From the IMG/VR virus record IMGVR_UViG_2675903060_000003, positions 1-64,000 of that record: a DNA stretch of 64,000 nucleotides; one strand, given 5' to 3'. Each line of letters opens with the position of its first letter. The first letter of the stretch is position 1. The notes beneath the pieces were generated by a model. The model saw only the letters and a program-made list of their open reading frames with translations. It ran no database searches and was not told the origin of the DNA. The position numbers and the translations under genes were made by a program. Positions 1 to 64,000 of the stretch are shown here, piece after piece. The DNA comes from a virus. Its lineage: Duplodnaviria > Caudoviricetes.

Positions 1-15
1 GCGCTCACGATAACA

Positions 16-111
16 AATTGTCCTACGACAATTCCAAGATCCTTTTTCTGTGCGCCTTGACACGCTCCAAAGCGTCGTACGACAGTTAGGGAAAGCGTCG
101 TACGATGCTTT
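16..111. promoter_or_regulatory. Promoter with three palindromic operator-like sites
   Basis: AATTGTCCTACGACAATT (16-33), AAAGCGTCGTACGACAGTT (69-87), AAAGCGTCGTACGATGCTTT (92-111); TTGACA at 57-62. Confidence 0.7.
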
Positions 112-170
112 TCCCGGACTTCCCCGGGGATTCCGCCCAACGTGACCAAATGTCCGTTCTGGAGGTTGCC

Positions 171-476
171 TTGACCACCACGCAAAGCGGTCGGTCACAC
201 ACCCGCACCTGGATGAAGTCCGCCGAAGCCGCCGCAGCGTGCAACGTCACAGCCGAGACGGTCATCGAGTGGGCGAAAGCCGGCCAGTTGAACGCGACCC
301 GGACGCCAGGTGGCCACTACCGGTTCGACTCCGCCGAGGTCCACGCGCTCCTACAGGCGCGGCAGGCAGAGCAGGAAGACGCGACGCCCGCGAACACGAA
401 GAAGGCGGCCCCCATCGTCCAAGACCGAGGCCGCCTCTCTTGCCCCACTGATCGAGTCAAGGGAGCAACCCCATGA
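171..476 (+). CDS. BldC-like / excisionase-type MerR-HTH DNA-binding protein
   Basis: SAEAAAACNVTAETVIEWAKAGQLNATRTPGGHYRF matches the BldC/HTH_17 pattern; GGAGG RBS before TTG 171. Confidence 0.8.
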   Translation: MTTTQSGRSHTRTWMKSAEAAAACNVTAETVIEWAKAGQLNATRTPGGHYRFDSAEVHALLQARQAEQEDATPANTKKAAPIVQDRGRLSCPTDRVKGATP

Positions 477-664
477 TGACACACGCCGCCGCCGTGTTCT
501 CGGAGGACGAGCGGCGCCAGATCGCCGCGATGGTCGCCGAATGGGACCGCCGAGCACAGTCGCTGATCGCGAACGCGGCCGAGGTGCGCGCCATCGCCGG
601 CCTCTCCGCTACGCCCGCCGGTGTCGCGGACCTGTCCCTGTATCGGGCGCGGAGGTCGCGATGA
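473..664 (+). CDS. Hypothetical protein
   Basis: RBS, overlaps both neighbours. Confidence 0.6.
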   Translation: MMTHAAAVFSEDERRQIAAMVAEWDRRAQSLIANAAEVRAIAGLSATPAGVADLSLYRARRSR

Positions 665-804
665 CCCCCGCCGAGATGCAGGCCCGTACCGCCGACCTGT
701 ACGCGCGGATGAGGACCCCGGCCAAGCCCCTTGCTCACCCGATCGACCGGGGCGGCTGCACCAACCCCCGCTGCACGTCCTGCCCGAAGGAGTCGCAGCG
801 ATGA
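661..804 (+). CDS. Small protein with a Cys cluster (CTNPRCTSC)
   Basis: GGAGG RBS, ATGA overlaps at both ends. Confidence 0.55.
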   Translation: MTPAEMQARTADLYARMRTPAKPLAHPIDRGGCTNPRCTSCPKESQR

Positions 805-1262
805 CGATCGACCCGTTCACCACCCCGGCCGAGGCCCAGTGTGAGGGTTTGGCCCGGCAGGCGCGCGACTTCTTCGCGCTCGCCATGACGCCCACGGACC
901 TCGTCGGCCACGAGTACGGACAGAACTACCGGCTCACCTACGAAAACGGCGTACAGGCGGTGCGGGACGCGCTGGTCGGCCAGGGCCACGCGACGCTCGC
1001 GGTCAACGCCAACCTGGACCGGATCGCCACCGCGCTGGAGACTCTCGCAGCCGCTCCGTCTGCGATCGCGGAGATCAGCCGCCGGATCGACCACTTGACG
1101 GCCACGCTCGACCAGGGTGTCGAGTTCGCCGACTCGGCCGCGGCTGCAGCCGACGCTACGGCCTCGGCCGTGCAGGACCTCGCCGAGTTCGCGAACCGTC
1201 CGCGCTGGTGGCAGTGGCGACGGCGGCGCAGCGTGTCCGCCATCGACGAGGCGAACGCCTGA
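801..1262 (+). CDS. Hypothetical helical protein
   Basis: AAGGAG RBS, ATG 801, C-terminal RPRWWQWRRRR. Confidence 0.7.
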   Translation: MTIDPFTTPAEAQCEGLARQARDFFALAMTPTDLVGHEYGQNYRLTYENGVQAVRDALVGQGHATLAVNANLDRIATALETLAAAPSAIAEISRRIDHLTATLDQGVEFADSAAAAADATASAVQDLAEFANRPRWWQWRRRRSVSAIDEANA

Positions 1263-1356
1263 TGACCAGGGCCCGGCCGTCCAGCACCCTCCCCGCCACG
1301 GCGGCCGGGCCCTCCCCTCTACTCCCCAGCCAACCGAACCGTTGATCGGACTCGAT

Positions 1357-1596
1357 ATGGAACCGCCCTTCACCAGCCCGCCCCCGACCGTCCCCGAGGA
1401 CGTCCGCGGCCGGCTGCTCGCCCTCGCCTCCCAGGGCGTCACCACCGAGGACGCCGCCGCCCAACTCGGGATCACCGTCCGCGAGGTCTGGCGGTACCTG
1501 GGGCCGATGCGCGACGCCGGAGACATCCACCTGGCACGAGCCACGGACGGGCCCGGCGTCGAGTGGCGGACGAACGAGAACCACAGGAGCGCGTGA
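1357..1596 (+). CDS. Small HTH protein
   Basis: TTEDAAAQLGITVREVWRYL HTH motif. Confidence 0.6.
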   Translation: MEPPFTSPPPTVPEDVRGRLLALASQGVTTEDAAAQLGITVREVWRYLGPMRDAGDIHLARATDGPGVEWRTNENHRSA

Positions 1597-3131
1597 TGGA
1601 CCTCTCCCTGTACTGGCCTCCGCCCGCCTGGGCCGTGTGGACGATCGCCGGAGTCGTCTCCGTCGTCGTCACCTGGTTCACGGTCCGGGCAGCCCTCGAA
1701 GGCGTCCGCTACGCCGCCCGCTCGCTGCAGGCTTGGCGCCGCAACCGCGCCGCCACCGAGAAGCGGCCCGCCGAGCTCGAAGACGTCCTCACCTGGGTCA
1801 TGGCAGGCATCGCGACGTCGGTGTCCGCGTCCGGTATGTGGAAGTTCGCCGGCGACGTCCTGCAGCTCGACGGGTTCTGGCGCGTCTTGTTCTTCGCCTT
1901 CATCGAAGGCGCGATCGTCATCTCCGCGCTGCGGGCTCGCCGCAGCATGCGCGAGAACTACACCGCCGGCCTCGACGGGATCGCCGTGTGGGCGCTGGCC
2001 GCCCTCACCGCCGTGCTGGCGAGCATCGACGCCAAGAGCGGCGGAGAGATGGTGTTCCGTCTCGCCGCGCCGATGGTCGCAGCGTGGCTGTGGGAGCGGG
2101 GCATGCGGCTGGAGCGGCGCAAGCTGCGTGGCCTGTCCGGCATCAACTGGCGGCTCACCCCGGAGCGGATCCTGGTCCGGCTTGGGCTGGCCGAGGCGAC
2201 CGACCGGACCGCGTCCGAGGTCGACGCCCACCGCCGCATCACGCGTGTCGCTCTCGCCGCGAAGAAGGTCCACCTGTTGCGCTCCGCGAACGCCTCCGCC
2301 CGCAGGATCCGCAGAGCGGCGGCGGCGCTCGACAAGCGTCTGGACCAGGCCGTCGAACACACCGGCCTCGCCCGCGACGACCGCATGAAGTGGGCGCTAC
2401 TCGACCAGGTCGGCACCCTCGGCGGCGCCGAGCAGTTGTGCAACCTGCTGGAGAACGCGCAGGGCCCGTGGGCGCAGACGGACCACCCGCTCGTCACGGG
2501 CGCCGCCAAGCACCACGAGGCCGTGCAACTCGCCGAGGCGATGAACGAGTGGAGCGACGCTCTCCGTCAGCAGCGCGACCCCGAGACGACCGCCGCGATC
2601 CACTCCATGGCCGCCTACATCGCCCGCCTCGAAGGGCGCCCCGTCCCCGAATTTCCGACCGCTGGACCGACGACTTCGGTCGCGCCGGCGGTCGCTTCCC
2701 CGGCCTCCGGCGCGACTGAGACGCGACCGGAACTGCGACCGGCGATGCAAGGTTTCGGTGCCCCCCTGACGGTCGTCAATTCGGTCGCGCCTCCGGTCGT
2801 CGACGACGACGAAATCGGCGACCGAACCGGCGACCGTGATGGCGACCAGGACGGCGACCGTGAAAGGCCCGATGAGCAGGACAATCGCGAGGCTCGGGAG
2901 TGGATTCGCGCAAAGTGCCGTGGCAGAAGCGGCTTCGGGCGCAAGCCATCCAAAGCCGAGGTGGCGAAGAAGTTCGGATTCAGCGAAACCTGGGCCTTCG
3001 ACCGCGTCCGAGAAGTGCAGGACCGGATGACGGCCCAGGGCTACACGTTCGAGCCCGACGGGACGGTGATCGCTCCGACAAGATCGGTCGCCGACTCGGA
3101 CGCTTCCGACCGGTCGGAGGTGTCGGTCTGA
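1596..3131 (+). CDS. Spd-like (DUF2637-like) membrane protein with C-terminal HTH
   Basis: About 5 TM segments, low-complexity linker, KPSKAEVAKKFGFSETWAFDRV HTH. Confidence 0.7.
   Translation: MDLSLYWPPPAWAVWTIAGVVSVVVTWFTVRAALEGVRYAARSLQAWRRNRAATEKRPAELEDVLTWVMAGIATSVSASGMWKFAGDVLQLDGFWRVLFFAFIEGAIVISALRARRSMRENYTAGLDGIAVWALAALTAVLASIDAKSGGEMVFRLAAPMVAAWLWERGMRLERRKLRGLSGINWRLTPERILVRLGLAEATDRTASEVDAHRRITRVALAAKKVHLLRSANASARRIRRAAAALDKRLDQAVEHTGLARDDRMKWALLDQVGTLGGAEQLCNLLENAQGPWAQTDHPLVTGAAKHHEAVQLAEAMNEWSDALRQQRDPETTAAIHSMAAYIARLEGRPVPEFPTAGPTTSVAPAVASPASGATETRPELRPAMQGFGAPLTVVNSVAPPVVDDDEIGDRTGDRDGDQDGDRERPDEQDNREAREWIRAKCRGRSGFGRKPSKAEVAKKFGFSETWAFDRVREVQDRMTAQGYTFEPDGTVIAPTRSVADSDASDRSEVSV
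2677..2860. repeat. 12-bp-periodic CGACCG/CGGTCG array in alternating orientation
   Basis: CGGTCG at 2677, 2689; GCGACCG at 2723, 2735; CGGTCG at 2770, 2782, 2794; GCGACC at 2818, 2830, 2842, 2854. Confidence 0.85.
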
Positions 3132-3557
3132 TGGCCCGCCATACGACCTTCGTTCATCGTCCGATCACCTTGTGGTCGCTGGCCGGGAGCGCACCGCCGA
3201 TCCCGTCTGCCGCCTCTGCGGTCTACACGCCAGAGGATCCGTTCGCTGTCGAGTTCGCCGTCCCCAGCCGGGACGGCGGCGAGCCGCACAGTGTGCTGTT
3301 CGCCCGCGGGCTCCTCATCGACGGAAGTGGCCGAACCCGTCGGCGACGGAGACGTCCGCGTCGCACCCCACCCCGACAGCGACGACTGGGTCCGGCTGGA
3401 GTTGCCGATCGACGGGCGGCCGGCCGAGTTCTACGCCGCGAGGTCCGCGATCGACGAGTTCGTGGACGCAACGTGTCTGCTGGTTCCGTCGGGCCGGGAA
3501 GCGGCCGAATTGAATCTCGACGGGATGATCGCCCGGCTGCTGGGGGCGGGCCGATGA
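3131..3557 (+). pseudogene. SsgA-family protein split by a one-base insertion (or sequencing error)
   Basis: YTPEDPFAVEF...FARGLLIDG in one frame and EPVGDGDVRVAP...FVDATCLLVPSGRE in the next; extra A at 3325-3326. Confidence 0.8.
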
Positions 3558-3955
3558 AGACGTTTGAGGTGACTGTCCGTGAGCGGCGTATGGGCCGTCA
3601 GAGGCTGTCTAGACGGCCGATGCCCTTTCGCGGAAGCGCCCTACGCGCAGGGGCGCGGCGCGCGGCGCGGGCGGCGCGCGAGGAGACCGTATCACAAATC
3701 ACGCAACGTAACCAAGGAGAGTTGTTGTCTGCCGCCGATTCGATCGACAAGCGCCGCGCTCATGCGGAGTCCCGGATCGCGTCCGCGCGCGACCCCTGGA
3801 CCAAGTTCCTGAAGACGGCCGAGTGGCTGGCATCGGAGCTGAAGCATCAGGCACTCCGCGATCCCGAAGCGGCCCGCAAGAGCGCCGAGAGCCTGGCTCA
3901 GCAGACCCGCAGCTTCGCCGGGAAGCTCAACGAGCAGGCTCGGGAGGCACTGTGA
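3554..3955 (+). CDS. Hypothetical protein
   Basis: ATGA overlap with the SsgA-like stop; helical. Confidence 0.55.
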   Translation: MKTFEVTVRERRMGRQRLSRRPMPFRGSALRAGARRAARAAREETVSQITQRNQGELLSAADSIDKRRAHAESRIASARDPWTKFLKTAEWLASELKHQALRDPEAARKSAESLAQQTRSFAGKLNEQAREAL

Positions 3956-4515
3956 TGTTCGAGTTCGTGCCGCCTGCCCCGCTCGCGAAAGACTCCGCGG
4001 CGCCCGACATCCAGAAGCCAGCAGCGCCAGCGGCAACACCGCCCGCGGGGCTGCGCGCTGAGCACCGCGCCGAGGACCGCCGACGAGCACCCCGCCGAAG
4101 CTGGGTGGAGTGGCTGGAGGACCGGGCAGGCATGAGCGGCCTCGGATCCGCCCAACTCCCCTCCCCTGCGACCGTTCACGCCTACCACAAGGCAGGCAAC
4201 TACGTGCCCGGCGAGGTCGGCGTCCTGGAGTGGACTGCGCGCGTGCACGGCGTGGTCGCGGTCGCCTGGTGCCTCGTGTTCACCTGCGTGGCCTGGCTCG
4301 GGTCGGGTGCCTACCGGCAGCGGTTCCGCACCCTGTGGAGCAGCGGCGTGCCGGGCGTGTGGCGCACCCAGCTTCCGCCGCTGGACATCGTGTCGCCGCC
4401 GGCCCGGCCGTGGGTGGCGTGGTGGTCCGCGGTCGCCTGGCTCGGGCTCAAGTTCTGGCGCTTCCCCATCTTTCTCGTCTACCTGGCAGCCGCCGTGCTG
4501 CCGATCGTCTTCTGA
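3955..4515 (+). CDS. Membrane protein of the transfer module
   Basis: TGATG coupling; two hydrophobic Trp-rich segments. Confidence 0.65.
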   Translation: MFEFVPPAPLAKDSAAPDIQKPAAPAATPPAGLRAEHRAEDRRRAPRRSWVEWLEDRAGMSGLGSAQLPSPATVHAYHKAGNYVPGEVGVLEWTARVHGVVAVAWCLVFTCVAWLGSGAYRQRFRTLWSSGVPGVWRTQLPPLDIVSPPARPWVAWWSAVAWLGLKFWRFPIFLVYLAAAVLPIVF

Positions 4516-4527
4516 AAGGACCCTGCC

Positions 4528-4983
4528 GTGATCTGGCTGTTCGTCATCGGGCCGTTCTGTCTGGCCGCCGGCCTCGTCCTCGCGCGGTTCCGCCGCAAGG
4601 ACAAAGGGAAGGGCGAGCCGCGCAAGAAGGTCGCCGTCGTCGCCACGATGCTGATCCTGGTGTTCTCGCTGTGCATGTTCTGGACCCCGCTCGCCGGGGC
4701 GTGCGTCAACCTGGGCGCGTGGATGGTCGACACCGCCAAGAGCGGCGGCGTCTCCACGGTGTTCGGGTACGCCGTCATCGCCCTGACCAGCTTCGCGCTC
4801 GGGCTCCTGGTCGTTGGAGTCGTCCGGGACATCGCCAAGGACGGCGTGGCCGACCGGCCGACGTTCATCGCCGCCGCGGTGGTGTGGGCCGTCGCTGCGA
4901 TCGCGTTCGGGGTGGTGTTCGGCCCGACCGAGTACGACCGCGTCACCGTCGAGGTCATGAAGGCGACGGTGAACACCTGGTGA
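4528..4983 (+). CDS. 4-TM membrane protein (Spd-like)
   Basis: Four hydrophobic helices; AAAGGA RBS. Confidence 0.75.
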   Translation: MIWLFVIGPFCLAAGLVLARFRRKDKGKGEPRKKVAVVATMLILVFSLCMFWTPLAGACVNLGAWMVDTAKSGGVSTVFGYAVIALTSFALGLLVVGVVRDIAKDGVADRPTFIAAAVVWAVAAIAFGVVFGPTEYDRVTVEVMKATVNTW

Positions 4984-6104
4984 GCGACATGTTCCTGGCG
5001 GTGCTCGCCGTCCTCATGGCTCTGGCCGTTTTCGTGCCGTGCGCGTTGTTCGCGTCGGGCAAGTGGCGTCCGGGCCGCGTGGAGGAGCCGCCGCCCCCCT
5101 TGCAGGACGTCCAGGCGATGGACCCGCCGGAGCGCGCGGCGCCGGAACCTCCCTCGTACACCGTCGAGCAGACGTGGACGCGGAAGACCACGAACGTAGC
5201 GATCACCTGGATCCGCAACGGCATCACCAGGGGCAGGCAGGGCGGCGCCGCGAAGGCGCTGCCCGCGAAAATCGAGGAGGGCAACGACCTCGACGACGAA
5301 CCCGACAGCCCGCCTTCCGCAGTGGAGCCGGCAGCGTGGACTGCGGACGTCGATGTGGTCCACACGCCGGCGTCACCGACGTCGCTGATCCCCCGACTGG
5401 TGCGACGGGCGCTGCCGTGGCAGGCCGAGGGAGGCCACGACGACCTTCCACGGCCCGCCGAGAGAGTCGCGGACCATGACGTTCCCCAGCCCGCCCCGCC
5501 GACCTTCGAGTCCGTGCGGGTGGACGACTCTCCCGTCCCGCCACCGGCTGGCATGTCGGCAACGGACCGGCCCGTGATCATCGACCCTCACCCTGTCGCC
5601 CTCGAAGGAGTGGACATGTCCGACGCCCCTCTCGTCCCGTCCGGAGACGGCTCAGCGGTCCGCCTGGCGCCCGTCAGCCAGTTGCGGACCGCTCTGGCTA
5701 CGGGCGGGTTCTCGCGGCTGATGGCGTGGCTGCGCGCCTTCCGTAAGGCCAGCAACAACACCTTGGCGCAGGCTAACGAGATGCACGCGCAGGCGCTCCT
5801 GGTCGCCCGACGCACCCGCAACGCGCACATGCAGGCTCTGCAGGCGTTCCAGGCTGTGCAGTCCGACAAGCTGGACCGCCAGATGATCAACCAGACGTGG
5901 CAGATGCTGCAGACCACCCAGACGCAGGCGGCAGCCGCGGCCCAGTTGACCCGCGCGACCGCCGCGTTCGTCGTCGCCTCTGGCGGCCAGCAGCCCGCCG
6001 TCGCCGCGGCGGTCAACGCGCTGCAGCGTCACGCCCCCATCGCCGCTGCGATCAAGTCGGCGCATGTCGAGCCGGTCAAGAACCTCGACTTCTACCGCCA
6101 GTAG
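4980..6104 (+). CDS. Membrane-anchored protein with Pro-rich linker and helical Ala/Gln C-domain
   Basis: GTGA overlap; N-terminal TM; internal RBS+ATG at ~5616. Confidence 0.7.
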   Translation: MSDMFLAVLAVLMALAVFVPCALFASGKWRPGRVEEPPPPLQDVQAMDPPERAAPEPPSYTVEQTWTRKTTNVAITWIRNGITRGRQGGAAKALPAKIEEGNDLDDEPDSPPSAVEPAAWTADVDVVHTPASPTSLIPRLVRRALPWQAEGGHDDLPRPAERVADHDVPQPAPPTFESVRVDDSPVPPPAGMSATDRPVIIDPHPVALEGVDMSDAPLVPSGDGSAVRLAPVSQLRTALATGGFSRLMAWLRAFRKASNNTLAQANEMHAQALLVARRTRNAHMQALQAFQAVQSDKLDRQMINQTWQMLQTTQTQAAAAAQLTRATAAFVVASGGQQPAVAAAVNALQRHAPIAAAIKSAHVEPVKNLDFYRQ

Positions 6105-6133
6105 CCCCTCTCATCCGCGTTTGGAGTAGCGCC

Positions 6134-8065
6134 GTGACCACCGATGTGCAGCAGCTCGCCGACGAGCAGGAAGATGGCAAGGCCGGCCTGGCTGCCGCGG
6201 TGGCCGCGGCCCGCGAGCTGAAGAAGAAGGGCTACCGCTACCGGCACGCGCTCGTACCTCACGCGGTTGTGGCGGGCACCTGGTGCACGGGTGTCACCTT
6301 GCACGCGTTCGCGGTGCCCGCTTGGCAGGTGCTGGCCGGTGAGGTGGTGGTGGCTGCGGTGGCCGCGGCAGGGTTCCCGAAGGCACGCACGCGTCTGCGT
6401 CGCCGTATCTGGTGGACCGCCGCCGGCATGTGGCTGCCGATCGCGGCCGAGTTGGGTGCAGGCGACTGGCGGTTGTCGCTGCTCGCCGGCGTAGGTGGTC
6501 TGCTGGCGATCCCGCGGGTGTGGCGGTACCGCATCTCCATCGTCCGCCCGACCAAGAGCCGCCGGGAACTGGCCAGGAGCAAGCAGCGGGCGGCTTTGGA
6601 GGCGAAAGCTCCGGACCCGAACGTGACCGTATGGGCGGCGAAGACCGCCTCGCGCAAGGGCTCCCTGCCTGGGTCGAAGTTGACGAATCGGACCCCGTTC
6701 GAGTACGGGGTCCGCTACCGGATCGAACTGGACGGGCAGACCACCGAAGACGCGACGGGTGCCCGCAAGCAGATCTGCGCCGACTTCGGCAAAGCCCTCG
6801 ATTACCTGCTGGTCGACGAGACCGACGACGGGCTGCTCAACGCGGCAGAGCTGACCATTCTGGACCGACTCGCCGTCGAGGACGTGCAGCCATGGACCGA
6901 GCCGGGGCTCGACCTCGAAACCGGCGTGTGGCGGATCGCCCCGTTCGCTGACGGCCGCGGCGACGCAGCGCTGCAGGTGTGGGAGCCCGGCTCGGGGCCG
7001 CTGCCGGTCGGCGTGTTCGGCGCGATGCGCGTCGGGAAGTCCAGCATCATCAAGCAGGCTGCCGTCGAGTTCCGCAAGGCCACAGAACGCGGCTACCCGA
7101 TCCACCTCATCTACATGGACCCGCAGCGCGGCCAGTCCGCCCCCTCGGTTCTCCCCTACGTGTCCGAACCTGCGCTCGGCATCGACGAGATCCGGACCCG
7201 GCTGCTGCAGTTGCGGCAGGAGATGAACGACCGTAACGCCTACCTGGCGAAGGTCGAACACGTCGACAGCAACGGCTTCAAGCAGCGGGGCGTCCAGTCC
7301 TACGACCGGCCCGGCGCCCACGGCCTGCCGATGCTCATCGCCCCCATCGACGAGTTCCACAAGGTGGCGCAGTACGACGACCTCGCCGAGATCGTGCACG
7401 AGCTGATGGCCGAAGGGTCGAAGTGCGGCATCATGCCGTGGATCCTCAACCAGGACGCGATCGTCGACTCTCTGGGCGGCGGCGAGATCCTGCGTCTGCT
7501 CAACTCCGGCAACCTCGTCGTGCTGCGGACCGGCGACACTTACACGGCGCAGGCCACGTTCGGGGCGCGGCTGGAGGCGTACCCGGACCGGATCAGGAAG
7601 ACGTTCCCCAATAGCAACAAGCACACCAAGGGCTGCGGCTACGTGCTCGGCGCCACCAGCCGATCAGTGATGATGCGCATCCGCGACGTCGCCAACCTGG
7701 GTGCGGTGCTCGGCGACGAACCCCCGCAGCCTATCCAGTGGATGTGCGGCACCTCCGCGCCCGCCGGCTCACCAGCGGAACCCGCCGCGGGCGACGACCA
7801 GGGCGAGCCCGGCGTCGAAGAGTTGCCGGACCTCGACCTGGACGGCAACGTCGTCGACTTCGTGGCGCTCGACCAGGAGCAGCAGACCAACGCGGAGCAG
7901 ACCATCCTGCGCCTGCTGGACGGGGCGGAGAACGGCCTGGACGCGGCCGACCTCACGCTCGGCGCGGGCCTGCCGCTGGTGACGGTGTTCCGAGTCGCGA
8001 CGGACCTGTGCCACGCCGGCGTGGTGAGGCAGGACGGCGACCGGTACGTGAAGGTCGCCTCGTGA
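6134..8065 (+). CDS. TraB-like FtsK/SpoIIIE DNA translocase
   Basis: N-terminal TMs, Walker A GAMRVGKS, Walker B IAPIDEFH, C-terminal winged helix. Confidence 0.85.
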   Translation: MTTDVQQLADEQEDGKAGLAAAVAAARELKKKGYRYRHALVPHAVVAGTWCTGVTLHAFAVPAWQVLAGEVVVAAVAAAGFPKARTRLRRRIWWTAAGMWLPIAAELGAGDWRLSLLAGVGGLLAIPRVWRYRISIVRPTKSRRELARSKQRAALEAKAPDPNVTVWAAKTASRKGSLPGSKLTNRTPFEYGVRYRIELDGQTTEDATGARKQICADFGKALDYLLVDETDDGLLNAAELTILDRLAVEDVQPWTEPGLDLETGVWRIAPFADGRGDAALQVWEPGSGPLPVGVFGAMRVGKSSIIKQAAVEFRKATERGYPIHLIYMDPQRGQSAPSVLPYVSEPALGIDEIRTRLLQLRQEMNDRNAYLAKVEHVDSNGFKQRGVQSYDRPGAHGLPMLIAPIDEFHKVAQYDDLAEIVHELMAEGSKCGIMPWILNQDAIVDSLGGGEILRLLNSGNLVVLRTGDTYTAQATFGARLEAYPDRIRKTFPNSNKHTKGCGYVLGATSRSVMMRIRDVANLGAVLGDEPPQPIQWMCGTSAPAGSPAEPAAGDDQGEPGVEELPDLDLDGNVVDFVALDQEQQTNAEQTILRLLDGAENGLDAADLTLGAGLPLVTVFRVATDLCHAGVVRQDGDRYVKVAS

Positions 8066-8066
8066 G

Positions 8067-8450
8067 TCAGCGGCGGATCCACTCCGGTTCCGGGATGTCG
8101 CTGGTGACCTTCCACAGCGGGTCTGGGAACCGTGACGGCCAGTCCTGGTACATGGCGTGCACGTACACGTTGCCGCCGACATCGCCGTGCTTGCGTCGGG
8201 CCTCGGCGAGTGTGTCCAAGAGCCGCTTGAGCGATTCGGCGGCGTACCTTCCGGGGCAGGTAAGCGCGCACATCGGCGCTTCTCCCAGCACTCCTGCCAT
8301 GAGCCGCACCCAGTTTGCCCGGTCCAACCATTTGGTCGGGTGGTATTTCGTCCGGTCGTCCCTTTCGTTCTCGACGTCGAGGGTCACCGACGTGATGGCG
8401 TCGGCTCGAACCATCCGGAACCCGTTCTCGGCCACCAGCCACGCTGTCAT
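8067..8450 (-). CDS. Hypothetical protein
   Basis: Protein-like ORF convergent with the TraB-like gene. Confidence 0.55.
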   Translation of the reverse strand: MTAWLVAENGFRMVRADAITSVTLDVENERDDRTKYHPTKWLDRANWVRLMAGVLGEAPMCALTCPGRYAAESLKRLLDTLAEARRKHGDVGGNVYVHAMYQDWPSRFPDPLWKVTSDIPEPEWIRR

Positions 8451-8532
8451 GCCTGCCAGCGTGAGCGACACCGCGTCAATGAGCAACCCCAGTTCACGGC
8501 AACCAAACCTCACCGAAGAAAAGGAGCAGCGC

Positions 8533-8691
8533 ATGGCGCTGTCCGACTACACCCCCGAGGCGATCGAGAAGATCCTCGACAGCGCCGTCGACATGGCGAT
8601 CGCGTGTGACGACGGCGACCACGACGGTGCCCAGGCAGCCACCAACAAGGCGATCATCCTCGCCCGTAACCTCCGCAACCGGAGCCGCTGA
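8533..8691 (+). CDS. Small hypothetical protein
   Basis: AAGGAG RBS; followed by a hairpin. Confidence 0.6.
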   Translation: MALSDYTPEAIEKILDSAVDMAIACDDGDHDGAQAATNKAIILARNLRNRSR

Positions 8692-8767
8692 GGTTGCGGA
8701 TCCCCGCCCGGCGACGTCGGGCGGGGTGTCCGGAGCAGAGCGCTCCGGGAGCAGAAAGAGGATCACC

Positions 8768-8974
8768 ATGGCCAGAAACATCGCCTCCAGAGAGAGCCGC
8801 CAAGAGAGAGTGCTGGTCGGCGTTCGCGAAGTCCTCAAGCGGAACCGTCACTGGCTCAACCAGGACCTCGACTGGGCCTCGCGTCAAATCGCCGCCGACC
8901 TGACGCGGGCGGGGGACCCCTGCACGGAGCAGGAGGTTCGGGCCGCTCTCGACGAGATCAAAACCCGGGCGTGA
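8768..8974 (+). CDS. Small hypothetical protein
   Basis: AGAGGA RBS. Confidence 0.6.
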   Translation: MARNIASRESRQERVLVGVREVLKRNRHWLNQDLDWASRQIAADLTRAGDPCTEQEVRAALDEIKTRA

Positions 8975-9141
8975 AGACCATCTGGGACAACCTCACGGAC
9001 GGCAGAAGGGAAAGCCCGTGAGAGGGTTCACGCACCCCGACGTGCTCACCCGAGGTGTCCGGGAGGGGTGGGCCGACCCGGAGACGGACCCGACCCGCAT
9101 CTCCTGGGCGCCGCGCCAAGCCGCCGCGCCTGGCTGTATGT

Positions 9142-9179
9142 GAGAGCCCTGGCCTGCTTCCCCGCGGGCCGGGGCTCTC
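9142..9179 (+). terminator. Hairpin, copy 1 of a 38-bp repeat
   Basis: GAGAGCCCTGGCCTGC-TTCCCC-GCGGGCCGGGGCTCTC. Confidence 0.6.
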
Positions 9180-9271
9180 CGTGTGTTTCTTCATGATTTT
9201 CAAGAAACTCTACTGACGGTGCCCCACTCGCGGCGTAGCGTCAAAGCCGCGTCCTCCGAACCGAGGTGAGC

Positions 9272-10126
9272 ATGACAAGCCACGACACGATCATGCAGGC
9301 ACGGCAGGCACTCGCCGCCCGCCTCAAAGAACTCCGCCTCCATGCCGACGGCCAGCGCATGACCGGCGAACGCCTCGCCGCAGCAATGGGCTGGGAAGGC
9401 AGGAAGGCCCGCATCTCGAAAATCGAGAACGGCACGCAACTCCCCTCCGTGGACGACATCCGCGCGTGGGCCACCGCGTGCGGCGCCGAAGACCAGATCC
9501 CCGACTTGATTGAGCAGGTGCGCACCATCGACAGCATGTACACCGAGTGGCGCCGGCTGGAGAAGACCGGCCTAGGCCAGATCCAGGAAGCGTTCGTCGG
9601 CCTCTACGAGCGGACCGTCCAGCTCCGGGTGTGGCAGCACTCCGCAGTGCCCGGCCTGCTACAGACGGAGGCGTACGCGCGAGCACACCTCTCGACGATC
9701 ATCTCGTTCCGCGGCATCCCCGACGATGTGGAACGGGCCGTCGCGGCGAGAATGGCGCAGCAGCAAACGATCGGCGGAGTACGCCGGTTCGCGTTCCTGA
9801 TCGGCGAGCAGGCGTTGAGGACGCCGATGGTCGACCCCAGCGACATGGCCGCCCAGCTCGACAAGCTGGCTGGTCTGACCAGCGGTAGCCCGCACGTGAG
9901 TGTCGGCATCCTGCCGGGCGGGGTGAAGCCTCCGGTGATGCCACCAGAGAACTTCTGGATCTACGACACGGCGGAGGTCCGGGTGGATGGCGTCGCAGCG
10001 CAGTTCCGGATCAAGAAGCCTGACGACGTCGCGGTGTACGAGAAGGCGTTCGCTGCGTTGGCGCAGGTTGCGGTGTACGGGCAGGCTGCTCGCGAGCTGA
10101 TCGAAGCCGCCGCCGGAGATATTTAA
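9272..10126 (+). CDS. XRE HTH + DUF5753 regulator (WhiJ/Scr1-like)
   Basis: N-terminal HTH (ARISKIENG), VPGLLQTEAYARA motif. Confidence 0.9.
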   Translation: MTSHDTIMQARQALAARLKELRLHADGQRMTGERLAAAMGWEGRKARISKIENGTQLPSVDDIRAWATACGAEDQIPDLIEQVRTIDSMYTEWRRLEKTGLGQIQEAFVGLYERTVQLRVWQHSAVPGLLQTEAYARAHLSTIISFRGIPDDVERAVAARMAQQQTIGGVRRFAFLIGEQALRTPMVDPSDMAAQLDKLAGLTSGSPHVSVGILPGGVKPPVMPPENFWIYDTAEVRVDGVAAQFRIKKPDDVAVYEKAFAALAQVAVYGQAARELIEAAAGDI

Positions 10127-10213
10127 GCAACTTCTCGAAACTTCGTTGGCCCCTCTCGCGCCTCCTATCTACCGTCAGGAACGAACCACTCGCCTGCATG
10201 TGAGGAGGTCCAC

Positions 10214-10423
10214 GTGGATCTGTACAAGCATCCGCTCAACCAGCCGACGTTCCGCCGTCTGTGCGGAGGCAACCAGGACGAGGAAGAGATGGAGTCCTGC
10301 GTCGAGATCGCCCCGATTTCCGGCGCTCCGGACACGTTCGCCCTGCGTGACTCGAAGAACCCGAACGCCGGGACACTCCGGTTCACCGGCGACGAGCTGC
10401 GCGCGGCCGGCATGAACGTCTAG
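10214..10423 (+). CDS. DUF397 (BldB-like) protein
   Basis: CVEIA...ALRDSKNP...LRFT motif; GAGGAGG RBS. Confidence 0.9.
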   Translation: MDLYKHPLNQPTFRRLCGGNQDEEEMESCVEIAPISGAPDTFALRDSKNPNAGTLRFTGDELRAAGMNV

Positions 10424-10502
10424 CACGACACCATGAGGGCGGCCCCTGCCTGATCCAAGCAAGCAGGGGCCGCCCTTTGCACTCTACGAGAGAGAGCCGA
10501 TC

Positions 10503-10895
10503 ATGCACTGGCACGCCTACCGGTGGACCGGCAACGGAGCCGACCGCGGCAACGAGGGCGAGCGCCGCCCTTCCTCGCCGGACTTCCCCGGTTCGCACCT
10601 GCCGCCGATGCGAACGGGCGACTGGCTGGCCAAGCCCGCCTCCCGTATCGCCGATACTTTCCACGGCGCGGAGGACGCGGTGGGGTGGCTGGCCGGCGAG
10701 TACGGCAAGGTAGGCGCGGCTCTGCTTTGCGGGGACCGCATCCCCTTGGAGGACCGTCTGGCGGACGCGCGGGACTTGCTGCCTCGCGGGGTGGACGTCC
10801 AGTGGGGCGAGTGGATGCAGGGCGGCCGGTTCGTGACCTTGGGCGTGATCTGCTGCCCGAACCGGCACGTGCCCCATCCCTGCCCACTGCGCTGA
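10503..10895 (+). CDS. Hypothetical protein with C-terminal Cys/His motif
   Basis: CCPNRHVPHPCP; good coding pattern. Confidence 0.7.
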   Translation: MHWHAYRWTGNGADRGNEGERRPSSPDFPGSHLPPMRTGDWLAKPASRIADTFHGAEDAVGWLAGEYGKVGAALLCGDRIPLEDRLADARDLLPRGVDVQWGEWMQGGRFVTLGVICCPNRHVPHPCPLR

Positions 10896-10907
10896 GCGGA
10901 GACGCGC

Positions 10908-10945
10908 GAGAGCCTCAGCCTGCTTCCCTGCGGGCTGGGGCTCTC
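10908..10945 (+). terminator. Hairpin, copy 2 of the 38-bp repeat
   Basis: 33/38 identical to 9142-9179. Confidence 0.6.
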
Positions 10946-10947
10946 TC

Positions 10948-11886
10948 ATGTCAGGCTATGGGACACCTGCTCGACGACCCGAAGGGAGCATCCTCGTGAG
11001 CCGCGCACACTGGGAGGACATGCCGGAGCAGGCTCACGCCGAGGTGGAGGCTCGCCTCGGGCGGGTCGTCAAGGCGGAGACGGTCGAGGGCGGCATCATG
11101 CCCGGACTGGCCTGCCGCCTGCACATGGAGGACGGCCGGGACGTGTTCCTGAAGGCGATCCAATCCACGCATCCGGGCGCGACCCTGCACCGGCGGGAAG
11201 CGTGGGCCGGGCGAGCCCTGCCGGAGACGGTTCCCGCGCCGCGGCTACTGTGGCACGGCGATGTGGCTGGCTGGCTCCTGATGGCGTCCGAGTTCGTCGG
11301 CGACGCCCGGCACGCTGATCTGTCGCCCGGCTCGCCGGATCTGCCCGCCGTCCTGGAGACGATCGCGGGGCTCGGTGCGATGCTGACCCCTGCCCCTGGC
11401 GGTGCGCCGCCGGTCCTCGACAACATTGCTCCGCTGCAGGCGACGGGGCGTCACCTGCTGCACAGGCCCCCCGGAGTCCTGCCCGACCGGGACGTGTACG
11501 CGGCGGCGCTCGCCCGGTTCGACGCCGGCGCGGTCCGCGGGGACACGCTCCTGCACTACGACCTGTCCGCGAGCAACCTGCTCGTCGCCGACGGCAGGGT
11601 GCACGTCCTGGACTGGTCGTTCGCCGCCCGCGGTGCCGCCTGGATGGACGCGGCCATGTTCGCCCCCCGACTGGTCGAGGCGGGCCACGCCCCGGACGCG
11701 GTGGACGCCATGCTGTCGCGGGTCCCGTCGTGGCGCGAGGTGCCCCGAGACGCGCTCGTGGGCCTGGCTGCGCTGTGGACGATGTTCCGCGTCTACAAGT
11801 CGATGTACGGGCCGGAGGAAGTAAGGGAGGGTCGGGCTCGGGCAGCAGCCGCGGGCCGGGCCTGGCTGGAGCGTCTTGCCGCATAA
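10948..11886 (+). CDS. APH/choline-kinase-like phosphotransferase (start may be GTG ~10996)
   Basis: VFLKA, LLHYDLSASNLL, VLDW motifs. Confidence 0.85.
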   Translation: MSGYGTPARRPEGSILVSRAHWEDMPEQAHAEVEARLGRVVKAETVEGGIMPGLACRLHMEDGRDVFLKAIQSTHPGATLHRREAWAGRALPETVPAPRLLWHGDVAGWLLMASEFVGDARHADLSPGSPDLPAVLETIAGLGAMLTPAPGGAPPVLDNIAPLQATGRHLLHRPPGVLPDRDVYAAALARFDAGAVRGDTLLHYDLSASNLLVADGRVHVLDWSFAARGAAWMDAAMFAPRLVEAGHAPDAVDAMLSRVPSWREVPRDALVGLAALWTMFRVYKSMYGPEEVREGRARAAAAGRAWLERLAA

Positions 11887-11976
11887 CGTCTCCCTGGCCG
11901 AAACAGACCCGCGCTCCCCGCGCTGGCGCGTAGCGTGAAACCCACTACGCATCGCCTACCGCCGGGGAGCACAGCC

Positions 11977-12459
11977 ATGTCCGAGCCCTTCCGACCCCAC
12001 GTCGGCGTGCACCTGATCCTCATCGAGGACGGCAAGATCCTGCTGCTGCTCCGCGCGAACACGAGCTTCGCTGACGGATCCTGGTCAGTGCCCGGCGGCT
12101 GCCTCGACGCCGGCGAAACCCTGCCCGAGGGCGCCGCGCGCGAGGCCCGCGAAGAGCTCGGCATCGTCATCGACCCTGCCGACCTCGCGTTCGCTGGCCT
12201 GTGCCACCACGCCGACCCTGATGGCCAGGCCCGCATCGGCGTGTTCTTCGCCGCCACCCGCTGGACTGGGGAGCCCATCAACGCCGAGCCCGGCAGATGC
12301 GACCAGATCGCCTGGTTCGCGCTCGACGACCTTCCCGACGACGTCGTCACCTACATCCGTACTGGCATCGACGCGTACCGCCACGAACAGGCATTCAGCC
12401 TCGACGGCTGGCAGGCAGCGGTCGCGGGCCGGACACGGCTCGACCGCCTGACCGCGTGA
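11977..12459 (+). CDS. NUDIX hydrolase
   Basis: GGCLDAGETLPEGAAREAREELG Nudix box. Confidence 0.92.
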   Translation: MSEPFRPHVGVHLILIEDGKILLLLRANTSFADGSWSVPGGCLDAGETLPEGAAREAREELGIVIDPADLAFAGLCHHADPDGQARIGVFFAATRWTGEPINAEPGRCDQIAWFALDDLPDDVVTYIRTGIDAYRHEQAFSLDGWQAAVAGRTRLDRLTA

Positions 12460-12512
12460 CCTCGCGCGGACTGTGCGCCCTCGACTCGCCACGAGTCGGG
12501 GGCGTTCGCGTG

Positions 12513-12800
12513 TTACGCCTCCTGCGCCGCCCTGGCTGCCTTTCGGAGCGCCGCCTCCGCCTTGATGGGTCCGCCGTCCCCGTCCCAGCGTTTGTGGCCC
12601 AGGAGGGCAGCGAGGGCGTCGAGACGGGCGGTACGGGCCGCTTCCCACTCCTCCTGGAGCTCTCGCGGTACTGCCGCCTCTCCGGCCGCTACAGCCGTGC
12701 TCGACGGCATGAGCGCGGTGAGGCGCTGAACCTCGGCGTCGACGAGGTCGTAGGCGCGCTGCGCTTCGATCGCCTCAGACGGTATCTGCTGGTCAGACAA
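12513..12800 (-). CDS. Hypothetical helical protein
   Basis: ORF with GGGGA RBS. Confidence 0.6.
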   Translation of the reverse strand: MSDQQIPSEAIEAQRAYDLVDAEVQRLTALMPSSTAVAAGEAAVPRELQEEWEAARTARLDALAALLGHKRWDGDGGPIKAEAALRKAARAAQEA

Positions 12801-12977
12801 TGCTTTCCCCCAGGATGCGGCACGGTCCGTTGATCCTACGACGCCCGCTCATGCCGATCGCCGCTGACGCCCCAGCGGAAGGTGGGACTCCGACTTGTCT
12901 ACGGCCCGTGACAACCCGATCACGTCTGCCGCCGTCTCACTCGTGTCACGTTCCACCCCCTAGTCTCTGGAGTCTCG

Positions 12978-13247
12978 ATGCTCAGACGTCTGCTCGTGTC
13001 CGCCGTCCTCGCCGGGTCGGCTCTGGCCGGCCCTGTGGCGGCTTCCGCGCCCGCCCTGGCCGCCGCTCAGGCACAGGCTTCGGCTGCGTGCACGTACAAG
13101 CGGGACGGGAACGTGTGGCGCTGCATCACGCCTGGCGCGTACTGCCCGAAGGCCGCCCACAGCCGGTACGGGTACGCCAAGACCACGGGCAAGCGGTACC
13201 GGTGTACTCAGTACACGCGGACGACCTGGCGGTGGAAGCGCGCCTGA
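12978..13247 (+). CDS. Small secreted basic 4-Cys protein
   Basis: Signal peptide; CITPGAYC...YRC...WRWK; followed by hairpin 13264-13299. Confidence 0.75.
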   Translation: MLRRLLVSAVLAGSALAGPVAASAPALAAAQAQASAACTYKRDGNVWRCITPGAYCPKAAHSRYGYAKTTGKRYRCTQYTRTTWRWKRA

Positions 13248-13351
13248 CCTCGGACAGCACGAAGGAGCCCCCGCCGGTCCGAAGACCAGCGGGGGCTCCC
13301 CTGTTTGATGAGTTCGTTTCGGTGGCGCACAACCTGATCAAACATTGCTGG

Positions 13352-13480
13352 TCAGGCTCTTTGACGGTCATTTGCCGGCAGTGGCTCCTCGGGCTCCACG
13401 TCGGGGTCGTCGAGCGGGATGTCCAGCAGTTCGGCGATGTTCCGAGGGATGGGCGGGCCGGTGTACTCGTCGTCGCTCAT
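13352..13480 (-). CDS. Small acidic peptide
   Basis: GGAGG RBS; MSDDEYTGPP... Confidence 0.5.
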   Translation of the reverse strand: MSDDEYTGPPIPRNIAELLDIPLDDPDVEPEEPLPANDRQRA

Positions 13481-13525
13481 CGCACCTCCCAACGAGCTCC
13501 CAGCTTCTCCCAGTTCTGGGAGTTG

Positions 13526-13560
13526 AAAGGGGCCGGGCGGCCTTGCGGCGACCCGACCCC
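13526..13560 (-). terminator. Intrinsic terminator
   Basis: GGGGTCGGG...CCCGGCCCC-TTT on the minus strand. Confidence 0.6.
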
Positions 13561-13920
13561 GTAAGCCTGCCCAGCCCCGACCTCCAAGCCGGGACGCGAA
13601 GCCGCACCGGGCAGGCATGTACCCGCTCTCCGTGTTTCCCGAGACAGGTCAGCAGGCCGCCCAGCGCACGTGGTAGGCGACCCGCCGAGCACGCCTCCTG
13701 GTCATCGGATGCGAGCACCGCGGCTACGTACCTGCACCACGACTTGAACGTGGGCCCTCCGCTGTATGAAGGCGGCGCTCTCACCAACTGAGCTATGCAG
13801 GCTTGGGCGGCTACCAGTCCCGGACTCGCACCGGCCCTGTCCCGCCGCCAGGGTGCCCCTTCGGGCCTGCGCCTCGACTATCCCACCGATATGAGGTGGT
13901 CCTCCACCTCTTATCGCCGA
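13561..13920 (-). ncRNA. Candidate large structured RNA surrounding the tRNA
   Basis: Several long G-U-containing helices, a 3-way junction and a cloverleaf-like domain; no credible ORF. Confidence 0.5.
13729..13802 (-). tRNA. tRNA with CAT anticodon (Met or Ile2), atypical
   Basis: GCCTGCA/TGCAGGT acceptor, GCTC-AGTTGGTGA-GAGC D arm, loop TTCATAC, CCACG-TTCAAGT-CGTGG T arm; C31-A39 mismatch; no encoded CCA. Confidence 0.85.
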
Positions 13921-14038
13921 GAAGCACGAGAGCCCCGCACAAGGGCGGGGCTCAAGGCGGGCGCGGAACCGGGGCGGCTCACCGTCCGGAGAACTCCCCG
14001 GCCCACTTCCCTCCCCTACTGGAGAGGACAACGCCAGT

Positions 14039-14227
14039 CTAGCGCGGCAGGTCCTCCGACCGCTTCGCGTTCGGCACCACCCACACGCCCAGAGACGTGA
14101 GCACCGCGAGCACGATGTCGATCCACTCCTGAGGAGTGATCAGGCCGTCTGTGACCGCCGACTTCGCCACGACCACGGCAGCGAACAGCGCCGCGACCAC
14201 GGTCTTCGCGTACTTGCCTACCTGCAT
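14039..14227 (-). CDS. Holin
   Basis: 62 aa, 2 TM, ends GVWVVPN; GGAGG RBS. Confidence 0.8.
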   Translation of the reverse strand: MQVGKYAKTVVAALFAAVVVAKSAVTDGLITPQEWIDIVLAVLTSLGVWVVPNAKRSEDLPR

Positions 14228-14236
14228 GACGGCCTC

Positions 14237-14794
14237 CTATCGGGCCACGTAGCCGAAGCTGAAGTTGTACGCCCGCGACTTGCTCTCGGTGCCGAGCGTG
14301 ACCCAGGCGATGTCCCAGGCGGCCCACTTGTTGGAGCCGGAAGGGCCGTTGTTGAAGATGTGGCCGTTGTAGCCGCAGGCCGTCCGCATGTTGGCGTACA
14401 CGTGCCGGACTCCCGCCCGGTCCACGGAGGCAGCGCCCGCACCCATGTGGATGCGCAGGACAGCGCCGTTCGGCAGGACGTCAGCAGTCGCCTCCGGGGC
14501 GACCGGCAGGACACCGGCACGGAGGCGGTAGGTGTTGCAGCCGAACGTCTTGTCCCGGCCCTTCGCCCAGGCGTCCTGCACCAGCAGGTCCTTGACGTTG
14601 ACGTCGGCCCGCGCGGTCACCTCAACGAACTCGTCGTTCCGGTTGGCCGCGGTGTCCGCGCCGTAGGCGTTGTAGCCGATCGCGGTGATGTCCAGCGAGG
14701 AGATGTCCGCCGAGGCCGGAACGGCACCAGCCACGCTGACAGCAGCGGCGAGGAAGACGGCGGACAGAAGGGTCGCGCTCTTGGAGATGCGCAT
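14237..14794 (-). CDS. Secreted lamin-tail-domain-like protein
   Basis: Signal peptide; ITAIGYNAYGAD...NDEFVEV and HIFNN motifs. Confidence 0.65.
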   Translation of the reverse strand: MRISKSATLLSAVFLAAAVSVAGAVPASADISSLDITAIGYNAYGADTAANRNDEFVEVTARADVNVKDLLVQDAWAKGRDKTFGCNTYRLRAGVLPVAPEATADVLPNGAVLRIHMGAGAASVDRAGVRHVYANMRTACGYNGHIFNNGPSGSNKWAAWDIAWVTLGTESKSRAYNFSFGYVAR

Positions 14795-15007
14795 TTGAGA
14801 GTGCTCCTACAGGGAGGTGAATACGAGAGAGCGCGCCGCATCGGGCAGCGCGCTCCAGGGGAACCTTTTCCTCGAAGGAAACTGTTCGTCAGTTGGCCTC
14901 ATCCACGAGGCCGGGACTGTGCCCGTCTCCGGGCTGCTCCTCCAGCTCGGGACTCGGAGGAGAGATCAGGGTTGGCCACGGCCAGCGGCCCAGCCACAGG
15001 GCGTCGC

Positions 15008-15814
15008 TCACTTGCCGACGTCGAGACGGATGGAGACGTTCTCCAGCTCGGCGCGGATCCGGTCCAGCAGCGAGTCAGCGTCCAGGTTGCTGTCGCGGGC
15101 GGCGAGAGCGTCCGCCAGCGCCTTGATGGTGGCGTCCTGGGCGGCAAGGCGGGCCAGGATCTCCCGGTCCCTGGCGTAACCGTCCTTCGTGTACGCCCAG
15201 ATCTGCCGCAGCGCCGTCTTGGGGTCGATCTTCTGGCCGACGTCCAGGATCTTCTCCCGTGCGGCCCACACGTCGCCGGTGACCGTGCCCGTGAACCGCT
15301 CGTAGACGGCGTCAGCGATGTCCTTCGCAGACGGCATGTCGTCCTCCTCGTAGTCGGGGTTCCAGAAGCCGGCGATGACGTCAGCGGACCTGACGCGCCT
15401 CTTCACGGCGTCGCCGCTGTTGCCCTCGATCGTCTGCACCCTGCCGTCCGGCAGAACCTGCTCCACGAGGCCGACGTGGTCGATCGCGGCGATCCGGTCG
15501 GTGTACTGCCAGTCGAAGTAGACGACCGCGCCAGGCTGGGCGTACTTCTTGATGTTGGCGACGGTGCCGGCGTGCCAGCGGCCCAGCGCTTCGCCGTCCT
15601 CGGCACTCCACACCGTGTACGCGCGGTCTCCTCGCGGCAGCACAGCGTCTTCGTTGCCGGACTGGCGGGCCCACCAGGTGATGCTCATCTGGCACCAGGC
15701 CACCGCGAGGAACTCGGCACCGTTCCGTTTCGCGTAGTCCTTCGTGATCCGGTTCGGCCGGCCGGTGAGGCCGAGGTCCTTGCGTGCGGCGGCGAGCATG
15801 GCTTTCGCGGTCAC
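15008..15814 (-). CDS. Endolysin, CHAP domain
   Basis: AWCQMS, DHVGLVE, TIEGN motifs. Confidence 0.9.
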   Translation of the reverse strand: MTAKAMLAAARKDLGLTGRPNRITKDYAKRNGAEFLAVAWCQMSITWWARQSGNEDAVLPRGDRAYTVWSAEDGEALGRWHAGTVANIKKYAQPGAVVYFDWQYTDRIAAIDHVGLVEQVLPDGRVQTIEGNSGDAVKRRVRSADVIAGFWNPDYEEDDMPSAKDIADAVYERFTGTVTGDVWAAREKILDVGQKIDPKTALRQIWAYTKDGYARDREILARLAAQDATIKALADALAARDSNLDADSLLDRIRAELENVSIRLDVGK

Positions 15815-15966
15815 TTGCTCTCCCCTTCGCCCCGGTAGACGCCGTCCGCGCCAGGAGGCCCGTACAGGGACTTCAGGACGTCCTCCTCGTCGGCCTCGGT
15901 CGGGCCCCAGTCGTGCACGTCCACGTGCGTCCGGGCGAGGTCGGCCTCGGTCTGCTGCTCGCTCAC
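15811..15966 (-). CDS. Small acidic protein (51 aa, not in the ORF track)
   Basis: GGAGG RBS; GTGA overlaps at both ends; MSEQQTEADLARTHVDVHDWGP... Confidence 0.65.
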   Translation of the reverse strand: MSEQQTEADLARTHVDVHDWGPTEADEEDVLKSLYGPPGADGVYRGEGESK

Positions 15967-16475
15967 TGCGCACCTCCATGCGGGTAGTGCTCCACGGGCT
16001 CCAAGCCGGCTGTGACGATCTGCTGTCTCAGGTTGCCGATCATGCGTTCCATGTAGGCGATCCGGGAGCTCATCTCGCCCATCTCTCGCTGCGCCCGATG
16101 TAGCTGGTCCCGCAGGTCCTGGGACGCGGTCCGCTCCGACAGCAGCTTCTCGCTGATCTTGTCGAGCTGTTCCTGAGTCCGTTCGTACTGGGCGCGGATC
16201 CGCGCCAGCTCCTCACGCAACTCGCCGATCGCGTGGTCATAGATCTCTTTCGCGCGGGCGAACGCCTCAGACTCCACCCGCGCCCGCTCGGCCGCGGCAT
16301 GCTGCTCGGCGACCCGCTCGTTGGACTGGGCAGTGACCTTGTTGGCCTTCACGCTCGCCCGCCCAGCCAGAATGCCGGTCACCGCAGCGCTCACCAGCGC
16401 CAGCGCAGCCACACTGATGGCGACCGTATTGTCCGGCGCCCATCCTTGCGGCTCGACCAGCAAGGTGGTGATCAA
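15963..16475 (-). CDS. Membrane-anchored coiled-coil protein (lysis accessory)
   Basis: One TM plus a long coiled coil. Confidence 0.75.
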   Translation of the reverse strand: MITTLLVEPQGWAPDNTVAISVAALALVSAAVTGILAGRASVKANKVTAQSNERVAEQHAAAERARVESEAFARAKEIYDHAIGELREELARIRAQYERTQEQLDKISEKLLSERTASQDLRDQLHRAQREMGEMSSRIAYMERMIGNLRQQIVTAGLEPVEHYPHGGAQ

Positions 16476-16481
16476 TGGGCG

Positions 16482-16904
16482 TCACCTTTCGTTGGGAAGG
16501 GATGGGGTCGTAGCCTCCGGGACCTTCGCGATCGTGTGAACCACCCTCGCGAACCCCAGCCAGATCACCACCGACCACCACGCCTGAGGCACCCCCCACA
16601 GCCAGGCGGCGGCGTGCAGCAACGCCCAACCCACCTTCAGCGCGGACGCAGCCGCGAACGCCCACCGGTCGTGCGCGGCGAATGCCTGCACCAGACACAG
16701 CCCGCCGACGGCCGCCCACACCGCCCCCCACACAGGAAGCGGCGCCAACGCGGCTAGGAACTGGCCTGTCGGAGTCATGGACGTCTCAGGCGAAGGCCAG
16801 GTAAGCCTGTAGGCGTTGACGAAGTCCAGCAAGGCCAGCGCCAGCAGGAACTCGCCACGGATCCCAATACGTCGTCGAACACAGCACAGCAGGGGCACCA
16901 TCAA
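16482..16904 (-). CDS. 4-TM membrane protein (holin-like)
   Basis: Hydrophobic; upstream of the lysin. Confidence 0.7.
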   Translation of the reverse strand: MMVPLLCCVRRRIGIRGEFLLALALLDFVNAYRLTWPSPETSMTPTGQFLAALAPLPVWGAVWAAVGGLCLVQAFAAHDRWAFAAASALKVGWALLHAAAWLWGVPQAWWSVVIWLGFARVVHTIAKVPEATTPSLPNER

Positions 16905-17101
16905 GCAGCTCCGGAGGCAGGCATAGCAGGAGGGCAGGGCGCCTGTGTTACGGGTCGAGCCGGAGGAAAGGGGGGTGCCGCCCGCCCCGCACCCTCAACA
17001 GGCGGACGGCACCGACAAGGGGTGGACCGCCCGCGGGTCCCTTCACCGACGCGACAGCGCCCCCGGTGGCGCAGGAGTCGATTACCGCGGGCGGCCACGT
17101 A

Positions 17102-17512
17102 TCAGGGGGCAGGCCACAGGCCGATCGTCGCGCCCTTGTTGATCACGTCGCGGAGTGGGGTGAACAGTTGATTGACCACGTCAGCGCGTAGATCGTTGTA
17201 GTTCTGCGCGGTCGGGGTGCCGCCGATCGTCGCCGGGCTCGTGAAAGACGCCGGGTACGGCGGAGTCGCGACGGGCACGTTGAGCTGGTTGAGGCGCTGC
17301 GTACCCGACGACGTCGCCACGAAAAGCTCGCCACCGTTGCTGCCGATCTGGATCTCCCCCGGCCCCACGGAGGGGATCGCCATGTCAGCCATCCGCCAGC
17401 CCTGCGACGCCGTAGTGAGCGGTGCCCGCTGCCGGACCAGCGCCCGCAGTTCGTTGACCTCCGCCCGTAGCCGCGCTACTTCGTCGGCGAGGTCACCAGG
17501 GAACTTATCCAC
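17102..17512 (-). CDS. Minor tail protein
   Basis: N-terminal coiled coil; follows the hub gene. Confidence 0.7.
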   Translation of the reverse strand: MDKFPGDLADEVARLRAEVNELRALVRQRAPLTTASQGWRMADMAIPSVGPGEIQIGSNGGELFVATSSGTQRLNQLNVPVATPPYPASFTSPATIGGTPTAQNYNDLRADVVNQLFTPLRDVINKGATIGLWPAP

Positions 17513-19334
17513 CCGACGGCACCTCGATTCCCTCGAAGATCAATTGCGCAGTCTCTTTGCCGTTGTCTGCCGAGGGCGGAGTGATGCCGATGCCGATGAT
17601 CCGCCGCACCCTCGACTGGGCGGGGTGCCATTCGTTGTGCAGGTAGATCCGCGCCTTGTCGCCGAGGCTGTTCGGCGTGAATGTCGGCTGCTGGCCGAGA
17701 GCGACCGTAACCGAGTCCACCCGCAGAGCACCCGGCGCGTTCGCAGCCCAGTAGGCGGCGTAGTCGTCCAGCGTCCCCTCGACCGACTCGCGCGGGAACG
17801 TCACCGTACGGTCCAACCGCGGCCAGCCGGCTTCGAGATGCGCCTCGGCGAGGACCGGCTCCGACACGAGGGGCATGCCGGAGGTCGAGGCGTCCTCGCT
17901 GACAGAGTCGCCTCGGGCCCGCCAGTAGGTGCCGCCCCGCAGGGCGTCCATCTCCTCCGACCAGGACAGGATGTCGCCGCCGTGCGGGGCGTCGCTGAAA
18001 ACGTGTTCGACGTCGGACGACCCGAGAGTTGGGCTTCCCCACACCCAGTGCCGTTCGATGCCGGACACGCCGGCGGCGATGTTGACCATCCACTCGAAGC
18101 CGTTGTCGGCCTGCCCGAGCTCCTGGAGGCGCTGCCCGTAGGAGCCTTCGTGGGCCGCATACGTGATGTCCCGGGTGACGCCGCTGCTGCCCGCCGCCGG
18201 GAGGAGCCGCAGATTGGCGTGATCGAGCCCCTGCATGGACTCGATCAAGCTACGTGCGATGTCGATCTGGTCCTCGCCGATGAAATCCAGCGGCTCGGGG
18301 ATCATCACCTGCGTCATGTAGGCGTCCATCGTGGACCCGGTGAGGCTGATGCTGGGCGCTTCCCTGCCGGACCGGGACACGGTGGCCGACGTGATCCAGT
18401 ACTCGCCCCAGGGGACGCCGTCGCGGAGGACGACGCAGGTGACGACGCCAGGCCCCACGCCGAGGTCGGCAGGGTTGGGCGAGATGACGCGCTTCACCCT
18501 GTCGCGGATCTTTGTCGAGGTGATGGGGATGGTCGCGCTGAAGCTTCCCGCCTGGCCGATCCGCTTGTCGAAGGTGACGCCGGACAGTTCCAGGTCGTCC
18601 AGGTAGGTACCGTCCCAGCGGGTGAAAACCCACCGGTACAGGGCGCTGCCCCGGCCCGGCGTGAAGGCGGGCGGCGGCGGGCCTGTGTCGGGCTCGGTGA
18701 CCACCGACGCGATCGAAATGCTGACGCCGATCCCAAACCGGATGTCCGGCGGAGAGAACACGAAGTCCTTCTGGCCGGTCGGCGCCGACGAGTTGATCTG
18801 TCGTGACGCCGCCACCGACGACAAGGTGTCGCTCTCCTGCACGACGCCGCGCAGGCTGTAGCCGGACGGCGGAGTCCAGGTGAGGGTCTGGCCCGCGTAC
18901 GGGTAGACGCTCGCCAGCCGCAGCTCGATGCTGGAAGCGGCGGCGGGCGGCACCTCGGGCGTGGGTGCCGTCTCGGCAACGATGTCCTCGATCGCGACCT
19001 GCGGCGACGTGGACGTGTCCGCTCCGGTGATGCACAGGATGTGGACGGTGCCGGACGCCTCGATGTCCTGCTCGAACTCGTAGGAGGTGGGCTCGCTGGC
19101 GGTGGCGGTTTTGCGGTAGATGCGGACGGCGAGGATGTTCGGGTAGTTCTGCGACGCCAGCCCTGACCACCCGGAGGGGCCGCGCGTCCCGGACAGGCCG
19201 TACGTGTTGAAATGGACCGCGATCAGGATGTCACCGGCAGCGACGCCGGAAGGCCGGTTGACTTCAATGAAGTCGCCGAACGCGGCACCCGTGGCATGAG
19301 AGCGGACCTTGGCGGGCACGATCACCCCCGCCAA
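17505..19334 (-). CDS. Baseplate hub/minor tail protein with an extra N-terminal beta domain
   Basis: Position after Dit; C-terminal siphovirus minor-tail-like region; N-domain shared with 45237-48962. Confidence 0.8.
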   Translation of the reverse strand: MAGVIVPAKVRSHATGAAFGDFIEVNRPSGVAAGDILIAVHFNTYGLSGTRGPSGWSGLASQNYPNILAVRIYRKTATASEPTSYEFEQDIEASGTVHILCITGADTSTSPQVAIEDIVAETAPTPEVPPAAASSIELRLASVYPYAGQTLTWTPPSGYSLRGVVQESDTLSSVAASRQINSSAPTGQKDFVFSPPDIRFGIGVSISIASVVTEPDTGPPPPAFTPGRGSALYRWVFTRWDGTYLDDLELSGVTFDKRIGQAGSFSATIPITSTKIRDRVKRVISPNPADLGVGPGVVTCVVLRDGVPWGEYWITSATVSRSGREAPSISLTGSTMDAYMTQVMIPEPLDFIGEDQIDIARSLIESMQGLDHANLRLLPAAGSSGVTRDITYAAHEGSYGQRLQELGQADNGFEWMVNIAAGVSGIERHWVWGSPTLGSSDVEHVFSDAPHGGDILSWSEEMDALRGGTYWRARGDSVSEDASTSGMPLVSEPVLAEAHLEAGWPRLDRTVTFPRESVEGTLDDYAAYWAANAPGALRVDSVTVALGQQPTFTPNSLGDKARIYLHNEWHPAQSRVRRIIGIGITPPSADNGKETAQLIFEGIEVPSGG

Positions 19335-19347
19335 CGTCGGTCGTGGC

Positions 19348-20421
19348 CTAGAGCCAGGCGTCCCGGTACAGCACGGTCAGGCCGGTCGTGCCGCCCGAGT
19401 CGGCGGCGAACGTCAGCACGTTGGTGTCGCGTTCGAGGACGAAGTCCGCGACCGGGGCGGACGCGCCGGTCAGAGTGGACAGGACGCTCTCCCCGTTGAC
19501 GGTGGCATTGCCTGCATCAGTGTCGATGGTGAGGCGTTGCCCGCTCGGGACGGTGAGGAGGAAGCTCAGCGTCCGCTCCAGGGTCGGGTTGGTGATGACC
19601 GGGTTGACCACCGGCCCATCCACCCTCAGCAATGGGTGCGAGGCGACGTTGCCCGCGTTCTCGACGTCGGCGGTAGACCCCGGCGGGATGGCGACACCGG
19701 ACCTGACGACGTTGTAGCGGCGCGGGTCCGCGCAGATCCAGCGGACCGACACCTGCACCCAGCCGACGTGGTACGACGCCATCGGCATGGCGCGGGTGTC
19801 CACGACCGCCTCAGGCACCATCAGCACCTCGTCGCGGGTGGACACCACCAGCGGCTGACCGGCTTCACTCGCGGGAGGCGTCAGCAGGCGGCGCAACGTG
19901 GCGACCGCGCCGGCGAAGTCGTCGCCGTCGCCGACGTTGATGGCGAGCGTGGCGGTGACCTGCCGCTCCTGCGACCGGTACCGGCCCGGCCACGACCCGT
20001 GCCAGGTGGGCCGGGACACGTTGGAGGAGTCCATGCCGGGCAGGTCGTCCCAGCCCTCAACGCCGATGATCTGGTAAATGTTGCCGTGCCCGCCGAACAG
20101 CGTCCCGTTGTACTCGATCTGGTACGAGCCGGTGATCGAATCGCCGGGCTTGATCGGCACCGACACGCCAGGACTGGGCCACTCCGACGTCGTCTCGAAG
20201 ACCGGCAGGACGGGGTGGTAGTCGTAGGCGAACTCCAGCCCAGGCCACTCCGACGTCGTCTCGAACGGCCCGAGGAACAGGTTGGCGTTCGGGGTCTCAA
20301 CGCTGACCGGCGGCCACTCCGAGACGGTCTCGAAGATGCCGAGCGTCCGCGACTGATCCCAGTTTCGAGGGTGCCGGGACAGGCTCGGCCGGTTCGGATA
20401 GGAGCGTCCAGCGCGGGCCAC
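19348..20421 (-). CDS. Distal tail (Dit)-like protein with N-terminal repeats
   Basis: GWDDLP, WICADPRRY, VLYRDAWL motifs; three FETxSEWP repeats. Confidence 0.8.
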   Translation of the reverse strand: MARAGRSYPNRPSLSRHPRNWDQSRTLGIFETVSEWPPVSVETPNANLFLGPFETTSEWPGLEFAYDYHPVLPVFETTSEWPSPGVSVPIKPGDSITGSYQIEYNGTLFGGHGNIYQIIGVEGWDDLPGMDSSNVSRPTWHGSWPGRYRSQERQVTATLAINVGDGDDFAGAVATLRRLLTPPASEAGQPLVVSTRDEVLMVPEAVVDTRAMPMASYHVGWVQVSVRWICADPRRYNVVRSGVAIPPGSTADVENAGNVASHPLLRVDGPVVNPVITNPTLERTLSFLLTVPSGQRLTIDTDAGNATVNGESVLSTLTGASAPVADFVLERDTNVLTFAADSGGTTGLTVLYRDAWL

Positions 20422-20432
20422 CGGTCACCCCC

Positions 20433-21128
20433 TCACCAGGAAGCGGCGCGGTGAACCGCCCCGGTAGGACGGAAAACAGCAGCACGAGGAAGGTCGGGCG
20501 CGGCGAGGACCTCAATCGCGGCCCAGTTCCACAACCTGCTACCGCTGCCGTTGAAATTCAGCGTGACCGTGCTGCCGGGCGTCGGGGTAGTCGCCGCCTT
20601 ATGGACCGCAATGCCGGAGGTCTCGCCGCTGACGTTCCAGGCATACCCGACGTCGCTGCTGGTGACCGCACCAGCCTGGTTCTCGTCCGCCGCGATGCCC
20701 ACCGCAAGCGAGTTCTTGCCCGTCGAGGTATAGACGTTCGGCGTCAGGCTCGCGGTGCTGCTGCTGCCCTCACCTGTCGCGCCGACCGGCACGGACAACT
20801 CCACCCCAGTGATGACAAGAACCTTGAGCGTCACGAAAGTGCCGAAAACGGAGGTGGCCGTCACCGTACGCGCGGCCGAGGAGGCCGCAGGCGCAGTAAA
20901 GATCTCCACCGCAGGGACGTTGCCGCCGCTGTCGAGGATGTCCCTTTTGACCCGGCTGGTCCAGGTCAGCGTGCCGCCGGTGCTGCTCATCGTGTGAGTG
21001 GTTGTGCCAGCGTTCGACGAGACCAGCGCCACCAGCAGCGAATCCGCCGGGGCGGTGAAAGACGCCGTGGTGCGCGGCTTGTCGCCCGTAACAAGCGCCG
21101 GAGAAGAGGAATGGACGACGAGCGCCAC
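20433..21128 (-). CDS. Minor tail protein, Ser/Thr-rich beta domain
   Basis: Position and composition. Confidence 0.7.
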   Translation of the reverse strand: MALVVHSSSPALVTGDKPRTTASFTAPADSLLVALVSSNAGTTTHTMSSTGGTLTWTSRVKRDILDSGGNVPAVEIFTAPAASSAARTVTATSVFGTFVTLKVLVITGVELSVPVGATGEGSSSTASLTPNVYTSTGKNSLAVGIAADENQAGAVTSSDVGYAWNVSGETSGIAVHKAATTPTPGSTVTLNFNGSGSRLWNWAAIEVLAAPDLPRAAVFRPTGAVHRAASW

Positions 21129-21599
21129 CTAGCAGCGCTCCCAGATCATGGTGGCCCGTACGCTGACGCTGGCACCGGCGGTGAACCTCAGCACGAACCC
21201 CTCGGACACGGCCGAGTCGAAGGTGTCGCCCAACGGCAGGTCATACAGGAGCGTGCCACCGTTCGGGGTGAGCGGAATCTCGCCGATCACGCTCAGCACC
21301 GTCGGCTCCGAGGTCCAGTTCTTCGCCGCTGTCACCCCGTGGGCGATGGTCCGCCCGTACACCTGCGCCGGCGTCACCGAAGACGAGCTGGTGCCCGGCC
21401 CATTGGTTGCGAAAGTGGCGTAGCAAAGCTCGCAGGTGACCGGCGCTTCCGAGGCGGTCACGCCGGTGAAGCCCCACCACACCTTCTTCAGGTCGATACC
21501 GAAGTCTGCGGCGGACTTCACGCCGAGCACCGACTTGGTGGTAGACGACGCCAGGGACACGGCCCCGCCCGTCACGATCGAGTAGCCGCACTTGGCCAC
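21129..21599 (-). CDS. Minor tail protein
   Basis: AAGGAGG RBS; beta-rich. Confidence 0.7.
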   Translation of the reverse strand: MAKCGYSIVTGGAVSLASSTTKSVLGVKSAADFGIDLKKVWWGFTGVTASEAPVTCELCYATFATNGPGTSSSSVTPAQVYGRTIAHGVTAAKNWTSEPTVLSVIGEIPLTPNGGTLLYDLPLGDTFDSAVSEGFVLRFTAGASVSVRATMIWERC

Positions 21600-21663
21600 G
21601 ATCGGCCTCCTTACATGCGAAAAGCCCGGCCATCAGGCACGGGCGAGAGTCGAAAAGGCCGGG

Positions 21664-22131
21664 TCAGGCGGTATTGCGGAGCACCTGCCGCCACACCCCG
21701 TCGGAGTGCCACGAAAGGGTGTAGCTGCCGTCGGCCGTGCTGTACGTCTGGCCGAAGAACCGCATCAGAACGGCCCGGCTGGACAAGGACGGGACATAGA
21801 TGAGAATCCCGGCGGCGTCGATCGTGGACTCGGTCCAGGTGACCGAGCCGAGCTTCCAGCCGATCTTGTTCGCGGCGCTCCCGAGCTCGGCGAAGCTGAC
21901 CACTGTCAGGTCCGCGCCGCCCGCCGTATAGCCGGGGCCCGAGGACTCGCCGGAGTTCAGCGGCGACGTGCCATAGGCCGGGTTTGCCTGCGAGAAGTTC
22001 GGCGACGCCGACTCCTCGTAAAGGGCGCCCTTGAAGGCTCCCGGAGTGGTGTCGGCCAAGTTCAGCGCGATGGTGTTGGACAAGGCCGCGACCATCGTCG
22101 AGTTGAACCAGCCATCCTGGGTGAGCGCCAA
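21664..22131 (-). CDS. Structural protein, paralogue of 49025-49477
   Basis: ESSGPGYTAGGADL...VTWTESTI...YSTADGSYTLSW. Confidence 0.8.
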   Translation of the reverse strand: MALTQDGWFNSTMVAALSNTIALNLADTTPGAFKGALYEESASPNFSQANPAYGTSPLNSGESSGPGYTAGGADLTVVSFAELGSAANKIGWKLGSVTWTESTIDAAGILIYVPSLSSRAVLMRFFGQTYSTADGSYTLSWHSDGVWRQVLRNTA

Positions 22132-22144
22132 CGCGGACGCCTCC

Positions 22145-22396
22145 TTAACTCAGGTTGATGTGGACGTCCCTGCGCTGCCTGCCGTGGCCGTCTGTTCGCT
22201 CGGTCACCCGGTTGCCGAGTTGGTCGATGACCCGCTTGAACCGACCGCCGTCGGCGGTTCGGCCCTCCCTCACCTGGTCACGGGTGACCCAGGTCCGATC
22301 GCCGACGACCACGTCAGCGGTGCGCCCCTCACCGAGAGGCGCACCACCGCGCATGTGCTCGCCGAACGTCTCGCCGCTCTCGGGATCCCAGGGCAT
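22145..22396 (-). CDS. Small protein, paralogue of 49763-50053
   Basis: DQVREG...KRVIDQLGNRV...DVHI; GGAGG upstream. Confidence 0.7.
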   Translation of the reverse strand: MPWDPESGETFGEHMRGGAPLGEGRTADVVVGDRTWVTRDQVREGRTADGGRFKRVIDQLGNRVTERTDGHGRQRRDVHINLS

Positions 22397-22427
22397 GCCG
22401 AAGACGCCTCCTGTAGATATAGATGGA

Positions 22428-25400
22428 TCAGCGAGGCCGCGCCTTGGACAGCCAGTAGAGCTCCCGCGCGATGGCGCCTGGCGACTGCTCCGGGGTGGCG
22501 TTGAACTGGTCGATGTTGAACAGCGGGCCATCGCCGCCGCGCGTCGCCCCCTGCATGGACTGCCACTGCTGATCCGTCAGCACCGGCTCAGGCGAGCCCG
22601 TCCCGTTGTAGACCAGGCTGTGACCGGTCGGCAGGTAGCCGCCCGAGTCGTACTCCGTGGGCGGGACGCCGATCACCTGAGCAGCGCGGGCGGCCACCTC
22701 GCGCACCTTCAGCCCGGTCTGCGGCGCCTCGACGATCGTGTTGGGACCCGAATACATCCACACATGGCCCGGATGCGGGAAACCAAGCGCACCTGGCACA
22801 GGCGCACTGATGGGCTTGACCCATCCCATCTGCTGCTGGCTGGTCCGGGGGATGTCGGACCGGCCGGCGGCCTGCCATGCGCGCATGGTCAGGCCCGAGC
22901 AGTCGAAGGTGTTCGGACCGGTCGCGCCGAACTCGTAGTCCTTGCCAATCTGTGCCCGCGCGAACGCGAGCGCCTTGGCCGCGCCTGGCCCGCCCTGCTT
23001 CGCCTCCTCGGCGGTCAGGAAGTCGATCACGCCCTTCACGAGCACCTTGGGCACGTTGACGAGCATCTGCGCGAACGGGTTGTCGCCCATCGCCGCTGAT
23101 GCCCGATCCAGGATCGGGTTCAGGATCTTCTCCGCGCCGAGCTTCACGCCCTGCGCGAGGATGTCGCCGACGATGCCGCCGCCGGCGAACGCGCCCATAA
23201 ACCGCTGCACCCCGGACACGCCGCCGCGGCGAGCAGCCGCATTGGCCTGGTGCACGTAGTCGGATCCGACCGCCCGCGTCCACTCCGGACGCATGATGGC
23301 CTCGCCACCGCTGACGGCTGCCACTCCGACGTCACGGCCAGGCGTGTAGCCGGGGTAGATGCCGCCCTTGGCGAACCCGGAGAACTTGAGCTCCGGCAGT
23401 TCGGACAGCTTCAACGCCTTCGCCACCGCGTTCCACACGGCACGGATGCCGTTGTTGTAGACGGTGTTGACCATGAACTCGACCGGCTTGGCCGCGATCG
23501 ACTTCAGGCTGTCCCAGAACTTTCCGATCAGCTCGACCCCGGACTTGAAACCCTTCGGCAGGGTGTCGGTCACAAAAGTCCACAGCGCCTTCACCGCGGG
23601 CTGGATGACGTTCTCCCAGGCAACCTTGATGCCCTTGCCGATCGCATCCCAGGCAGGCTTAATGACCTTTTCCCACAGCCACGTGATTGCAGGTCCGAGG
23701 ATGGTCTGCCAGTACAGGACCAACGCGGCGACGGCAGGCTTGATGATGTTGTTCCAGGCGAACTTGACAGCCGCCGAGATGCCATCCCATGCGGGCTTGA
23801 CGATGTTGTTCCACAGCCACGTGATCACCGGGCCGAGGACCTTCTGCCAGTACAGCACCAGCGCCGCCACGGCAGGCTTGACGATGTTCTGCCACGCCCA
23901 CTGAATCGCGGTGCTGATCGCGTCCCACGCGGGCTTGACGACGTTCTCGTACAACCAGGTGATGACCGGCCCCAGAATCGTCTGCCAGTACAGCACCAGC
24001 GCGGCGATTGCGGGCTGGATGATGTTCGTCCATGCCCACTCGATCGCTGCGGCGATGCCGTCCCACGCGGGCTTGAGCACGTTCTGCCAGAGCCATGTCG
24101 CCGCCGGAGCGATGACGTTCTGCCACAGCCAGACCAGCCCGTTGAAGACCGGCTGCAGCACGTTCGTCCACAGCCACTGGGCCGCTACGCCGATCGCCTT
24201 AAACGCGGCATCCACGATCGACCGGAACGTCTCGCTGTTCTGGTAGGCGTAGGTGAGTCCGGCGACGAGCAGCCCGATCGCAGTGATGATCAGCCCGATG
24301 GGGTTCTTCGACAGAACCACGTTCAGCACTCGCTGAGCGATCGCCCACGCCTTGACGCCGAGCACGATCCCGCCGATTGCTAGGGCAATGGCCTGGATGG
24401 CGGACGGGCTGAGCTTGCCGATCCACCCGACCAGGGCCGACAGCCCGGACAAGGCGGCGGAGCCGAACGGGGCCAGAGCAGAGATGATGTTGCCGATCGC
24501 CGAGCCGATGTTCTTGAACAGCTCGACGACCTTCGGGATGTTCGCCTGCGCGAAGCTGATGAACTTCTGGAAGCCGGGGTTGGACTGCAGGTTCTTGCCC
24601 CAGGTGGCGAACGCGGAGGTGGCCTTCTCGATGCCGCCCACCACCGTGCCGGAGAACGGCAGGAACGCCCGGATAATCCCTGCGATGCCCTCGATGACGT
24701 TGCCGAATGACTTCCCGAGCCCCTCAACCACGCCGGGCGCCTGCTTGCTGAGCTGGTCGAAGAAGTCCTTCCAGAACGGGCCGCCGAGCGCCTTGCGGGC
24801 GGAGTCCTCCAGCCCGACCAGCGAGTCGGCGGTCCCCTTGATCAGCGGAGTGAGCGGCTTGAACAGCGACTCGATGACCTTCAGACCGCCCGTGATGACC
24901 GGCAGCACCGACGTGCCGAGGTCCTTCTGGAACCGCTCGTATGACTCCTTGAACGCCTTGATCGACTGAGCTGCAGCCTGCTCCGCCGGCGACAGGTCGG
25001 CCGTCTTCTGTGCGGCGGTAGCTTGGGTGGCGGAAGCGCGAGCCGCCTGCTTGGCGGCCTGCTTTGCCTGCTCTGCACGGATTTTCTCCTGCAGCTTGGC
25101 GATCTTCTGGTCGCGCTTGACCCGCTCCAGAGCCGCCTTCGCGTCGTCGACCCGGTCCTCGGCGTCTCGGACGGCCTTGCGGGCGTCGGCGACCCGCTTG
25201 GCCGCCTCCTCGCCCGCCTTGCCCGCCTCCTCGTAAGCCTTGGCCAGGTCCCGCTCGGCGTCGATCACGCGGCGGTTCGCCGCCTCGACCTGCTCCTTCG
25301 CCGAGACCACGCGGTCGTTGCCTTCGACGCCCTTGGCTTGCTCTTCGTTGAGCCGCTCCTGCTCGGCCTTCAGCTCCTCGACCCGGAGCTGGGTGCGCTC

Positions 25401-26510
25401 GTAGGCGATCGACGCGCGTTCGATCTCGTCCGCGTTGCCGCTCCTGCGGGCCTTCGCCAGATCGGCTTCGGCCTCCTTCAGGTCGAGCGCCGCCTGCCGC
25501 TGATCCAGCGCGTTACCCCGCAGCGTGCGGGCCACATCCTGCAGGTGCTTGATCGCCTCGGCACGGGCCCGATTCAGGTCCTCCTGCGCTCGCAGCGCCT
25601 GCCGTTGAGCATCGGCCAGCGACCGTTCCGCAGACGTCGCGCGCTGAGCCGCGGAAACCTGCGCCTGCGCCGCAGCCTGGACCGCCGACTTCAGCCGATC
25701 CTTGGCTTGCGAGACGCCGGCCACGGCGTCCTTGACCCGGTCCTGAGCCTGCCGGAGCTGGTCGGCGGCGTTCGCCGCCTGTAGCTGGGCGATCTGAGCC
25801 TGAGCCTGCTCGATCACCAGGTTCCGGGTCGCCCCGGCAGCGTTCGACAGGCCGCGTGCGGCGCTGTTCGCCGCCGTTTCCTGCGCCTTCAACGCCTCGT
25901 TAATCCGTGACAGCGACGGGATCGCGACAGCCGACAGCGCCGCTATGCCCACGCCAGCAGTCACCGCTGCCCCGGCCAGCCCGGCGGCGCCCAGCCCGAC
26001 CGCCGCAGCCGCAGGTAGTGCCGCCAGAGCCGCAGACACTGCGGCGATCCCGGCCAGCGCCCCCGCCACATCGGCGTCAACTTGGACGTGGGCAGTGCGG
26101 CCATCCACCCGCGAGACAGAAGCGTCGGTCGCCGCCATTCCCGCCTGGGCGCCGGCAGTGTCCACATCGACCCGCACATCGGCGCGGCGGCCATCCAGCC
26201 GCGACACTGTGCCGTCCAGTGCGGCCATCGCAGCCTGAGCCGCCCCTGTGTCCGCTTGCGCGCCGATCCGCACCTGCTGGCCGGAAGTCCGCTGGGCCTC
26301 TCGGGACAGCTCTTGGACGGCGGCTCGGGCGCGCGTTGTGTCCGCCGAGACCGGGATGTCGATCCGCTGCATCTGTGCAGCAATGGACTGCTGCATCTCC
26401 CGCCCGACCTTGGCCGCGGCGGGAACGAGTTGCCTGCGTAGCGAATTGATGATCCCGGATGCATCCGGCACAACTGGGACGACAACCTCGCCAGCCTGGA
26501 ACTCGGCCAC
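22428..26510 (-). CDS. Tape measure protein with C-terminal NlpC/P60 peptidase
   Basis: 1360 aa; coiled coils; 11-aa Trp-periodic repeats; FDCSGL and GHV motifs. Confidence 0.95.
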   Translation of the reverse strand: MAEFQAGEVVVPVVPDASGIINSLRRQLVPAAAKVGREMQQSIAAQMQRIDIPVSADTTRARAAVQELSREAQRTSGQQVRIGAQADTGAAQAAMAALDGTVSRLDGRRADVRVDVDTAGAQAGMAATDASVSRVDGRTAHVQVDADVAGALAGIAAVSAALAALPAAAAVGLGAAGLAGAAVTAGVGIAALSAVAIPSLSRINEALKAQETAANSAARGLSNAAGATRNLVIEQAQAQIAQLQAANAADQLRQAQDRVKDAVAGVSQAKDRLKSAVQAAAQAQVSAAQRATSAERSLADAQRQALRAQEDLNRARAEAIKHLQDVARTLRGNALDQRQAALDLKEAEADLAKARRSGNADEIERASIAYERTQLRVEELKAEQERLNEEQAKGVEGNDRVVSAKEQVEAANRRVIDAERDLAKAYEEAGKAGEEAAKRVADARKAVRDAEDRVDDAKAALERVKRDQKIAKLQEKIRAEQAKQAAKQAARASATQATAAQKTADLSPAEQAAAQSIKAFKESYERFQKDLGTSVLPVITGGLKVIESLFKPLTPLIKGTADSLVGLEDSARKALGGPFWKDFFDQLSKQAPGVVEGLGKSFGNVIEGIAGIIRAFLPFSGTVVGGIEKATSAFATWGKNLQSNPGFQKFISFAQANIPKVVELFKNIGSAIGNIISALAPFGSAALSGLSALVGWIGKLSPSAIQAIALAIGGIVLGVKAWAIAQRVLNVVLSKNPIGLIITAIGLLVAGLTYAYQNSETFRSIVDAAFKAIGVAAQWLWTNVLQPVFNGLVWLWQNVIAPAATWLWQNVLKPAWDGIAAAIEWAWTNIIQPAIAALVLYWQTILGPVITWLYENVVKPAWDAISTAIQWAWQNIVKPAVAALVLYWQKVLGPVITWLWNNIVKPAWDGISAAVKFAWNNIIKPAVAALVLYWQTILGPAITWLWEKVIKPAWDAIGKGIKVAWENVIQPAVKALWTFVTDTLPKGFKSGVELIGKFWDSLKSIAAKPVEFMVNTVYNNGIRAVWNAVAKALKLSELPELKFSGFAKGGIYPGYTPGRDVGVAAVSGGEAIMRPEWTRAVGSDYVHQANAAARRGGVSGVQRFMGAFAGGGIVGDILAQGVKLGAEKILNPILDRASAAMGDNPFAQMLVNVPKVLVKGVIDFLTAEEAKQGGPGAAKALAFARAQIGKDYEFGATGPNTFDCSGLTMRAWQAAGRSDIPRTSQQQMGWVKPISAPVPGALGFPHPGHVWMYSGPNTIVEAPQTGLKVREVAARAAQVIGVPPTEYDSGGYLPTGHSLVYNGTGSPEPVLTDQQWQSMQGATRGGDGPLFNIDQFNATPEQSPGAIARELYWLSKARPR

Positions 26511-26552
26511 GACTCACCCCCGGAAGGTTGCGGATGGGGCCGCGGCCGGCCG

Positions 26553-27391
26553 TTAGGAGTTGCGCGGCAGGTGAGTGACCTGGCCGGGTTTCGTTTGCTG
26601 CCAAGAGCCGGTGAGGGGTGCGCCGCGGATGCGAGCCAGTACCGCTTCCTGCTGTTGCAGCGTGAGTGGCTTGCGGCTCTTGCCGCCCTTCGGTTTGACG
26701 CCTGGCCTCGGGACCGGGTCAGGGGGCTTGGATCTGCCCTTGCCCCCGTTGGCGATCACAGTGACGTGGACCAGCCAGCGCACCGAGTCGATCAGTGACG
26801 CGAGAAGCATCTCCGCCTGTGACCACTGCCCCTGCGAGGGGTCCGCCGACTTGCTGGCCTGCGACAGTTCGGAATCGCCCATCTGGTTACGCAAAGCCGT
26901 CTTGGTGGCGGACTCGGGCGGCAGCCCGCGGATCAGCACGCCGAGCAGCCGCCATGTCAGCCGCGATCGCCCACCGCCCGGCCTTTTCAGGTCCCGAAGG
27001 TCAACCTGGTAGCGGAGCCACAGGTCGCCCTCTACCGCCTCCGAGTGCTCTTTGAGGAGCGCGCGGAGGCTTTGGACCCCCCCGGGGTGACTCCGTAATG
27101 CTCCTGGCAGGCTTCGAGCAGCTTGTTCAGTTTGCGGGTCGGCACCTCATGTGCAGCGAACCGCTCGAAATCGTCGCCGAGCAGCGCCGCCACGTACGTG
27201 AGCAGCCAGTCCGGGGCGCTGGTGTCCGCCAGCGCCTGCCAGTCGATGTCCTCGGGCGCGAGCATCGTGAACACTTCGCCGCCGAGGGTGAATGTGAACG
27301 GCTCCTGCGTGGCCTCGTTCTCGACAGCGTCAAGGTCGAAGTGCGACACGGGCTCTCCGGACTGGGTGATCAGCTTGGGGGTTGCCATCAT
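26553..27391 (-). CDS. Tail assembly chaperones G (27032-27391) and GT via -1 frameshift
   Basis: CCG GGG GGG TCC at 27077-27083; the -1 frame is open to 26553. Confidence 0.85.
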
Positions 27392-27975
27392 CAGGAGCTG
27401 ACCTCGTCCACCTCGGGTGCCAGGTAGGCGTGGTAGACCAGGTTGCCCGAGGCGTCCGGGTAGGTGGAGATGGTCCACTCGTAGCCGGCCATCTCGCCCT
27501 GGGCGTAGGTAACCTCGGACCGCTCCGTGATCTCGCCTTCGGGGATGAAGAACCGCTCCCAGACGTCGCCGTCGTACACGTCGAAAATCCACGCGCGTCG
27601 GTCCGGCATGGAGACGCCGCTCTCGGCGAAGGTCACCACGCCGTCGACGTCCGGCACCAGCTCCGCCACGGCGATCTTGTACTGGAGGCTCTTGACGATC
27701 GGCCTGTTCGTCTCCCACGCCGTGAAGCTGAAGGTCCTCACCGAGGAGGTGGTGACGGTACGGAACGGCGAGTTCAGGCCCCACGGCGTGAAGCTTTCGC
27801 TGTCCTCGTCCACACCATTGGTGAGACCGTCATCGCTGATGGCGCCGATCGGGAGCCACAGGCCGCTCGGCGTCTCCGCCGGGTCGGTCGGCTGCGCGGT
27901 GCCGAGCGGAGCCACCCAGGCCCCGCCGTTGGAGCCGACGAGCGCGAGGTCGTCGGCGCGAACAATGGTTGCCAT
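27391..27975 (-). CDS. Major tail tube protein
   Basis: IGAISDDGL, FTAWETN motifs; position. Confidence 0.9.
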   Translation of the reverse strand: MATIVRADDLALVGSNGGAWVAPLGTAQPTDPAETPSGLWLPIGAISDDGLTNGVDEDSESFTPWGLNSPFRTVTTSSVRTFSFTAWETNRPIVKSLQYKIAVAELVPDVDGVVTFAESGVSMPDRRAWIFDVYDGDVWERFFIPEGEITERSEVTYAQGEMAGYEWTISTYPDASGNLVYHAYLAPEVDEVSS

Positions 27976-28052
27976 TGGTGATCTCCTGATCTCCCAGGTA
28001 GGGCATGCGAAAGCCCTCGGACAGGCAGGTCCGAGGGCTGAAGTGGATGCGG

Positions 28053-28430
28053 TTAGGCGGGGTGGATCACGAATGCGTAAGTGGCCTCGTAGCGGCGCAG
28101 CGCGGGGTTGTCGTACGGCACCTTGTGCGGGCCAGTCCGGGTCTCCACCCGCGAGAAGACGGCGCCGCCTGTCGTGGCCCCCCACAACTGCGTGTGGAGC
28201 GCCTCCTGTACCTGCAGCGCCAGGTCGCTGGCAGCCGGGCCCGTAGCGGCGAAGGCGGAGATGTCCACGGTGGGCTGGTCGCGGCGGAATCCGTCGTAGG
28301 GGCCGCCGAGCCGAACCACCTGCAGCCAAGGCAGCCGATCATCCAAGTCAGACGGAGTTTCGGTGGAAGCGTGCACGCCGGCGACGTTGTTCTCCAGCCA
28401 GGCGACCAACGCCGCCTCTACGTCGATCAT
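28053..28430 (-). CDS. Tail terminator
   Basis: DVEAALVAWL, LPWLQVVRLGG; position. Confidence 0.85.
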   Translation of the reverse strand: MIDVEAALVAWLENNVAGVHASTETPSDLDDRLPWLQVVRLGGPYDGFRRDQPTVDISAFAATGPAASDLALQVQEALHTQLWGATTGGAVFSRVETRTGPHKVPYDNPALRRYEATYAFVIHPA

Positions 28431-28732
28431 TCGGCGCCTGCCGCTCTGCCCATCACCCGGTAGCGGGGCGTGCGGGAGGAACCCCACTCGACGTAGGGAG
28501 CTGCTTCATCATCGTTGATGACCTTGGACACAGCGCGGGGCTTCGGGCCCGGCCGAATGCCCGTCTCGATCCGGAAGCTCGACTTGTATGAGCCAGTGTC
28601 CTCGGGCGCGTTAGCGATGCAGCGGTCCTGTACCGCCCTGGCCCGCCGCTCCATCTCGGCCTGCATCTGCCTGGAGGTAAGGATCTTGCCGATGCCCTTG
28701 CGGTTGGCCTTGAATCGGGCCCGCTGAGCCAT
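28427..28732 (-). CDS. HK97 gp10-like neck protein
   Basis: APEDTGSYKSS, APYVEWG motifs. Confidence 0.85.
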   Translation of the reverse strand: MAQRARFKANRKGIGKILTSRQMQAEMERRARAVQDRCIANAPEDTGSYKSSFRIETGIRPGPKPRAVSKVINDDEAAPYVEWGSSRTPRYRVMGRAAGAE

Positions 28733-28798
28733 TCGCGCCCCCTCACGCGTCAAGGTGCGGTACGAAAGCGTTCTCGGGGCCAAGGAGAGGAGAGGCGT

Positions 28799-29353
28799 GT
28801 GCGCGTACAGGGGCACTTAGGCGGCTGGGTGGAGTTCGATGGCCAGTTCGTCACCATCGGTCATGGAGGGCTGGCGCGTTTCGCCGTCGGCAACGCCGAC
28901 AAGCGGATCCACATCAGCCAGGTAGCGTCCGTGCAGATCAAACCGGCAGGGCTGATCAACAACGGGTTCATCCAGTTCGGCATCCCCGGCGGAGTGGAGC
29001 GGCGTGGCCAGTTCGGCCGGCAGACCGTCGACGCCGTCAACGACGAGAACAGCGTCGTGTTCCGCCGCGGCCAGCAACCCCAATTCGAGGCGCTGGCCCG
29101 CGCCATCGAGCACGAGATCGCCCGACTCCACATGCCTCGACCGGCGCAGCAGTCGAGCGTGGCCGACCAGATCGTACAGTTGTGGCAACTCGTGCAGGCT
29201 GGGGCGATAACCCGGGAGGAGTTCGAGCAGCAGAAAGCACAGATCCTCGGACACGCTCCCCCGCCGAGCCCGCAAGGACCGCCCAGGCAGCACCGACACA
29301 TCAACCCCGGACACGCTCAAGGCGGACTTCCACCCCAGCACGGGTACCGGTGA
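28799..29353 (+). CDS. DUF4429 + SHOCT domain protein (inverted moron)
   Basis: NGFIQF, DENSVVF, GAITREEFEQQKAQIL motifs. Confidence 0.85.
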   Translation: MRVQGHLGGWVEFDGQFVTIGHGGLARFAVGNADKRIHISQVASVQIKPAGLINNGFIQFGIPGGVERRGQFGRQTVDAVNDENSVVFRRGQQPQFEALARAIEHEIARLHMPRPAQQSSVADQIVQLWQLVQAGAITREEFEQQKAQILGHAPPPSPQGPPRQHRHINPGHAQGGLPPQHGYR

Positions 29354-29639
29354 GCGGGCTCCGCCACGACGACGGCAACCCCTGCACCTCGTAGACCAGG
29401 CCGCGGGCCCGGACCTGGTCTGTGGAGCGAACCTCGGTGCCGTACGGGGCCAGCACGGTGAGGCGCTCGCTCGTCTGGTCCTGTCCATGGGTCTCCTCGG
29501 TGGAGCCGGTCGGCCACACCGCGCACCCCTCGACGGGGAGTTCGGCCACAGTCCAGACGGGGTTGCCGTGGCTATCCCGGCCCGACTGTGTGCGGCGCAG
29601 CAGCACGACGGTCTCCCCTGCGGGCAAAGGCGGCGGCAT
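29301..29639 (-). CDS. Head-closure (stopper) protein
   Basis: DSHGNP, YEVQGLPSSWRSP; position. Confidence 0.85.
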   Translation of the reverse strand: MPPPLPAGETVVLLRRTQSGRDSHGNPVWTVAELPVEGCAVWPTGSTEETHGQDQTSERLTVLAPYGTEVRSTDQVRARGLVYEVQGLPSSWRSPLTGTRAGVEVRLERVRG

Positions 29640-29643
29640 CCCG

Positions 29644-30042
29644 TCACCACATCTCGTGCCACTGCCGGGCGTCCGCCCAGCCGTCGCCGTCCATGTCCCA
29701 TGGCCACGTCGGCGCGGGCGTCGCCTCCGCCGGCGTGGGGTCGATGGTGAACGCGCCGCCCCGCCCGCCGAGCCGCTTCAGCGCGGCGGTCTCGGCCTTG
29801 GTCATGTACAGGCCCGCCTGTGGGCGGGAGACCGTGTAGGGGCCGACCGTCTCGGAGGAGACGGCCTGCGGGTTGGCGTACGCCCGACCCGCCATCGCGA
29901 GCACTACCGCGGACGCGCCATCCGGCAGAGGCTTGACGACGGACTCGGCGAGGATGGTCGCCTGCTCGATCAGCAGGTTCGCCCGGCACTCGTTGATCTC
30001 GGACACGTCCAGGTAGAGAGCCAGATCCACGGCGTTGACCAC
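29644..30042 (-). CDS. Head-tail adaptor
   Basis: RAYANP...ETVGPY motif. Confidence 0.85.
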   Translation of the reverse strand: MVNAVDLALYLDVSEINECRANLLIEQATILAESVVKPLPDGASAVVLAMAGRAYANPQAVSSETVGPYTVSRPQAGLYMTKAETAALKRLGGRGGAFTIDPTPAEATPAPTWPWDMDGDGWADARQWHEMW

Positions 30043-30054
30043 GACCGACCTCCC

Positions 30055-31194
30055 CTACAGGTTCTCGATGGCCTCGACCCAGGCGGCGAGATCGCCGGAC
30101 GGGTCGAGTTCCTTCGACCGCTGCAGGGCCCGCCCGGACGCGGCCGACCACTCCGCAGGGTCGTCGAGCGCCCGCAGGGACGCCTCCCATGCCTCGACGT
30201 CGCCCGCCTCGCAGAAGATCCCCGCGTCTGCGAGGCTTTCCGACAGGCCCGGCGTAGGCGTCGCCATGACAGGGATCCCGGACGCGAGCGCCTCGACGCC
30301 GACCCGGCCCCACGACTCGACGTGGGACGGCACCAGCAGGACTCGGGTACGGGCGTACACCTGATCCCGCATCTGGTCGCCAGGAACTTGCCGGATCACC
30401 TCGACATTCGGCAGGTCACGCACGATCTGATGACCGTAGGCGCCCTCGACGGCGAGGAACCGATGCTCGGGCAGGCGCGCGGCGAGCTTCCAGAACAGGT
30501 CGCCGCCCTTCTCCCGGTTCAGATTGATCATCGTGATCAGATCGCCGGGAGTGGTCGCGTAGTCGGCGGCGAACACCGGCGGCCTCACCACCAGCGTCTT
30601 CGACGGCTTGAGCCACTTCGGCCGCTCCGCAAACAGCGCCTCGGCCTCCGCCTGCAAGTGCATCGAGTTGTAGACCACCAGCGCCGTCGACCCAGCCGCG
30701 ATGTTCTTGAAGATCACCGGAGCCGGATTGTGCGCCAACACCACGAACGGGATCCCGTAGCCGCGCGCCAGCGCGCCAGCGGCAGGCACGTTCTCATACT
30801 GGCTGACCACGACGTCCGCATGCCGCACCGCCGAACCGAAGTCGAGGCGGGCCGCCAGCGGAATAACCATGATCCCGTCCACGTGGTACGGGTCGCGTGC
30901 CTTCCCGTAGCGGGACAGCCACACCTGCACGTCGTGGCCGCGCTCGGCGAGCGGGCGCAGCATGGAGAACAGCGCCCACTCGCCGCCAGCGTTGTGATGC
31001 GGTGGCGCCGAGTGGATGCGGACGACGATCCGCTTCGGCCTGTCGGCCTTCCCCTGAAGGGCAGGCATCTCGGCCGGGCCGGCAGGTGCCGCGGCCGACG
31101 TCTGGACAGGCTCGGCAGCCGGCTTCGGCGGCCTAGCCTGCCGTGGCCGCTTCGGCGGAGGATCGCCCTCCGCCGCCCTGCGACGCGGCGGCAT
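30055..31194 (-). CDS. GT-B (GT4-like) glycosyltransferase
   Basis: AGGE, KGG, ESWGRVGVEALASGIPV motifs; start overlaps the capsid stop. Confidence 0.9.
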   Translation of the reverse strand: MPPRRRAAEGDPPPKRPRQARPPKPAAEPVQTSAAAPAGPAEMPALQGKADRPKRIVVRIHSAPPHHNAGGEWALFSMLRPLAERGHDVQVWLSRYGKARDPYHVDGIMVIPLAARLDFGSAVRHADVVVSQYENVPAAGALARGYGIPFVVLAHNPAPVIFKNIAAGSTALVVYNSMHLQAEAEALFAERPKWLKPSKTLVVRPPVFAADYATTPGDLITMINLNREKGGDLFWKLAARLPEHRFLAVEGAYGHQIVRDLPNVEVIRQVPGDQMRDQVYARTRVLLVPSHVESWGRVGVEALASGIPVMATPTPGLSESLADAGIFCEAGDVEAWEASLRALDDPAEWSAASGRALQRSKELDPSGDLAAWVEAIENL

Positions 31195-32150
31195 CAGGAG
31201 ATGTAGCCGTTCGTCGTGTACTTCACGAACGCCTCGACGTCGCCCACCACGAAGCCGTAGTACGCCTCCGCGAGCAGCAGCACCAGGTTCTCCTGGAACG
31301 CCGAGTGGACGCCGCCCTCCTCGTCCACGTACGTCGCCTCGGACGAGATGCGGACGGTGATGTCCATGCCGACGCCATAGGCGGCCTGCGACCAGTCGCC
31401 GCCGATCGCCCGCAGACCCGAGTCGGTCGAGGTGGACTGACGGCGGTGCTTACCCGACACGGCCCGCGAGTAGGCGAGCGGCTCACCGATGAGCGTGCCC
31501 GCGGACGCGGCGTTCGTGCCCGGCGTGGTCGTGTCCACGAAGATGGGTCGGCCGTTGGTGTCGGTGGCCAGCATGAGCTGCGGCTTCAGACGCGGGTCGG
31601 CGGCGGTGCCGGTGAAGTCCCAGTCGTCGTCCACCACCTCAGCCATACCGTTGACCAGGTCGGCGTAGATGCCGCCGTTGGCCTGGGAGGTGGTGCCGAG
31701 CTCCTGCCACTTCGTCGTCTCGATCAGGTAGTCCGAGAACGGGCCGGCGGCGCCCTTCATCGTCTTGCCGTGGATGGCGGCGTAGTCGAACGCGCGGGCG
31801 AACGCGGTCGGCAGGTCGGCCTGAAGCTGCGTCCACAGACCGGCCGCGTTGGTGTTGACGACCTCCTCCGCGACCGGGATCAGGACGGCGAGCTTCTTCG
31901 CGGTCATCTGCTTGACGTCAATGCCGCCCGAAGACAGCGGCTTACGGGCGCCCTGGCCGACCCAGTCCGCGGTCGGGACGTCGAGCGGCACGGGGATGCT
32001 GGTGGTGGCGTCGATCGCCAGCGGCGCACGACGCGCCAGCGACATGATCGCCGACTGCTCGACGCTCTTCTCGAAGATCGGCCCCGTCAGGGTGCGGGGC
32101 AGAAGAGCGTCGTTGAGGTCAGAGAGCTTGATCGGCTCGGTGACGGGCAT
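31194..32150 (-). CDS. Major capsid protein (HK97 fold)
   Basis: KKLAVLIPVAEE, GGDWSQ, FQENLV motifs. Confidence 0.95.
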   Translation of the reverse strand: MPVTEPIKLSDLNDALLPRTLTGPIFEKSVEQSAIMSLARRAPLAIDATTSIPVPLDVPTADWVGQGARKPLSSGGIDVKQMTAKKLAVLIPVAEEVVNTNAAGLWTQLQADLPTAFARAFDYAAIHGKTMKGAAGPFSDYLIETTKWQELGTTSQANGGIYADLVNGMAEVVDDDWDFTGTAADPRLKPQLMLATDTNGRPIFVDTTTPGTNAASAGTLIGEPLAYSRAVSGKHRRQSTSTDSGLRAIGGDWSQAAYGVGMDITVRISSEATYVDEEGGVHSAFQENLVLLLAEAYYGFVVGDVEAFVKYTTNGYIS

Positions 32151-32159
32151 GGAGGCTCC

Positions 32160-32795
32160 TTATTTGCGGCCACGAAGCCGCGAATGAAGAAACCCCGCGA
32201 ACTCATCCGCGGGGCTTGACGAACGTTGCTTGTTGGCGCTGGACGCCTGTGTCATGTCAGGCGCTGGCCTGCGCTTTTCCGGCTCGGCGGCGGCCTTTGC
32301 CAGATGCGGCTTGCGGTCGAGCAGATCGGCCAGGTCGGCCTTGATCTGGTCGGCGTCGATCTCTCCGTCGTCGGAGTAGGCGCCGAACTTCTCCCGCAGG
32401 TAGGTGATCGCGTCGTCGGGGTCCTTGAATCCGTCGGCGGCCAGCGCCCGCACCTCGGCGCGCACGGCCCGCTCCAGAAGCGCCTCGGCGCGCTTCTCCG
32501 CGTTCTCGGCCCTGGCGAGAGCCTTCTCGGTCTCGCTCTTGTCCTTGTCGCGATACTCCTGGAGCTGATTCTCCAGGTCGCGCCGCGCCCTGTCCGCTTC
32601 ACGCTTGGCGCGCTCGGCGTCGTTGCGGAGCTTGCGCTCCTTGGCCAGGGCAGCCTTACCGGGGGTTCCGAGCTTGTCGTCGTCGCCCGCTTCGTCGGCG
32701 CCCGTCGCGGGCTCCCGTACGGCGGTGTCGACCGTCTCCTCCTCGGACGTGGTGTCGTCGGTGGTGGTCTGCTCGGTGGTGGTGTCGTCAGCCAT
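32160..32795 (-). CDS. Scaffolding protein
   Basis: Acidic N-terminus, coiled coil, LLDRKPHLA. Confidence 0.85.
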   Translation of the reverse strand: MADDTTTEQTTTDDTTSEEETVDTAVREPATGADEAGDDDKLGTPGKAALAKERKLRNDAERAKREADRARRDLENQLQEYRDKDKSETEKALARAENAEKRAEALLERAVRAEVRALAADGFKDPDDAITYLREKFGAYSDDGEIDADQIKADLADLLDRKPHLAKAAAEPEKRRPAPDMTQASSANKQRSSSPADEFAGFLHSRLRGRK

Positions 32796-32917
32796 CGCGG
32801 CCTCTCGTTGCTGGCCGAGCCGTCGCGGCTCCGGGCCTTGGGGTGATCACCCCGCAGAGGCGGGGTCGGAACGCCGGAAGGCCGCGCGATGGCGGCCTTC
32901 CGGAAGCTTGAACGGGC

Positions 32918-33691
32918 CTATTCGAGCTCTTCGCCGCCGCCCTCGAACGCTTTGCGCCAGGCGCGGAGCTTGCCCTTCGTGCCGTAGACGCCTGCGGTGG
33001 ATTCGGCGTACAGCCGCTCCCACTCCTGCACGTGCTCGGGCGGCTCCCAGCGCTGCCCTCTCATAATCGGAATCACATTGCACGAGCAGTGATCGTGGAA
33101 TTTGTAGTTGCCTCCGCCCTTGAACGCGCGATTGACGCGCCCACCTGCGGTTTCTTCCGAGTGGTAGACGGCGCCGCGTACGGCCATTAGCCCGCAGAAG
33201 GCGCACGGGTCGGCATCGGTGACCCTCGCCCAGCCGATCGCCTCGGGATCCTCATCCAGCGCCTCGATGATGGTGTCCCGTCCAACGTCCGCCACGAGCT
33301 TCTGGGCTGCACCTTGCGCCTTCTTCTCGGCGGCGCCCAGCCGCTGCTCGATCGGTGGCGGGTTCTCGTCCTCGGGGATCCACAGGTCCTTCGTGGCCCA
33401 CCGCAGCGATACTTCCGCCTTCCCGCCTGGGATCCCGGCCGGCGCGGGCACGAACACCCCGCGGGAGCGGGCAATGTCCCGCTCCTCGGAGTAGTAGTCG
33501 GCGGCGAGCGTCCCCGACATGCGGGCAAACGCCTCCAGCAGTTCCTTCACCGCCTCGATCCACAGTGGGATCGTGGTCGCGAACGCGCCGAGACGGATCA
33601 GATCCCACAGCGGGCCGAGTTGCTCGGCCAGACGGGCAGACAGGGCGCGCTGGGCGGCCTGATGCTCAGCGGCCCTCGACTGCTGCGTCAT
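32918..33691 (-). CDS. MuF-like minor head / capsid maturation protein
   Basis: WARV...CAFC...RGAVY...FHDHCSC. Confidence 0.8.
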   Translation of the reverse strand: MTQQSRAAEHQAAQRALSARLAEQLGPLWDLIRLGAFATTIPLWIEAVKELLEAFARMSGTLAADYYSEERDIARSRGVFVPAPAGIPGGKAEVSLRWATKDLWIPEDENPPPIEQRLGAAEKKAQGAAQKLVADVGRDTIIEALDEDPEAIGWARVTDADPCAFCGLMAVRGAVYHSEETAGGRVNRAFKGGGNYKFHDHCSCNVIPIMRGQRWEPPEHVQEWERLYAESTAGVYGTKGKLRAWRKAFEGGGEELE

Positions 33692-35105
33692 CCGCGGCCT
33701 CCGGCTCAGCCTCGCGTCCATGTGCCGCACGGCGGGCGGCGAGCTCGTTGCCGAGGTCAGTCAGCGCCTGCCGGCCCTGTGCGCGCCGTCGGTCTGCGTG
33801 GACCCGGCGCCGCTGCCCCTCGGTCAGGCCGACCATCTCCAGCGTGACGTCCGAGTCCGCGGGAAGGATGCCCGCCGCGACCAGCTTTGTCGCAGCGTCG
33901 GTCTGGCTGGCCATCGTCGGCGTGGCCGGGTTGCGCCACACCGTTTCGATGCGGCGGGACCGGTCAGGGAGGTCCCCTGTCTGGATCAGGATCGCGAGGC
34001 GGAACACCTGGCTCCATGGCGTGTTGAACAGCGTCTGCTTGCGCTCGGCGCGCTTCACCAGTTGAGCTTCGGTCGAGCGGATCGCGTCCGCCGACGCCGG
34101 ATTGTCCGTGGTGTAGCCCAGGTAGTGCGGCGGCAGGCCAAGCTGGGTGGCCATGATCCGCGCGTACATGTCGATCATCCGCGTGTACACGGACGGGTCG
34201 TAGGCGGCGAACTGGCCCACGGTCGGGACCTCGCCGTCCTCGTCCCGCTCCAGCGCCAGCACGCGGCCCAAATAAGCTTCCCAGGCGCTCTTGGCGTTGC
34301 CTTCGGCGTCCTGGAACGCCGACTCGGACGCGCCGAGGATGTACCGCTGGGGGGCGCCGTAGAACTCGCGGGCGACCTCCATCCCCATCAGGGTTCGGCA
34401 GGCAGCGTCCGTGATGGACATGACCGCGTTCGTGATCTCGGATCGTCCGATCCGGTCCGCCGTCCGCTGACGGTTCGAGATCCGCACCACCGGCGGCAGC
34501 CCGAGTCCGTGGTCGTCGCGGTCGATGACCTCCCAGCCGGAGTTCGTCGCCACCACGTGGATGGACGAGTTCGGCAGGTACAGCACCGCCGCATCCTGGT
34601 CTTCGATCTTGTACAGGCGCAGCCCGCTCGTGACGGCGCGGGCTCGGGCGTCGTAGAAGACCGTCATGTCCAGCGGCGACTCGATCGAGATCAGCGGCGG
34701 CATGTCGGCGTCCTCACTCGACCCGACCGCCGCATACGACCGGCCGTAGATCAGCGAATCGAGGTGCGCGAGCTGCGACTCGGCGACCAGCTCATTCGCC
34801 TCCGCGATCTCTTCCAGCTCGGTGGAATCGTCTGGCGCGTCCTTGTACCGCCACGCTTCGACGTCGAGCCGCTGCTCCAGCGCGTCCACACCGATCTGAG
34901 GCCACCCAATGACGGTGTGCAAGCCCTTGAGCTGCGGCGGGATCGAAATCCCCAGGTCGCGGATGAGCTGCTCGCCGTTGTAGTAGCAATCCCGCAGCTC
35001 CAGGTCGAAACGGCGCGATATCAGTTCGCTCCGCAGCACGCCGAGCAGCGCCGCCTCGTCGTCCGTCAAGGTCAGCAGCCCCAGCTCGGGAATCGTGACG
35101 GTCAC
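33666..35105 (-). CDS. Portal protein (SPP1 gp6-like)
   Basis: YYNGEQ, GRSEI, PQRYILG, NPASADA motifs. Confidence 0.92.
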   Translation of the reverse strand: MTVTIPELGLLTLTDDEAALLGVLRSELISRRFDLELRDCYYNGEQLIRDLGISIPPQLKGLHTVIGWPQIGVDALEQRLDVEAWRYKDAPDDSTELEEIAEANELVAESQLAHLDSLIYGRSYAAVGSSEDADMPPLISIESPLDMTVFYDARARAVTSGLRLYKIEDQDAAVLYLPNSSIHVVATNSGWEVIDRDDHGLGLPPVVRISNRQRTADRIGRSEITNAVMSITDAACRTLMGMEVAREFYGAPQRYILGASESAFQDAEGNAKSAWEAYLGRVLALERDEDGEVPTVGQFAAYDPSVYTRMIDMYARIMATQLGLPPHYLGYTTDNPASADAIRSTEAQLVKRAERKQTLFNTPWSQVFRLAILIQTGDLPDRSRRIETVWRNPATPTMASQTDAATKLVAAGILPADSDVTLEMVGLTEGQRRRVHADRRRAQGRQALTDLGNELAARRAAHGREAEPEAADDAAVEGR

Positions 35106-36760
35106 CGCAGCACCACCGCCCGCCCTTGTCCTCTGCGACCCAGACCCTTGGAGATGGCGTCGAGACGTGCCTGCCACGCCAGCATGGCCGCGATGGCGGC
35201 GTCGATCTTCCGCCGTGATGTCGGATGCTCTTTTGCGATCGTCAGCCCCGACCTCGACGGCCGGCGGCGAGCGTTCAGCATGTGGCGGGTCAGCGCGAAC
35301 GACCCGTCATGAGAGAGCTCGCCGTTCACGATCGCCGCGTGCAGCTGCTCCAACGCTCTGACGACCATGTTGGTGCGGTTCATCCACCACTCGATCGGGT
35401 GATTCTGCGACGACCGCACCCGCAGCCGCCGCCCGTACGTGTACTCCCAATCCGCGACGTACGACCGCCAGTCCGCGGCCGGGTCTGCGTAGAAGCCCAC
35501 CACCCGGTAGCGCTGGAAAGCGGACCGGACTGCGGCCTCGACTTCCGGGATCGGCACCCACCAGTCGCGGCCTGCAGCGCCGTCCGGCTGCTCCCACACC
35601 GCGACCTCGAACAGGTGCCCGTCGCTGACGCGGCAGCCGATCAACGCCGTGGCGTCCGTCACCCCACGCTCGCGGTGCCGGGAACCGTCGAACCCGAGCG
35701 TGATCCGCTCCCCGTCCGCGACCACCTTGGAGGCGTCCACGCACGCTGCCCACTCCGGCTGAGACAGCCACGAGTCCGATGCGTGCGTGACCTGGTTGCC
35801 GTAGTACTGGCGCGACGATTCGGGCGTCGTGGCCGGGTCGTGAATCTCGGCGACGATCCGGTCCAGGTCCACCCAGCCGCGACGCTCGCACGGCGGCTCG
35901 TGGATGCGACACCCACCCGGCAGGTTCGCCGAGTCGCCGTAGGCGTAGGCCAGCCCGTTGTACAGCGACCCCGGATCCGACATGTCGGTCTCCGGCGGCC
36001 ACTCCCGGTGGTCGTACAGCAGACCCTCATCCTTGGCTCTACCCTCCAGGATCTGCTGCAGGTACTGGGCGGACGCCTCGGCAACCGACTCCTCACCGGG
36101 CACGTAGGCGTTCGGAGCTTCGATCGATGAGCCGCCGGTCTTGCCCAGGTTCCGGCGCAGCGTCGCCGCGAGCCGCACCCCGCCGTTGACCGGCATCCAC
36201 GACTCGGTCTGGTCGAGACACACATGCACGGGCCGGTTGCCCTCACGGCTAGTCGCCGCGGCGGTCACGAACTCGATCCGGCCCTTCGGCAAGGCGACGA
36301 ACGTGTCCATCGGGTCGAGTCCCGGATAGGCGTCCATCACCGGGCCCTCGCGGAGCATCTCCAGCAGCGGCGCCCACGCGTTCTTCGTCTGGTCCTCGCT
36401 GGTGGCCGCGATCTGCACCCACGGGGTGCGGATGTCCGACCATGGCCGGCCCACGGGCTGCCCGTCGGCGTCCCAGCCGTCCGGGACGACGGGCCCCATC
36501 CCCTCGGCGGCGCAGATGGCGCTCAGCAGCGGAGACTTTCCCGCGCCCTTCGGCCGGCTGTAGACGGCACGCCGGTAGCGCCGCTTACCCGTAACCGGGT
36601 TGATCTCGTAGAAGGCCAGGACGAACGCCGCCTGCTCCTTCGTCAGGATCAGCGGCTCGTACTCGCTCCGGTCAGGTGCCGCGAGATGGTCCTCAATCCA
36701 CGCCAGGACCTCCCAGCCCAGCGTTGGCCGCTCTCCGGGGTACGACGGACGCCACGGCAA
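35102..36760 (-). CDS. terL: Terminase large subunit
   Basis: RPKGAGKS Walker A, LGFDGS nuclease, KIDAAIA; TTG start with GGAGG. Confidence 0.95.
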   Translation of the reverse strand: MPWRPSYPGERPTLGWEVLAWIEDHLAAPDRSEYEPLILTKEQAAFVLAFYEINPVTGKRRYRRAVYSRPKGAGKSPLLSAICAAEGMGPVVPDGWDADGQPVGRPWSDIRTPWVQIAATSEDQTKNAWAPLLEMLREGPVMDAYPGLDPMDTFVALPKGRIEFVTAAATSREGNRPVHVCLDQTESWMPVNGGVRLAATLRRNLGKTGGSSIEAPNAYVPGEESVAEASAQYLQQILEGRAKDEGLLYDHREWPPETDMSDPGSLYNGLAYAYGDSANLPGGCRIHEPPCERRGWVDLDRIVAEIHDPATTPESSRQYYGNQVTHASDSWLSQPEWAACVDASKVVADGERITLGFDGSRHRERGVTDATALIGCRVSDGHLFEVAVWEQPDGAAGRDWWVPIPEVEAAVRSAFQRYRVVGFYADPAADWRSYVADWEYTYGRRLRVRSSQNHPIEWWMNRTNMVVRALEQLHAAIVNGELSHDGSFALTRHMLNARRRPSRSGLTIAKEHPTSRRKIDAAIAAMLAWQARLDAISKGLGRRGQGRAVVLR

Positions 36761-36773
36761 GGGAGAACCTCCC

Positions 36774-37238
36774 TCACGCGTTCTCTGCGGCTCCATCGGG
36801 GCGGTTCACACCGGGCAGAACCCGCAGATCCCCGTAACGCTGGCGGGCCGTCTCCTGCACGGGTGGCCGCTTGGAGTCCTTCTCGTCGGCGTCGGCGAAG
36901 ACGAGCCGGAGCCTTGCGCGATCTTCAGGGGTGGCGCCGAACTTGGCCACCCGTAGCCGAACCTCGGCCGCGAGCGTCCACTGCCCCTTGGACCACATGG
37001 CGTCGTGCATGAGCGCGGTGTCGAGCAGGAAGTACCAATCCGACTCGATCATCACTTCGGCTTGAGGCGACCGCTTCCACATCTCCCACCATGCGCGAGT
37101 GCGTGGATGCCAGTCGATCTCCTCAGGGAGATCAGGCGGCTCCGCCTTCTCGAAGCGCAGCACCGTCTGCGGAACAGGATCAGCATTCGTACGAGCCCGC
37201 CGATGCGCCGGCTTGGGTGCAGGGCCACGACCAGCCAC
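36774..37238 (-). CDS. terS: Terminase small subunit
   Basis: GRGPAPKP, EVRLRVAKFGATPEDRARLR. Confidence 0.9.
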   Translation of the reverse strand: MAGRGPAPKPAHRRARTNADPVPQTVLRFEKAEPPDLPEEIDWHPRTRAWWEMWKRSPQAEVMIESDWYFLLDTALMHDAMWSKGQWTLAAEVRLRVAKFGATPEDRARLRLVFADADEKDSKRPPVQETARQRYGDLRVLPGVNRPDGAAENA

Positions 37239-37289
37239 GGAGGATCACCTCCTGAGCGAAAGGGGGTAACAGAAAGTCAAGATCGCGAG

Positions 37290-37366
37290 GCCCCAGACCT
37301 GTAGCCAACCACGGCGCGTACACCTGCCGATGCCGGGCGATCCCCCCATACCGGGCATCCCCCCAC
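37290..37366 (-). other. Candidate cos/packaging site
   Basis: Non-coding gap upstream of terS with G6 tracts followed by CGGCAGGTGTA (37329-37319). Confidence 0.4.
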
Positions 37367-37440
37367 CTCAGGCGGAAACCGGACACTTGGTTGTCGCCCT
37401 GGGTGATGAGCGTGGCTGTGAGCGATGGGCATGCGCGTCA

Positions 37441-37626
37441 CTACTCGCGCCCATCAAGAGCGTGATGCACGAGCACCCAGCCCATCGACCCGTCCTCGCG
37501 AGGCACAGGCACCACCCTTGGTCCGCACACGCACTCGGGCTCGGAGGTGGACGTGTCGTGCGCTACGAGATCACCCACAGGATGGACGTGCAGCACGTCA
37601 GCATGCTCGACGTCAGTCATCGTCAT
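37441..37626 (-). CDS. Small His/Cys phage protein
   Basis: HVHPVGDLVAH...CVCGP...HHALDGRE. Confidence 0.7.
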   Translation of the reverse strand: MTMTDVEHADVLHVHPVGDLVAHDTSTSEPECVCGPRVVPVPREDGSMGWVLVHHALDGRE

Positions 37627-37852
37627 CCCCTACGACGAGGAACTGCTGCGCCTCGATGATGCGCTCTGCTGCCTTGATGAGCCCGTACTGGGTGATCCAG
37701 TCGAGTGCATCGCTGTCAGCTATGGCGAGCCCTGACTGTCCATCAGGGTTGACCACCTTGGCGATGAGGATGACATCGGAGACGAGAGAACCCTCATCGA
37801 GGTCGAGGGTGACGCCCAAGCCATCGACTATGGGGCCGGCAGGCTGTTCCAT
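37613..37852 (-). CDS. Hypothetical protein
   Basis: RBS; overlap. Confidence 0.65.
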   Translation of the reverse strand: MEQPAGPIVDGLGVTLDLDEGSLVSDVILIAKVVNPDGQSGLAIADSDALDWITQYGLIKAAERIIEAQQFLVVGDDDD

Positions 37853-37867
37853 CGCGGCCCCTCTCTG

Positions 37868-38080
37868 TCAGCGGTTTCGTCGGTCTCCCGTGTAGTAGCC
37901 GACGTTACGCATGTGGAGACGCTGGCAGAAGCCTGCTGCCCTCGGGCCCAGGTACTTCTTGAGCATGCGGTTGCAGCGGGTCCAGTCGCCCTTGGTACCC
38001 CATTTGATCTTGGCCCCGCCTTGGCCACCCGTGCTCCAGTAGCGGCGGAGGGCTTCAGCGTTGCCGCTCTTGCGTGCCAT
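37868..38080 (-). CDS. Small basic phage protein
   Basis: LRRYW...AKIKWGTKGDWTRC...C.RLH motif. Confidence 0.7.
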   Translation of the reverse strand: MARKSGNAEALRRYWSTGGQGGAKIKWGTKGDWTRCNRMLKKYLGPRAAGFCQRLHMRNVGYYTGDRRNR

Positions 38081-38129
38081 GGTCGATCACCTCGGCGTTT
38101 CCTGTTCCCGCGATCGCTTGTGGTAGTCG

Positions 38130-38408
38130 CTAGTCTCGGTCTCCGAGGAGCCGGTCCAGCTTCGCTTCGATGCGCTCTAGGTCGCGCGCGTCTGCCTGGA
38201 ACAGCAGGTGTTTCGCGCCGAGCAGCAGCGTGGCCTGGATGATGAGCTGCAGGTATTCCGACTGCCAGTTTTCGAACGTGGCCGCCCAGAACTCGGTCCA
38301 GCCCTTCTCTGCTATCTCGGGCTGCATCGCGACCGCCTGCCCGATCCATGAGCCGGCGAACAGGACGGCGAGGATGTAGACGGCGCCCCAGCGGCGGAAG
38401 TGCTTCAT
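38130..38408 (-). CDS. DUF6766-like membrane protein
   Basis: FWAATFENWQSEYLQL; AGGAGG RBS. Confidence 0.75.
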   Translation of the reverse strand: MKHFRRWGAVYILAVLFAGSWIGQAVAMQPEIAEKGWTEFWAATFENWQSEYLQLIIQATLLLGAKHLLFQADARDLERIEAKLDRLLGDRD

Positions 38409-38433
38409 GGTGCGCCTCCTCTGAGGGTGTTTG

Positions 38434-39423
38434 TCAGTTGTCGATCCATGCCTCTTCGGCGCGGTCGATGGCGTCATAGAAGGCGCTCTGGTTCGGGCCG
38501 TCCACGACGACGCCCCAAGCGTCGCCGGTGGCCGGGGTGACGCGCAGGACGTTGCCGGATCCGGTGCCGCCCCATTCGCCATCGAGTTCGATGCGGACCT
38601 TGCCGGCGTTGGTGGAGACCTCCCGCCGGCGTACCCCCGTGTCCGGGCCGTCCGGGCTGTCTTCGTCGAAGCCTTCGATGACGACGTCGATGGCGCGGCG
38701 GATGCGGGCGATGGATGCGGCGTTGAACGCGGTCTCCACGGGGGTGCCGTCGTCGCCGAGGTGCCGAAAGGCGATCTTGCCGTCGTCGGTGGGGTAGACG
38801 TCGATGTCGCCGTAGTCGGTGGGGACGCGGCTGGAGGAGTCGAGCCGGAACAGCGCTTCGTCGAGTTTGTCGATGTCGTTGCGGCTGAGGTTGACGGCGG
38901 GGGTGTTCGTGAGCGCTTCGATGCTGTCGGCGTCGCCGGCGACCCGCAGCGAATAGGAGTCGTCTCCGTCCTTCTGGATGTGCGCGACGAGGTGTGAGAC
39001 CGGCTGCTTGTCGGGGCCGGTCGTGTAGTAGCGGACGATCTGCGATGTGCCGACGTCCACGTCTTCGCCGGCCATGTCGCCGAGGCTGCGGTTCAGTTCC
39101 TCTGTGGCCCGCTTGTCGAGGGTGATGGAGGTGCCGTTCGCGGTGAGGGTGGTGGTGCCGTCGCTGTGGCGGTCGAGGGCGATCTCTTTGCCGTCGCGGG
39201 TGCGGATGTCTGCGCCGTTGATGATGCTGGGCATGCCTTGGCCGGTGGAGTGCCGGCTGGGTGAGTCTTTGACGGCGTCGGGGCGGGCGGTGTCGCGGAG
39301 GGCGGTGGAGATGGCGGACGGGTTGCCGCCGGAGGCTTTGCTGGCGAACTTGCCTTCGCGGTCGCGGGCGATGGCCGACTCTCGGAAGGTGTGGGATCGC
39401 ATCGGGGCGTCCTCCTTCCGCAC
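38434..39423 (-). CDS. Hypothetical acidic protein with N-terminal RDxxGKF motif (start probably 39402)
   Basis: Long ORF with strong codon bias. Confidence 0.75.
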   Translation of the reverse strand: MRKEDAPMRSHTFRESAIARDREGKFASKASGGNPSAISTALRDTARPDAVKDSPSRHSTGQGMPSIINGADIRTRDGKEIALDRHSDGTTTLTANGTSITLDKRATEELNRSLGDMAGEDVDVGTSQIVRYYTTGPDKQPVSHLVAHIQKDGDDSYSLRVAGDADSIEALTNTPAVNLSRNDIDKLDEALFRLDSSSRVPTDYGDIDVYPTDDGKIAFRHLGDDGTPVETAFNAASIARIRRAIDVVIEGFDEDSPDGPDTGVRRREVSTNAGKVRIELDGEWGGTGSGNVLRVTPATGDAWGVVVDGPNQSAFYDAIDRAEEAWIDN

Positions 39424-39561
39424 AGGCGGCGGTGACGCAGTGTCACATGCGCCGGTTCGTGGAGGCGTCTGGCGAGGTATCCGGCGGGTGGAGACCGGAG
39501 ACTTTCCGCAGGATGTGCGGGGTGCACGCTGAGTGATGGGCCTACGGGCGGATGGTGGTCT

Positions 39562-39801
39562 TCACGGCTCCCGGTGGGTGGACTGCAAGTGCTTGGCCGC
39601 CTCTCCGATCAAGGCGGCGACGCTGGTCACGGTCACGACCTTCACATCCGCGTGCGCGGCCAGCGCGGACAGGTAGGCGAGTGGCCGGCCGTCGTCGAAG
39701 TGGTCGCGGCAGTGCAGGCCGACGCCTCCGTCTTCGTCTCCGCACAGGTAGAGGCGTGGATGGAGGAGCGCGGCGATGAGGTCGTCCTTGGCCACCTTCA
39801 C
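39562..39801 (-). CDS. Hypothetical protein
   Basis: GTGA overlap. Confidence 0.55.
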   Translation of the reverse strand: MKVAKDDLIAALLHPRLYLCGDEDGGVGLHCRDHFDDGRPLAYLSALAAHADVKVVTVTSVAALIGEAAKHLQSTHREP

Positions 39802-39956
39802 GAGCCGGGTCCTCGGACGCTGGCGGAGAGGATCTGGCCGACCAGGTAGAGGGCCTGGTTCTCGTTGAAGCCCGCGCCGACGTAGGCCATGTACGCCTCG
39901 TGGAGTTGCACGGCGGCGGCAGCGAGCAGAGTGATCGGGTCCTCGGGATCAGGCAT
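39798..39956 (-). CDS. Small helical phage protein
   Basis: LHEAYMAYVGAGFNENQALYLV. Confidence 0.65.
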   Translation of the reverse strand: MPDPEDPITLLAAAAVQLHEAYMAYVGAGFNENQALYLVGQILSASVRGPGS

Positions 39957-40269
39957 CGGCGTCCTCTCGGCGTGAGGGTTGGAAGCCTTCGCGGAATCGA
40001 TCAAGGGGAATCTCTTCGCCGGAGGGCATCTCCACGAGGTCATCGCCAAAGAGAAGGCGGACTACCGGCACGCCGAACACTGTCGCGAGCAAGACGATCT
40101 CCATGAGTGACACAGGGCGTCGAAGGGTCTCCAGCTGTGTGACCCTGTTCGGTGTCCAGCGCGCACCTTGGGCGCACATCTGGCGCGCGAGGTCGGCCTG
40201 CGTCCACCCCTGCTGTTCCCTCAGCTCCGCCATATTGCGGGCAATGACGTGCTCCAATCGCACGGCCAC
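39949..40269 (-). CDS. XRE-family HTH regulator
   Basis: LREQQGWTQADLA...VTQLE. Confidence 0.8.
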   Translation of the reverse strand: MAVRLEHVIARNMAELREQQGWTQADLARQMCAQGARWTPNRVTQLETLRRPVSLMEIVLLATVFGVPVVRLLFGDDLVEMPSGEEIPLDRFREGFQPSRREDADA

Positions 40270-40396
40270 GTTGCGTCTTCTCCTCGTGATGGGCGAGAGC
40301 CCGGCGCACGAGGACGCCGGGCTCTCTACCTCCAGGAGCTACCTGGAGGGTTCTAATGGGGGCAGTGCAGGCGTGCGTCTGCGGGATGATGAAGCC

Positions 40397-40681
40397 ATGG
40401 GCATGCAGATCATCAAGCAGCCGTCCGGCCAGTTCGCCATCTTCGACTCCGTCACGGACACGGTCATCGTCTGGGACGCAACCGAAGAGGAGGTCGTCGA
40501 GTACTTCGCCGAACGGGCCGCTGACCGCGCTCGCGAAGATGCCCGCCGCCAGGTCAGCCACGTCGCCGCAGGGAACCCGCGCAAGGCGTACTTCCAGTTC
40601 GCCATGACGTGGGATGAGGCGCTCACCAAGGATCGGAAGCATGGCGGCACAGCGTGGAAGGAGTGCCAGCAGCGTGGATGA
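40397..40681 (+). CDS. Hypothetical protein, inverted orientation
   Basis: MGMQIIKQPSGQFAIFDSVTD... Confidence 0.65.
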   Translation: MGMQIIKQPSGQFAIFDSVTDTVIVWDATEEEVVEYFAERAADRAREDARRQVSHVAAGNPRKAYFQFAMTWDEALTKDRKHGGTAWKECQQRG

Positions 40682-40698
40682 TCTCGCGAAGCGCCCGG

Positions 40699-41007
40699 CT
40701 ATCTGATCCCGGGGTGCCGTTCCGGCGGCCTCCGCATCCGTCCTTGCTTGTCCGCCTTTGCCTTGCCGCCCTCGGACGACGACTTGTAGACGTGGCACCG
40801 CTGGGCGGTCCGGAGCCCGTGGATGGGCCTCAGCACCTCTATGCGGTGGTCGGTGCGGTCGCCGAGGTGGTCCACGTCCGTCGCCCCCGGCTCCCCGCAC
40901 ACGTGGCAGGTGTCGCCGTACACGCGGAAGCACTCGGCGCGGATTTCTGGCCAGTCGGTCGGCAAGTCTGCCGAGCGGTCGTGGCCTGCCCACTGTGCGT
41001 TTGCCAT
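40699..41007 (-). CDS. HNH endonuclease (packaging-associated type)
   Basis: CHVC...DVDH...CH..KS, PERHPG. Confidence 0.85.
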   Translation of the reverse strand: MANAQWAGHDRSADLPTDWPEIRAECFRVYGDTCHVCGEPGATDVDHLGDRTDHRIEVLRPIHGLRTAQRCHVYKSSSEGGKAKADKQGRMRRPPERHPGIR

Positions 41008-41705
41008 CAGCCCACGCCCAAGCTTGCGGCGCGCTCCGAGATCAGTGCCCGGATCGCTGCCCCGTCCCCGGCTGCGTCCATGTACCGCTGGTAGAGGGCG
41101 ACGGCCTGCTCGTACGCCGGTCCTGTCTTCGCCGCGGACTGGTGGTGCAGGGCGTACACGCGGCCTTCGTGGCGCACGGGCTCTGCGCCGAGGAGCGTGC
41201 GGTGGCTGATCAGCCACGCCACGTCCTCCGGAGCCCAGCCGAGGAAGCGCTCGTCCTGCCCGCCGCACGCCCACCACGTCTCCAGCGAGGTTACGTACAC
41301 GCCCGAGGTGGCTGCGGGCACCACCAGATGGTTGCAGCGGTCAAGCGGCGCCCCGCGCCGGTATTGGGCTGTGCCGTCCGCTCTTAGCGACCGGTACTCG
41401 GTGTACGGCAGATGCACCCGCCCGCTGACGGCTGCGCCTTCGACCGCCGCCAGCAGCGGCTCCCTCTCGGGCAGCGTGTCCGCGTCGCCGAGCACCACCA
41501 CGTCCGCGCCGGACTCCTCCGCCAGCCGGACGCCCCGGTTGCGGCAGGCGGCCAGACAGAACGGCTCATGCCCGGTGTCCACATCCACGATCTCGACGCC
41601 CGGCAGCAGCTCCCGGTAGCGGGCCACCGTCAACCGGTGGGCGAGCACACGGGACGGCTGAGGTCTCCACGGGATCACGACCAGCACCCGAAGGTCAGTA
41701 GTCAT
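41007..41705 (-). CDS. GT-A glycosyltransferase (GT2/GT7-like)
   Basis: VVIPWR, DAD, GGQDERFLGWAPED. Confidence 0.85.
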   Translation of the reverse strand: MTTDLRVLVVIPWRPQPSRVLAHRLTVARYRELLPGVEIVDVDTGHEPFCLAACRNRGVRLAEESGADVVVLGDADTLPEREPLLAAVEGAAVSGRVHLPYTEYRSLRADGTAQYRRGAPLDRCNHLVVPAATSGVYVTSLETWWACGGQDERFLGWAPEDVAWLISHRTLLGAEPVRHEGRVYALHHQSAAKTGPAYEQAVALYQRYMDAAGDGAAIRALISERAASLGVG

Positions 41706-42360
41706 GCCCTGCCCTTTCGTGCCCGATGTGCGTCACCAACGGCGTATCGTCACGGCGGCCCCAGTACGCGCCGCGCGCCTTCGGGTCGGTGAACAGTTCC
41801 CGGCCGAACCTCGACTCCGACCAGTCGCCCTCAGGCCACGGCCGGCGCAGCGTCGAAGCGGGGATGAGGGACGGGTTGCCGGTGAAGCAGGCCCGGTGCT
41901 CAATCCACGAGTAGGTGTCCTCCGTGCGCTGCTGGAAGAGGTTGCCCTGCGCCTCCAGCGCCTCGATCAACCCGCCGCGCTCGCGCTCGTTGTGGAACCA
42001 CGGCTGGCGCACCAGGGCAACCTGTGTCAGGTACGGGTGGCCATCCAGCACTGTGGCGAGGTCGGCGGCGTCAAGCGGCTGGTTGAGGACGAAGTCCTCC
42101 TCCCAGAAGAACACCCAGCGGCAGCCTGCGGCGGCCTGCCAGACACGGCGCATCGCCCGCCAGTACCCGGCCCGGTCTTCGGCGACGGGGACGACCTCGG
42201 CCGTGAACTCGGCTTGCAGCCAGTCCCGGTAAGCAGCGTCTCCGGAGTCGTCCACAATCAGCGGCGACCCCACACCGGACAGGTTGGCGCGGATAGACGC
42301 GAGCGCCTGCGTGATGCAGTCCTTACGCCCGTTGCCGAGGACGATCAGTGGAACCGACAC
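41695..42360 (-). CDS. GT-A glycosyltransferase (GT2-like)
   Basis: IVDDSG, FWEEDF, NPSL, HIG. Confidence 0.8.
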   Translation of the reverse strand: MSVPLIVLGNGRKDCITQALASIRANLSGVGSPLIVDDSGDAAYRDWLQAEFTAEVVPVAEDRAGYWRAMRRVWQAAAGCRWVFFWEEDFVLNQPLDAADLATVLDGHPYLTQVALVRQPWFHNERERGGLIEALEAQGNLFQQRTEDTYSWIEHRACFTGNPSLIPASTLRRPWPEGDWSESRFGRELFTDPKARGAYWGRRDDTPLVTHIGHERAGHDY

Positions 42361-42399
42361 AGGCGACCGCCTCTCTCGCCATGCGAGGCGGCCGTCGCT

Positions 42400-42672
42400 C
42401 TATTCGTGCTGGTAGAACTCGTAGATGTGAGCGCCGTCGTCAGTGACCGAGCCTGTAGGCCGATAGTCCGCGACGGGCATGTGTGAATCCCAAGGGTCCG
42501 CATACTCGAATGTCGTCAGCGGCCTAGCCTCGGGCTGTCTCCACATGGGCGGAAGCTCGTGCCAGCGAAACCTCGTCCCGTCGTCGCCATTCGGTCCACG
42601 CAACTCGATCAGGAATGGCTTGTCTGCCCAATCCTCGCGATTGAACTTCGACAGGGCATTCACATCGTCCAT
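42400..42672 (-). CDS. Hypothetical protein inserted in the GT cluster
   Basis: Lower GC; LRGPNGDDG. Confidence 0.55.
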   Translation of the reverse strand: MDDVNALSKFNREDWADKPFLIELRGPNGDDGTRFRWHELPPMWRQPEARPLTTFEYADPWDSHMPVADYRPTGSVTDDGAHIYEFYQHE

Positions 42673-42679
42673 CGTCCCA

Positions 42680-43549
42680 TTATGCCGTGAGGGTGCGCCT
42701 CACGCCCTCCTCGATCGACACCTGCGGCTCGTAGAAGCCGAGCATGCGGGACGGGTCGCACACCCGGTAGGCGACGCCTGCGGGGGCGTCGGGACGGTAG
42801 GTGAAGGAAGGGCTGTACCCGGCCTCCGCGGTGAACAGCTTCGCCAGGTCCGTCATCGACGTCGCCAGGCCAGTGCCGAGGTTGACCGGCCCGTCCACGC
42901 CGTACTCCCACGCGGCCAAGACGGCGCCCACGATGTCGGACACGTGGATCCAGTCGCGCGTCTGGGTGCCGTCGCCCCAGATCGTGAACGGGTCTTCCCG
43001 GCGGTTGGCGCGACCTTGGAAGGCTCCGAACGGGAACCGCTCGCCCTGGTCCTCGCCGTAGCCGGAGAACGGGCGTAGCACCGTCACCGTGCCGCCCTGC
43101 TGCCGGTAGCTGGCCGCCAGGTGCTCGCCCGTGAGTTTCAGCCAGCCGTAGATGGCGTCCGGCTGCTCCGGCGCGTCCAAGCTGATGTGGTCCTCGCGGA
43201 GGCGGACCGACAGGCCAGGCTGCTGCAGCGACATCGGATAGGCGGCCGACGACGAGAAGTACACCACCCTGCCGGGCTTGGCCCGCAGCGCCCATTGGAA
43301 CATGGCGGCATCGAGCTCAAGACAGCCGGCGCCCACGGTCAGCGGTGAGGCGTCGATCGCGGAACGGTGAGGCTCGACCGCGGCGCAGTGCGCCACCAGG
43401 TCGAAGCGGGCGCCACCATGCCGGAACAGGTTGAGCGCGTCCCGCCCGTCCGTGATGTCGACGCCGGTCACGTCATGGCCGAGGTCTGACAGGGCGGCCG
43501 TGAGGTGGCGGCCGATGAATCCGGCCGAGCCGGTGACGAGCGCTCTCAC
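42680..43549 (-). CDS. NAD-dependent nucleotide-sugar epimerase/dehydratase
   Basis: TGSAGFIG, SSSAAY, YGWLK, GDGTQTRDWIH. Confidence 0.93.
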   Translation of the reverse strand: MRALVTGSAGFIGRHLTAALSDLGHDVTGVDITDGRDALNLFRHGGARFDLVAHCAAVEPHRSAIDASPLTVGAGCLELDAAMFQWALRAKPGRVVYFSSSAAYPMSLQQPGLSVRLREDHISLDAPEQPDAIYGWLKLTGEHLAASYRQQGGTVTVLRPFSGYGEDQGERFPFGAFQGRANRREDPFTIWGDGTQTRDWIHVSDIVGAVLAAWEYGVDGPVNLGTGLATSMTDLAKLFTAEAGYSPSFTYRPDAPAGVAYRVCDPSRMLGFYEPQVSIEEGVRRTLTA

Positions 43550-43552
43550 GGA

Positions 43553-44227
43553 TCACACCCTTAAAGCGTCTGCGGGGATACGGAGGGTGCCGTCGCCGTT
43601 GAAGCCCTGGCCGACGAACCGGCCTGGCGTGCGCGGTGTCGGGAAGTCGCGTTTGTCGTCGAACCCGTCCGGCTCGAACTGGGGGCTCTCGGCGCTGGTG
43701 TGGACCATCAGCGACTGTCTCGCCAGCGGGTACACCTGGTGGGCCAGCCAAAGCTGGTCGGCCTGCCACCGTTCCACGCCGGCGTGCTTCTCCGGCAGGA
43801 GCCGGGCCGCTGCCGCGGCGCCGTCCCGTCTGGCACCCCACATCCCAGCCAGGATCGGCATGCCGTGCTCCGGGTGGTCCCGCATGGCGTGGAACTGCCT
43901 GCCGGACGCCAGCCATTCCTTAACGGCGGCGCGCTCACGCTCGCACGGGCGGGAGTCCGCGTCGCGGAACAGCGTCACCTCGTTGCCGTCCCGCAAGGCG
44001 TGGAACCGCCAGAACGTCGACCACCAGTCCTCCGAGGCCCCAACCATGCGGACGATCCCGGCGCCCTGCTGGGCGAGCTCGCCGACGACGTGGGACGGGA
44101 TGGAGTCACCGACATAGAAGCGGCACACGAAGTCGGGGTAGAGCTCGGCGCACAGGCGGACGTTCTCCACCGCGCCCACCCGGTACAGCTCGTCCGGGCC
44201 GAACAGGCTGAACGAGATGACCTTCAC
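43553..44227 (-). CDS. Putative GT-A fold glycosyltransferase
   Basis: ISFSLFG, WRF, RDADSR (DxD), MRDHPEH, AGMWG, DQ.WL. Confidence 0.7.
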   Translation of the reverse strand: MKVISFSLFGPDELYRVGAVENVRLCAELYPDFVCRFYVGDSIPSHVVGELAQQGAGIVRMVGASEDWWSTFWRFHALRDGNEVTLFRDADSRPCERERAAVKEWLASGRQFHAMRDHPEHGMPILAGMWGARRDGAAAAARLLPEKHAGVERWQADQLWLAHQVYPLARQSLMVHTSAESPQFEPDGFDDKRDFPTPRTPGRFVGQGFNGDGTLRIPADALRV

Positions 44228-44907
44228 CCGAGCAGTGCTTTCAGCTTGTCGACGTCGCCGGGCATGCGGTGCTCCAGCCAGGCGGCGTAGGCGAGCCGGT
44301 CAGCCTCGGCGGCGTCCGCGTTGTTGACCTCGCGGTAGCGGTCGTCCTCGGCGGCCTTGCCGTTGAGGTAGTGCTGGTGCTCCACCACCACCCGCGGCAG
44401 GTACCGGATCCGGTCGATCGCCCGGCCGAGGTCGAGCCACACGTTGTCGGCCCACAGGTGCAGGATCCCGTCCGGCACCATCCAGCCGAGCGCCATCACG
44501 ATGTCGGACGTGACCGCGACCTGAGTGGGCAGGCGTTCGCCGGCCAGCAGGTCGTTGCCGTAGACGAAGCCCGTCCCGAGGTCGCGCAGGGCCGCCAGGT
44601 AGTGCTCGTCCCAGCCGCGGGTGCGGGGCCGGTGGTCGTCGCCGAGGAACCCGATCGCGAAGTGGTGGGGGGCGTGCTCGACGGCGACCTTGTTCAAGGT
44701 CGGGCACATGCGCAGCCGCGGACCCACGGTCAGGGCGATGCCGCGGTCGGCGCACACCTGCCGGTAGTCATCGAGAGTGGGGTCGTCGTCGTCGACAGCA
44801 ACAAGCAGACCGGTGGGGCCGGTGGTGGCCGCAGTCCAGGCGTCATGCAGGTCGGCGATGTTGTGCGGGCGCCCACGCGAGGGGACGATCACCAGCAGGT
44901 CAGGCAC
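44224..44907 (-). CDS. GT2-like glycosyltransferase
   Basis: VIVPSRGRP, VDDDD, LGDDH, EHQHY. Confidence 0.85.
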   Translation of the reverse strand: MPDLLVIVPSRGRPHNIADLHDAWTAATTGPTGLLVAVDDDDPTLDDYRQVCADRGIALTVGPRLRMCPTLNKVAVEHAPHHFAIGFLGDDHRPRTRGWDEHYLAALRDLGTGFVYGNDLLAGERLPTQVAVTSDIVMALGWMVPDGILHLWADNVWLDLGRAIDRIRYLPRVVVEHQHYLNGKAAEDDRYREVNNADAAEADRLAYAAWLEHRMPGDVDKLKALLG

Positions 44908-44917
44908 GGCACCCCTC

Positions 44918-45220
44918 TCACGTGATGTTGATAGGGCCGCTGCGGATCAACGGCTCTTCCTGGGCGGTGACCGGTTTGACCCAGATCACGTACTTGCCTT
45001 CGTTGAGGGTCCCGATCCCGGTGTCGCCGCCGTACATGGCGCGCACAGTGCCGGTGGCGGTGTGCCATTCGGCCTCATGCCATACGTCGCCGTCCCTCTC
45101 GGGCTCCACGTCATACGGCATGACCGCCATGTAGACCGGCGTCGTGGGCGTGTACGTGCCCGTCACCACGCCAGAGTGCATCCACTCCTTAGTGCCAGAC
45201 GGGTAGCAGGGGATGCTCAC
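44918..45220 (-). CDS. Small beta-rich structural/adaptor protein
   Basis: WHEAEW...GKYVIWVK...EEPLIRSGPINIT; follows the repeat protein. Confidence 0.7.
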   Translation of the reverse strand: MSIPCYPSGTKEWMHSGVVTGTYTPTTPVYMAVMPYDVEPERDGDVWHEAEWHTATGTVRAMYGGDTGIGTLNEGKYVIWVKPVTAQEEPLIRSGPINIT

Positions 45221-45236
45221 GAGGACCACCCCCTGC

Positions 45237-48200
45237 TCAGCGTCGTATCGGCGCGGTCGCGGACCACCTGCGGGGGACTGGATCGCTCGTGCGCCAACCT
45301 CTGGCTGGCGCGGTAGCGGACCATTGCCGGTGCGTCGGCGGGCCGATCGTGATGTCGATCTCCTGCGGGAGGTCTCCCGTCGACACGGACGGCGTCGGAA
45401 TCGACGCGACCGCGGCCACCGCGGGCGGTCTTGCTGTGGTGGACAGCAGCGCCGCGGGGATCGTGGCGTACGCCTGGACCGCTGCCGGAGTAGCAGCGAC
45501 CAGGATCGTGGTGGTGGGTGTAGGTACCGCGGCAGTAGCCAGGACGATCGCGGGTTGAGCGGTGATGCTCGTCCCGGTGGACGGTCCCGGGATAGCCGCG
45601 GCGGCGTTGACCGTCTGAGGGGTGGCGGTGGCATTGCCGCCGGCCTCGACAGTCGGCGCCGGGATGTTCGCGTCCGCCTGGACGGTGTCCGGGGTGGCGG
45701 TCGCTCCGGTCGCTGCGGTCGGGCCGGGGATCGCCGTGGACGCCCCTACGACCTCCGGAGAGGCCGTAGAAGAGGCGGACACCTCAGGAACGCCTACGGA
45801 CGCCTCAGAGGCGACTACAGGCGCGCTCGCGGTGGTCCCAGCCGAGACGTCCGGCTCCGGGATGGAGGCGGACGCCGCGACAGCGCCGGGTGTCGCGGTC
45901 GCCCCCGCCGAGGCGGTGGGTGCCGGGATCGTGGCGGTAGCGGGGACTGTCGTGGGCGAGGCTGTGGCGTCCGAGACCAGAAGGCCGCCGACGTTGTCCC
46001 AGACGACGGTGGTGTCCGCGCCGACCGCCTGCCAGGCCCCGGCCTGGAGGATCAGCCGCGTCGAGGTGACCGTGATCGGGGTCGCCTCGGAGTGCAGCTC
46101 CGCCCAGGAGGAGCCGTCCGGGGACGCCTCCCAGTAGGTGGTGCCCGCGTCCTCCCGGATGCGGAGCCAGCGGTGATCTGCCGGGCTGTAGGAGTGGAAG
46201 GCGAGGCTGGACTGGCTGCCGGAGACGACCTTGTAGATGCCGACGAATCCGCCCGCGATGACGAAGAACAGCCGGTTGATGGCGTCGGCCTCGACGATCG
46301 CGTAGACCTCAAGGCCGGTGGCCTGCGAACCGGCGTCGACCAGCTCGACCGCGAAGGCGCTGCCGGTCAGGTCGTAGGTGCCGGCGCTGGCGATCTGGCT
46401 GAACGCGACCGCCGAGCCGCTGATCTCGAACTGGTAGACGTCGTTCTGGCTGCCGGTGACGCCCGCGTTGTTGGTCGCTGTCCACAGGGCCGTGTCCAGC
46501 GTCGTCCCAGTGAAGGTGTCGCGGAGCTCGGATGCCGGAACGATACCGCCCGACACGTCAGGGGCCGGGACCGACGCGGACGCCTGGACGGTGTCCGGTG
46601 ATGCCGTGGCGCCCGCCGATGTGGCAGGCTCCGGGATGTCGGCCGTCGATTCCACGGCCGCTGGGGCAGCCGACGAGCCGGCGCCTGCTTGCGGTGTCGG
46701 GATGGTGGTGGTCGCCGAGACCACGCCAGGGCTCGCAGTCGCCCCGGCGGTCGAAGTAGGCGCTGGAACGCTGGCAGTGGCCTCGACGACGTCTGTGGTG
46801 GCCGTGGAGCTCGCGGAGACGTCGGGCGTGTCCACGGAGCTGGTGGCCGTGACCGGTGCAGGAGTAGCCGCTGTGACGGCGCCGACCGCCGGGGCGGGCA
46901 CCGACGACGTCGCCTGTACGACGGACGGGGCCGCGGTGGCGCCGGCACCCGCAGTCGGGGCCGGGACGGTCGTGGAGGCGGTGACGATGCTCGGGGAGGC
47001 GACGACCTCGGCCAGCACCGAAGCCTCAGGGACGGACGCGGTCGCCTGCACCACGGAGGGTGAGGCGGTGACGCCCGCCGTGACAGACGGGGCCGGCACC
47101 GACGACTGTGCCTGGACGACCGCGGGCGAGACGGTAGAGCTGGTGCTCGCGGACGGCGCCGGCACTGCGGCCGAGGCCGGAACGATCGCAGGTGAGGCGG
47201 TGGAGCCGGTCGTGACCGTGACCGACGGCACCGAGACCGACGCGGTGGCCACCGTCGGCGAGGCGGTGGAGCCCGCTGACGTGGTGGGTGCCGGGACGGT
47301 CGCTGTTGCGGGGGCGACGCCCGGCGTGAGAGTCGACCCGGTGGAGATCGTCGCCGACGGCACCGACGTGGTGGCTGCGACGACGCCAGGAGCAGCCGTA
47401 GCACCCGCCCCGGCCGTAGGAGCGGGGACGCTGGCTGATGCCGACACCACGCCCGGAGAGACGGTCGAGCCCGCGCCGGTACTGGGAGCGGGAACCGATG
47501 CCGTGCCCGCCACCACTGACGGGGTGGCGGTGGCGTCCTGGCTAGACGGGGTGGCACCCGCGATGCCGATCGTGTGACCGGCAGCGAAGACGAGCGACGC
47601 CGAGGGGGTGAAGTTCGCGGTGCTCGTCGGCGTCGAGCTGGACAGGGTGCGGGTGGCGAGCGTGGAGGTGACGTAGGTGGTGGACTGCAGGTCCGCCTGC
47701 TCGCTGAGCCCGCCGGGGGCGGTCCAGGAGACAGAACCGGGAGCAGTCGGGACACCCGTCGCGAACCGCAACTCCACGCTGTTGGCGGCGGGAGGGGTGA
47801 TGCCGGGCGTACCGATCGACGTGCCCGAGCCGGACGTCTCCTGCACCGTCGGCGTGGAAGTGGACGCGCCCGAGTAGGCGGCGATGATCACCGTGCCGTC
47901 AGCCGAGGCGTCCTGGGAGAAGTCCCACGACGTGGGCTCGCTGCCTCCTGCGATCTTCCAGTAGATGACGACCTGTAGGGCGTTCTCGCCCGCCGTGTAC
48001 GTACGCAAGACCTGCCAGGTGGCACCGCCTGTGGGGGTGCCCATGTCGTCGAGGGTGCCGACGTCAGCCGAGTGGTGGGCGACCAGCAGGTCGCCGGAGA
48101 CGACACCCGTCGGCTTGGTGGCGGTGAGCGGCGTCGTCCTCCCCGCGACGGACGTCACAGTGCCGCGCAGGACAGGCGGTGAGGCCGGAGCGGAGCCGTC

Positions 48201-48962
48201 CGACACGCTCGGAGCCGGAATCGACGCCGACCCGGTGACGACGCTCGGGGTGGCCGTGGCCGACGCCGGAGCCGACACCGACGGGGCAGGAACCGACGAC
48301 GTCGCGGCCACCACCGAAGGGGTGGCGGTCGCGTCCGTGCCGCCCCCGGACGGCAGGAAGACCGTGAACCCCAACCTGGACACGATCGCGCCGGACGCCA
48401 GATGGTTCTGGGCGCCCGTCGCTGCATTCGAACTAAGGATCTTGTACGCGGCCTCGGCATGCGTGAGCCACCCATGGTTCAGGTCCGCGCCAGCAGGCTC
48501 GGTGTACGTCGAAGGCGGGGCGAATGTCCGCGCGTTACCGTCGCCGTCCGCGCCAGCGAACCTGATCTCGATACCGCTGCTGCTGGATGGGGTGACGGTG
48601 GGCGTCTGGACGTTGTTGCCCGTCCCGGCGCTCACGCTCCCGTACACGCCGGGAAGGGCAGCCCCGGACACACAGATCAGGATCGCAACCGACGACGCCC
48701 CGGCATGCGCGACCGAGTACGTGGTCGGCTCCGACCCAGTCGCGGTTTTCACGAACGTCCGGCCACGCGTGTACGTCTGGCCGCTGTTCATGCTGGACGC
48801 GAGCGTCCACCCTGACGGGGTTGTGATGTCGGTGGCGTTGCCGCTGTCAGTGAAAACCGCCAGAACCAGCACATCGCCCGAGACCACGTCCGAGGGGCGG
48901 GCGATCGTGTAGCCGCCGTTCGCGTTGCTCGCCGTGCTGTGGGAGCGGTACGCAGCAACCAC
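45237..48962 (-). CDS. 1241-aa Ser/Thr/Pro/Ala repeat-rich fibre-like protein
   Basis: Two copies of a beta domain, ~26 x 22-aa repeats and one lectin-like domain; no signal peptide. Confidence 0.85.
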   Translation of the reverse strand: MVAAYRSHSTASNANGGYTIARPSDVVSGDVLVLAVFTDSGNATDITTPSGWTLASSMNSGQTYTRGRTFVKTATGSEPTTYSVAHAGASSVAILICVSGAALPGVYGSVSAGTGNNVQTPTVTPSSSSGIEIRFAGADGDGNARTFAPPSTYTEPAGADLNHGWLTHAEAAYKILSSNAATGAQNHLASGAIVSRLGFTVFLPSGGGTDATATPSVVAATSSVPAPSVSAPASATATPSVVTGSASIPAPSVSDGSAPASPPVLRGTVTSVAGRTTPLTATKPTGVVSGDLLVAHHSADVGTLDDMGTPTGGATWQVLRTYTAGENALQVVIYWKIAGGSEPTSWDFSQDASADGTVIIAAYSGASTSTPTVQETSGSGTSIGTPGITPPAANSVELRFATGVPTAPGSVSWTAPGGLSEQADLQSTTYVTSTLATRTLSSSTPTSTANFTPSASLVFAAGHTIGIAGATPSSQDATATPSVVAGTASVPAPSTGAGSTVSPGVVSASASVPAPTAGAGATAAPGVVAATTSVPSATISTGSTLTPGVAPATATVPAPTTSAGSTASPTVATASVSVPSVTVTTGSTASPAIVPASAAVPAPSASTSSTVSPAVVQAQSSVPAPSVTAGVTASPSVVQATASVPEASVLAEVVASPSIVTASTTVPAPTAGAGATAAPSVVQATSSVPAPAVGAVTAATPAPVTATSSVDTPDVSASSTATTDVVEATASVPAPTSTAGATASPGVVSATTTIPTPQAGAGSSAAPAAVESTADIPEPATSAGATASPDTVQASASVPAPDVSGGIVPASELRDTFTGTTLDTALWTATNNAGVTGSQNDVYQFEISGSAVAFSQIASAGTYDLTGSAFAVELVDAGSQATGLEVYAIVEADAINRLFFVIAGGFVGIYKVVSGSQSSLAFHSYSPADHRWLRIREDAGTTYWEASPDGSSWAELHSEATPITVTSTRLILQAGAWQAVGADTTVVWDNVGGLLVSDATASPTTVPATATIPAPTASAGATATPGAVAASASIPEPDVSAGTTASAPVVASEASVGVPEVSASSTASPEVVGASTAIPGPTAATGATATPDTVQADANIPAPTVEAGGNATATPQTVNAAAAIPGPSTGTSITAQPAIVLATAAVPTPTTTILVAATPAAVQAYATIPAALLSTTARPPAVAAVASIPTPSVSTGDLPQEIDITIGPPTHRQWSATAPARGWRTSDPVPRRWSATAPIRR

Positions 48963-49024
48963 ACCGACCCCCGGACATGCGAAAGCCGCCCGGAGGCGGC
49001 GACGTCAGGCGGCGTTTGCGCTGG

Positions 49025-49477
49025 TCAGGCGGCCAAGGTCAGGGCGAAGATCCCGCTCGCGGACCAGGAAATTACGAGGCTCCCGTTGGACGTGGAGTAG
49101 TCGCTTCCCAGGTTGACCAACACTATGGCGTTGTTGCCCGCCAGAGCGTCCGCGTAGATGAGCGCGCCCTTCGCCCCCGTGATGGTCGAAGACGACCAGG
49201 TCACATCGGAGGCGTCGAACGTCGCCACGCCACCCGACCCGGTGAACGTCGTACCCGTCAGCAGCGCGCCGCCGGACGTGTACCCGGTGCCGGACACCTC
49301 GTTGGCGTTGTACGGGGAGACGCCATAGGCGGTGTCCGTGGTGAAGTTCGGCGTGGTGAGACTGTTCGTGAAGAGGGCGACCTTGTGCGTTTCCAGGTCG
49401 AGGTCGAGGGCGAGTTGAGTGGTATCCAGCACGTCAACGAACGTGCTGACGTACAGGCCCGATGCGGAGATGGCCAC
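49025..49477 (-). CDS. Structural protein, paralogue of 21664-22131
   Basis: HKVALF, NEVSGTGYTSGG, FDASDVTW. Confidence 0.85.
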   Translation of the reverse strand: MAISASGLYVSTFVDVLDTTQLALDLDLETHKVALFTNSLTTPNFTTDTAYGVSPYNANEVSGTGYTSGGALLTGTTFTGSGGVATFDASDVTWSSSTITGAKGALIYADALAGNNAIVLVNLGSDYSTSNGSLVISWSASGIFALTLAA

Positions 49478-49479
49478 GG

Positions 49480-49773
49480 TTACGCCCCCTCAACCTTCGA
49501 AGTGACGTCCGCCTTCACGGTGTCGGACGGGGACGGGTCGGGGCTGCCGGGCTCCACGTAGGCGTCGCCGCCCACCGACACGCCGTCGGAGCGGGTGTTC
49601 TGCCGGTGCTCGCGCAGCGCCTCAGCGGCGGCCTGCTTGCGGTCCTTCGCCTCGTCGGAGGAGTCGGCAGCGTAGGCGTCCTTCGCTGCCTGGAGTTCGT
49701 CGAGAAGCCGCTTCTCGACCTCGGTGGCTTCGATCTGGCTGCGGAGTGAGGCCAGCCGGTCGTCAACCGACAT
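49480..49773 (-). CDS. Small coiled-coil protein
   Basis: GGAGG RBS. Confidence 0.7.
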   Translation of the reverse strand: MSVDDRLASLRSQIEATEVEKRLLDELQAAKDAYAADSSDEAKDRKQAAAEALREHRQNTRSDGVSVGGDAYVEPGSPDPSPSDTVKADVTSKVEGA

Positions 49774-50053
49774 CGCCCACCTCCTTCTTCTGTGGTGAGC
49801 GTTGGATGACGGCGTGCACGGTTTCGGGGCTTTTGATGTGGACGGACTGCTGGTCGCGGCCGTGCTGGACGACCCGGTTGCCGAGTTGGTCGGTGACGTC
49901 CTTCACCCGGCGTCCGTCCTTGCCGACGTACTCGCGGGCCTGGTCGTGGGTGGCGTGCGTCCATCCGCCGGCGCGGACCTGGAGACCCTTGGAGCGCAGC
50001 CACGCCCCGTAGGAGCCGTGGCGGTCGGGGTCGTACTCCTCCCGCATCACCAC
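49763..50053 (-). CDS. Small protein, paralogue of 22145-22396
   Basis: DQAREY...KDVTDQLGNRV...SVHI. Confidence 0.75.
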   Translation of the reverse strand: MVMREEYDPDRHGSYGAWLRSKGLQVRAGGWTHATHDQAREYVGKDGRRVKDVTDQLGNRVVQHGRDQQSVHIKSPETVHAVIQRSPQKKEVGDVG

Positions 50054-50104
50054 CCCCTGACGTGCGAGAAGCCCGCACGATGGCGGGCTCAGGTGGTCGG
50101 ACGG

Positions 50105-50350
50105 TCAGGTGATGCGGTGGTCGAGCTGGAACCCGTCAGCGGCGAGCAGAGCCTTGACGTCAGCCATCGGCAGCGCGTCGAGCCGCGTCCAGCACGGGCA
50201 CAGGCTGGCGGCGGAGCACATCTCACCGCAGTCTCCGCAGCGCCAAGGCGGGCAGTCGCCGCAGCGCCCGGACGGGAACAGGTCTGTCGGGTCCCCGGTC
50301 GGTTCCGGCTTGGTCGCGCCACAGCCCTTACAGGCGAGGATCGGGGCCAC
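50105..50350 (-). CDS. Cys-rich Zn-finger-like protein
   Basis: Multiple CxxC. Confidence 0.6.
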   Translation of the reverse strand: MAPILACKGCGATKPEPTGDPTDLFPSGRCGDCPPWRCGDCGEMCSAASLCPCWTRLDALPMADVKALLAADGFQLDHRIT

Positions 50351-50410
50351 GTCACCCCCCGCACGCGGGAAGCCCACACAAAGGCGGGCACAGGTCGGCG
50401 GGCGGGCGGG

Positions 50411-50593
50411 TCAGTGGCGGCGGAACGGGTCCAACACAGCCATCACGAGCAGGTAGGCGACGAGGACGACGGGCAGGAACGCCTTCCACCCGTACGCCGC
50501 ACAGAAGGCGACCGCGAAGATGGGCGGGAACACGATCAACGCTGAGGTGATCCAGCTACGCATGCTCGTACCGCTGGTGGAGTCATCGGGCAT
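50411..50593 (-). CDS. Small 2-TM protein
   Basis: Hydrophobic; RBS. Confidence 0.6.
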   Translation of the reverse strand: MPDDSTSGTSMRSWITSALIVFPPIFAVAFCAAYGWKAFLPVVLVAYLLVMAVLDPFRRH

Positions 50594-51140
50594 CGGCTTC
50601 CTCCGGGGTGAGGAGCCGGGCGGGCTCGACCTTCTCCGCCTCGTCGGCCAGCTCGATCAATCGGGCGGCGATCCTGCGTGCTTTCGCCGGGGTGTAGTCC
50701 CACTCGTGGAGTCTGCCGCAGCAGCCGCACCTGCCCGGCATGAGGACCGCGCCCCGGTAGCGGTCGGGCCACTCCCCTTCGCGGAGGTGGGCGTCCCAGT
50801 CGTCGTCAAGGGTGAGCTCTTCGCCCTCGTCGCTTCGTGGCGTGACGGCTTGGTTCAGCAGCTTCTCCGCGTCGCCTGCCTGCGGCGGGCGGGAGACGAG
50901 CCTCGCGTAGGCGAACTCCGCGTCGCCGCCATAGGCAGAGCAGCGGTGGTGCCAGTCCACGACCTCGTAGACGACGTTGCCGAGCACCGTGATCCGGTCG
51001 CCCTCGACCTTCGCAACGTCCAGCCCGGCCGCGTTCAGCCAGTCGCGAGGGAAGGCCGTGTAGGGGGCGGCGTAGGTGACCGTGGGCAGCCCGTACTCAG
51101 GCCACTCGATCGTCACGCCGTCGTGGTTGCAGAACTCCAC
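50583..51140 (-). CDS. Hypothetical protein
   Basis: GGAG RBS + GTG; ends TPAKARRIAARLIELADEAE. Confidence 0.6.
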   Translation of the reverse strand: MEFCNHDGVTIEWPEYGLPTVTYAAPYTAFPRDWLNAAGLDVAKVEGDRITVLGNVVYEVVDWHHRCSAYGGDAEFAYARLVSRPPQAGDAEKLLNQAVTPRSDEGEELTLDDDWDAHLREGEWPDRYRGAVLMPGRCGCCGRLHEWDYTPAKARRIAARLIELADEAEKVEPARLLTPEEADAR

Positions 51141-51217
51141 GCGATCTCCAGTGGGGTTGAGGGGTTGGTGCGCGCGAGGCCCCGCACTATGAAGGGCCTG
51201 CAAGGTTGAGCGGGCAG

Positions 51218-51460
51218 CTACGAGCCGGAACGGATGCGTGGCACGCGGCGGTAGTCCTCGCCCTCGACGGGCTCCACCTCGTGGGCCTGGAACCAGGACG
51301 TGTACGGCTTCTCTAGGTGGGCGCGGTAACCGCCAGGGACGTCCATGACGTACTGGACTTGCGCTTCCCAGGACCGGTCCGACTTCTGCCTCCACGCGAT
51401 CAGATACCCCGCTTTCGCGGGATGACCTGGAAGTTTCACCACCGGAGGCTCGCCTTGCAT
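51218..51460 (-). CDS. Small beta protein, probably leaderless and SOS-regulated
   Basis: TAGGGT 6 nt before the ATG; SOS-box-like site upstream. Confidence 0.65.
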   Translation of the reverse strand: MQGEPPVVKLPGHPAKAGYLIAWRQKSDRSWEAQVQYVMDVPGGYRAHLEKPYTSWFQAHEVEPVEGEDYRRVPRIRSGS

Positions 51461-51481
51461 GAGGCGACCCTACCCGGCAGG

Positions 51482-51497
51482 TCGAACTCCTATTCGA
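51482..51497. promoter_or_regulatory. Actinobacterial LexA (SOS) box candidate
   Basis: TCGAAC-TCCT-ATTCGA, one mismatch to TCGAAC-N4-GTTCGA. Confidence 0.6.
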
Positions 51498-51602
51498 GCC
51501 AGATGATCCCGCCCGAGCAGGACACGACCACGTTGTCCGGGAGGTCCAGCCAGATCACGTTCGACGGCGAGACGACAGTCTCAGACAAGGCAACCTCCAA
51601 GG

Positions 51603-51893
51603 TCAGAAGTCATGGGCGCAGCACGGGCAGAACTCCACCTGCCGTACGTCCGTCACAGGCACGAGAGCAGGCGTCCCGTAGTCGGTACCGTCCGGCCCGT
51701 CCAATTCGGCTTCGGCCATTCGCCGGCGCTCGGAGTTGTAGGCGGCGAGGAGATCGGAGGGCGTCGCGAAAGCGTGGCCGCACTCCAGGCACACCTTGAA
51801 CACGCCCTCGCGGGGCTCGTCAACGTCGTGCGCGCCGCAGTGCGTCTGCTCGCAGGAGGAGGACGGGGCGTGGACGGCGAGGTTCACGACCAC
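51603..51893 (-). CDS. Zn-finger-like protein
   Basis: CLECGH, FCPCCAHDF. Confidence 0.6.
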   Translation of the reverse strand: MVVNLAVHAPSSSCEQTHCGAHDVDEPREGVFKVCLECGHAFATPSDLLAAYNSERRRMAEAELDGPDGTDYGTPALVPVTDVRQVEFCPCCAHDF

Positions 51894-51954
51894 CTCCGAG
51901 CGAGAGTTGATCCGGGCGGGCGGCGGCGTGCAGACAGACCACCCGCCCGGAGGT

Positions 51955-52728
51955 CTACAGATCAGCGACGAGAGCCAGCCGTGGCCGCTTCGGGATCATC
52001 GTCTTGCCGGGCGTCGGCCAGTGGTCGGCGTCCACCCCGCAGTACGGCTCTGTCCAGCGCCGGTACGCCTTCTCGCAGTGCAGGGCGTAAATCTTGGCCC
52101 AGTCGGCGGCGAAGTAGCGAGGCAGCAGCCCGCCCGTGTTCGGGATCGGCTCTGGCGGTTCGCCTCGCGCGGCCAACTGCTGTTTGACCTCGCGGGCGCG
52201 GGCGGCGTGGCGGCGGCAGAACCAGTGGTTGGTGTGCCAGCCGGTCACCATGTCGCGTTCCTTCACGCGGATGGTGGCGGTGGCTCCACAGATGGTGCCG
52301 CCCTCGGTGTGGTCGTGAGCATGCCCGCCAGCGCCGTACACCTCGGGGAAGCGGCACGGGCCGATGTGCGGGTGGTCCAGGTAGCAGCCGGACGGCGGGC
52401 GCTCGCGCGGCTTGTACGGGCGGACCCTTGGCCCCTCGCACGAGCCGTTGCCCAGCGACCAGTCGGAGCGGTTCTCGTATCGGGGAGCGTCAGCCGCGAT
52501 CAGTTCCGAGAGGCGAGGGCGACCCATCCGGTCGCCGCCGAGTGAGCGGCGGACCAGCGTCCAGAACTTGACCTCGGGGTGGGCGACCGGGCCGCGTTCC
52601 AACGCCCACGCCATCGCCAGAGCGACTTCGCGGGTGCCGGGCGGCATCCGGTCGTCGGCGTAGACGCGGCAGACCAGGTCATCGAACTTCATGAGCCGGT
52701 CGAGTTCTTCGGCACTGCGCTCGTTCAT
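51955..52728 (-). CDS. Hypothetical Cys/His-containing protein
   Basis: ATGA overlap with the antirepressor; WFCRRH. Confidence 0.7.
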   Translation of the reverse strand: MNERSAEELDRLMKFDDLVCRVYADDRMPPGTREVALAMAWALERGPVAHPEVKFWTLVRRSLGGDRMGRPRLSELIAADAPRYENRSDWSLGNGSCEGPRVRPYKPRERPPSGCYLDHPHIGPCRFPEVYGAGGHAHDHTEGGTICGATATIRVKERDMVTGWHTNHWFCRRHAARAREVKQQLAARGEPPEPIPNTGGLLPRYFAADWAKIYALHCEKAYRRWTEPYCGVDADHWPTPGKTMIPKRPRLALVADL

Positions 52729-53651
52729 GCCGCGCCGCCCATCGCCTTGCGCAGCGAGCCGAAGTCGTTGAGCCGCTTGACCGCCCGGTCCCACGCCCAT
52801 CCTTCACCAGCAGGGGTGAGGCGGGAGGAGGTGGACACCTGCTCGCCTCGCGTCCTCGTGTCGTACCGGGTCGTCTTCGTCCGGACGTAGTCCCGTTCGG
52901 TGGCGAAAGAGGTCGGCTGGTTCTTGCGGATCGTGTTACCCCGGATGATCAGGCCGATGTCGCCGAGGAAGTCCCACACGTCCTCGTGCAGGATGCGGAC
53001 GCCGCAGTTCTGGAGCGCCCACGCCTTCAGCTTGTTGGCGAAGTCGCCGATGGCCATGCAGCCGTCCGCTGCCCGGTGGTGGTCGGCTTCGGCGGCCTTC
53101 GGCTCAAGGACCGCGATCTCTTCCTCGGCTGCCTGCCTGCCCGCTGCCTCGATCGCGGCGCGCTGCTCGGCAGCCTCGCGGGCTTCGATCTCCGCCGCCC
53201 ACTTGCGAAGCGTCTCGGGGTGGGAGGGGATCGCCGTGACCGGGGACGGCGCGGGGGCGTACCCGCCCGTACGGCGGATGGAAGGGATGACGTCGTGGAA
53301 CACCCAGCGCTGGAAGCGGACGACCTGCTTCTGAACGTCCTCGTTCTTGATCCGCGCGGTCTGCCGTTGCCCCAGAACGCGGTAGAAGCCCGGCTCGGTG
53401 ACGTGCCACATCTGCTGCTCGCCGCCAAGGGTGGGAGCTATCTCCCACCCCTTCTCGTCATCCGGAACGGTACGGAGCATGTCCCGTGCGGAGTGGAAGG
53501 ACAGCGAGCGGGCCAGGCCCGGCGCTTGGACGCGGAAGCTATCTCCGACGCGAGTGATCTCCAGGTTGAACTCTCCGTTGTCGAAGATCTGGAGGTCGGA
53601 ACCCGGCCCCTGATTCTCGTCGCGGGAGTCCGAGGAAGTACGGTTGTCCAT
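52725..53651 (-). CDS. Phage antirepressor (BRO-N + KilAC-like)
   Basis: TLGGEQQMWHVTEPGFY, FQRWVFHDVIPSIRRTGGY, LEPKA, LTPAG. Confidence 0.9.
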   Translation of the reverse strand: MDNRTSSDSRDENQGPGSDLQIFDNGEFNLEITRVGDSFRVQAPGLARSLSFHSARDMLRTVPDDEKGWEIAPTLGGEQQMWHVTEPGFYRVLGQRQTARIKNEDVQKQVVRFQRWVFHDVIPSIRRTGGYAPAPSPVTAIPSHPETLRKWAAEIEAREAAEQRAAIEAAGRQAAEEEIAVLEPKAAEADHHRAADGCMAIGDFANKLKAWALQNCGVRILHEDVWDFLGDIGLIIRGNTIRKNQPTSFATERDYVRTKTTRYDTRTRGEQVSTSSRLTPAGEGWAWDRAVKRLNDFGSLRKAMGGAA

Positions 53652-53890
53652 GGTCGATCTCCTGGTGATGCAGGTGGATCGGCAAGCCTCGGACGGCCGT
53701 CGCAACACGACCGTTCGGGGCGCTCTCATTTCGAGATGAGAGCCCGAATTACTCTGAATTCTACTATTCGACCTGCACAAATGCCGGAATGAACGCATTT
53801 GCAGTGATCGAATTCGCAGGCGTTTTAGCAGGTCAGGCAGCGTGACGAACGCCACATCAATTGCGCCCGATTTAGGTTAGATATGTCCGT

Positions 53891-54967
53891 TTACTCGTCG
53901 CGCTTGTCGGCGCGGCGGCGGGCCATCTCCTGCACCACGAGAGGCGCGGCCTGGAACGCGATCTCGTACGTCTTGACCTCGGCTCGCGCCTCGTCCCTCT
54001 GTCGCACCACCCAAAGCAGCGCAGCCACAAGGACGACATCCCACAGCGTGGTCCAGGCGAGGCGCGGCCACTCCTCGGGAGCGGCCACCCGGTACAGCCA
54101 CGAGACGATCTCGACCGGCAGGAGCGTCTTCAACCATGCCGCCGCTTCGCTCTTGGCAGGGTCGGCGTACACCCGCCAGACACGGGAGAGGACGGTCACT
54201 AACGCCTCTTCGGGATGAGCCGGCGAACCGCGTCAGCCTCGTACACCACCACCGCGCCGGCGACTTCGGCCACGATCCGGGACCGCCCGGTATCGGCCAC
54301 TACCTGACGGTCGGGCTGCCAGCGCTGCATCCACGCCGCCACCTCGTGAAGGTGGGCGGCGGGCAGCGTGCTCACTCGCCAGCCCTCGGCTCGTGATCGA
54401 CGCTCCCGTACACGGTGTCGCGAGCCTCGCAGAGTGCGCCGATGAGCCGGTCGATACCCTCCCGATCCAAGGTCACCCCGTGGCCGAGGAACCGGAGCCC
54501 GTCGCTGGAAGGAGCATCGCGGTCGATCGTCGCCAAGGTCACGCGCCTCGTCGGCGCGGGGAACCAGAACATCTCGACTTGCTTCTGTCGTCCGGACGCG
54601 CAGTCGATGCGCTCGCTGGGCATCAGCTCTGCTCCTCTTCCGGTAGGAGCGCCTTGTCCACGAGAGCACGGGCGTCCTGCCAGCCTCGCTTATAGGCCAG
54701 CCCTGCGTCGTCGTCGGGCAGATGCTCGGGCTCGCGAGGGATCTCGATCACGCGGGAGACGATCGCCCGGAGACGGGCGATCTCCAGGCGGTAGCGGTCG
54801 ATCTCGACCCGCCACTCGTCCATCTGCCGGGCCTCGGACGGTGTGGCTGCTGCTTCGGTGGCGCACTTCTTGCACAGGCGGGGTCCGCCGCAGCGGGCGA
54901 CGAGAGTCGGGCGCGGCTGGTCGGTGTCGATGACGCCGTAGGCGTGGCCGTGGCTCGTGTACGGCAT
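53891..54967 (-). CDS. Run of four small coupled hypothetical genes (53891-54199, 54199-~54375, 54372-54623, 54623-54967)
   Basis: Stop/start overlaps. Confidence 0.55.
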
Positions 54968-55623
54968 CAGCGGCTCTCCGAAGACGCGAGATGATCCTGC
55001 GGGTCCCGGCACAGCGAGAAGCCGTCCGCCTCGGTGAACGACAGGCGCTCCACCGTCAACCAGCGTCCATGCAGCGACTGGGACGGGTCGATGCCCAACT
55101 GACTGCACACCAGGTCGTGCGGCACCGTGAAGTGGTCGGCGGTGCGATGGACGGGCGTCTCAAGGACGGTCTTGCCGTCCACCTCGTACCAGACCTTCAC
55201 GTCGATCCGGTCGAGTTCGGCGACGACGGACGCCGCCCACTCGTTCCGCTCGGCGAGGAAGTTCGCGCACTGCGCCTCGGACGCCGCCTTCACCTTGTCC
55301 AGGTCCCAGCCCTCGACGACCACCTTGTAGGGGCGGTCGCGGTCCTTCGGGTTGCGGTCAACCTGTACCTCGATGCGGTCTGGGTCGCCGAGGAAGTCGA
55401 GCTGGTCCACGCGGTGAACGGGCTCGCCGCTCCCGGCGTCCTTGCCGAACGTGCGCGTGATCGTGTGCCAGTCGCGCACCTCGGGCGGCGCGTCGAGCAG
55501 TTCGAACTCTTCGATGTCATGAGCGCGCCCGTACGCTTCGGCCGCCTCGCGGGTCCTGAAGACCTGCTGGATGCTGTACCAGTAATCGCCGCGATATCCG
55601 CTGGTCGCTACGTACACCTTCAT
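54967..55623 (-). CDS. Phage protein, paralogue of 55901-56383
   Basis: MKVYVATSG...IEEFEL...EVRDWHT. Confidence 0.7.
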   Translation of the reverse strand: MKVYVATSGYRGDYWYSIQQVFRTREAAEAYGRAHDIEEFELLDAPPEVRDWHTITRTFGKDAGSGEPVHRVDQLDFLGDPDRIEVQVDRNPKDRDRPYKVVVEGWDLDKVKAASEAQCANFLAERNEWAASVVAELDRIDVKVWYEVDGKTVLETPVHRTADHFTVPHDLVCSQLGIDPSQSLHGRWLTVERLSFTEADGFSLCRDPQDHLASSESR

Positions 55624-55901
55624 CAGTAGGTCCCCCACGTCACCGCAGGGACAGGCTCGTACGTCTCGGCGAACACGTCCGGCTTGCACGGGTAAAGCTC
55701 GCCCTTCACGCCCTTGATGATCCAGTCGCCCACGTTCGCGCGCATGTCGCCTTCGAGCGTGGTGATGATCAGCCAGTCCGGGTTCTTCTCGGTGGGGCCG
55801 TAGATGTTCTCGGCGCTGAACACGTCCCAGAGGTGGTTGATGTTGTCGCCTGTCCACTGGACGGCGGTGACCTCGACGGGCTTCTTCCTGTAGCGGCGCA
55901 T
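55623..55901 (-). CDS. Conserved phage protein
   Basis: YRKKPVEVTAVQW...TLEGDM...GDWIIKGVKGELYPCKPDVFAETYE. Confidence 0.85.
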   Translation of the reverse strand: MRRYRKKPVEVTAVQWTGDNINHLWDVFSAENIYGPTEKNPDWLIITTLEGDMRANVGDWIIKGVKGELYPCKPDVFAETYEPVPAVTWGTY

Positions 55902-56383
55902 CAGGCGTCCACCTCGCCGGGCGTCCACTCGCACTTCTGCGAGTCCCACACCATGCCGAGCGCCTTGTTGTTCAGCCACTCGGCGCGCAGCTCGCCGAAC
56001 ACCTTACGGACGTGCTCGATGTCCCACCCGCTGACCACGAGATCGCCATAGCATTCGCGGCCACGGTGACCGACCCACCGGTGTTCGACACGGTTGGGGT
56101 GGCCGTCGTAGTCGCGGCGCTCCGGCCGGTCATCCTCGGACGGGTTGGGGATCTTGTCGCCTTCGGGAGGACTCCACGAGAAGTGGACCACGTACTCAGG
56201 CTCCGGGCGGTCCGGCTGCCACCTCAGCGTGTGCCAGGACCGGACCTCCTGCGGCCCCTCCTTCAGCTCGAACTCTTCGACGTCGTCTGCGAGTTCGTAC
56301 GCTTCAGCGTCTTCCTCGCGGGCGAACACGCCACGGACGCGGTAGTCGGAGTACGAGCCGGACGTTGCCAGGTACACCTTCAT
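55901..56383 (-). CDS. Phage protein
   Basis: MKVYLATSGSYSDYRVRGVF. Confidence 0.75.
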   Translation of the reverse strand: MKVYLATSGSYSDYRVRGVFAREEDAEAYELADDVEEFELKEGPQEVRSWHTLRWQPDRPEPEYVVHFSWSPPEGDKIPNPSEDDRPERRDYDGHPNRVEHRWVGHRGRECYGDLVVSGWDIEHVRKVFGELRAEWLNNKALGMVWDSQKCEWTPGEVDA

Positions 56384-56605
56384 CGGGGTTCTCCAGGGGT
56401 TGGTAAGGGGTTTGTGGCGCGGCCCTGATCAACCCCTTGAAAACAGGGCCGCGCGTCTATGGGGGTCGCCCGGTCCCCGCTCCCTCGCATGTCACGGGAA
56501 CCGGGCAACCAGCGGCTCTACACGGCGGGCATCCTGGGGGATAGACCGTGGAGCCGGGCGCGTCACCAGCACCGGGACGCGCGCTCTTGGGGTTTCTAAC
56601 GGTGT

Positions 56606-56845
56606 CTAGGCCGCGGGCTTCAGTGCGGCGCGGAGCTCGTCCCGCTCCTCCGGAGACGGCGGGACCTTCTGCCCAATGTGGATCTGCCGGCCAATCGTGC
56701 AAAGGTCGAGCCAGTCGTAGTAGACGGTCTTGCCGACCTTCAGCAGCCGACGCCCCCGATATCGGGACGCCCAGCAGCGCACCAAGGGTTCCGGCTTGTC
56801 CAGTCGCTCCGCGGCCTCTGCGATGGTGATGGGCTCCCGCTGCAT
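56606..56845 (-). CDS. Small HTH DNA-binding protein
   Basis: ITIAEAAERLDKPEPLVRCWASR. Confidence 0.7.
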   Translation of the reverse strand: MQREPITIAEAAERLDKPEPLVRCWASRYRGRRLLKVGKTVYYDWLDLCTIGRQIHIGQKVPPSPEERDELRAALKPAA

Positions 56846-56956
56846 ACCGCCCCCAGACATGCAGAAAGGCCCCCGGCGAAGTTGCCTGAGGGCCTATTTC
56901 TGGACGATCTCCTCGTTTATAGCAGGTCACCTATCGCCATGCCAAACGTGGCCGAA

Positions 56957-57616
56957 TTATGGGGCTGGCGTGTCGGACGTAGCCTCTGCTACGGGATAGC
57001 GGTCGGCTGGCTCGCCGTAGTGCTCGCGGATCATTCGGATGTGATCCATGAGTTCCGGGTCGGGCCTGAAGCGCTCCCTGCCGAGCGGTATCCGGAGGTG
57101 GGCGAACTGCTTATGCCGCATCCGCTCAAGCTCCTCATGGCCGGGCTCGGTGGCGAGGATCTCGTCCGGCATGAGCGAGGTCATGCGGTATTTGAAGCTG
57201 GTCGTTGTACCGATCTTGATGTAGTTGCCGATTCGGACGTAGTACACGACCATCCGGCCCTCTTTGCGCGCCTCGTCGAGCCGTTGCTCGACGCGGGACC
57301 GCTGGTCCTCGTGGTGGCGCCGGGACAGGGCCAGGTCTTGCGCCTCCCAAGCATCAAGCTTCGCTTGGCGTTGGAGGTACTCTTCGTGCCGTTCCAGATG
57401 CTTGCCGCAGAGCGCAATGCCGTGCTCCCGCGATCCGGGGACCACCACGTAGCCGCACTGTTCGCCTGTCTCGGTAACCCCCACGCACAGAGGGCGCGAT
57501 CTCGGCACATCTACGTGGACTCTCGCCCCGCACCCGCACCGATATGCGCCCTTGCCGCGTAATGTGTCGATGCCCATCTTGCGGCTACATCCGCACGTGA
57601 CGGTAAGTTCTTGCAT
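56957..57616 (-). CDS. GIY-YIG/T5orf172-like protein with N-terminal Cys motifs
   Basis: VYYVRIGNYIKIGTT, LERMRHKQF, ERF. Confidence 0.75.
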   Translation of the reverse strand: MQELTVTCGCSRKMGIDTLRGKGAYRCGCGARVHVDVPRSRPLCVGVTETGEQCGYVVVPGSREHGIALCGKHLERHEEYLQRQAKLDAWEAQDLALSRRHHEDQRSRVEQRLDEARKEGRMVVYYVRIGNYIKIGTTTSFKYRMTSLMPDEILATEPGHEELERMRHKQFAHLRIPLGRERFRPDPELMDHIRMIREHYGEPADRYPVAEATSDTPAP

Positions 57617-57961
57617 GTCAGCCTGCTCCTAACAGGTTGGCCGCGCCCCGGGACGGCTGGAACCGTCGCCGGGGTTCGAATACCTGTTCATTATCGCAGG
57701 CCCGGCCGACTTTTCGGCTGGGAATGAGGCATTTATACGCCCATCCCAGAGAGCAAGTTGCAGGTCAGGGCGTGCCGCTGCCCAATTCATCGGGAAGGCC
57801 GAAATACTCCTCGACGGTCATCGACCGCTGCTCATCGGCGACGAACAACGGCAGGTGGGACGGCACTACATCGACGCCGCCCTCGCGTCGGAAGCATTGG
57901 AAGACCGGGGCAGGAGGGGAAGTGGTGCACATCTCTTCTCCGACGTTCCCGGACATGGTTA

Positions 57962-58040
57962 AGCCTCGCTGACTGGGCTCGAACCAGCGTCCATCCGGTT
58001 AGCAGAGCCGGATGCTCTACCACTGAGCTACAGCGAGGCT
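57962..58040 (-). tRNA. Aberrant tRNA-like RNA (pseudo tRNA-Ser GCT?)
   Basis: TAGCTCAGTGGTAGAGC D arm, GCTGG-TTCGAGC-CCAGT T arm, TCCGG/CCGGA stem with 9-nt loop CTCTGCTAA, 10-bp acceptor helix. Confidence 0.75.
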
Positions 58041-58057
58041 GCCACCATCATCGCGCA

Positions 58058-59473
58058 TCAGGGCGTGTGCCCGCCACCTGAAAGCGGACGAGACGGAAGA
58101 TCCGAGACGACCACGCCCGCCGCGAGACCGTGTGCGGCATGCTCGACCAGGTCCGGCTTGACCTGCTTGCCGCTGAATACGCCCGCGCGGCGCAGCAGCG
58201 ACGCCCACACCGGGTCGGCGACCGTCACCCCGTGCACGAGTTCCGGCGTCGGCTTGAACGCCGCCACACGGTGCTTGGCAGGGCTGGCGGTCCAGCCCGT
58301 CTCCGCCGGGTCAAGGCCCGCTTCCGCGCACGCCTGCTCGACGTCGGCGCGGGTGCACGTCACCAGCCCGGACAGCACCTCCCACGGCAGCGGCAGCGAC
58401 GCCCACACCTTCGTGTTCGGATCGACGTCGCCGCCCGTGCTGCGATGCCACCACGCCAAGTCCGCTGCCATAAGCCGCATCACCTTGCCAGGACATGCTG
58501 CGTCCAGCAGCGGCAGGGCGCCCATCGACTGCAGGCAGGCCAGCCAGCCGGCGCGGGCCGCGTTGTACGCCTGGGCGACGGTGTTCCACGTGGACGAGTC
58601 GTCGCCGCGGCGCACCACCATCGACATGCGGTTGAGCGGGCGAGTCTGCCAGACCCGCTCCAGCCGGTCGGCGCATTGCCGCATCACCGCATACCAGGCG
58701 CCCAGCATCTCTCCACGCTCGGCGTCGGCGAGCCGGGCCAGAACGGACGGCTTGGCGTACACGACGGCGATCATCGCCCAGTCGGTGTCCGGGTTTGCCT
58801 CGCACCGGGCCAGCAGCATCTGCGCCACGTCGTCGAACGGGTTGCCCCTGCCGTTCAGGCTGAACTGCCGGCGCAGGTTCCGCCGCGCGGTGAAATAGGC
58901 GACGAAGCAGGCCGCGTCAGGGTCGGCGACGAACCTCTCCTCGGTGATGGTCGCCGCGAACCCGCTCCGGCCGACAAGCAGCAGCCGGCGCATCTCCTGG
59001 CCGTCGCCGAGCCTGCCCGCCTTGGCCGCGAGCCGCCCGAGCGCCCGGAATCGGCGGTTGTACTGCCGCTTGGGCACGTCGATGCCCGCTTCCCGGCGGG
59101 CGGCGCGGTCGAGCCGGTCGTGCTTGAAGTCCGCCCGGTCCGGGCTCCAGCCGATCTCCTGCCCGGCGAGCTGGGCGACCTCGGCCAGGGACACCGGGTC
59201 GCCAGGGTCGCGCTCGGCCCACTCCTGACGGTCGAACAGCCGCGCGACCGCAGCGAGCTGGTATGCGCCATCCTGCGGCTTGGCGAACTCCTCCGTCATG
59301 GACGACACCCAGCCGAGGCGCCGGTACGAGTGCGCCGCGGCCCGGTCCAGGGTCAACCGCTCCGGAGTCGAGAGCGAACCGTCCAGGGCGAGCGAGATCA
59401 GGTCTGCGACGTCCTCTGGGCGCAGGCGACGGTCGAGGGAGCGGTGCAGTTCGAGCAGCGGCTTGTTCGTCAT
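58058..59473 (-). CDS. Conserved-looking helical protein of unknown function (471 aa)
   Basis: Long ORF; motifs RPEDVA, KRQYNRRFR, RGDDSSTWN, GKVMRLMAAD, LPLPWEV. Confidence 0.85.
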   Translation of the reverse strand: MTNKPLLELHRSLDRRLRPEDVADLISLALDGSLSTPERLTLDRAAAHSYRRLGWVSSMTEEFAKPQDGAYQLAAVARLFDRQEWAERDPGDPVSLAEVAQLAGQEIGWSPDRADFKHDRLDRAARREAGIDVPKRQYNRRFRALGRLAAKAGRLGDGQEMRRLLLVGRSGFAATITEERFVADPDAACFVAYFTARRNLRRQFSLNGRGNPFDDVAQMLLARCEANPDTDWAMIAVVYAKPSVLARLADAERGEMLGAWYAVMRQCADRLERVWQTRPLNRMSMVVRRGDDSSTWNTVAQAYNAARAGWLACLQSMGALPLLDAACPGKVMRLMAADLAWWHRSTGGDVDPNTKVWASLPLPWEVLSGLVTCTRADVEQACAEAGLDPAETGWTASPAKHRVAAFKPTPELVHGVTVADPVWASLLRRAGVFSGKQVKPDLVEHAAHGLAAGVVVSDLPSRPLSGGGHTP

Positions 59474-59536
59474 CTGGGGGCTCCAGGGTTGGTGTGGCGA
59501 GGGTAGCCCGGCCGCGCAGCCGGGCGCGAAGGGGTT

Positions 59537-60370
59537 TCAGGCGCGCCGGCTGGTGTGGTCGTCCCGGCCTGCCGGTTGGAGAGGCCGCCGCCTGTAGGAC
59601 TTGACCGGCTCTACGCGCGCCCTCGTCAGGTCGGTGTACTGCTCGGCGTCGTACTCGGCCCGGCACTGCCGGCACCGCGCCCCCGCGGGCTGCCCGTCGT
59701 CGTCCAGCAGCTCAAACAACTCCGGATAGCCGCAGTCGCAGTACACCCCGGACAGGTGCCTGCTCGGCTGCTTGGTGTCGGTGAGGAAGCGCCTGCACCG
59801 GTGGGCGAGGTCGAGCAGGTCGAGGCCGGCGTCGGCCCCGTCCAGGTCAACGAACTCGCCGTCGCGGAGCATCGGTTCGGCGCCGAGCGCGAGCAGCGCG
59901 TCCAGGTGGGCGGCGAGGATCGTCCACGACTGCGAGAACACGACGCCGTCGCGGCGCCGGCGGGACGTGGCGGTGTCGAGAGGCTTCAGCCGGGCGACGG
60001 TACGGACCCGCTCCTCCCAGGAGACGAGCGTGGCGAGGATCAGTCGCAGCAACTCGTCGGCGGCGAGGGACAGCGGCACCGGGGCGGTCTTGGAGACGGC
60101 GACGATGGGGCCGCCTGCGACGGCCTGGAAGGTCTTGTCGAGCCGCTGGTGGACGCGCACGAACAGCTCGGGCAGGTCGTTGAGCGCCTTGCTGATCGCG
60201 TTCCGGTCCTGGGGGCAGAACGCCTGGTAGGTGAGCGCCGGGAGGCGGACTGTACGGCCGCTCTCGTCGGAGAGGCGCGGTGCTGAGCAGCGGTCGCCGC
60301 GGGCGCACTCCCGCTGGCCATCCTCGGTGTAGTCGTCCGGAGCTGAGTGAATCCAGTATCGGCGTGACAC
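59537..60370 (-). CDS. Zn-binding phage protein (possible transcription regulator)
   Basis: N- and C-terminal Cys pairs (CDCG, CRQC); GGAGG RBS. Confidence 0.7.
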   Translation of the reverse strand: MSRRYWIHSAPDDYTEDGQRECARGDRCSAPRLSDESGRTVRLPALTYQAFCPQDRNAISKALNDLPELFVRVHQRLDKTFQAVAGGPIVAVSKTAPVPLSLAADELLRLILATLVSWEERVRTVARLKPLDTATSRRRRDGVVFSQSWTILAAHLDALLALGAEPMLRDGEFVDLDGADAGLDLLDLAHRCRRFLTDTKQPSRHLSGVYCDCGYPELFELLDDDGQPAGARCRQCRAEYDAEQYTDLTRARVEPVKSYRRRPLQPAGRDDHTSRRA

Positions 60371-60524
60371 GTGGGCCTCCCCCGAGGTCGGTACGCTAGC
60401 GGGAGGCTTCTGTGGCTGCAGGGGCGGGCGAGGTCGAGGCGGCTCTCCGGTGGTGCGGAGGGCCGCTTTCGCGTTCACGGAGAGTATCGCGCATGCAGGC
60501 GTTCGTGTTCTGTCCGCGATTGTC

Positions 60525-60854
60525 TCACTTCCGCACGATCAGCCAAAACCATCCGGCAAGGATCATCAGCCCCAGCACGGCCAGCACGGCGGCGAGGGCG
60601 GGCTGCCAGTCTTGCAGGAATAGTGGAAGGACGACGATGCTGACGAGGGCGACCGCGACGGCCACCCCGCCCTTGGGTAAGGGTCGTTCTGCCCATGGTG
60701 GGGAGTCCGGCTCCCACTGAGCAGGCGCCGGAGGCTCGGCGTGCTCGGCCGGTTGTTGCGGGAGTGCTTCCCACAGCATGCCGCAGTCGGGGCAGCGCCA
60801 CGCTATGGGGGTGCCAGCGCCGAGCGGCGGCTTGCACTCGTGGTCCGTCACCAT
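60525..60854 (-). CDS. Zn-ribbon + 2-TM protein
   Basis: WRCPDCG; C-terminal TMs. Confidence 0.6.
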   Translation of the reverse strand: MVTDHECKPPLGAGTPIAWRCPDCGMLWEALPQQPAEHAEPPAPAQWEPDSPPWAERPLPKGGVAVAVALVSIVVLPLFLQDWQPALAAVLAVLGLMILAGWFWLIVRK

Positions 60855-61026
60855 CTGGCGTCTGGGGTCTCGTAGGGCTCTCCGAAGTGCAGTATCACCA
60901 CAGGCTCGTCGCTGGGCGCGGCGAGGAAGCACTGCCGTTCCTCGTCCCACACGCTTACGGCGGGGTCTTCGAGGACGAGCAGGCTGTCGGCCCAGCCGTG
61001 CGTGGTCGAGTAGGTGCGGATCGGCG

Positions 61027-61473
61027 CTACGAAGGGCATCGGTCGGTCCTCTCTGGAGCCCACTCGGGAAGGTATCCGGGACGGTGGCGGTAGCGGCTGG
61101 CGATACGGCGGACGGTAGGGCAGTCCCCGTCCAGGATCCACATGCAGTTGTCGTCCACGCCGGCGCATTCGTGGCTGCCCTCGTGGTCGTCGAGGATCGC
61201 CAGGTCCGCTTGGCAGTCGGTGATGATCTGCTGCGGGTCGTTGAACGCGATGTGCGCCAGGTCGTCCTCGTCCACTCCAGGGCTGGGCAGGGCGACGCCG
61301 AACAGCTCGGTCCCGTCCTCGGCGTCCACTACAGCTACGAGGTCATCAGCGCCGCCGTCTGGGCGTTCGGAGAGTCGTCCGCGGACCTCCCATGAGGCTC
61401 CGTGCGCCTCTTCAGCGAGCGACTTCCGGTGCTCGATCTGCTGGCGTGTCCAGGACAGCATGTCGGAGGTCAC
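61027..61473 (-). CDS. DUF6221-like protein
   Basis: HIAFNDP...AILDDH...CPTVRRIASRYRHRPGY..EW. Confidence 0.8.
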   Translation of the reverse strand: MTSDMLSWTRQQIEHRKSLAEEAHGASWEVRGRLSERPDGGADDLVAVVDAEDGTELFGVALPSPGVDEDDLAHIAFNDPQQIITDCQADLAILDDHEGSHECAGVDDNCMWILDGDCPTVRRIASRYRHRPGYLPEWAPERTDRCPS

Positions 61474-61997
61474 GAGGCCGCTCCCGTCTCTGCGGTCTGT
61501 TCTGTGTGCCGGTAGGTGCAGTGTCCGCAACGAGGGCAGTGGGGGTGATCGCCCTTGCCGCAGTCGGGGCCGGGGTTCCAGGTGCAGCGCTCGCACGAGT
61601 CGCAGGTGGCGTTGAGGGTCCGCAGGCGGGCGGGCACTAGGTCGTGCAGGTGGGCGCGCACGAACTCGCGCCACTCCGCCATGTCGACCCCTTCCGGGTC
61701 GGCAGGGCTGATCAGGTCGGCCAGCCACGCCTCGACATCCACCGGCGGGTTCACGATCTCGGCCATGTCGCACTCGTGGCCAGCCGCCCAGCATTCGTGG
61801 CAGTTCTGGTCCTGCTCGGCGTCGTGGCCGGCGCAGATGAGGAACAAGCCGAGGTGTTCGTGGACGCAGCCTGCGACGAGCAGCCGTTTCGCTGGCATCT
61901 GGCAGGGGCGGCGGGACTCGGTGTGGATGCCGCTACAGGGGAGGGGGATGTGTTTGCCCTCGGCGACGAGCTGGTAGAGGGCGTCCAGCGCGGTCAT
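61470..61997 (-). CDS. Cys/His-rich hypothetical protein
   Basis: Multiple CxxC. Confidence 0.6.
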   Translation of the reverse strand: MTALDALYQLVAEGKHIPLPCSGIHTESRRPCQMPAKRLLVAGCVHEHLGLFLICAGHDAEQDQNCHECWAAGHECDMAEIVNPPVDVEAWLADLISPADPEGVDMAEWREFVRAHLHDLVPARLRTLNATCDSCERCTWNPGPDCGKGDHPHCPRCGHCTYRHTEQTAETGAAS

Positions 61998-62154
61998 GGC
62001 GTCGCCTCGCCGTTGCTCTCAGGGCAGCAGTCACGGCAGTTGAGTTCATTGCAGGTGCGGCACAGGGTGAGGTGGTGTCCGTCCACCACGTCGCTGGCCA
62101 GTTCGTGGCCTTCGTGGGCTGCCATCCAGCGGTCGTGACGTGTGGTCGTCGTGG

Positions 62155-62331
62155 TCATGTCGCACCTTCCAGGAGGTCGGTCTGTCCGTCGCAGTCTCCC
62201 CCGTCGCGCTTCGAGAAGCGGGGCGACGAAGGGGTGGTGATCCCCAGCCGTTCGGCGCAGTCAGGCCCGTACCCGAGACGGCGGGATTCCGGGTCCCACA
62301 ACTTCTTGCCGCACCCTGCCCGGCACTTCAT
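62155..62331 (-). CDS. DUF6011-like small Zn-finger protein
   Basis: CGKKLWDPESRRLGYGPDC. Confidence 0.75.
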   Translation of the reverse strand: MKCRAGCGKKLWDPESRRLGYGPDCAERLGITTPSSPRFSKRDGGDCDGQTDLLEGAT

Positions 62332-62369
62332 GACCGGGAGGGGTGGGGCGTCGAGGTCAAGCAGGTCCA

Positions 62370-63535
62370 CTACCGCTCCCGGTGCCTGTCCAGCGCAGCC
62401 TCGGTCTCCTTCAGGAGCCTGTCCACTCTGCGCAAGGCACGCCAGCACACCGCCGCGAGCGGGATGCCGACCAGCGCCCATAAGGCGATCACGAGCAGGT
62501 CGAGGGCGAGAGCGAGTTCATCCACGGCGGCGGCTCCTCGCCGTTTCGGCGATCTGCTTGTTGATCTGGGCGACCTTGACCCAGTCCCGTTCGGCTGCCT
62601 TCCATGACTCCTCGGCGCGTTTCCAGTTCGCGATCGTCTCCCGTGCGGAGCGTCGCACCTGGCAGAGAGTGTGGAAGGAGAACACCAGTGCAGCGAAAGA
62701 GAATGCGAGCACTCCGTAGACGAGCCAAGCGGGCATGGTCACGTCTCCTCCTCGGCGGCTTCCTGTCGCTCCATGAGCCGCTGCCCGAGTAGAGGCAGAG
62801 CGTACGCCCACGCTTTCGCGAGGAGCTGTTCCTCGGGAGACTCCGGCGGGCGGTAGTCGTCCTCAAGCACGTCGCCTCCTCCTTCGGGTGCGCCGCTGGT
62901 ACTGGCTCCGTCAGGGTTGGTCATGCCGTCCAGTCTCCTCCTCGTCCAGCAGGTCCGGCGGCGGGTCGAGTGCGTCCCGGAGTTCTCCGGCGACCAAATC
63001 GAACCAGTTCCTCGCGCTCGCGCGAGTCGCGGTTTCGGCGTTCAACTCGTACACGTCGGCCAACTGCCGAACGCGGGCGATGGTCGCCTCAGCCTCGCGG
63101 AGCCGCTCCATCTCCTCGTCTCGTACGGCGGCGACCACCTCGGCCAGTTCCGCACATGACGGCGTCCAGAACGAGCGGCACCCATCCCCTGCGGTGACCA
63201 TGACGTACGGCGTCTGCCCGATCCGGTCGGCGGGCTCGGGCTTCTCCACCCGCTCGTTCTCGCCGTCCCGGTCGCAGCGGTAGACCGGCTCGGTGAACTT
63301 CGCGGCGAGCGCTTCGGCGTAGCGCTGGCGGAGGTCGTCACTCATCGTCGTCAGGCTCCTCGGTCTCTTCGGGTCCGTACAGCATGTCCAGCCAGGCCGT
63401 GCGACGCTCGGCGACCACCAGGGCGAGGCGATCTCGCAGATCTGCGAGACGCCGGTTCTGCGCCTGCTGGCGGCGCCGATAGGAGCGCAGCGCCGCCAGG
63501 GTGCTGTCTGTTGGGTGGCGGAGGTCGTGACTCAC
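62370..63535 (-). CDS. Run of small early-region hypothetical genes (62370-62525, 62518-62736, 62739-62924, 62911-63345, 63338-63535)
   Basis: RBSs and overlaps; MSDDLRQRYAEAL motif in 62911-63345. Confidence 0.55.
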
Positions 63536-64000
63536 AGGACCAGCTCCCGGACCGCCAGGGACAGAGCATCAACCTCGGGCAGTGGACGCACGTCCGTCAG
63601 GTAGGTTCGCCTGCCCTCGGTGACCCGCACCCGCCCTAACGGCTCCCTGCCGCGCTGCTCGGGGTGGGTGTGCCAGCCGACAGGTCCGGAACCGCAGGCG
63701 GACCCGTCGCACTCGACCTCGAAGTACGAGAGGGGGATCAGGCCAGGGTCGAAGGGGTTCAAAGGGTGATCCTCTCGTTGAGGGAGACGCACGCCCACCC
63801 GGTTGGGGGCAGAGCGCACGTCGGCATGGTCGGCTCCTAGACGGACACCCGACCGCAGCCAGGGCAGGAGCGCTGACGGTGGGTACGGGACATGGCTTCC
63901 GCCCACTCGTGCCACGCCAGGTAGCCGGAAGGGGCGGGAGTGTGAAGGGCGGCGCGAGGGCAGGGGCGGAGGTCGTCAACCATGCCGCACCTGCTCTTCG

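Follow-up and report, generated by a model that had tools for sequence, protein, structure and literature searches.

A prophage late-operon locus with a fibre-like repeat protein and a candidate Che8-type glycosylation cassette

To our knowledge, particle glycosylation has to date been demonstrated in only a few mycobacteriophages. The acceptors in phage Che8 are reportedly the C-termini of the capsid and the tail tube. In the Che8 genome, the glycosyltransferase (GT) genes gp108–110, of which gp108 is a GT-methyltransferase fusion, are followed by gp111 and the HNH gene gp112 at the right end. The modification of capsids and tail tubes by phage GTs is attributed to Freeman et al. (2023, Cell Host Microbe 31:1216) in PMC10877033; that study is also cited in PMC11256854.

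Here, we analysed a whole stretch of 64,000 nucleotides (the window) from a siphovirus-type element, a prophage in a large actinomycete genome. Like Che8, the element carries soluble phage GT genes at its end, immediately ahead of an HNH gene and the terminase, and one of them, GT41705, belongs with Che8 gp109 to PHROG 1721 (E 9e-114 for gp109; the two proteins share 24.6% identity over 199 aa by blastp). In addition, some relatives of the cassette include a methyltransferase partner, recalling gp108. Unlike Che8, the element is a prophage of a Streptosporangiales-like actinomycete, only one of its four clustered GTs belongs to a Che8 family, the other three being outside the gp108 and gp110 families, and it adds an SDR epimerase and a GT4 gene beside the capsid gene. 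Moreover, its capsid and tail tube show no obvious Ser/Thr-rich tail, and a fibre set adjoins the cassette. Judged from the genes alone, the locus would belong to the Che8 type by the homology of one GT and by the GT-HNH-terminase placement.

Serine-rich repeat adhesins (GtfA/B) and flagellin O-glycosylation (FlmG; PMC7591256) provide a working analogy, in which soluble GTs encoded nearby glycosylate a Ser/Thr-rich structural protein in the cytoplasm. However, the window has no homology to these systems, no export machinery and no conserved linkage between substrate and GTs, and its repeats are position-specific 22-mers, not low-complexity Ser-rich tracts. We read the locus as an accessory fibre module followed by a virion glycosylation cassette of the Che8 type, with the fibre as a plausible substrate (probability roughly 0.55).

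Gene content and late-operon setting

The features of the locus are listed in Table 1. The cassette and fibre genes named in the original prediction are all real and on the minus strand, with high GC3 values (0.85–0.93). The predicted position upstream of the terminase and outside the tail module also holds, since the HNH, TerS and TerL genes follow the cassette in the late operon, whose identified members are TerL, portal, protease, capsid, tape measure, Dit, and the Tal-like protein. The genes of the region are overlapping or tightly packed. In consensus scans of the region, no sigma-70-type promoter was detected, and terminator-like sites were less frequent than in shuffled sequence. The HNH endonuclease shares 42% identity with its counterpart at the equivalent place in the G118 prophage. 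The analysis supports the view that the region is a phage late operon with soluble GT-like genes, a sugar-nucleotide SDR enzyme and a fibre-like protein.

Table 1. Features of the locus and of the related late-operon genes in the window
Feature	Coordinates	Strand	Basis or remark
96-aa protein with DQLGNRV, first fibre-module gene	49763-50053	-	GC3 0.88
97-aa charged, probably helical protein	49480-49773	-	GC3 0.89; GGAGG ribosome-binding site
150-aa all-beta protein, candidate fibre-associated structural protein	49025-49477	-	phrog_644 (function unknown), E 1.9e-16
1241-aa modular protein, very probable fibre	45237-48962	-	GC3 0.85
N-domain A (residues 1-205)	48348-48962	-	33% identity to residues 8-160 of the 609-aa Tal-like protein; same family as A'
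Repeat block 1, 2 copies of the 22-residue unit	48201-48332	-	repeat analysis
N-domain A' (residues 263-470), two beta-sandwich halves	47553-48176	-	38% identity to the Tal-like N-domain
Repeat block 2, 15 copies	46545-47534	-	repeat analysis
Central globular domain (residues 808-995)	45978-46541	-	26-32% identity to segments of Streptomyces phage proteins
Repeat block 3, 9 copies	45375-45968	-	repeat analysis
C-terminal Arg/Trp motif region (..IDITIGPP..RQWSA..RGWRT..RRWSA..)	45240-45374	-	motif type ends other fibres
103-aa fibre partner (g45229 family), probable chaperone/adaptor	44918-45229	-	family HMM; next gene after W-motif fibres in numerous prophages
GT-like gene 1, 227 aa (GT44907)	44224-44907	-	phrog_14945 glycosyltransferase, E 7e-46; DDDD motif
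GT-like gene 2, 224 aa (GT44227), weakest assignment	43553-44227	-	ESM Atlas only; DAD motif
Extended-SDR sugar-nucleotide epimerase/reductase, 289 aa	42680-43549	-	PF01370, E 1.5e-35; phrog_540
90-aa ORF within the cassette, function unknown	42400-42672	-	GC3 0.74; absent from the original prediction
GT-like gene 3, 221 aa (GT42360)	41695-42360	-	phrog_3047, E 1e-27
GT-like gene 4, 232 aa (GT41705), Che8 gp109 family	41007-41705	-	phrog_1721, E 4e-23; DAD motif
HNH endonuclease of the packaging region, next gene after the cassette	40699-41007	-	sequence motifs
Probable TerS	36774-37163		context
TerL	35102-36796		then portal, protease, capsid, further on tape measure
Fifth GT (GT4/GT-B type)	30055-31194	-	Glycos_transf_1 E 4e-13, Glyco_trans_4_4; phrog_26352
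Paralogues, in the tail module, of fibre-module genes 1 and 3	21664-22396	-	sequence comparison
Tal-like minor tail protein, 609 aa	17505-19334	-	phrog_1885 over residues 232-598; N-domain paralogous to fibre domains A and A'

Two of the small fibre-module genes have paralogues in the tail module. The 96-aa protein, which is conserved in the prophages G188, G009, and G118, is paralogous to the product of 22145-22396 (38% identity, E 2e-9), and the 150-aa protein to that of 21664-22131, a gene between those for the tape measure and Dit (39% identity, E 7e-22). The ESM Atlas clusters of the 150-aa protein are viral only; its AF2 model was poor (pLDDT 58). The 97-aa protein has a homologue in G188, and family searches gave no family match for it.

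The 1241-aa protein and its partner

The 1241-aa protein has a same-length ortholog in Nonomuraea bangladeshensis (75% identity), and the NCBI name of the ortholog is 'beta strand repeat-containing protein'. The original prediction had described a mucin-like Ser/Thr/Pro/Ala repeat protein. Its composition is A 19%, T 15%, S 13%, V 10.5%, and P 9%. A low-complexity, probably disordered repeat was rejected, since the protein consists of three globular domains with approximately 26 position-specific, structured-looking 22-residue repeats between them. The repeat consensus is (A/S)-T-A-(S/T)-P-x-V-V-x-A-(T/S)-A-S-V-P-A-P-(T/S)-V-S-A-G, in which P5, V8, A10, V14, P15, P17, and G22 are fixed, Ala/Val alternate with Ser/Thr, and six Ser/Thr are positionally conserved in each repeat. 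The DNA copies are too diverged for Tandem Repeats Finder, to which the units are invisible as a DNA tandem repeat. The same repeats are present in many fibre and depolymerase-type proteins that have no cassette beside them, and in proteins that lack a signal peptide and carry GH5, DUF4038, or subtilase domains.

The AF2 model of domain A' (pLDDT 96.8) matched mycobacteriophage minor tail proteins in BFVD (TM 0.7–0.8, E 1e-10 to 1e-5) and RBP-head and TNF/C1q-like folds in the PDB (Z up to 8), and its family comprises 1201 representatives at E<=1e-3. The N-domain fold is shared with minor tail proteins of actinobacteriophages such as Hawkeye, MooMoo, Gaia, and Tweety, and the domain is also present on the prophage's own Tal-like protein. 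The Streptomyces phage relatives of the central domain are annotated as minor tail protein or glycoside hydrolase; no Pfam family was found for this domain, and Laminin_G_3 was not detected. The paralogy to tail genes, the minor tail matches in BFVD, and the position-specific repeats make the protein fibre-like. Carrying a domain common to bona fide tail proteins and lacking a signal peptide, it is very probably a virion fibre. It differs from the actinobacteriophage minor tail proteins in the position of its gene upstream of the terminase and outside the tail module, in the two domain copies combined with a third globular domain, in the stalks of about 26 repeats, and in its Arg/Trp C-terminus with a cognate partner of approximately 100 aa.

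The Arg/Trp motif type closes otherwise unrelated fibres in G118, G090/G143, G045, G000:C9, L039, L040, L048, and L078, and in all of these, as in the window, such an RxW tail is paired with a partner of the g45229 family. Fibres with xLGG-type tails (G188 and G136) are followed by a different family of approximately 112 aa, phrog_1084, whose two members are 41% identical. The partner family co-varies with the fibre C-terminus, the two forming probable cognate pairs, and the 103-aa partner is probably a chaperone or attachment adaptor.

The candidate glycosylation cassette

The four GT-like genes, labelled GT-A-type in the original prediction, encode putative GTs, and three of them match GT families in PHROG. 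DxD-like motifs are present in GT44907, GT44227, and GT41705, with DDSGD in GT42360 instead, and PDB sequence searches with the cassette GT-like proteins gave no match. GT44907 has at least 589 related stretches in IMG/VR, and its homologues include those in Streptomyces and Arthrobacter phages. GT44227, whose start overlaps the stop of the preceding gene, had no match in Pfam, PHROG, or NCBIfam; this absence of HMM support for one GT counts against the proposed explanation. Its nearest ESM Atlas clusters are viral 'hexosyltransferase' or 'putative glycosyltransferase' at 0.98, with a GT8 lead at 0.92. The Pfam score of GT41705 for Glyco_tranf_2_2 (16.6 bits) was below the cut-off of 27.3. GT42360 shares 37–41% identity with genes annotated 'galactosyl transferase' in Gordonia phages and in mycobacteriophages of the Cluster C1 type, and falls into one PHROG with Trax gp121. 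In these phages (Bxz1, ScottMcG, and others; Trax gp121/123), a tandem pair 31–41% identical to GT42360 and GT41705 occurs in the same order; unlike the window's genes, however, the pair sits among non-structural genes.

The nucleotide-sugar epimerase/dehydratase had been correctly called: the score for PF01370 was 123 bits against a cut-off of 20.9, and the GSAGFIG (GxxGxxG) and YGWLK (YxxxK) motifs are present, which by sequence makes it an extended SDR NAD-dependent epimerase/dehydratase. The best NCBIfam equivalog was GDP-L-fucose synthase, at 62 bits far under the cut-off of 500. The 90-aa ORF has a homologue with 49% identity at the equivalent place in L039. The start of the fifth GT gene overlaps the stop of the capsid gene, and G118 keeps this GT after its capsid gene (74% identity).

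The common PHROG of GT41705 and Che8 gp109 and the matching position before the HNH gene suggest that the GT block is best read as a virion glycosylation block. The capsid ends in ...KYTTNGYIS and the tail tube in ...APEVDEVSS. Neither has an obvious or extended Ser/Thr-rich C-terminal extension, so that acceptor sites of the Che8 type are not evident, a point that counts against the proposed explanation.

Linkage in relatives and the proposed arrangement

The original prediction proposed a self-contained system, in which the GTs coat the Ser/Thr-dense repeats of the 1241-aa protein, a dedicated substrate, to give a heavily O-glycosylated appendage. In favour of such a system, the cassette adjoins fibre sets in three prophage lineages: in the window and the related prophage G118 it comes immediately after the fibre and partner genes, and in G090/G143 a block of GT, methyltransferase, and epimerase genes stands immediately ahead of three fibre genes at a different genomic position. 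With the g45229-type partner gene as the marker for fibre sets in 201 family genomes, five of the six genomes possessing GT44907 also possessed the partner gene, compared to ~0.5 expected by chance, although these genomes are related and the counts non-independent. The six conserved Ser/Thr of each repeat point in the same direction.

The relatives, however, argue against a dedicated system. In the closest one, the same-genus prophage G188, an orthologous fibre set (fibre with 61% identity over the N-terminal part, the same repeats, and an S+T content of 0.28) leads straight into the HNH gene without a GT or epimerase, and no homologue of GT44907 or GT42360 was found in the genome. Fourteen of the 19 partner-gene loci in the 201 genomes were in genomes in which no GT44907 homologue was found. 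Of 80 IMG/VR loci, 74 have both GT44907 and the epimerase, often directly after the capsid gene; most of these cores follow the capsid gene without such fibres, and a partner gene lies within 10 kb of the cassette in only ~9 of the 80 loci. In G156, the cassette follows the capsid gene and the partner gene is ~9 kb away. Furthermore, the fibres beside the cassettes of G118 and G090 have repeats of the Asp/Ala type rather than the Ser/Thr/Pro type, the S+T content of the fibres is equal with and without neighbouring GTs, and the repeats look structured rather than mucin-like. The G188 fibre and the counts of 14/19 and ~9/80 led us to conclude that the cassette is neither self-contained nor dedicated, and to reject conserved co-inheritance of the repeat protein with the GT cluster, the co-occurrence that had been proposed as a check. 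The fibre set and the cassette are modules that can occur apart; a fibre with its own glycosylation system is possible, and the self-contained system as first conceived is unlikely. What survives of the predicted glycosylated virion fibre system is the very probable fibre and virion glycosylation as the best reading of the GT block.

It is distinctly improbable that the GTs and the epimerase act on host glycoconjugates in lysogenic conversion, superinfection exclusion, or remodelling at lysis. Sets of GT, epimerase, and in some cases methyltransferase genes resemble those for cell-wall glycan biosynthesis, the element is a prophage, and G025 has its GT44907 homologue outside any phage context, in a chromosomal ESX neighbourhood, which also counts against the virion reading. 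In contrast, no membrane-spanning GT, flippase, or GtrA-like gene is present and the cassette proteins have no membrane-span-like hydrophobic stretch typical of a flippase or signal peptide (the original prediction had noted the lack of a flippase, of GtrA, and of a signal peptide on the repeat protein); the block is inside the late operon, with no promoter of its own or excess of terminator-like sites in the consensus scans; and the core pair is found elsewhere between capsid and connector genes. Glycosylation of hypermodified phage bases against restriction is scarcely credible: GT44907 has a further match, to the N-terminal part of PHROG 2675, labelled DNA methyltransferase, Streptomyces phage homologues adjoin sugar nucleotidyltransferases, and the Trax homologues sit among DNA-metabolism genes (a further point counting against the virion reading), but that label probably reflects GT-methyltransferase fusions like Che8 gp108, Pfam, PHROG, and NCBIfam searches found no base-hypermodification gene in the cassette, a set of several GTs and an epimerase is more suggestive of an oligosaccharide than of one sugar added to a base, and the block lies in the late operon beside structural and packaging genes.

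Under the preferred reading of a fibre module with a virion glycosylation cassette, module 1 (50053-44918) would be an accessory fibre set of two small proteins, the PHROG-644 beta protein, the 1241-aa fibre, and the partner of approximately 100 aa. The three globular domains of the fibre, probably carbohydrate- or receptor-binding, would be carried on stalks of 22-residue beta-strand repeats, and the downstream partner, to which its terminal Arg/Trp motif is matched, would act as a chaperone or attachment adaptor. Module 2 (44907-41007) would be a Che8-like cassette for glycosylation by soluble cytoplasmic enzymes, in which the SDR enzyme may supply a modified sugar nucleotide, and the four GTs and the fifth beside the capsid gene may assemble O-linked glycans on virion proteins at the late stage of infection, ahead of lysis. 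With its six fixed Ser/Thr per repeat, the fibre would be a plausible acceptor, neither dedicated nor required. This reading takes gene content, tail-module paralogy, domain fold, synteny, and module separability from the data, and infers the place of the fibre in the virion, the enzyme activities, and all substrates. That these residues are built-in acceptor sites, through which the neighbouring cassette coats the accessory fibre with glycan, is a tentative and rather doubtful extension.

If true, this would be the first glycosylated phage fibre and a new class of acceptor, and glycosylation would be an optional 'plug-in' module added to a common fibre set by some actinomycete prophages. The locus is a concrete, inducible test case. 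Together with the IMG/VR stretches encoding the GT, with or without the epimerase, which lie mostly in late structural operons, it suggests that the trait is far wider among actinomycete phages. The widespread modular fibre architecture, with its RBP-like double beta-sandwich domain, 22-residue stalk repeats, and C-terminal motifs with cognate small partners, could guide the annotation and engineering of host range in actinobacteriophages.

Prophage setting and gene content

The window corresponds to G000:C19:155618-219617, within a 10-Mb genome of 40 contigs and ~68% GC. The best protein hits are from Nonomuraea, which suggests a Streptosporangiaceae-like host. A siphovirus-type prophage extends from ~14 kb to the window end, with nearly every gene on the minus strand. 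The fibre genes and the sugar block (GT44907, GT44227, the epimerase, GT42360, and GT41705) lie directly upstream of the HNH gene, in the slot before the packaging genes. Megablast of this region against phage genomes gave no match.

Features of the prophage and segments of its fibre protein
Feature	Position	Strand	Basis
Endolysin	15008-15814	-	family searches and sequence reading
Tal-like minor tail protein	17505-19334	-	
Dit	19348-20421	-	
Tape measure	22428-26510	-	
Tail tube	27391-27975	-	
GT4 glycosyltransferase	30055-31194	-	
Major capsid	31194-32150	-	
Protease, then portal	between major capsid and TerL	-	
TerL	35102-36796	-	
TerS, probable	36774-37163	-	
HNH	40699-41007	-	
GT41705	41007-41705	-	
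GT42360	41695-42360	-	
Epimerase	42680-43549	-	
GT44227	43553-44227	-	
GT44907	44224-44907	-	
Fibre partner gene (g45229)	44918-45229	-	
Fibre, 1241 aa	45237-48962	-	
PHROG-644 protein (g49477), 150 aa	49025-49477	-	
DQLGNRV protein, 96 aa	49763-50053	-	
Domain A	fibre residues 1-205		
2 repeats	fibre residues 211-254		
Domain A'	fibre residues 263-470		
15 repeats	fibre residues 477-806		
Central globular domain	fibre residues 808-995		
9 repeats	fibre residues 999-1196		
Arg/Trp-rich C-terminus	fibre residues 1197-1241		

Codon-position GC and frame plots confirmed every gene named in the original prediction, and no signal peptide or flippase-like membrane span was found in any cassette protein. 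Long plus-strand ORFs overlapping the 1241-aa frame were rejected as antisense artefacts. The genes of the region overlap or abut one another. In consensus scans the region showed no sigma-70-type promoter, and terminator-like sites were fewer than in shuffled sequence. A hairpin in the gap that separates the fibre gene from g49477 was no better than shuffled sequence (z -1.26). Family searches identified the epimerase as an extended SDR (PF01370, E 1.5e-35) and assigned three of the GT-like genes to glycosyltransferase families of PHROG (phrog_14945, phrog_3047, and phrog_1721). The fourth, GT44227, had no HMM match in these searches; in the ESM Atlas it lies nearest to viral clusters named 'hexosyltransferase/putative glycosyltransferase' (0.98; GT8 lead, 0.92), and it contains a DAD motif. 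Neither the fibre nor any of the GTs was assigned to an NCBIfam family, and PDB sequence searches with the fibre, g49477, and the GTs returned only noise.

Several neighbouring genes were also noted. The GT4-type (GT-B) gene after the capsid gene has a ~50-aa N-terminus rich in Pro/Ala/Arg, and its ATG overlaps the capsid stop; it is kept at this place, with 74% identity, in the related prophage G118 and recurs in several IMG/VR loci (L048, L070, L078, and L090). A plus-strand gene within the minus-strand head-tail region (28799-29353), with a C-terminus SHOCT-like in look (..ITREEFEQQKAQIL..), is probably a moron. The last ~95 residues (MGMQIIKQPSGQFAIF...) of the plus-strand gene at 40139-40681, the true start of which is probably an internal ATG, have a homologue in the G118 prophage, a gene of 96 aa (L035 12177-12467). 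Since that homologue lies on the same strand as its neighbours, the small gene is inverted in the window.

Architecture of the fibre module

The 1241-aa protein had been regarded as mucin-like. It is not a low-complexity mucin; it consists of globular domains and position-specific 22-residue repeats. The repeat unit has fixed P5, V8, A10, V14, P15, P17, and G22, and Ser/Thr alternates with Ala/Val; each unit has six conserved hydroxyl positions. Tandem Repeats Finder did not detect the repeats in the DNA because the copies are too diverged, and the pattern is therefore maintained by protein-level selection. A Nonomuraea ortholog (75% identical) is named 'beta strand repeat-containing protein' by NCBI. 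The same repeat type forms the C-terminal part of many signal-peptide-less proteins with GH5, DUF4038, subtilase, DUF4082, or LamG domains, which are presumably of phage origin; it would appear to be a stalk unit reused among phage fibres and depolymerases. A Laminin_G_3/ConA-like label for the central domain was dropped because Pfam does not recognise it.

Three parts of the fibre module have relatives in the tail region of the same prophage. The blastp comparisons matched the DQLGNRV protein to the product of 22145-22396 (38% identity, E 2e-9), the PHROG-644 protein to that of 21664-22131 (39%, E 7e-22), and domains A (33%) and A' (38%) to the N-terminal 200 residues of the Tal-like protein. 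The AF2 model of A' (42 homologues, pLDDT 96.8) shows two beta-sandwich halves and matches many phage proteins in BFVD (E 1e-10 to 1e-5, TM 0.7-0.8), including annotated minor tail proteins of the mycobacteriophages Hawkeye, MooMoo, Gaia, Shauna1, TChen, and Tweety. Foldseek found nothing significant for the N-domain model in the PDB. VIA-align of the C-terminal half of A' against the PDB gave the Tuc2009 RBP head (Z 7.5), Pgp3 (Z 8.0), and PRD1 P5 (Z 6.0), values that at Z <=8 are only suggestive of a resemblance between the modelled half and RBP-head and TNF/C1q-like jelly rolls; the modelled N-terminal half is likewise suggestive of CBM and collagen-binding sandwiches. An exhaustive HMMER search found the A/A'-type domain in 1201 cluster representatives (E<=1e-3), where it occurs alone, N-terminally in ~600-aa Tal-like proteins, or, in very long proteins, in as many as six matched stretches. 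A scan of the genome contigs with the fibre N-part gave no confirmed relative. We take the 1241-aa protein to be a modular fibre of the virion and infer its presence in particles.

AF2 modelled g49477 poorly (pLDDT 58), and a BFVD search with this model gave nothing at E<=0.001. Over its last 60 residues the protein shares 51% identity with gene 6 of the Streptomyces satellite phage MiniFlayer and 42-49% with genes of the Gordonia phages GMA1 and Guey18. Tape measure and Dit genes are usually adjacent. Here four small genes (83, 155, 156, and 231 aa; 20433-22396), two of them the fibre-module paralogues, lie between the two, a layout also present in G118 (L026); they may encode collar or baseplate accessory proteins.

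One motif type (e.g. ..DITV..G.P.R.W(S/T).G.P, in one to three copies) ends fibres with differing heads and repeats, including the Asp/Ala-type repeat fibres of G118 and G090, and the gene after each of these fibres belongs to the g45229 family and encodes ~95-105 aa. The fibres of G188 and G136 end in xLGG motifs and are followed by a gene of the ~112-aa phrog_1084 family, whose two members are 41% identical; the Nonomuraea bangladeshensis fibre ortholog also carries xLGG end motifs. This covariation of end motif and downstream gene family argues for a cognate pair, in which the downstream product could, for example, assist assembly as a chaperone or serve as an attachment adaptor. A crude screen for Trp-Trp tails gave too much noise for fibres to be counted. 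A second prophage in the window's own genome (contig C9; L031 3830-6159) has a fibre set upstream of the terminase and no GT cassette. The N-domain fibre of this set is 487 aa long and has an RxW tail, its partner has 99 aa, and a 183-aa protein also belongs to the set.

The sugar block and its relatives

GT42360 and GT41705 form a tandem pair, the order of which is kept in some 200 Bxz1/ScottMcG-type mycobacteriophage records and in Gordonia phages. At the right end of the Che8 genome, gp111 and then the HNH gene 112 come after the GT genes 108-110, which thus have the same position as the GTs in the window; gp109 and GT41705 both belong to PHROG 1721 (24.6% identity over 199 aa in direct blastp). 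Modification of capsid and tail-tube proteins by phage GTs was reported by Freeman et al. 2023, as cited in a passage of PMC10877033.

The core of GT44907 and the epimerase is much more widespread. A pattern scan found at least 589 GT44907-related stretches in IMG/VR, and companion genes were counted in the best 80 of these loci: an epimerase in 74, class-I methyltransferases in 55 and 46, a further GT in 33, and a capsid gene just upstream in 27. Che8 gp108 is a GT-methyltransferase fusion, and the labelling of PHROG 2675 as 'DNA methyltransferase' is probably due to such fusions. In cassette relatives (L035 6216-7348; L037 10647-11204), one or two class-I SAM methyltransferases lie between GT and epimerase; GT44227 fills this place in the window, as in the IMG/VR locus L040. 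One GT44907 homologue (L038, G025:C248) has a non-phage context: its neighbours resemble ESX/type VII secretion genes and encode small WXG100-like proteins and membrane proteins with multiple spans. In an IMG/VR prophage with a 74% identical capsid (L070 6906-9985), the place before the GT cassette is taken not by a fibre set but by two proteins with SGNH/GDSL-hydrolase-like motifs.

Relationship between fibre and sugar block

We favour, with a probability of about 0.55, an accessory fibre module and a Che8-type virion glycosylation cassette in the late operon of the prophage, with virion proteins as the targets. The original prediction of a self-contained cassette with the fibre as its dedicated substrate now seems rather unlikely. 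The cassette does abut fibre sets in the window, in G118 (capsid 89% identical, different fibre), and, in a different slot, in G090/G143, where capsid, GTs, methyltransferase, and epimerase are followed by three fibres. In addition, five of the six GT44907-bearing genomes in the family sample also carry the partner gene; these genomes are kin, so that the co-occurrence does not amount to a statistical test. In G156 the cassette follows the capsid gene, ~9 kb from the partner gene. The linkage, whose absence from other genomes the original prediction gave as a ground for refutation, is nevertheless not conserved. G188, a genome of the same genus, has the order DQLGNRV protein, coiled-coil protein, PHROG-644 protein, 956-aa fibre (61% identity over the N-terminal part; S+T 0.28), and 113-aa gene, with HNH directly after it, and homologues of GT44907 and GT42360 were not detectable in this 99%-complete genome; 41007-44907 thus behaves as an insertion/deletion. 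Fibre sets upstream of the terminase with no GTs also occur in G136, G045, and the second prophage on C9, and G009 has a fibre set with no GTs in the stretch read. Among the 201 family genomes, the partner gene was found at 19 places, spread over 18 genomes, and just five of these places lie in a prophage that also carries GT44907. Of the 80 best IMG/VR cassette loci, only 8-9 have the partner gene no more than 10 kb away, all of the pre-terminase type. Ser+Thr content is 0.21-0.28 in fibres adjoining cassettes versus 0.20-0.28 in those without. Overall, the fibre module and the sugar block are independent units, often side by side. The fibre is a plausible acceptor, to which the cassette is neither dedicated nor necessary.

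The late structural operon setting, the soluble enzymes, and the lack of a flippase favour modification of virion proteins over that of the host envelope, which we consider improbable, or of DNA, which is less probable still. Nothing in the region is categorically new, and the fibre is a candidate substrate. Given how widely the cassette is spread in IMG/VR, glycosylation of particles would seem to be commoner than has been documented, and the locus offers a good experimental entry point.

What the first reader, a model, noticed from the sequence alone, without database searches (positions are those of the whole stretch)
57955..59473. 471-aa unknown protein followed 17 nt later by a tRNA-like RNA with a 9-nt anticodon loop and over-long acceptor helix
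Seen: canonical D and T arms, but the loop is CTCTGCTAA (the Ser-GCT loop CTGCTAA plus an extra CT), the variable arm is short, and the acceptor helix is 10 bp, extendable by ATGGT/ACCAT. It is probably co-transcribed with the Arg/Trp-motif-rich helical protein. Inference: a protein-RNA pair analogous to Ro/Y-RNA or RNA-repair loci, an anti-defence decoy, or a frameshift-type tRNA. Intact stems argue against random decay.
Basis: partly seen in the sequence, partly recalled or inferred. Interest (0 to 1): 0.7.

Follow-up and report, generated by a model that had tools for sequence, protein, structure and literature searches.

The report
Mobile dark protein plus odd tRNA
A prophage gene for a protein of unknown fold and the odd tRNA-shaped RNA beside it belong to a two-part cassette that moves between genomes and is found in hundreds of bacteria, plasmids and phages; the RNA keeps a perfect tRNA body while most of its anticodon loop drifts freely in sequence and length, and I found no description of it in the papers searched.

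Summary
On the minus strand, a 471-aa ORF (58058-59473) is followed 20 nt later by a tRNA-shaped gene (57964-58037; Rfam tRNA 60.4 bits) with a 9-nt anticodon loop, CUCUGCUAA.

In all ~100 homologous loci examined, one to three tRNA-like genes of one family lie right beside the protein gene. These loci come from actinomycete chromosomes, Streptomyces and Hymenobacter plasmids, and IMG/VR phage contigs of 36-71% GC.

- **RNA body:** it is under strong purifying selection (0.03 differences per site, against 0.21 at synonymous sites).
- **Constant part:** the anticodon stem end (GG/CC) and the first loop bases (C-U-C) are almost invariant.
- **Variable part:** the rest of the loop changes at about the neutral rate (0.18 per site). 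Loop length runs from 4 to 10 nt among 134 parsed copies, 47% of them not 7 nt, and one diverged copy has a 14-nt loop.
- **Consequence:** the RNA is not a codon-specific decoder, and the extra bases are not an assembly error.
- **Protein:** it has no Pfam, PHROG, NCBIfam or PADLOC match and no fold match, although the model is confident (pLDDT 92.5).
- **Mobility:** the cassette (~1.7 kb) is a discrete insertion. A 95-97% identical relative has a clean empty site.

The function is unknown. My best guess, at about 0.35, is a self-contained RNA-protein conflict module that works through tRNA mimicry. I found no description in the papers searched. This scan had noted the same stretch once before, but not the family.

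The parts
58058..59473 (-). Gene for a 471-aa protein of an uncharacterised ('dark') family. It is mostly alpha-helical, Arg/Trp-rich, and has many invariant polar residues.
   Evidence: ORF and GC3. No Pfam, PHROG, NCBIfam or PADLOC match. 727+ homologues, all named 'hypothetical'. 556 representatives of 50%-identity clusters. AF2 pLDDT 92.5 with no fold match.
57964..58037 (-). tRNA-shaped RNA gene: a class I cloverleaf, 74 nt including discriminator G. It belongs to a dedicated family that always lies beside the protein gene.
   Evidence: ARAGORN. Rfam 60.4 bits. Family covariance model R1 scores 91.0 bits. Compensatory changes in 13 of 21 pairs across 114 relatives.
57994..58012 (-). Anticodon arm: stem TCCGG/CCGGA with the 9-nt loop CUCUGCUAA (57999-58007). 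The closing GG...CC and the loop start C-U-C are the constant part in the family; the rest is the variable part.
   Evidence: Direct reading. Family statistics from 134 copies: loop position 1 is C in 134/134, position 2 is U in 132/134, position 3 is C in 119/134, and lengths run 4-10 nt. The rate of the variable part is 0.18 per site, about the synonymous rate.
57955..57963 (-). 3' trailer that pairs with the 5' leader (58038-58048). This extends the acceptor helix to 10 bp and adds ATGGT/ACCAT.
   Evidence: Direct reading. The feature is not conserved in the family, so it is probably precursor leader-trailer pairing or chance.
58038..58057 (-). 20-nt spacer between the stop codon and tRNA position +1. 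It contains GATGATGG, a motif that in chromosomal relatives lies just upstream of the protein start codon.
   Evidence: direct reading. No sigma-70-like promoter or intrinsic terminator was found in 57600-59800.

Best explanation
**What is shown.** The 471-aa gene and the tRNA-like gene are the two obligate halves of a conserved, horizontally mobile cassette of about 1.7 kb: protein gene plus one to three dedicated tRNA-shaped RNA genes.
- The RNA keeps a canonical class I tRNA body. Its closest normal relatives are tRNA-Asn and tRNA-Gly.
- It also keeps an invariant anticodon stem end and loop start, GG-C-U-C(U).
- The rest of the anticodon loop is free to change in sequence and in length.
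- The RNA is therefore a tRNA mimic, not a decoder of one particular codon.

**What is inferred.** The basic, highly conserved protein binds or acts on its own RNA through the tRNA elbow, the anticodon stem and the 5' side of the loop. Together they form a self-contained ribonucleoprotein conflict module.

**The version I commit to.** This is a toxin/antitoxin-like or abortive-infection-like unit. The protein acts on tRNAs, or on tRNA-handling machinery, that present a C32-U33-C34(-U35) anticodon loop. That loop start is found in the Lys-CUU, Gln-CUG, Glu-CUC and Arg-CCU type of tRNA. The abundant, co-encoded tRNA mimic is its decoy, inhibitor or cofactor.

**Confidence.** I put about 0.85 on the descriptive part. 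The figure given below (0.35) is for the mechanism.
For: 1. **Obligate linkage.** Family tRNA-likes lie within about 20-120 nt of the protein gene in all ~100 non-redundant loci examined:
   - the paralogue in the same genome, 60% identical, with two RNAs;
   - 5 class-level loci;
   - 80 species genomes;
   - Streptomyces, Hymenobacter and Miltoncostaea plasmids;
   - 16 IMG/VR contigs, some of only 36% GC.
   
   Within 110 Nonomuraea genomes, family-level RNA hits (79 bits or more) occur in only about 24 genomes, nearly always at the protein's coordinates.
2. **Real structured RNA.** 13 of 21 pairs show changes on both sides, in 265 cells; 0 of 500 shuffles reach this.
3. **Evolutionary rates in 28 independent locus pairs.**
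   - synonymous sites 0.21; non-synonymous sites 0.06;
   - tRNA body 0.030 per site; first three loop bases 0.0095; rest of loop 0.18.
   
   Loop lengths are 4:1, 5:1, 6:5, 7:71, 8:34, 9:21, 10:1, and there is a 14-nt loop in L100.
4. **Self-contained and mobile.**
   - No neighbouring gene is conserved across genera.
   - A same-genus genome, 95-97% identical in the flanks, lacks exactly 1728 nt (protein gene plus 2 RNAs) between convergent EamA and aminotransferase genes. Most congeners share that empty site.
   - Copies in other Nonomuraea lie at different loci, with similarity bounded to about 1.66 kb that ends at the RNA's 3' end.
5. **Typical carriers of conflict systems.** The cassette is in a prophage early/replication region here, on plasmids, and inside phage tRNA arrays beside Thg1-like, radical-SAM and phosphoesterase genes.
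6. **The protein looks like an enzyme or RNA binder.** It has a long conserved basic helix (KRQYNRRFR...) and invariant D, N, R, K and H residues. pN/pS is about 0.29.
Against: - No biochemical or expression evidence of any kind was obtained.
- The protein has no recognisable nuclease, transferase or RNA-binding fold, so 'acts on tRNA' is pure inference.
- Gene order (protein first, RNA after it, often with its own promoter-like motif) differs from described type III toxin-antitoxin systems.
- PADLOC found nothing.
- Many 7-nt loops are letter-for-letter those of real tRNAs: CUCUUAA matches Lys, and CUCUGGA, CUCCUAA and CUCAUAA match loops of canonical Gln, Arg and Met tRNAs in the fetched loci. 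Some loop types are also conserved over whole genera (CUCGGGA, CUAGGGA, CUCUGGGA). The loop is therefore not purely neutral, and some members could still decode.
- Long vertical retention in some genera, such as Lentzea with syntenic flanks, would also fit a housekeeping-like role.
- Orphan RNA pairs without the protein exist in two genomes.
Confidence: 0.35

Rival explanations
1. Counter-defence cassette. The RNAs are nuclease-resistant stand-ins or decoys for tRNAs attacked by anticodon nucleases (VapC-, MazF-, PrrC- or colicin-like). The protein would be a helper that matures, protects or charges them, or an inhibitor of the nuclease.
For: - The cassette sits in phage tRNA arrays, which the literature regards as putative anti-defence (PMC10264068, PMC12803027).
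- It lies in a prophage early region and on plasmids.
- Variation is concentrated on the 3' side of the loop. From my own knowledge, not checked here, mycobacterial VapCs cut there. PMC10264068 argues that loop mutations in phage tRNAs give nuclease insensitivity.
- Several loops equal real tRNA loops.
Against: - A replacement tRNA should keep its anticodon, yet the anticodon part changes at about the synonymous rate, and loops of 4-6 and 9-14 nt occur.
- Acceptor pair 1-72 and the discriminator are not conserved, so no single charging identity is apparent.
- The constant CUC(U) start is kept even in 36%-GC phages, where CUN anticodons do not fit codon usage.
- Stand-alone chromosomal insertions between housekeeping genes are unusual for anti-defence genes.
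Confidence: 0.17
2. Recoding tRNAs. The RNAs are real decoders, either +1 frameshift (four-base) suppressors or missense suppressors. The protein would be their dedicated charging, modifying or delivery factor.
For: - 8-nt loops are common (34 of 134 copies), and forms such as CUCUUGGA and CUCUGGGA recur across phyla.
- U33 is kept, the base before last in the loop is usually a purine, and G is almost absent from the last loop position, as in working anticodon loops.
- The tRNA elbow is canonical.
- Earlier notes of this scan describe phage four-base tRNAs that gate a neighbouring gene. These are unchecked leads.
Against: - The protein ORFs are intact without any frameshift.
- No site complementary to the loop recurs at a fixed position in or before the protein gene, and the start regions do not co-vary with the loops.
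- The anticodon is not conserved between close relatives.
- Loops of 4-6 nt cannot decode.
- Stand-alone cassettes contain no other gene that could be a target.
- An all-helical protein with no detectable similarity to either synthetase class is unlikely to be a charging enzyme.
Confidence: 0.13
3. Selfish mobile element. The protein is a new kind of recombinase or homing enzyme, and the tRNA-like DNA or RNA forms the element's end or cofactor.
For: - There is a discrete 1.7-kb insertion with a clean empty site and no obvious target duplication.
- Copies sit at different loci in congeners, with sharp boundaries. The right boundary falls at the RNA's 3' end, often just after an encoded CC.
- The cassette has been transferred across phyla, to a Hymenobacter plasmid.
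Against: - Genomes carry one copy, or two diverged ones (60% identity here), never several identical copies.
- No similarity was found to any transposase or recombinase fold or family.
- The left boundary is ragged: about 45 extra nt precede the conserved upstream motif at the one dated insertion.
- Strong purifying selection acts on a complete tRNA tertiary-structure set, which a DNA end would not need.
Confidence: 0.1
4. Ordinary explanation: a decaying or duplicated tRNA gene that happens to lie beside an unrelated hypothetical prophage gene, or an integrase attachment-site remnant.
For: Prophages often carry tRNA genes and integrate at them. A tRNA-Met gene lies at 13728-13802 in this window, and real tRNA genes are near several homologous loci.
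Against: - Linkage is universal across about 100 loci from several phyla.
- Compensatory changes occur in all four stems.
- The body evolves about 7 times more slowly than synonymous sites.
- The gene is a full-length cloverleaf, not a 3' fragment.
Confidence: 0.02

Closest known systems
Phage and plasmid tRNA arrays ('tRNA array units'), and phage tRNAs with anticodon-loop changes proposed to evade anticodon nucleases (PMC10264068; PMC12803027)
   Same: Both are tRNA-type genes carried by mobile elements. In at least 6 of 16 IMG/VR contigs the cassette sits inside such an array. In both cases the variation is concentrated in the anticodon loop.
   Different: Here one tRNA family is tied to one protein family. 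The anticodon itself is not conserved, and loop length varies from 4 to 14 nt. The cassette also occurs alone in chromosomes, and this window has no array.
Laboratory +1 frameshift-suppressor tRNAs (sufD, sufA6/sufB2, sufJ) and the rare natural tRNAs with enlarged loops (yeast mitochondrial tRNA-Thr; phage tRNAs cited in PMC5009743)
   Same: Both have an otherwise normal tRNA with an 8- or 9-nt anticodon loop.
   Different: No matching four-base codon or frameshift site was found. Loop length and sequence are unstable between close relatives. There is an obligate protein partner. PMC5009743 states that almost all tRNAs have standard loop sizes, whereas in this family 47% do not.
Ro60 (Rsr) with Y RNA / YrlA, whose RNA has a tRNA-like domain
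   Same: Both have a protein gene next to a gene for a tRNA-mimicking RNA, and a presumed ribonucleoprotein.
   Different: No TROVE or vWA domain was detected, and the fold searches listed no Ro60 structure. The RNA here is a complete cloverleaf with an anticodon arm, not a Y RNA with a Ro-binding stem.
Type III toxin-antitoxin / abortive-infection systems (ToxIN, AbiQ/antiQ, CptIN)
   Same: Both are small, self-contained protein-plus-structured-RNA modules, patchily distributed on plasmids, prophages and chromosomes. This is the logic I propose.
   Different: In those systems the antitoxin is a tandem repeat array upstream of the toxin, and the toxin is a ToxN/AbiQ-fold endoribonuclease. Here the RNA is a tRNA mimic, usually downstream. 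The protein is 470 aa with a different, unmatched fold, and PADLOC gives no hit.
Non-decoding tRNA-like stable RNAs of phages
   Same: Both are tRNA-framed RNAs in phage tRNA regions that probably do not read codons.
   Different: Those RNAs replace or grossly expand the anticodon arm and have no known dedicated protein. Here the arm is intact, only the loop varies, and a protein partner is always present. I did not test this similarity.

Membership tests
Canonical elongator tRNA (Rfam RF00005) | Cloverleaf with D, anticodon and T arms and the conserved tertiary-interaction nucleotides | tested here: met
   Rfam 60.4 bits against a gathering score of 29. U8, A14, G18-G19, a G15/C48-type pair, and T-loop UUCGAGC with A58 are read directly.
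Canonical elongator tRNA (Rfam RF00005) | 7-nt anticodon loop | tested here: not met
   The loop here is 9 nt. In the family, 63 of 134 loops are not 7 nt.
Canonical elongator tRNA (Rfam RF00005) | Anticodon under purifying selection, with stable identity elements (pair 1-72, discriminator) | tested here: not met
   The variable loop part differs at 0.18 per site, against 0.21 at synonymous sites and 0.03 in the body. Pair 1-72 is CG 55, UA 26, GC 12, others 21; the discriminator is G 67, A 28, U 15, C 4.
+1 frameshift-suppressor / four-base-decoding tRNA | One extra nucleotide in the anticodon loop (8 nt) | tested here: not met
   The window's RNA has 9 nt. Among relatives, 34 of 134 have 8 nt.
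+1 frameshift-suppressor / four-base-decoding tRNA | A cognate four-base codon or frameshift site in a linked gene that co-varies with the loop | tested here: not met
   The protein ORFs are uninterrupted. Loop complements show no positional hot spot in or upstream of the gene, and no co-variation at the start codon. Genes outside the cassette were not tested.
Ro60/Rsr - Y RNA module | TROVE-domain (plus vWA) protein | tested here: not met
   No Pfam hit at E <= 1 except a sub-threshold zf-HC2 match. None in 46 diverse members.
Ro60/Rsr - Y RNA module | Ro60-like helical ring fold | tested here: inconclusive
   No Ro60 structure appears among the Foldseek or VIA-align matches. A missing match does not prove that the folds differ.
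Type III toxin-antitoxin (ToxIN-like) | Tandem-repeat RNA antitoxin upstream of a ToxN/AbiQ-fold endoribonuclease | tested here: not met
   The RNA is one to three tRNA mimics, mostly downstream. There is no PADLOC or Pfam hit.
Type III toxin-antitoxin (ToxIN-like) | The protein is toxic and is neutralised by its RNA | not testable with these tools
   This needs expression experiments.
Integrase attachment site or tRNA 3'-end duplicate at an island border | A partial tRNA copy (anticodon loop to 3' end) identical to a host tRNA, at the edge of an element that has an integrase | tested here: not met
   The gene is a full-length cloverleaf with compensatory changes in the acceptor stem. It is only 74% identical to the nearest host tRNAs. 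It lies in the interior of the prophage, next to replication genes.
Phage/plasmid tRNA array unit | A cluster of many tRNA genes covering most amino acids | tested here: not met
   The window has only this RNA and one tRNA-Met 44 kb away. Relatives L068, L102, L105, L106, L108, L113 and L115 are inside arrays.

The most novel reading that the evidence does not exclude
This is a previously unrecognised class of mobile ribonucleoprotein. An enzyme of a new fold uses a dedicated tRNA-shaped RNA as an obligate cofactor or handle. The RNA would be recognised through GG-CUC(U) of the anticodon arm and the tRNA elbow. With it the enzyme would enter, block or modify the cell's tRNA-handling machinery (ribosome, EF-Tu, processing or modifying enzymes). 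That would make it a new principle of translation-directed conflict between bacteria, plasmids and phages, and the first large natural family of tRNA genes in which anticodon-loop size is not fixed.
Probability: 0.3. Interest if true: 0.9.

Novelty: categorically new. Interest (0 to 1): 0.82.

Why it matters
Natural tRNAs with anticodon loops that are not 7 nt long are regarded as very rare exceptions (PMC5009743). This family has well over a hundred members, and nearly half have loops of another length. Every intact protein homologue examined has one of these RNAs beside it, and the protein family has more than 550 clusters at 50% identity with no known domain or fold.

- **It gives both halves a handle.** The pairing offers a functional lead for a sizeable 'dark' protein family, and an experimentally tractable two-gene system of about 1.7 kb.
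- **It bears on open questions.** It is relevant to what the non-decoding tRNA-like genes in phage tRNA arrays do, and to how tRNA mimicry is used in conflicts between phages, plasmids and hosts.
- **It may be useful.** The protein probably recognises the tRNA shape plus a short loop motif and tolerates any loop length. If so, it could serve as a tRNA-directed binding or engineering tool.

Tried and rejected
**Protein annotation.**
- Pfam, PHROGs, NCBIfam and PADLOC gave nothing above threshold. Pfam also found nothing in 46 diverse members.
- A profile search against PDB sequences gave nothing.
- The ESM Atlas gave no usable hit.
- Fold searches on the full model: Foldseek best E 0.87; VIA-align best Z 6.3, to generic four-helix bundles.
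- Fold searches on the most conserved C-terminal domain (residues 280-462, pLDDT 88.7): Foldseek E 1.4 or worse; VIA Z 3.8 or lower.

**Sequenced phages.** There is no DNA or protein match to the protein gene among 50,697 phage records.

**Literature.** Six full-text searches found no description of this protein or RNA family.

**Expression.** No RNA holder is listed for this stretch. The only DNA holder is probably the source assembly, kept as contigs, so I did not use read laying and could not make the read-level check of the extra bases.

**Tools.** I therefore studied neighbouring genes with my own ORF calls.

**Ideas rejected.**
- *Conserved partner genes:* no neighbour is conserved across genera.
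- *Four-base gating of the protein gene:* no positional hot spot of loop complements and no co-variation with the start region.
- *Terminal repeats or target duplication at the one dated insertion:* only a 7-nt imperfect inverted match (TCCTGAG) near both ends and a GCTCT 8 nt from the junction, both within chance.
- *Loop hypermutation:* rejected, because the rate is about the synonymous rate, not above it.
- *Promoters and terminators:* none by the consensus scans, although those consensus patterns fit actinomycetes poorly.

**Unpublished genomes.** G429, G006 and G424 appeared only as matches to flanking housekeeping genes.
Full report
**1. The observation.** On the minus strand, a 471-codon ORF (58058-59473; GC3 0.90) ends 20 nt before a tRNA-shaped gene.
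- ARAGORN reports the gene at 57963-58037.
- Rfam's tRNA model scores 60.4 bits (E 1.3e-12) at 57964-58037 and needs a 2-nt insertion in the anticodon loop.
- Read directly, it is a class I cloverleaf: acceptor CTCGCTG/CAGCGAG, a 4-bp D stem with loop AGTGGTA, anticodon stem TCCGG/CCGGA, a 9-nt loop CTCTGCTAA, variable loop TGGAC, a 5-bp T stem with loop TTCGAGC, and discriminator G.

The window from about 14 to 64 kb, and beyond it, is a prophage on the minus strand. It carries a tape-measure-size ORF, an antirepressor, a DNA-binding protein, and then primase/helicase, SSB and a Dam methylase just past the window. The pair therefore lies in the early/replication region.

**2. The pair is a conserved unit.** The same genome holds a paralogue of the protein (60% identity) on another contig, followed at once by two tRNA genes that are 81-83% identical to this one.

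The protein family is large. 727 or more proteins match at E <= 1e-3 in actinomycetes, all named 'hypothetical'. There are 556 representatives of 50%-identity clusters.

I fetched five loci from a class-wide genome sample, 80 loci from species genomes, three plasmid loci and 16 IMG/VR viral contigs. I scanned them with ARAGORN, a structural parser of my own, and a covariance model built from 114 unique family members.

Every locus has one to three tRNA-like genes of the same family next to the protein gene. They are usually 20-120 nt downstream and sometimes directly upstream. This holds for a Hymenobacter (Bacteroidota) plasmid, for viral contigs of 36-37% GC, and for the most diverged homologues (32-40% identity), where only the covariance model finds them.

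Within 110 Nonomuraea genomes, RNA hits at family level (79 bits or more) occur in about 24 genomes, almost always at the protein's coordinates. Two genomes have orphan RNA pairs, and two have protein remnants. In every Nonomuraea genome searched, the best hit outside the family is one housekeeping tRNA scoring about 71.7 bits. In this genome it is tRNA-Asn(GUU). By BLAST the nearest host tRNA is tRNA-Gly(GCC).

**3. Anatomy of the RNA family.** The four stems are supported by compensatory changes. 13 of 21 pairs change on both sides, in 265 cells, and no shuffle out of 500 reaches this. Sliding the 3' partners destroys the signal. My parser selected for pairing, so the percentage of cells paired is inflated, but the double changes are not affected by that.

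The D arm, variable loop, T arm and anticodon stem are nearly invariant. The acceptor stem co-varies freely, and neither pair 1-72 nor the discriminator is fixed.

The anticodon loop is different. In 134 copies adjacent to the protein gene:
- the stem always closes with GG...CC;
- the loop starts C (134/134), U (132/134), C (119/134, otherwise mostly A), then usually U;
- everything after that varies;
- loop length is 4 (1 copy), 5 (1), 6 (5), 7 (71), 8 (34), 9 (21) or 10 (1).

One diverged member has a 14-nt loop. The window's loop CUCUGCUAA recurs on a different stem in Cryptosporangium japonicum.

**4. Rates.** In 28 phylogenetically independent pairs of loci (84-97% gene identity), the proportions of differences were:

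| Part | Differences per site |
|---|---|
| Synonymous sites of the protein gene | 0.21 |
| Non-synonymous sites | 0.061 |
| tRNA body | 0.030 |
| First three loop bases | 0.0095 |
| Rest of the loop (edit distance, indels included) | 0.18 |

The body is therefore under strong purifying selection. The anticodon part drifts at roughly the neutral rate. It is not hypermutating, and it is not conserved as the anticodon of a working tRNA would be. Near-identical bodies carry different loops: CTCTTGGA against CTCTGGGA, CTCTTCAT against CTCTCT against CTCTT, and CTCTGGA against CTCTGGGA.

The loop is not fully free, however. G is almost absent from its last position (1 of 134), and the base before last is usually a purine. 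Some loops equal real tRNA loops, and some types persist across genera.

**5. The protein.** AlphaFold2 with a 120-sequence alignment gives a confident model (pLDDT 92.5, pTM 0.90). It is almost wholly helical, with one small hairpin at TPELVHGV.

Neither Foldseek against the PDB, nor VIA-align against 48,161 representative chains, finds more than generic helix bundles. The most conserved C-terminal domain, folded alone (pLDDT 88.7), matches nothing either.

Conserved features include a long basic helix (KRQYNRRFR...) and invariant or near-invariant polar residues: R16, D214, D292-S293, N297, N304, R307, K330, D338, H343, E411 and H414. The pN/pS ratio of about 0.29 shows a protein under purifying selection.

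**6. Mobility and context.** No neighbouring gene is shared across genera. Similarity between loci starts about 60-100 nt upstream of the ORF and stops within a few bases of the last RNA's 3' end, often just after an encoded CC.

The paralogous copy in this genome is a clean insertion. A congener whose flanks are 95-97% identical lacks exactly 1728 nt between convergent EamA and aminotransferase genes, whose stop codons overlap (CTAG) in the empty site. Most other Nonomuraea share that empty arrangement.

In about 20 other Nonomuraea genomes the cassette lies at different places. It also occurs on Streptomyces linear plasmids and a Hymenobacter plasmid. In at least six viral contigs it lies inside phage tRNA arrays, next to Thg1-like, radical-SAM (QueE-like) and phosphoesterase genes. 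Copy number is one, or two diverged copies, which does not look like an active insertion sequence.

**7. What it most likely is.**

*Shown:* an obligate, mobile, two-part cassette; an RNA that must keep the tRNA shape and the GG-CUC(U) motif but not a particular anticodon; and a conserved protein of unknown fold.

*Inferred:* the protein recognises its RNA through these constant features, and the two act together on something that handles tRNAs.

The carriers (prophage early region, plasmids, phage tRNA arrays, variable chromosomal sites), the patchy distribution and the self-sufficiency are typical of conflict systems. I commit, at about 0.35, to a toxin/antitoxin-like or abortive-infection-like module in which the tRNA mimic is decoy, inhibitor or cofactor of a tRNA-directed protein.

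The rivals are:
- a counter-defence decoy or replacement tRNA (0.17);
- true recoding tRNAs with a dedicated factor (0.13);
- a selfish element whose protein is a new recombinase (0.10).

The recoding idea was tested as far as possible. The ORFs need no frameshift, and loop complements show no fixed or co-varying site in or before the gene. Coincidence or decay is excluded.

**8. Comparison with what is known.** The closest described things are phage and plasmid tRNA arrays, nuclease-evading phage tRNAs (PMC10264068; PMC12803027), laboratory frameshift-suppressor tRNAs, Ro60/Y RNA, type III toxin-antitoxin pairs, and the unexplained tRNA-like RNAs of T4. Each shares one aspect, and none shares the defining combination; the membership table gives the details. 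Six literature searches found no description. A standard review states that almost all tRNAs have standard loop sizes, with a handful of exceptions (PMC5009743).

Earlier notes of this scan record the same stretch read once before. They also record other phage tRNA oddities on other DNA: four-base tRNAs that gate a neighbouring gene, and non-decoding tRNA look-alikes. I tested the gating idea here and did not find it.

**9. Verdict.** The function is unresolved, so the mechanism carries low confidence. The descriptive result is robust, appears to be new, and can be tested directly with a 1.7-kb construct.

Noticed in passing
G000 contig C37:36929-38656 (locus L097:12929-14656; outside the window): A second, diverged copy of the cassette (protein 60% identical, two tRNA-likes with 7-nt loops CUCUUAA and CUCGGGA). 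It is inserted between convergent EamA-transporter and aminotransferase genes, and the insertion altered the C-terminal codons of both.
   Followed up: yes
window 13728-13802 (-): A tRNA-Met(CAT) gene lies just outside the structural-gene end of the prophage (ORFs of tail and tape-measure size start at about 14.2 kb). It may be the prophage attachment site. The other prophage end lies beyond the window, past C19:235617, and was not located.
   Followed up: no
window 56957-57616 (-): A 219-aa ORF just downstream of the pair carries a weak T5orf172/MUG113 (GIY-YIG-related) domain (PHROG 8604). It could be a homing-type nuclease. It is not conserved beside the cassette in other loci.
   Followed up: partly
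window 57765-57956 (-): The ATG of a 63-aa ORF overlaps the ACCAT of the tRNA trailer helix. The ORF is conserved (80% identity) only in the related Nonomuraea prophage L016, so it belongs to the prophage and not to the cassette.
   Followed up: partly
L068:72-5919 (Micromonospora maritima): An array of about 30 tRNA genes lies directly upstream of the protein gene. It ends with a family member that has a 10-nt loop (CTCTCGCTTT) and AA instead of UA at positions 8-9.
   Followed up: partly
L100:5862-5946 and its neighbours (Miltoncostaea oceani 816-kb plasmid): The most diverged homologue (32% identity) has a tRNA-like gene with a 14-nt anticodon loop and an enlarged D loop just upstream. Nearby are two peptidyl-tRNA hydrolase genes, an RNA ligase family gene, a nucleotidyltransferase gene and HNH nuclease genes, which together look like a tRNA-repair-type island.
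   Followed up: partly
L127-L134 and L125, between the ORF stop and the first tRNA-like: Chromosomal Nonomuraea copies share a promoter-like motif (GGTGGCG ... CA[C/G]ACTGG) about 8-12 nt before the first RNA. They also share an A-rich/GTCGA motif plus GCGATGATGG upstream of the ORF. The prophage copy in the window keeps only GATGATGG, before the RNA.
   Followed up: no
G472:C6:5600-5764 and G402:C4:545084-545233: These are pairs of family tRNA-likes (79-82 bits) in genomes where the protein was not found with this query. They are either orphan RNAs or remnants of cassettes.
   Followed up: partly
L019, L020, L023 (about 100-400 nt after the cassette, opposite strand): A genuine tRNA-Lys(CTT) gene faces the cassette in several Streptosporangiaceae. 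tRNA-Arg, tRNA-Gly/Val or tRNA-Val genes lie within a few kb in other loci. The cassette therefore often sits near tRNA genes, which are known integration hot spots.
   Followed up: no
L106:4208-4921 and L105:4786-5817, 7613-8353: In 36-37% GC viral contigs the cassette's neighbours include a Thg1-like tRNA 5'-end guanylyltransferase and two radical-SAM proteins, one of which also matches a 4Fe-4S cluster domain (Fer4_12).
   Followed up: no
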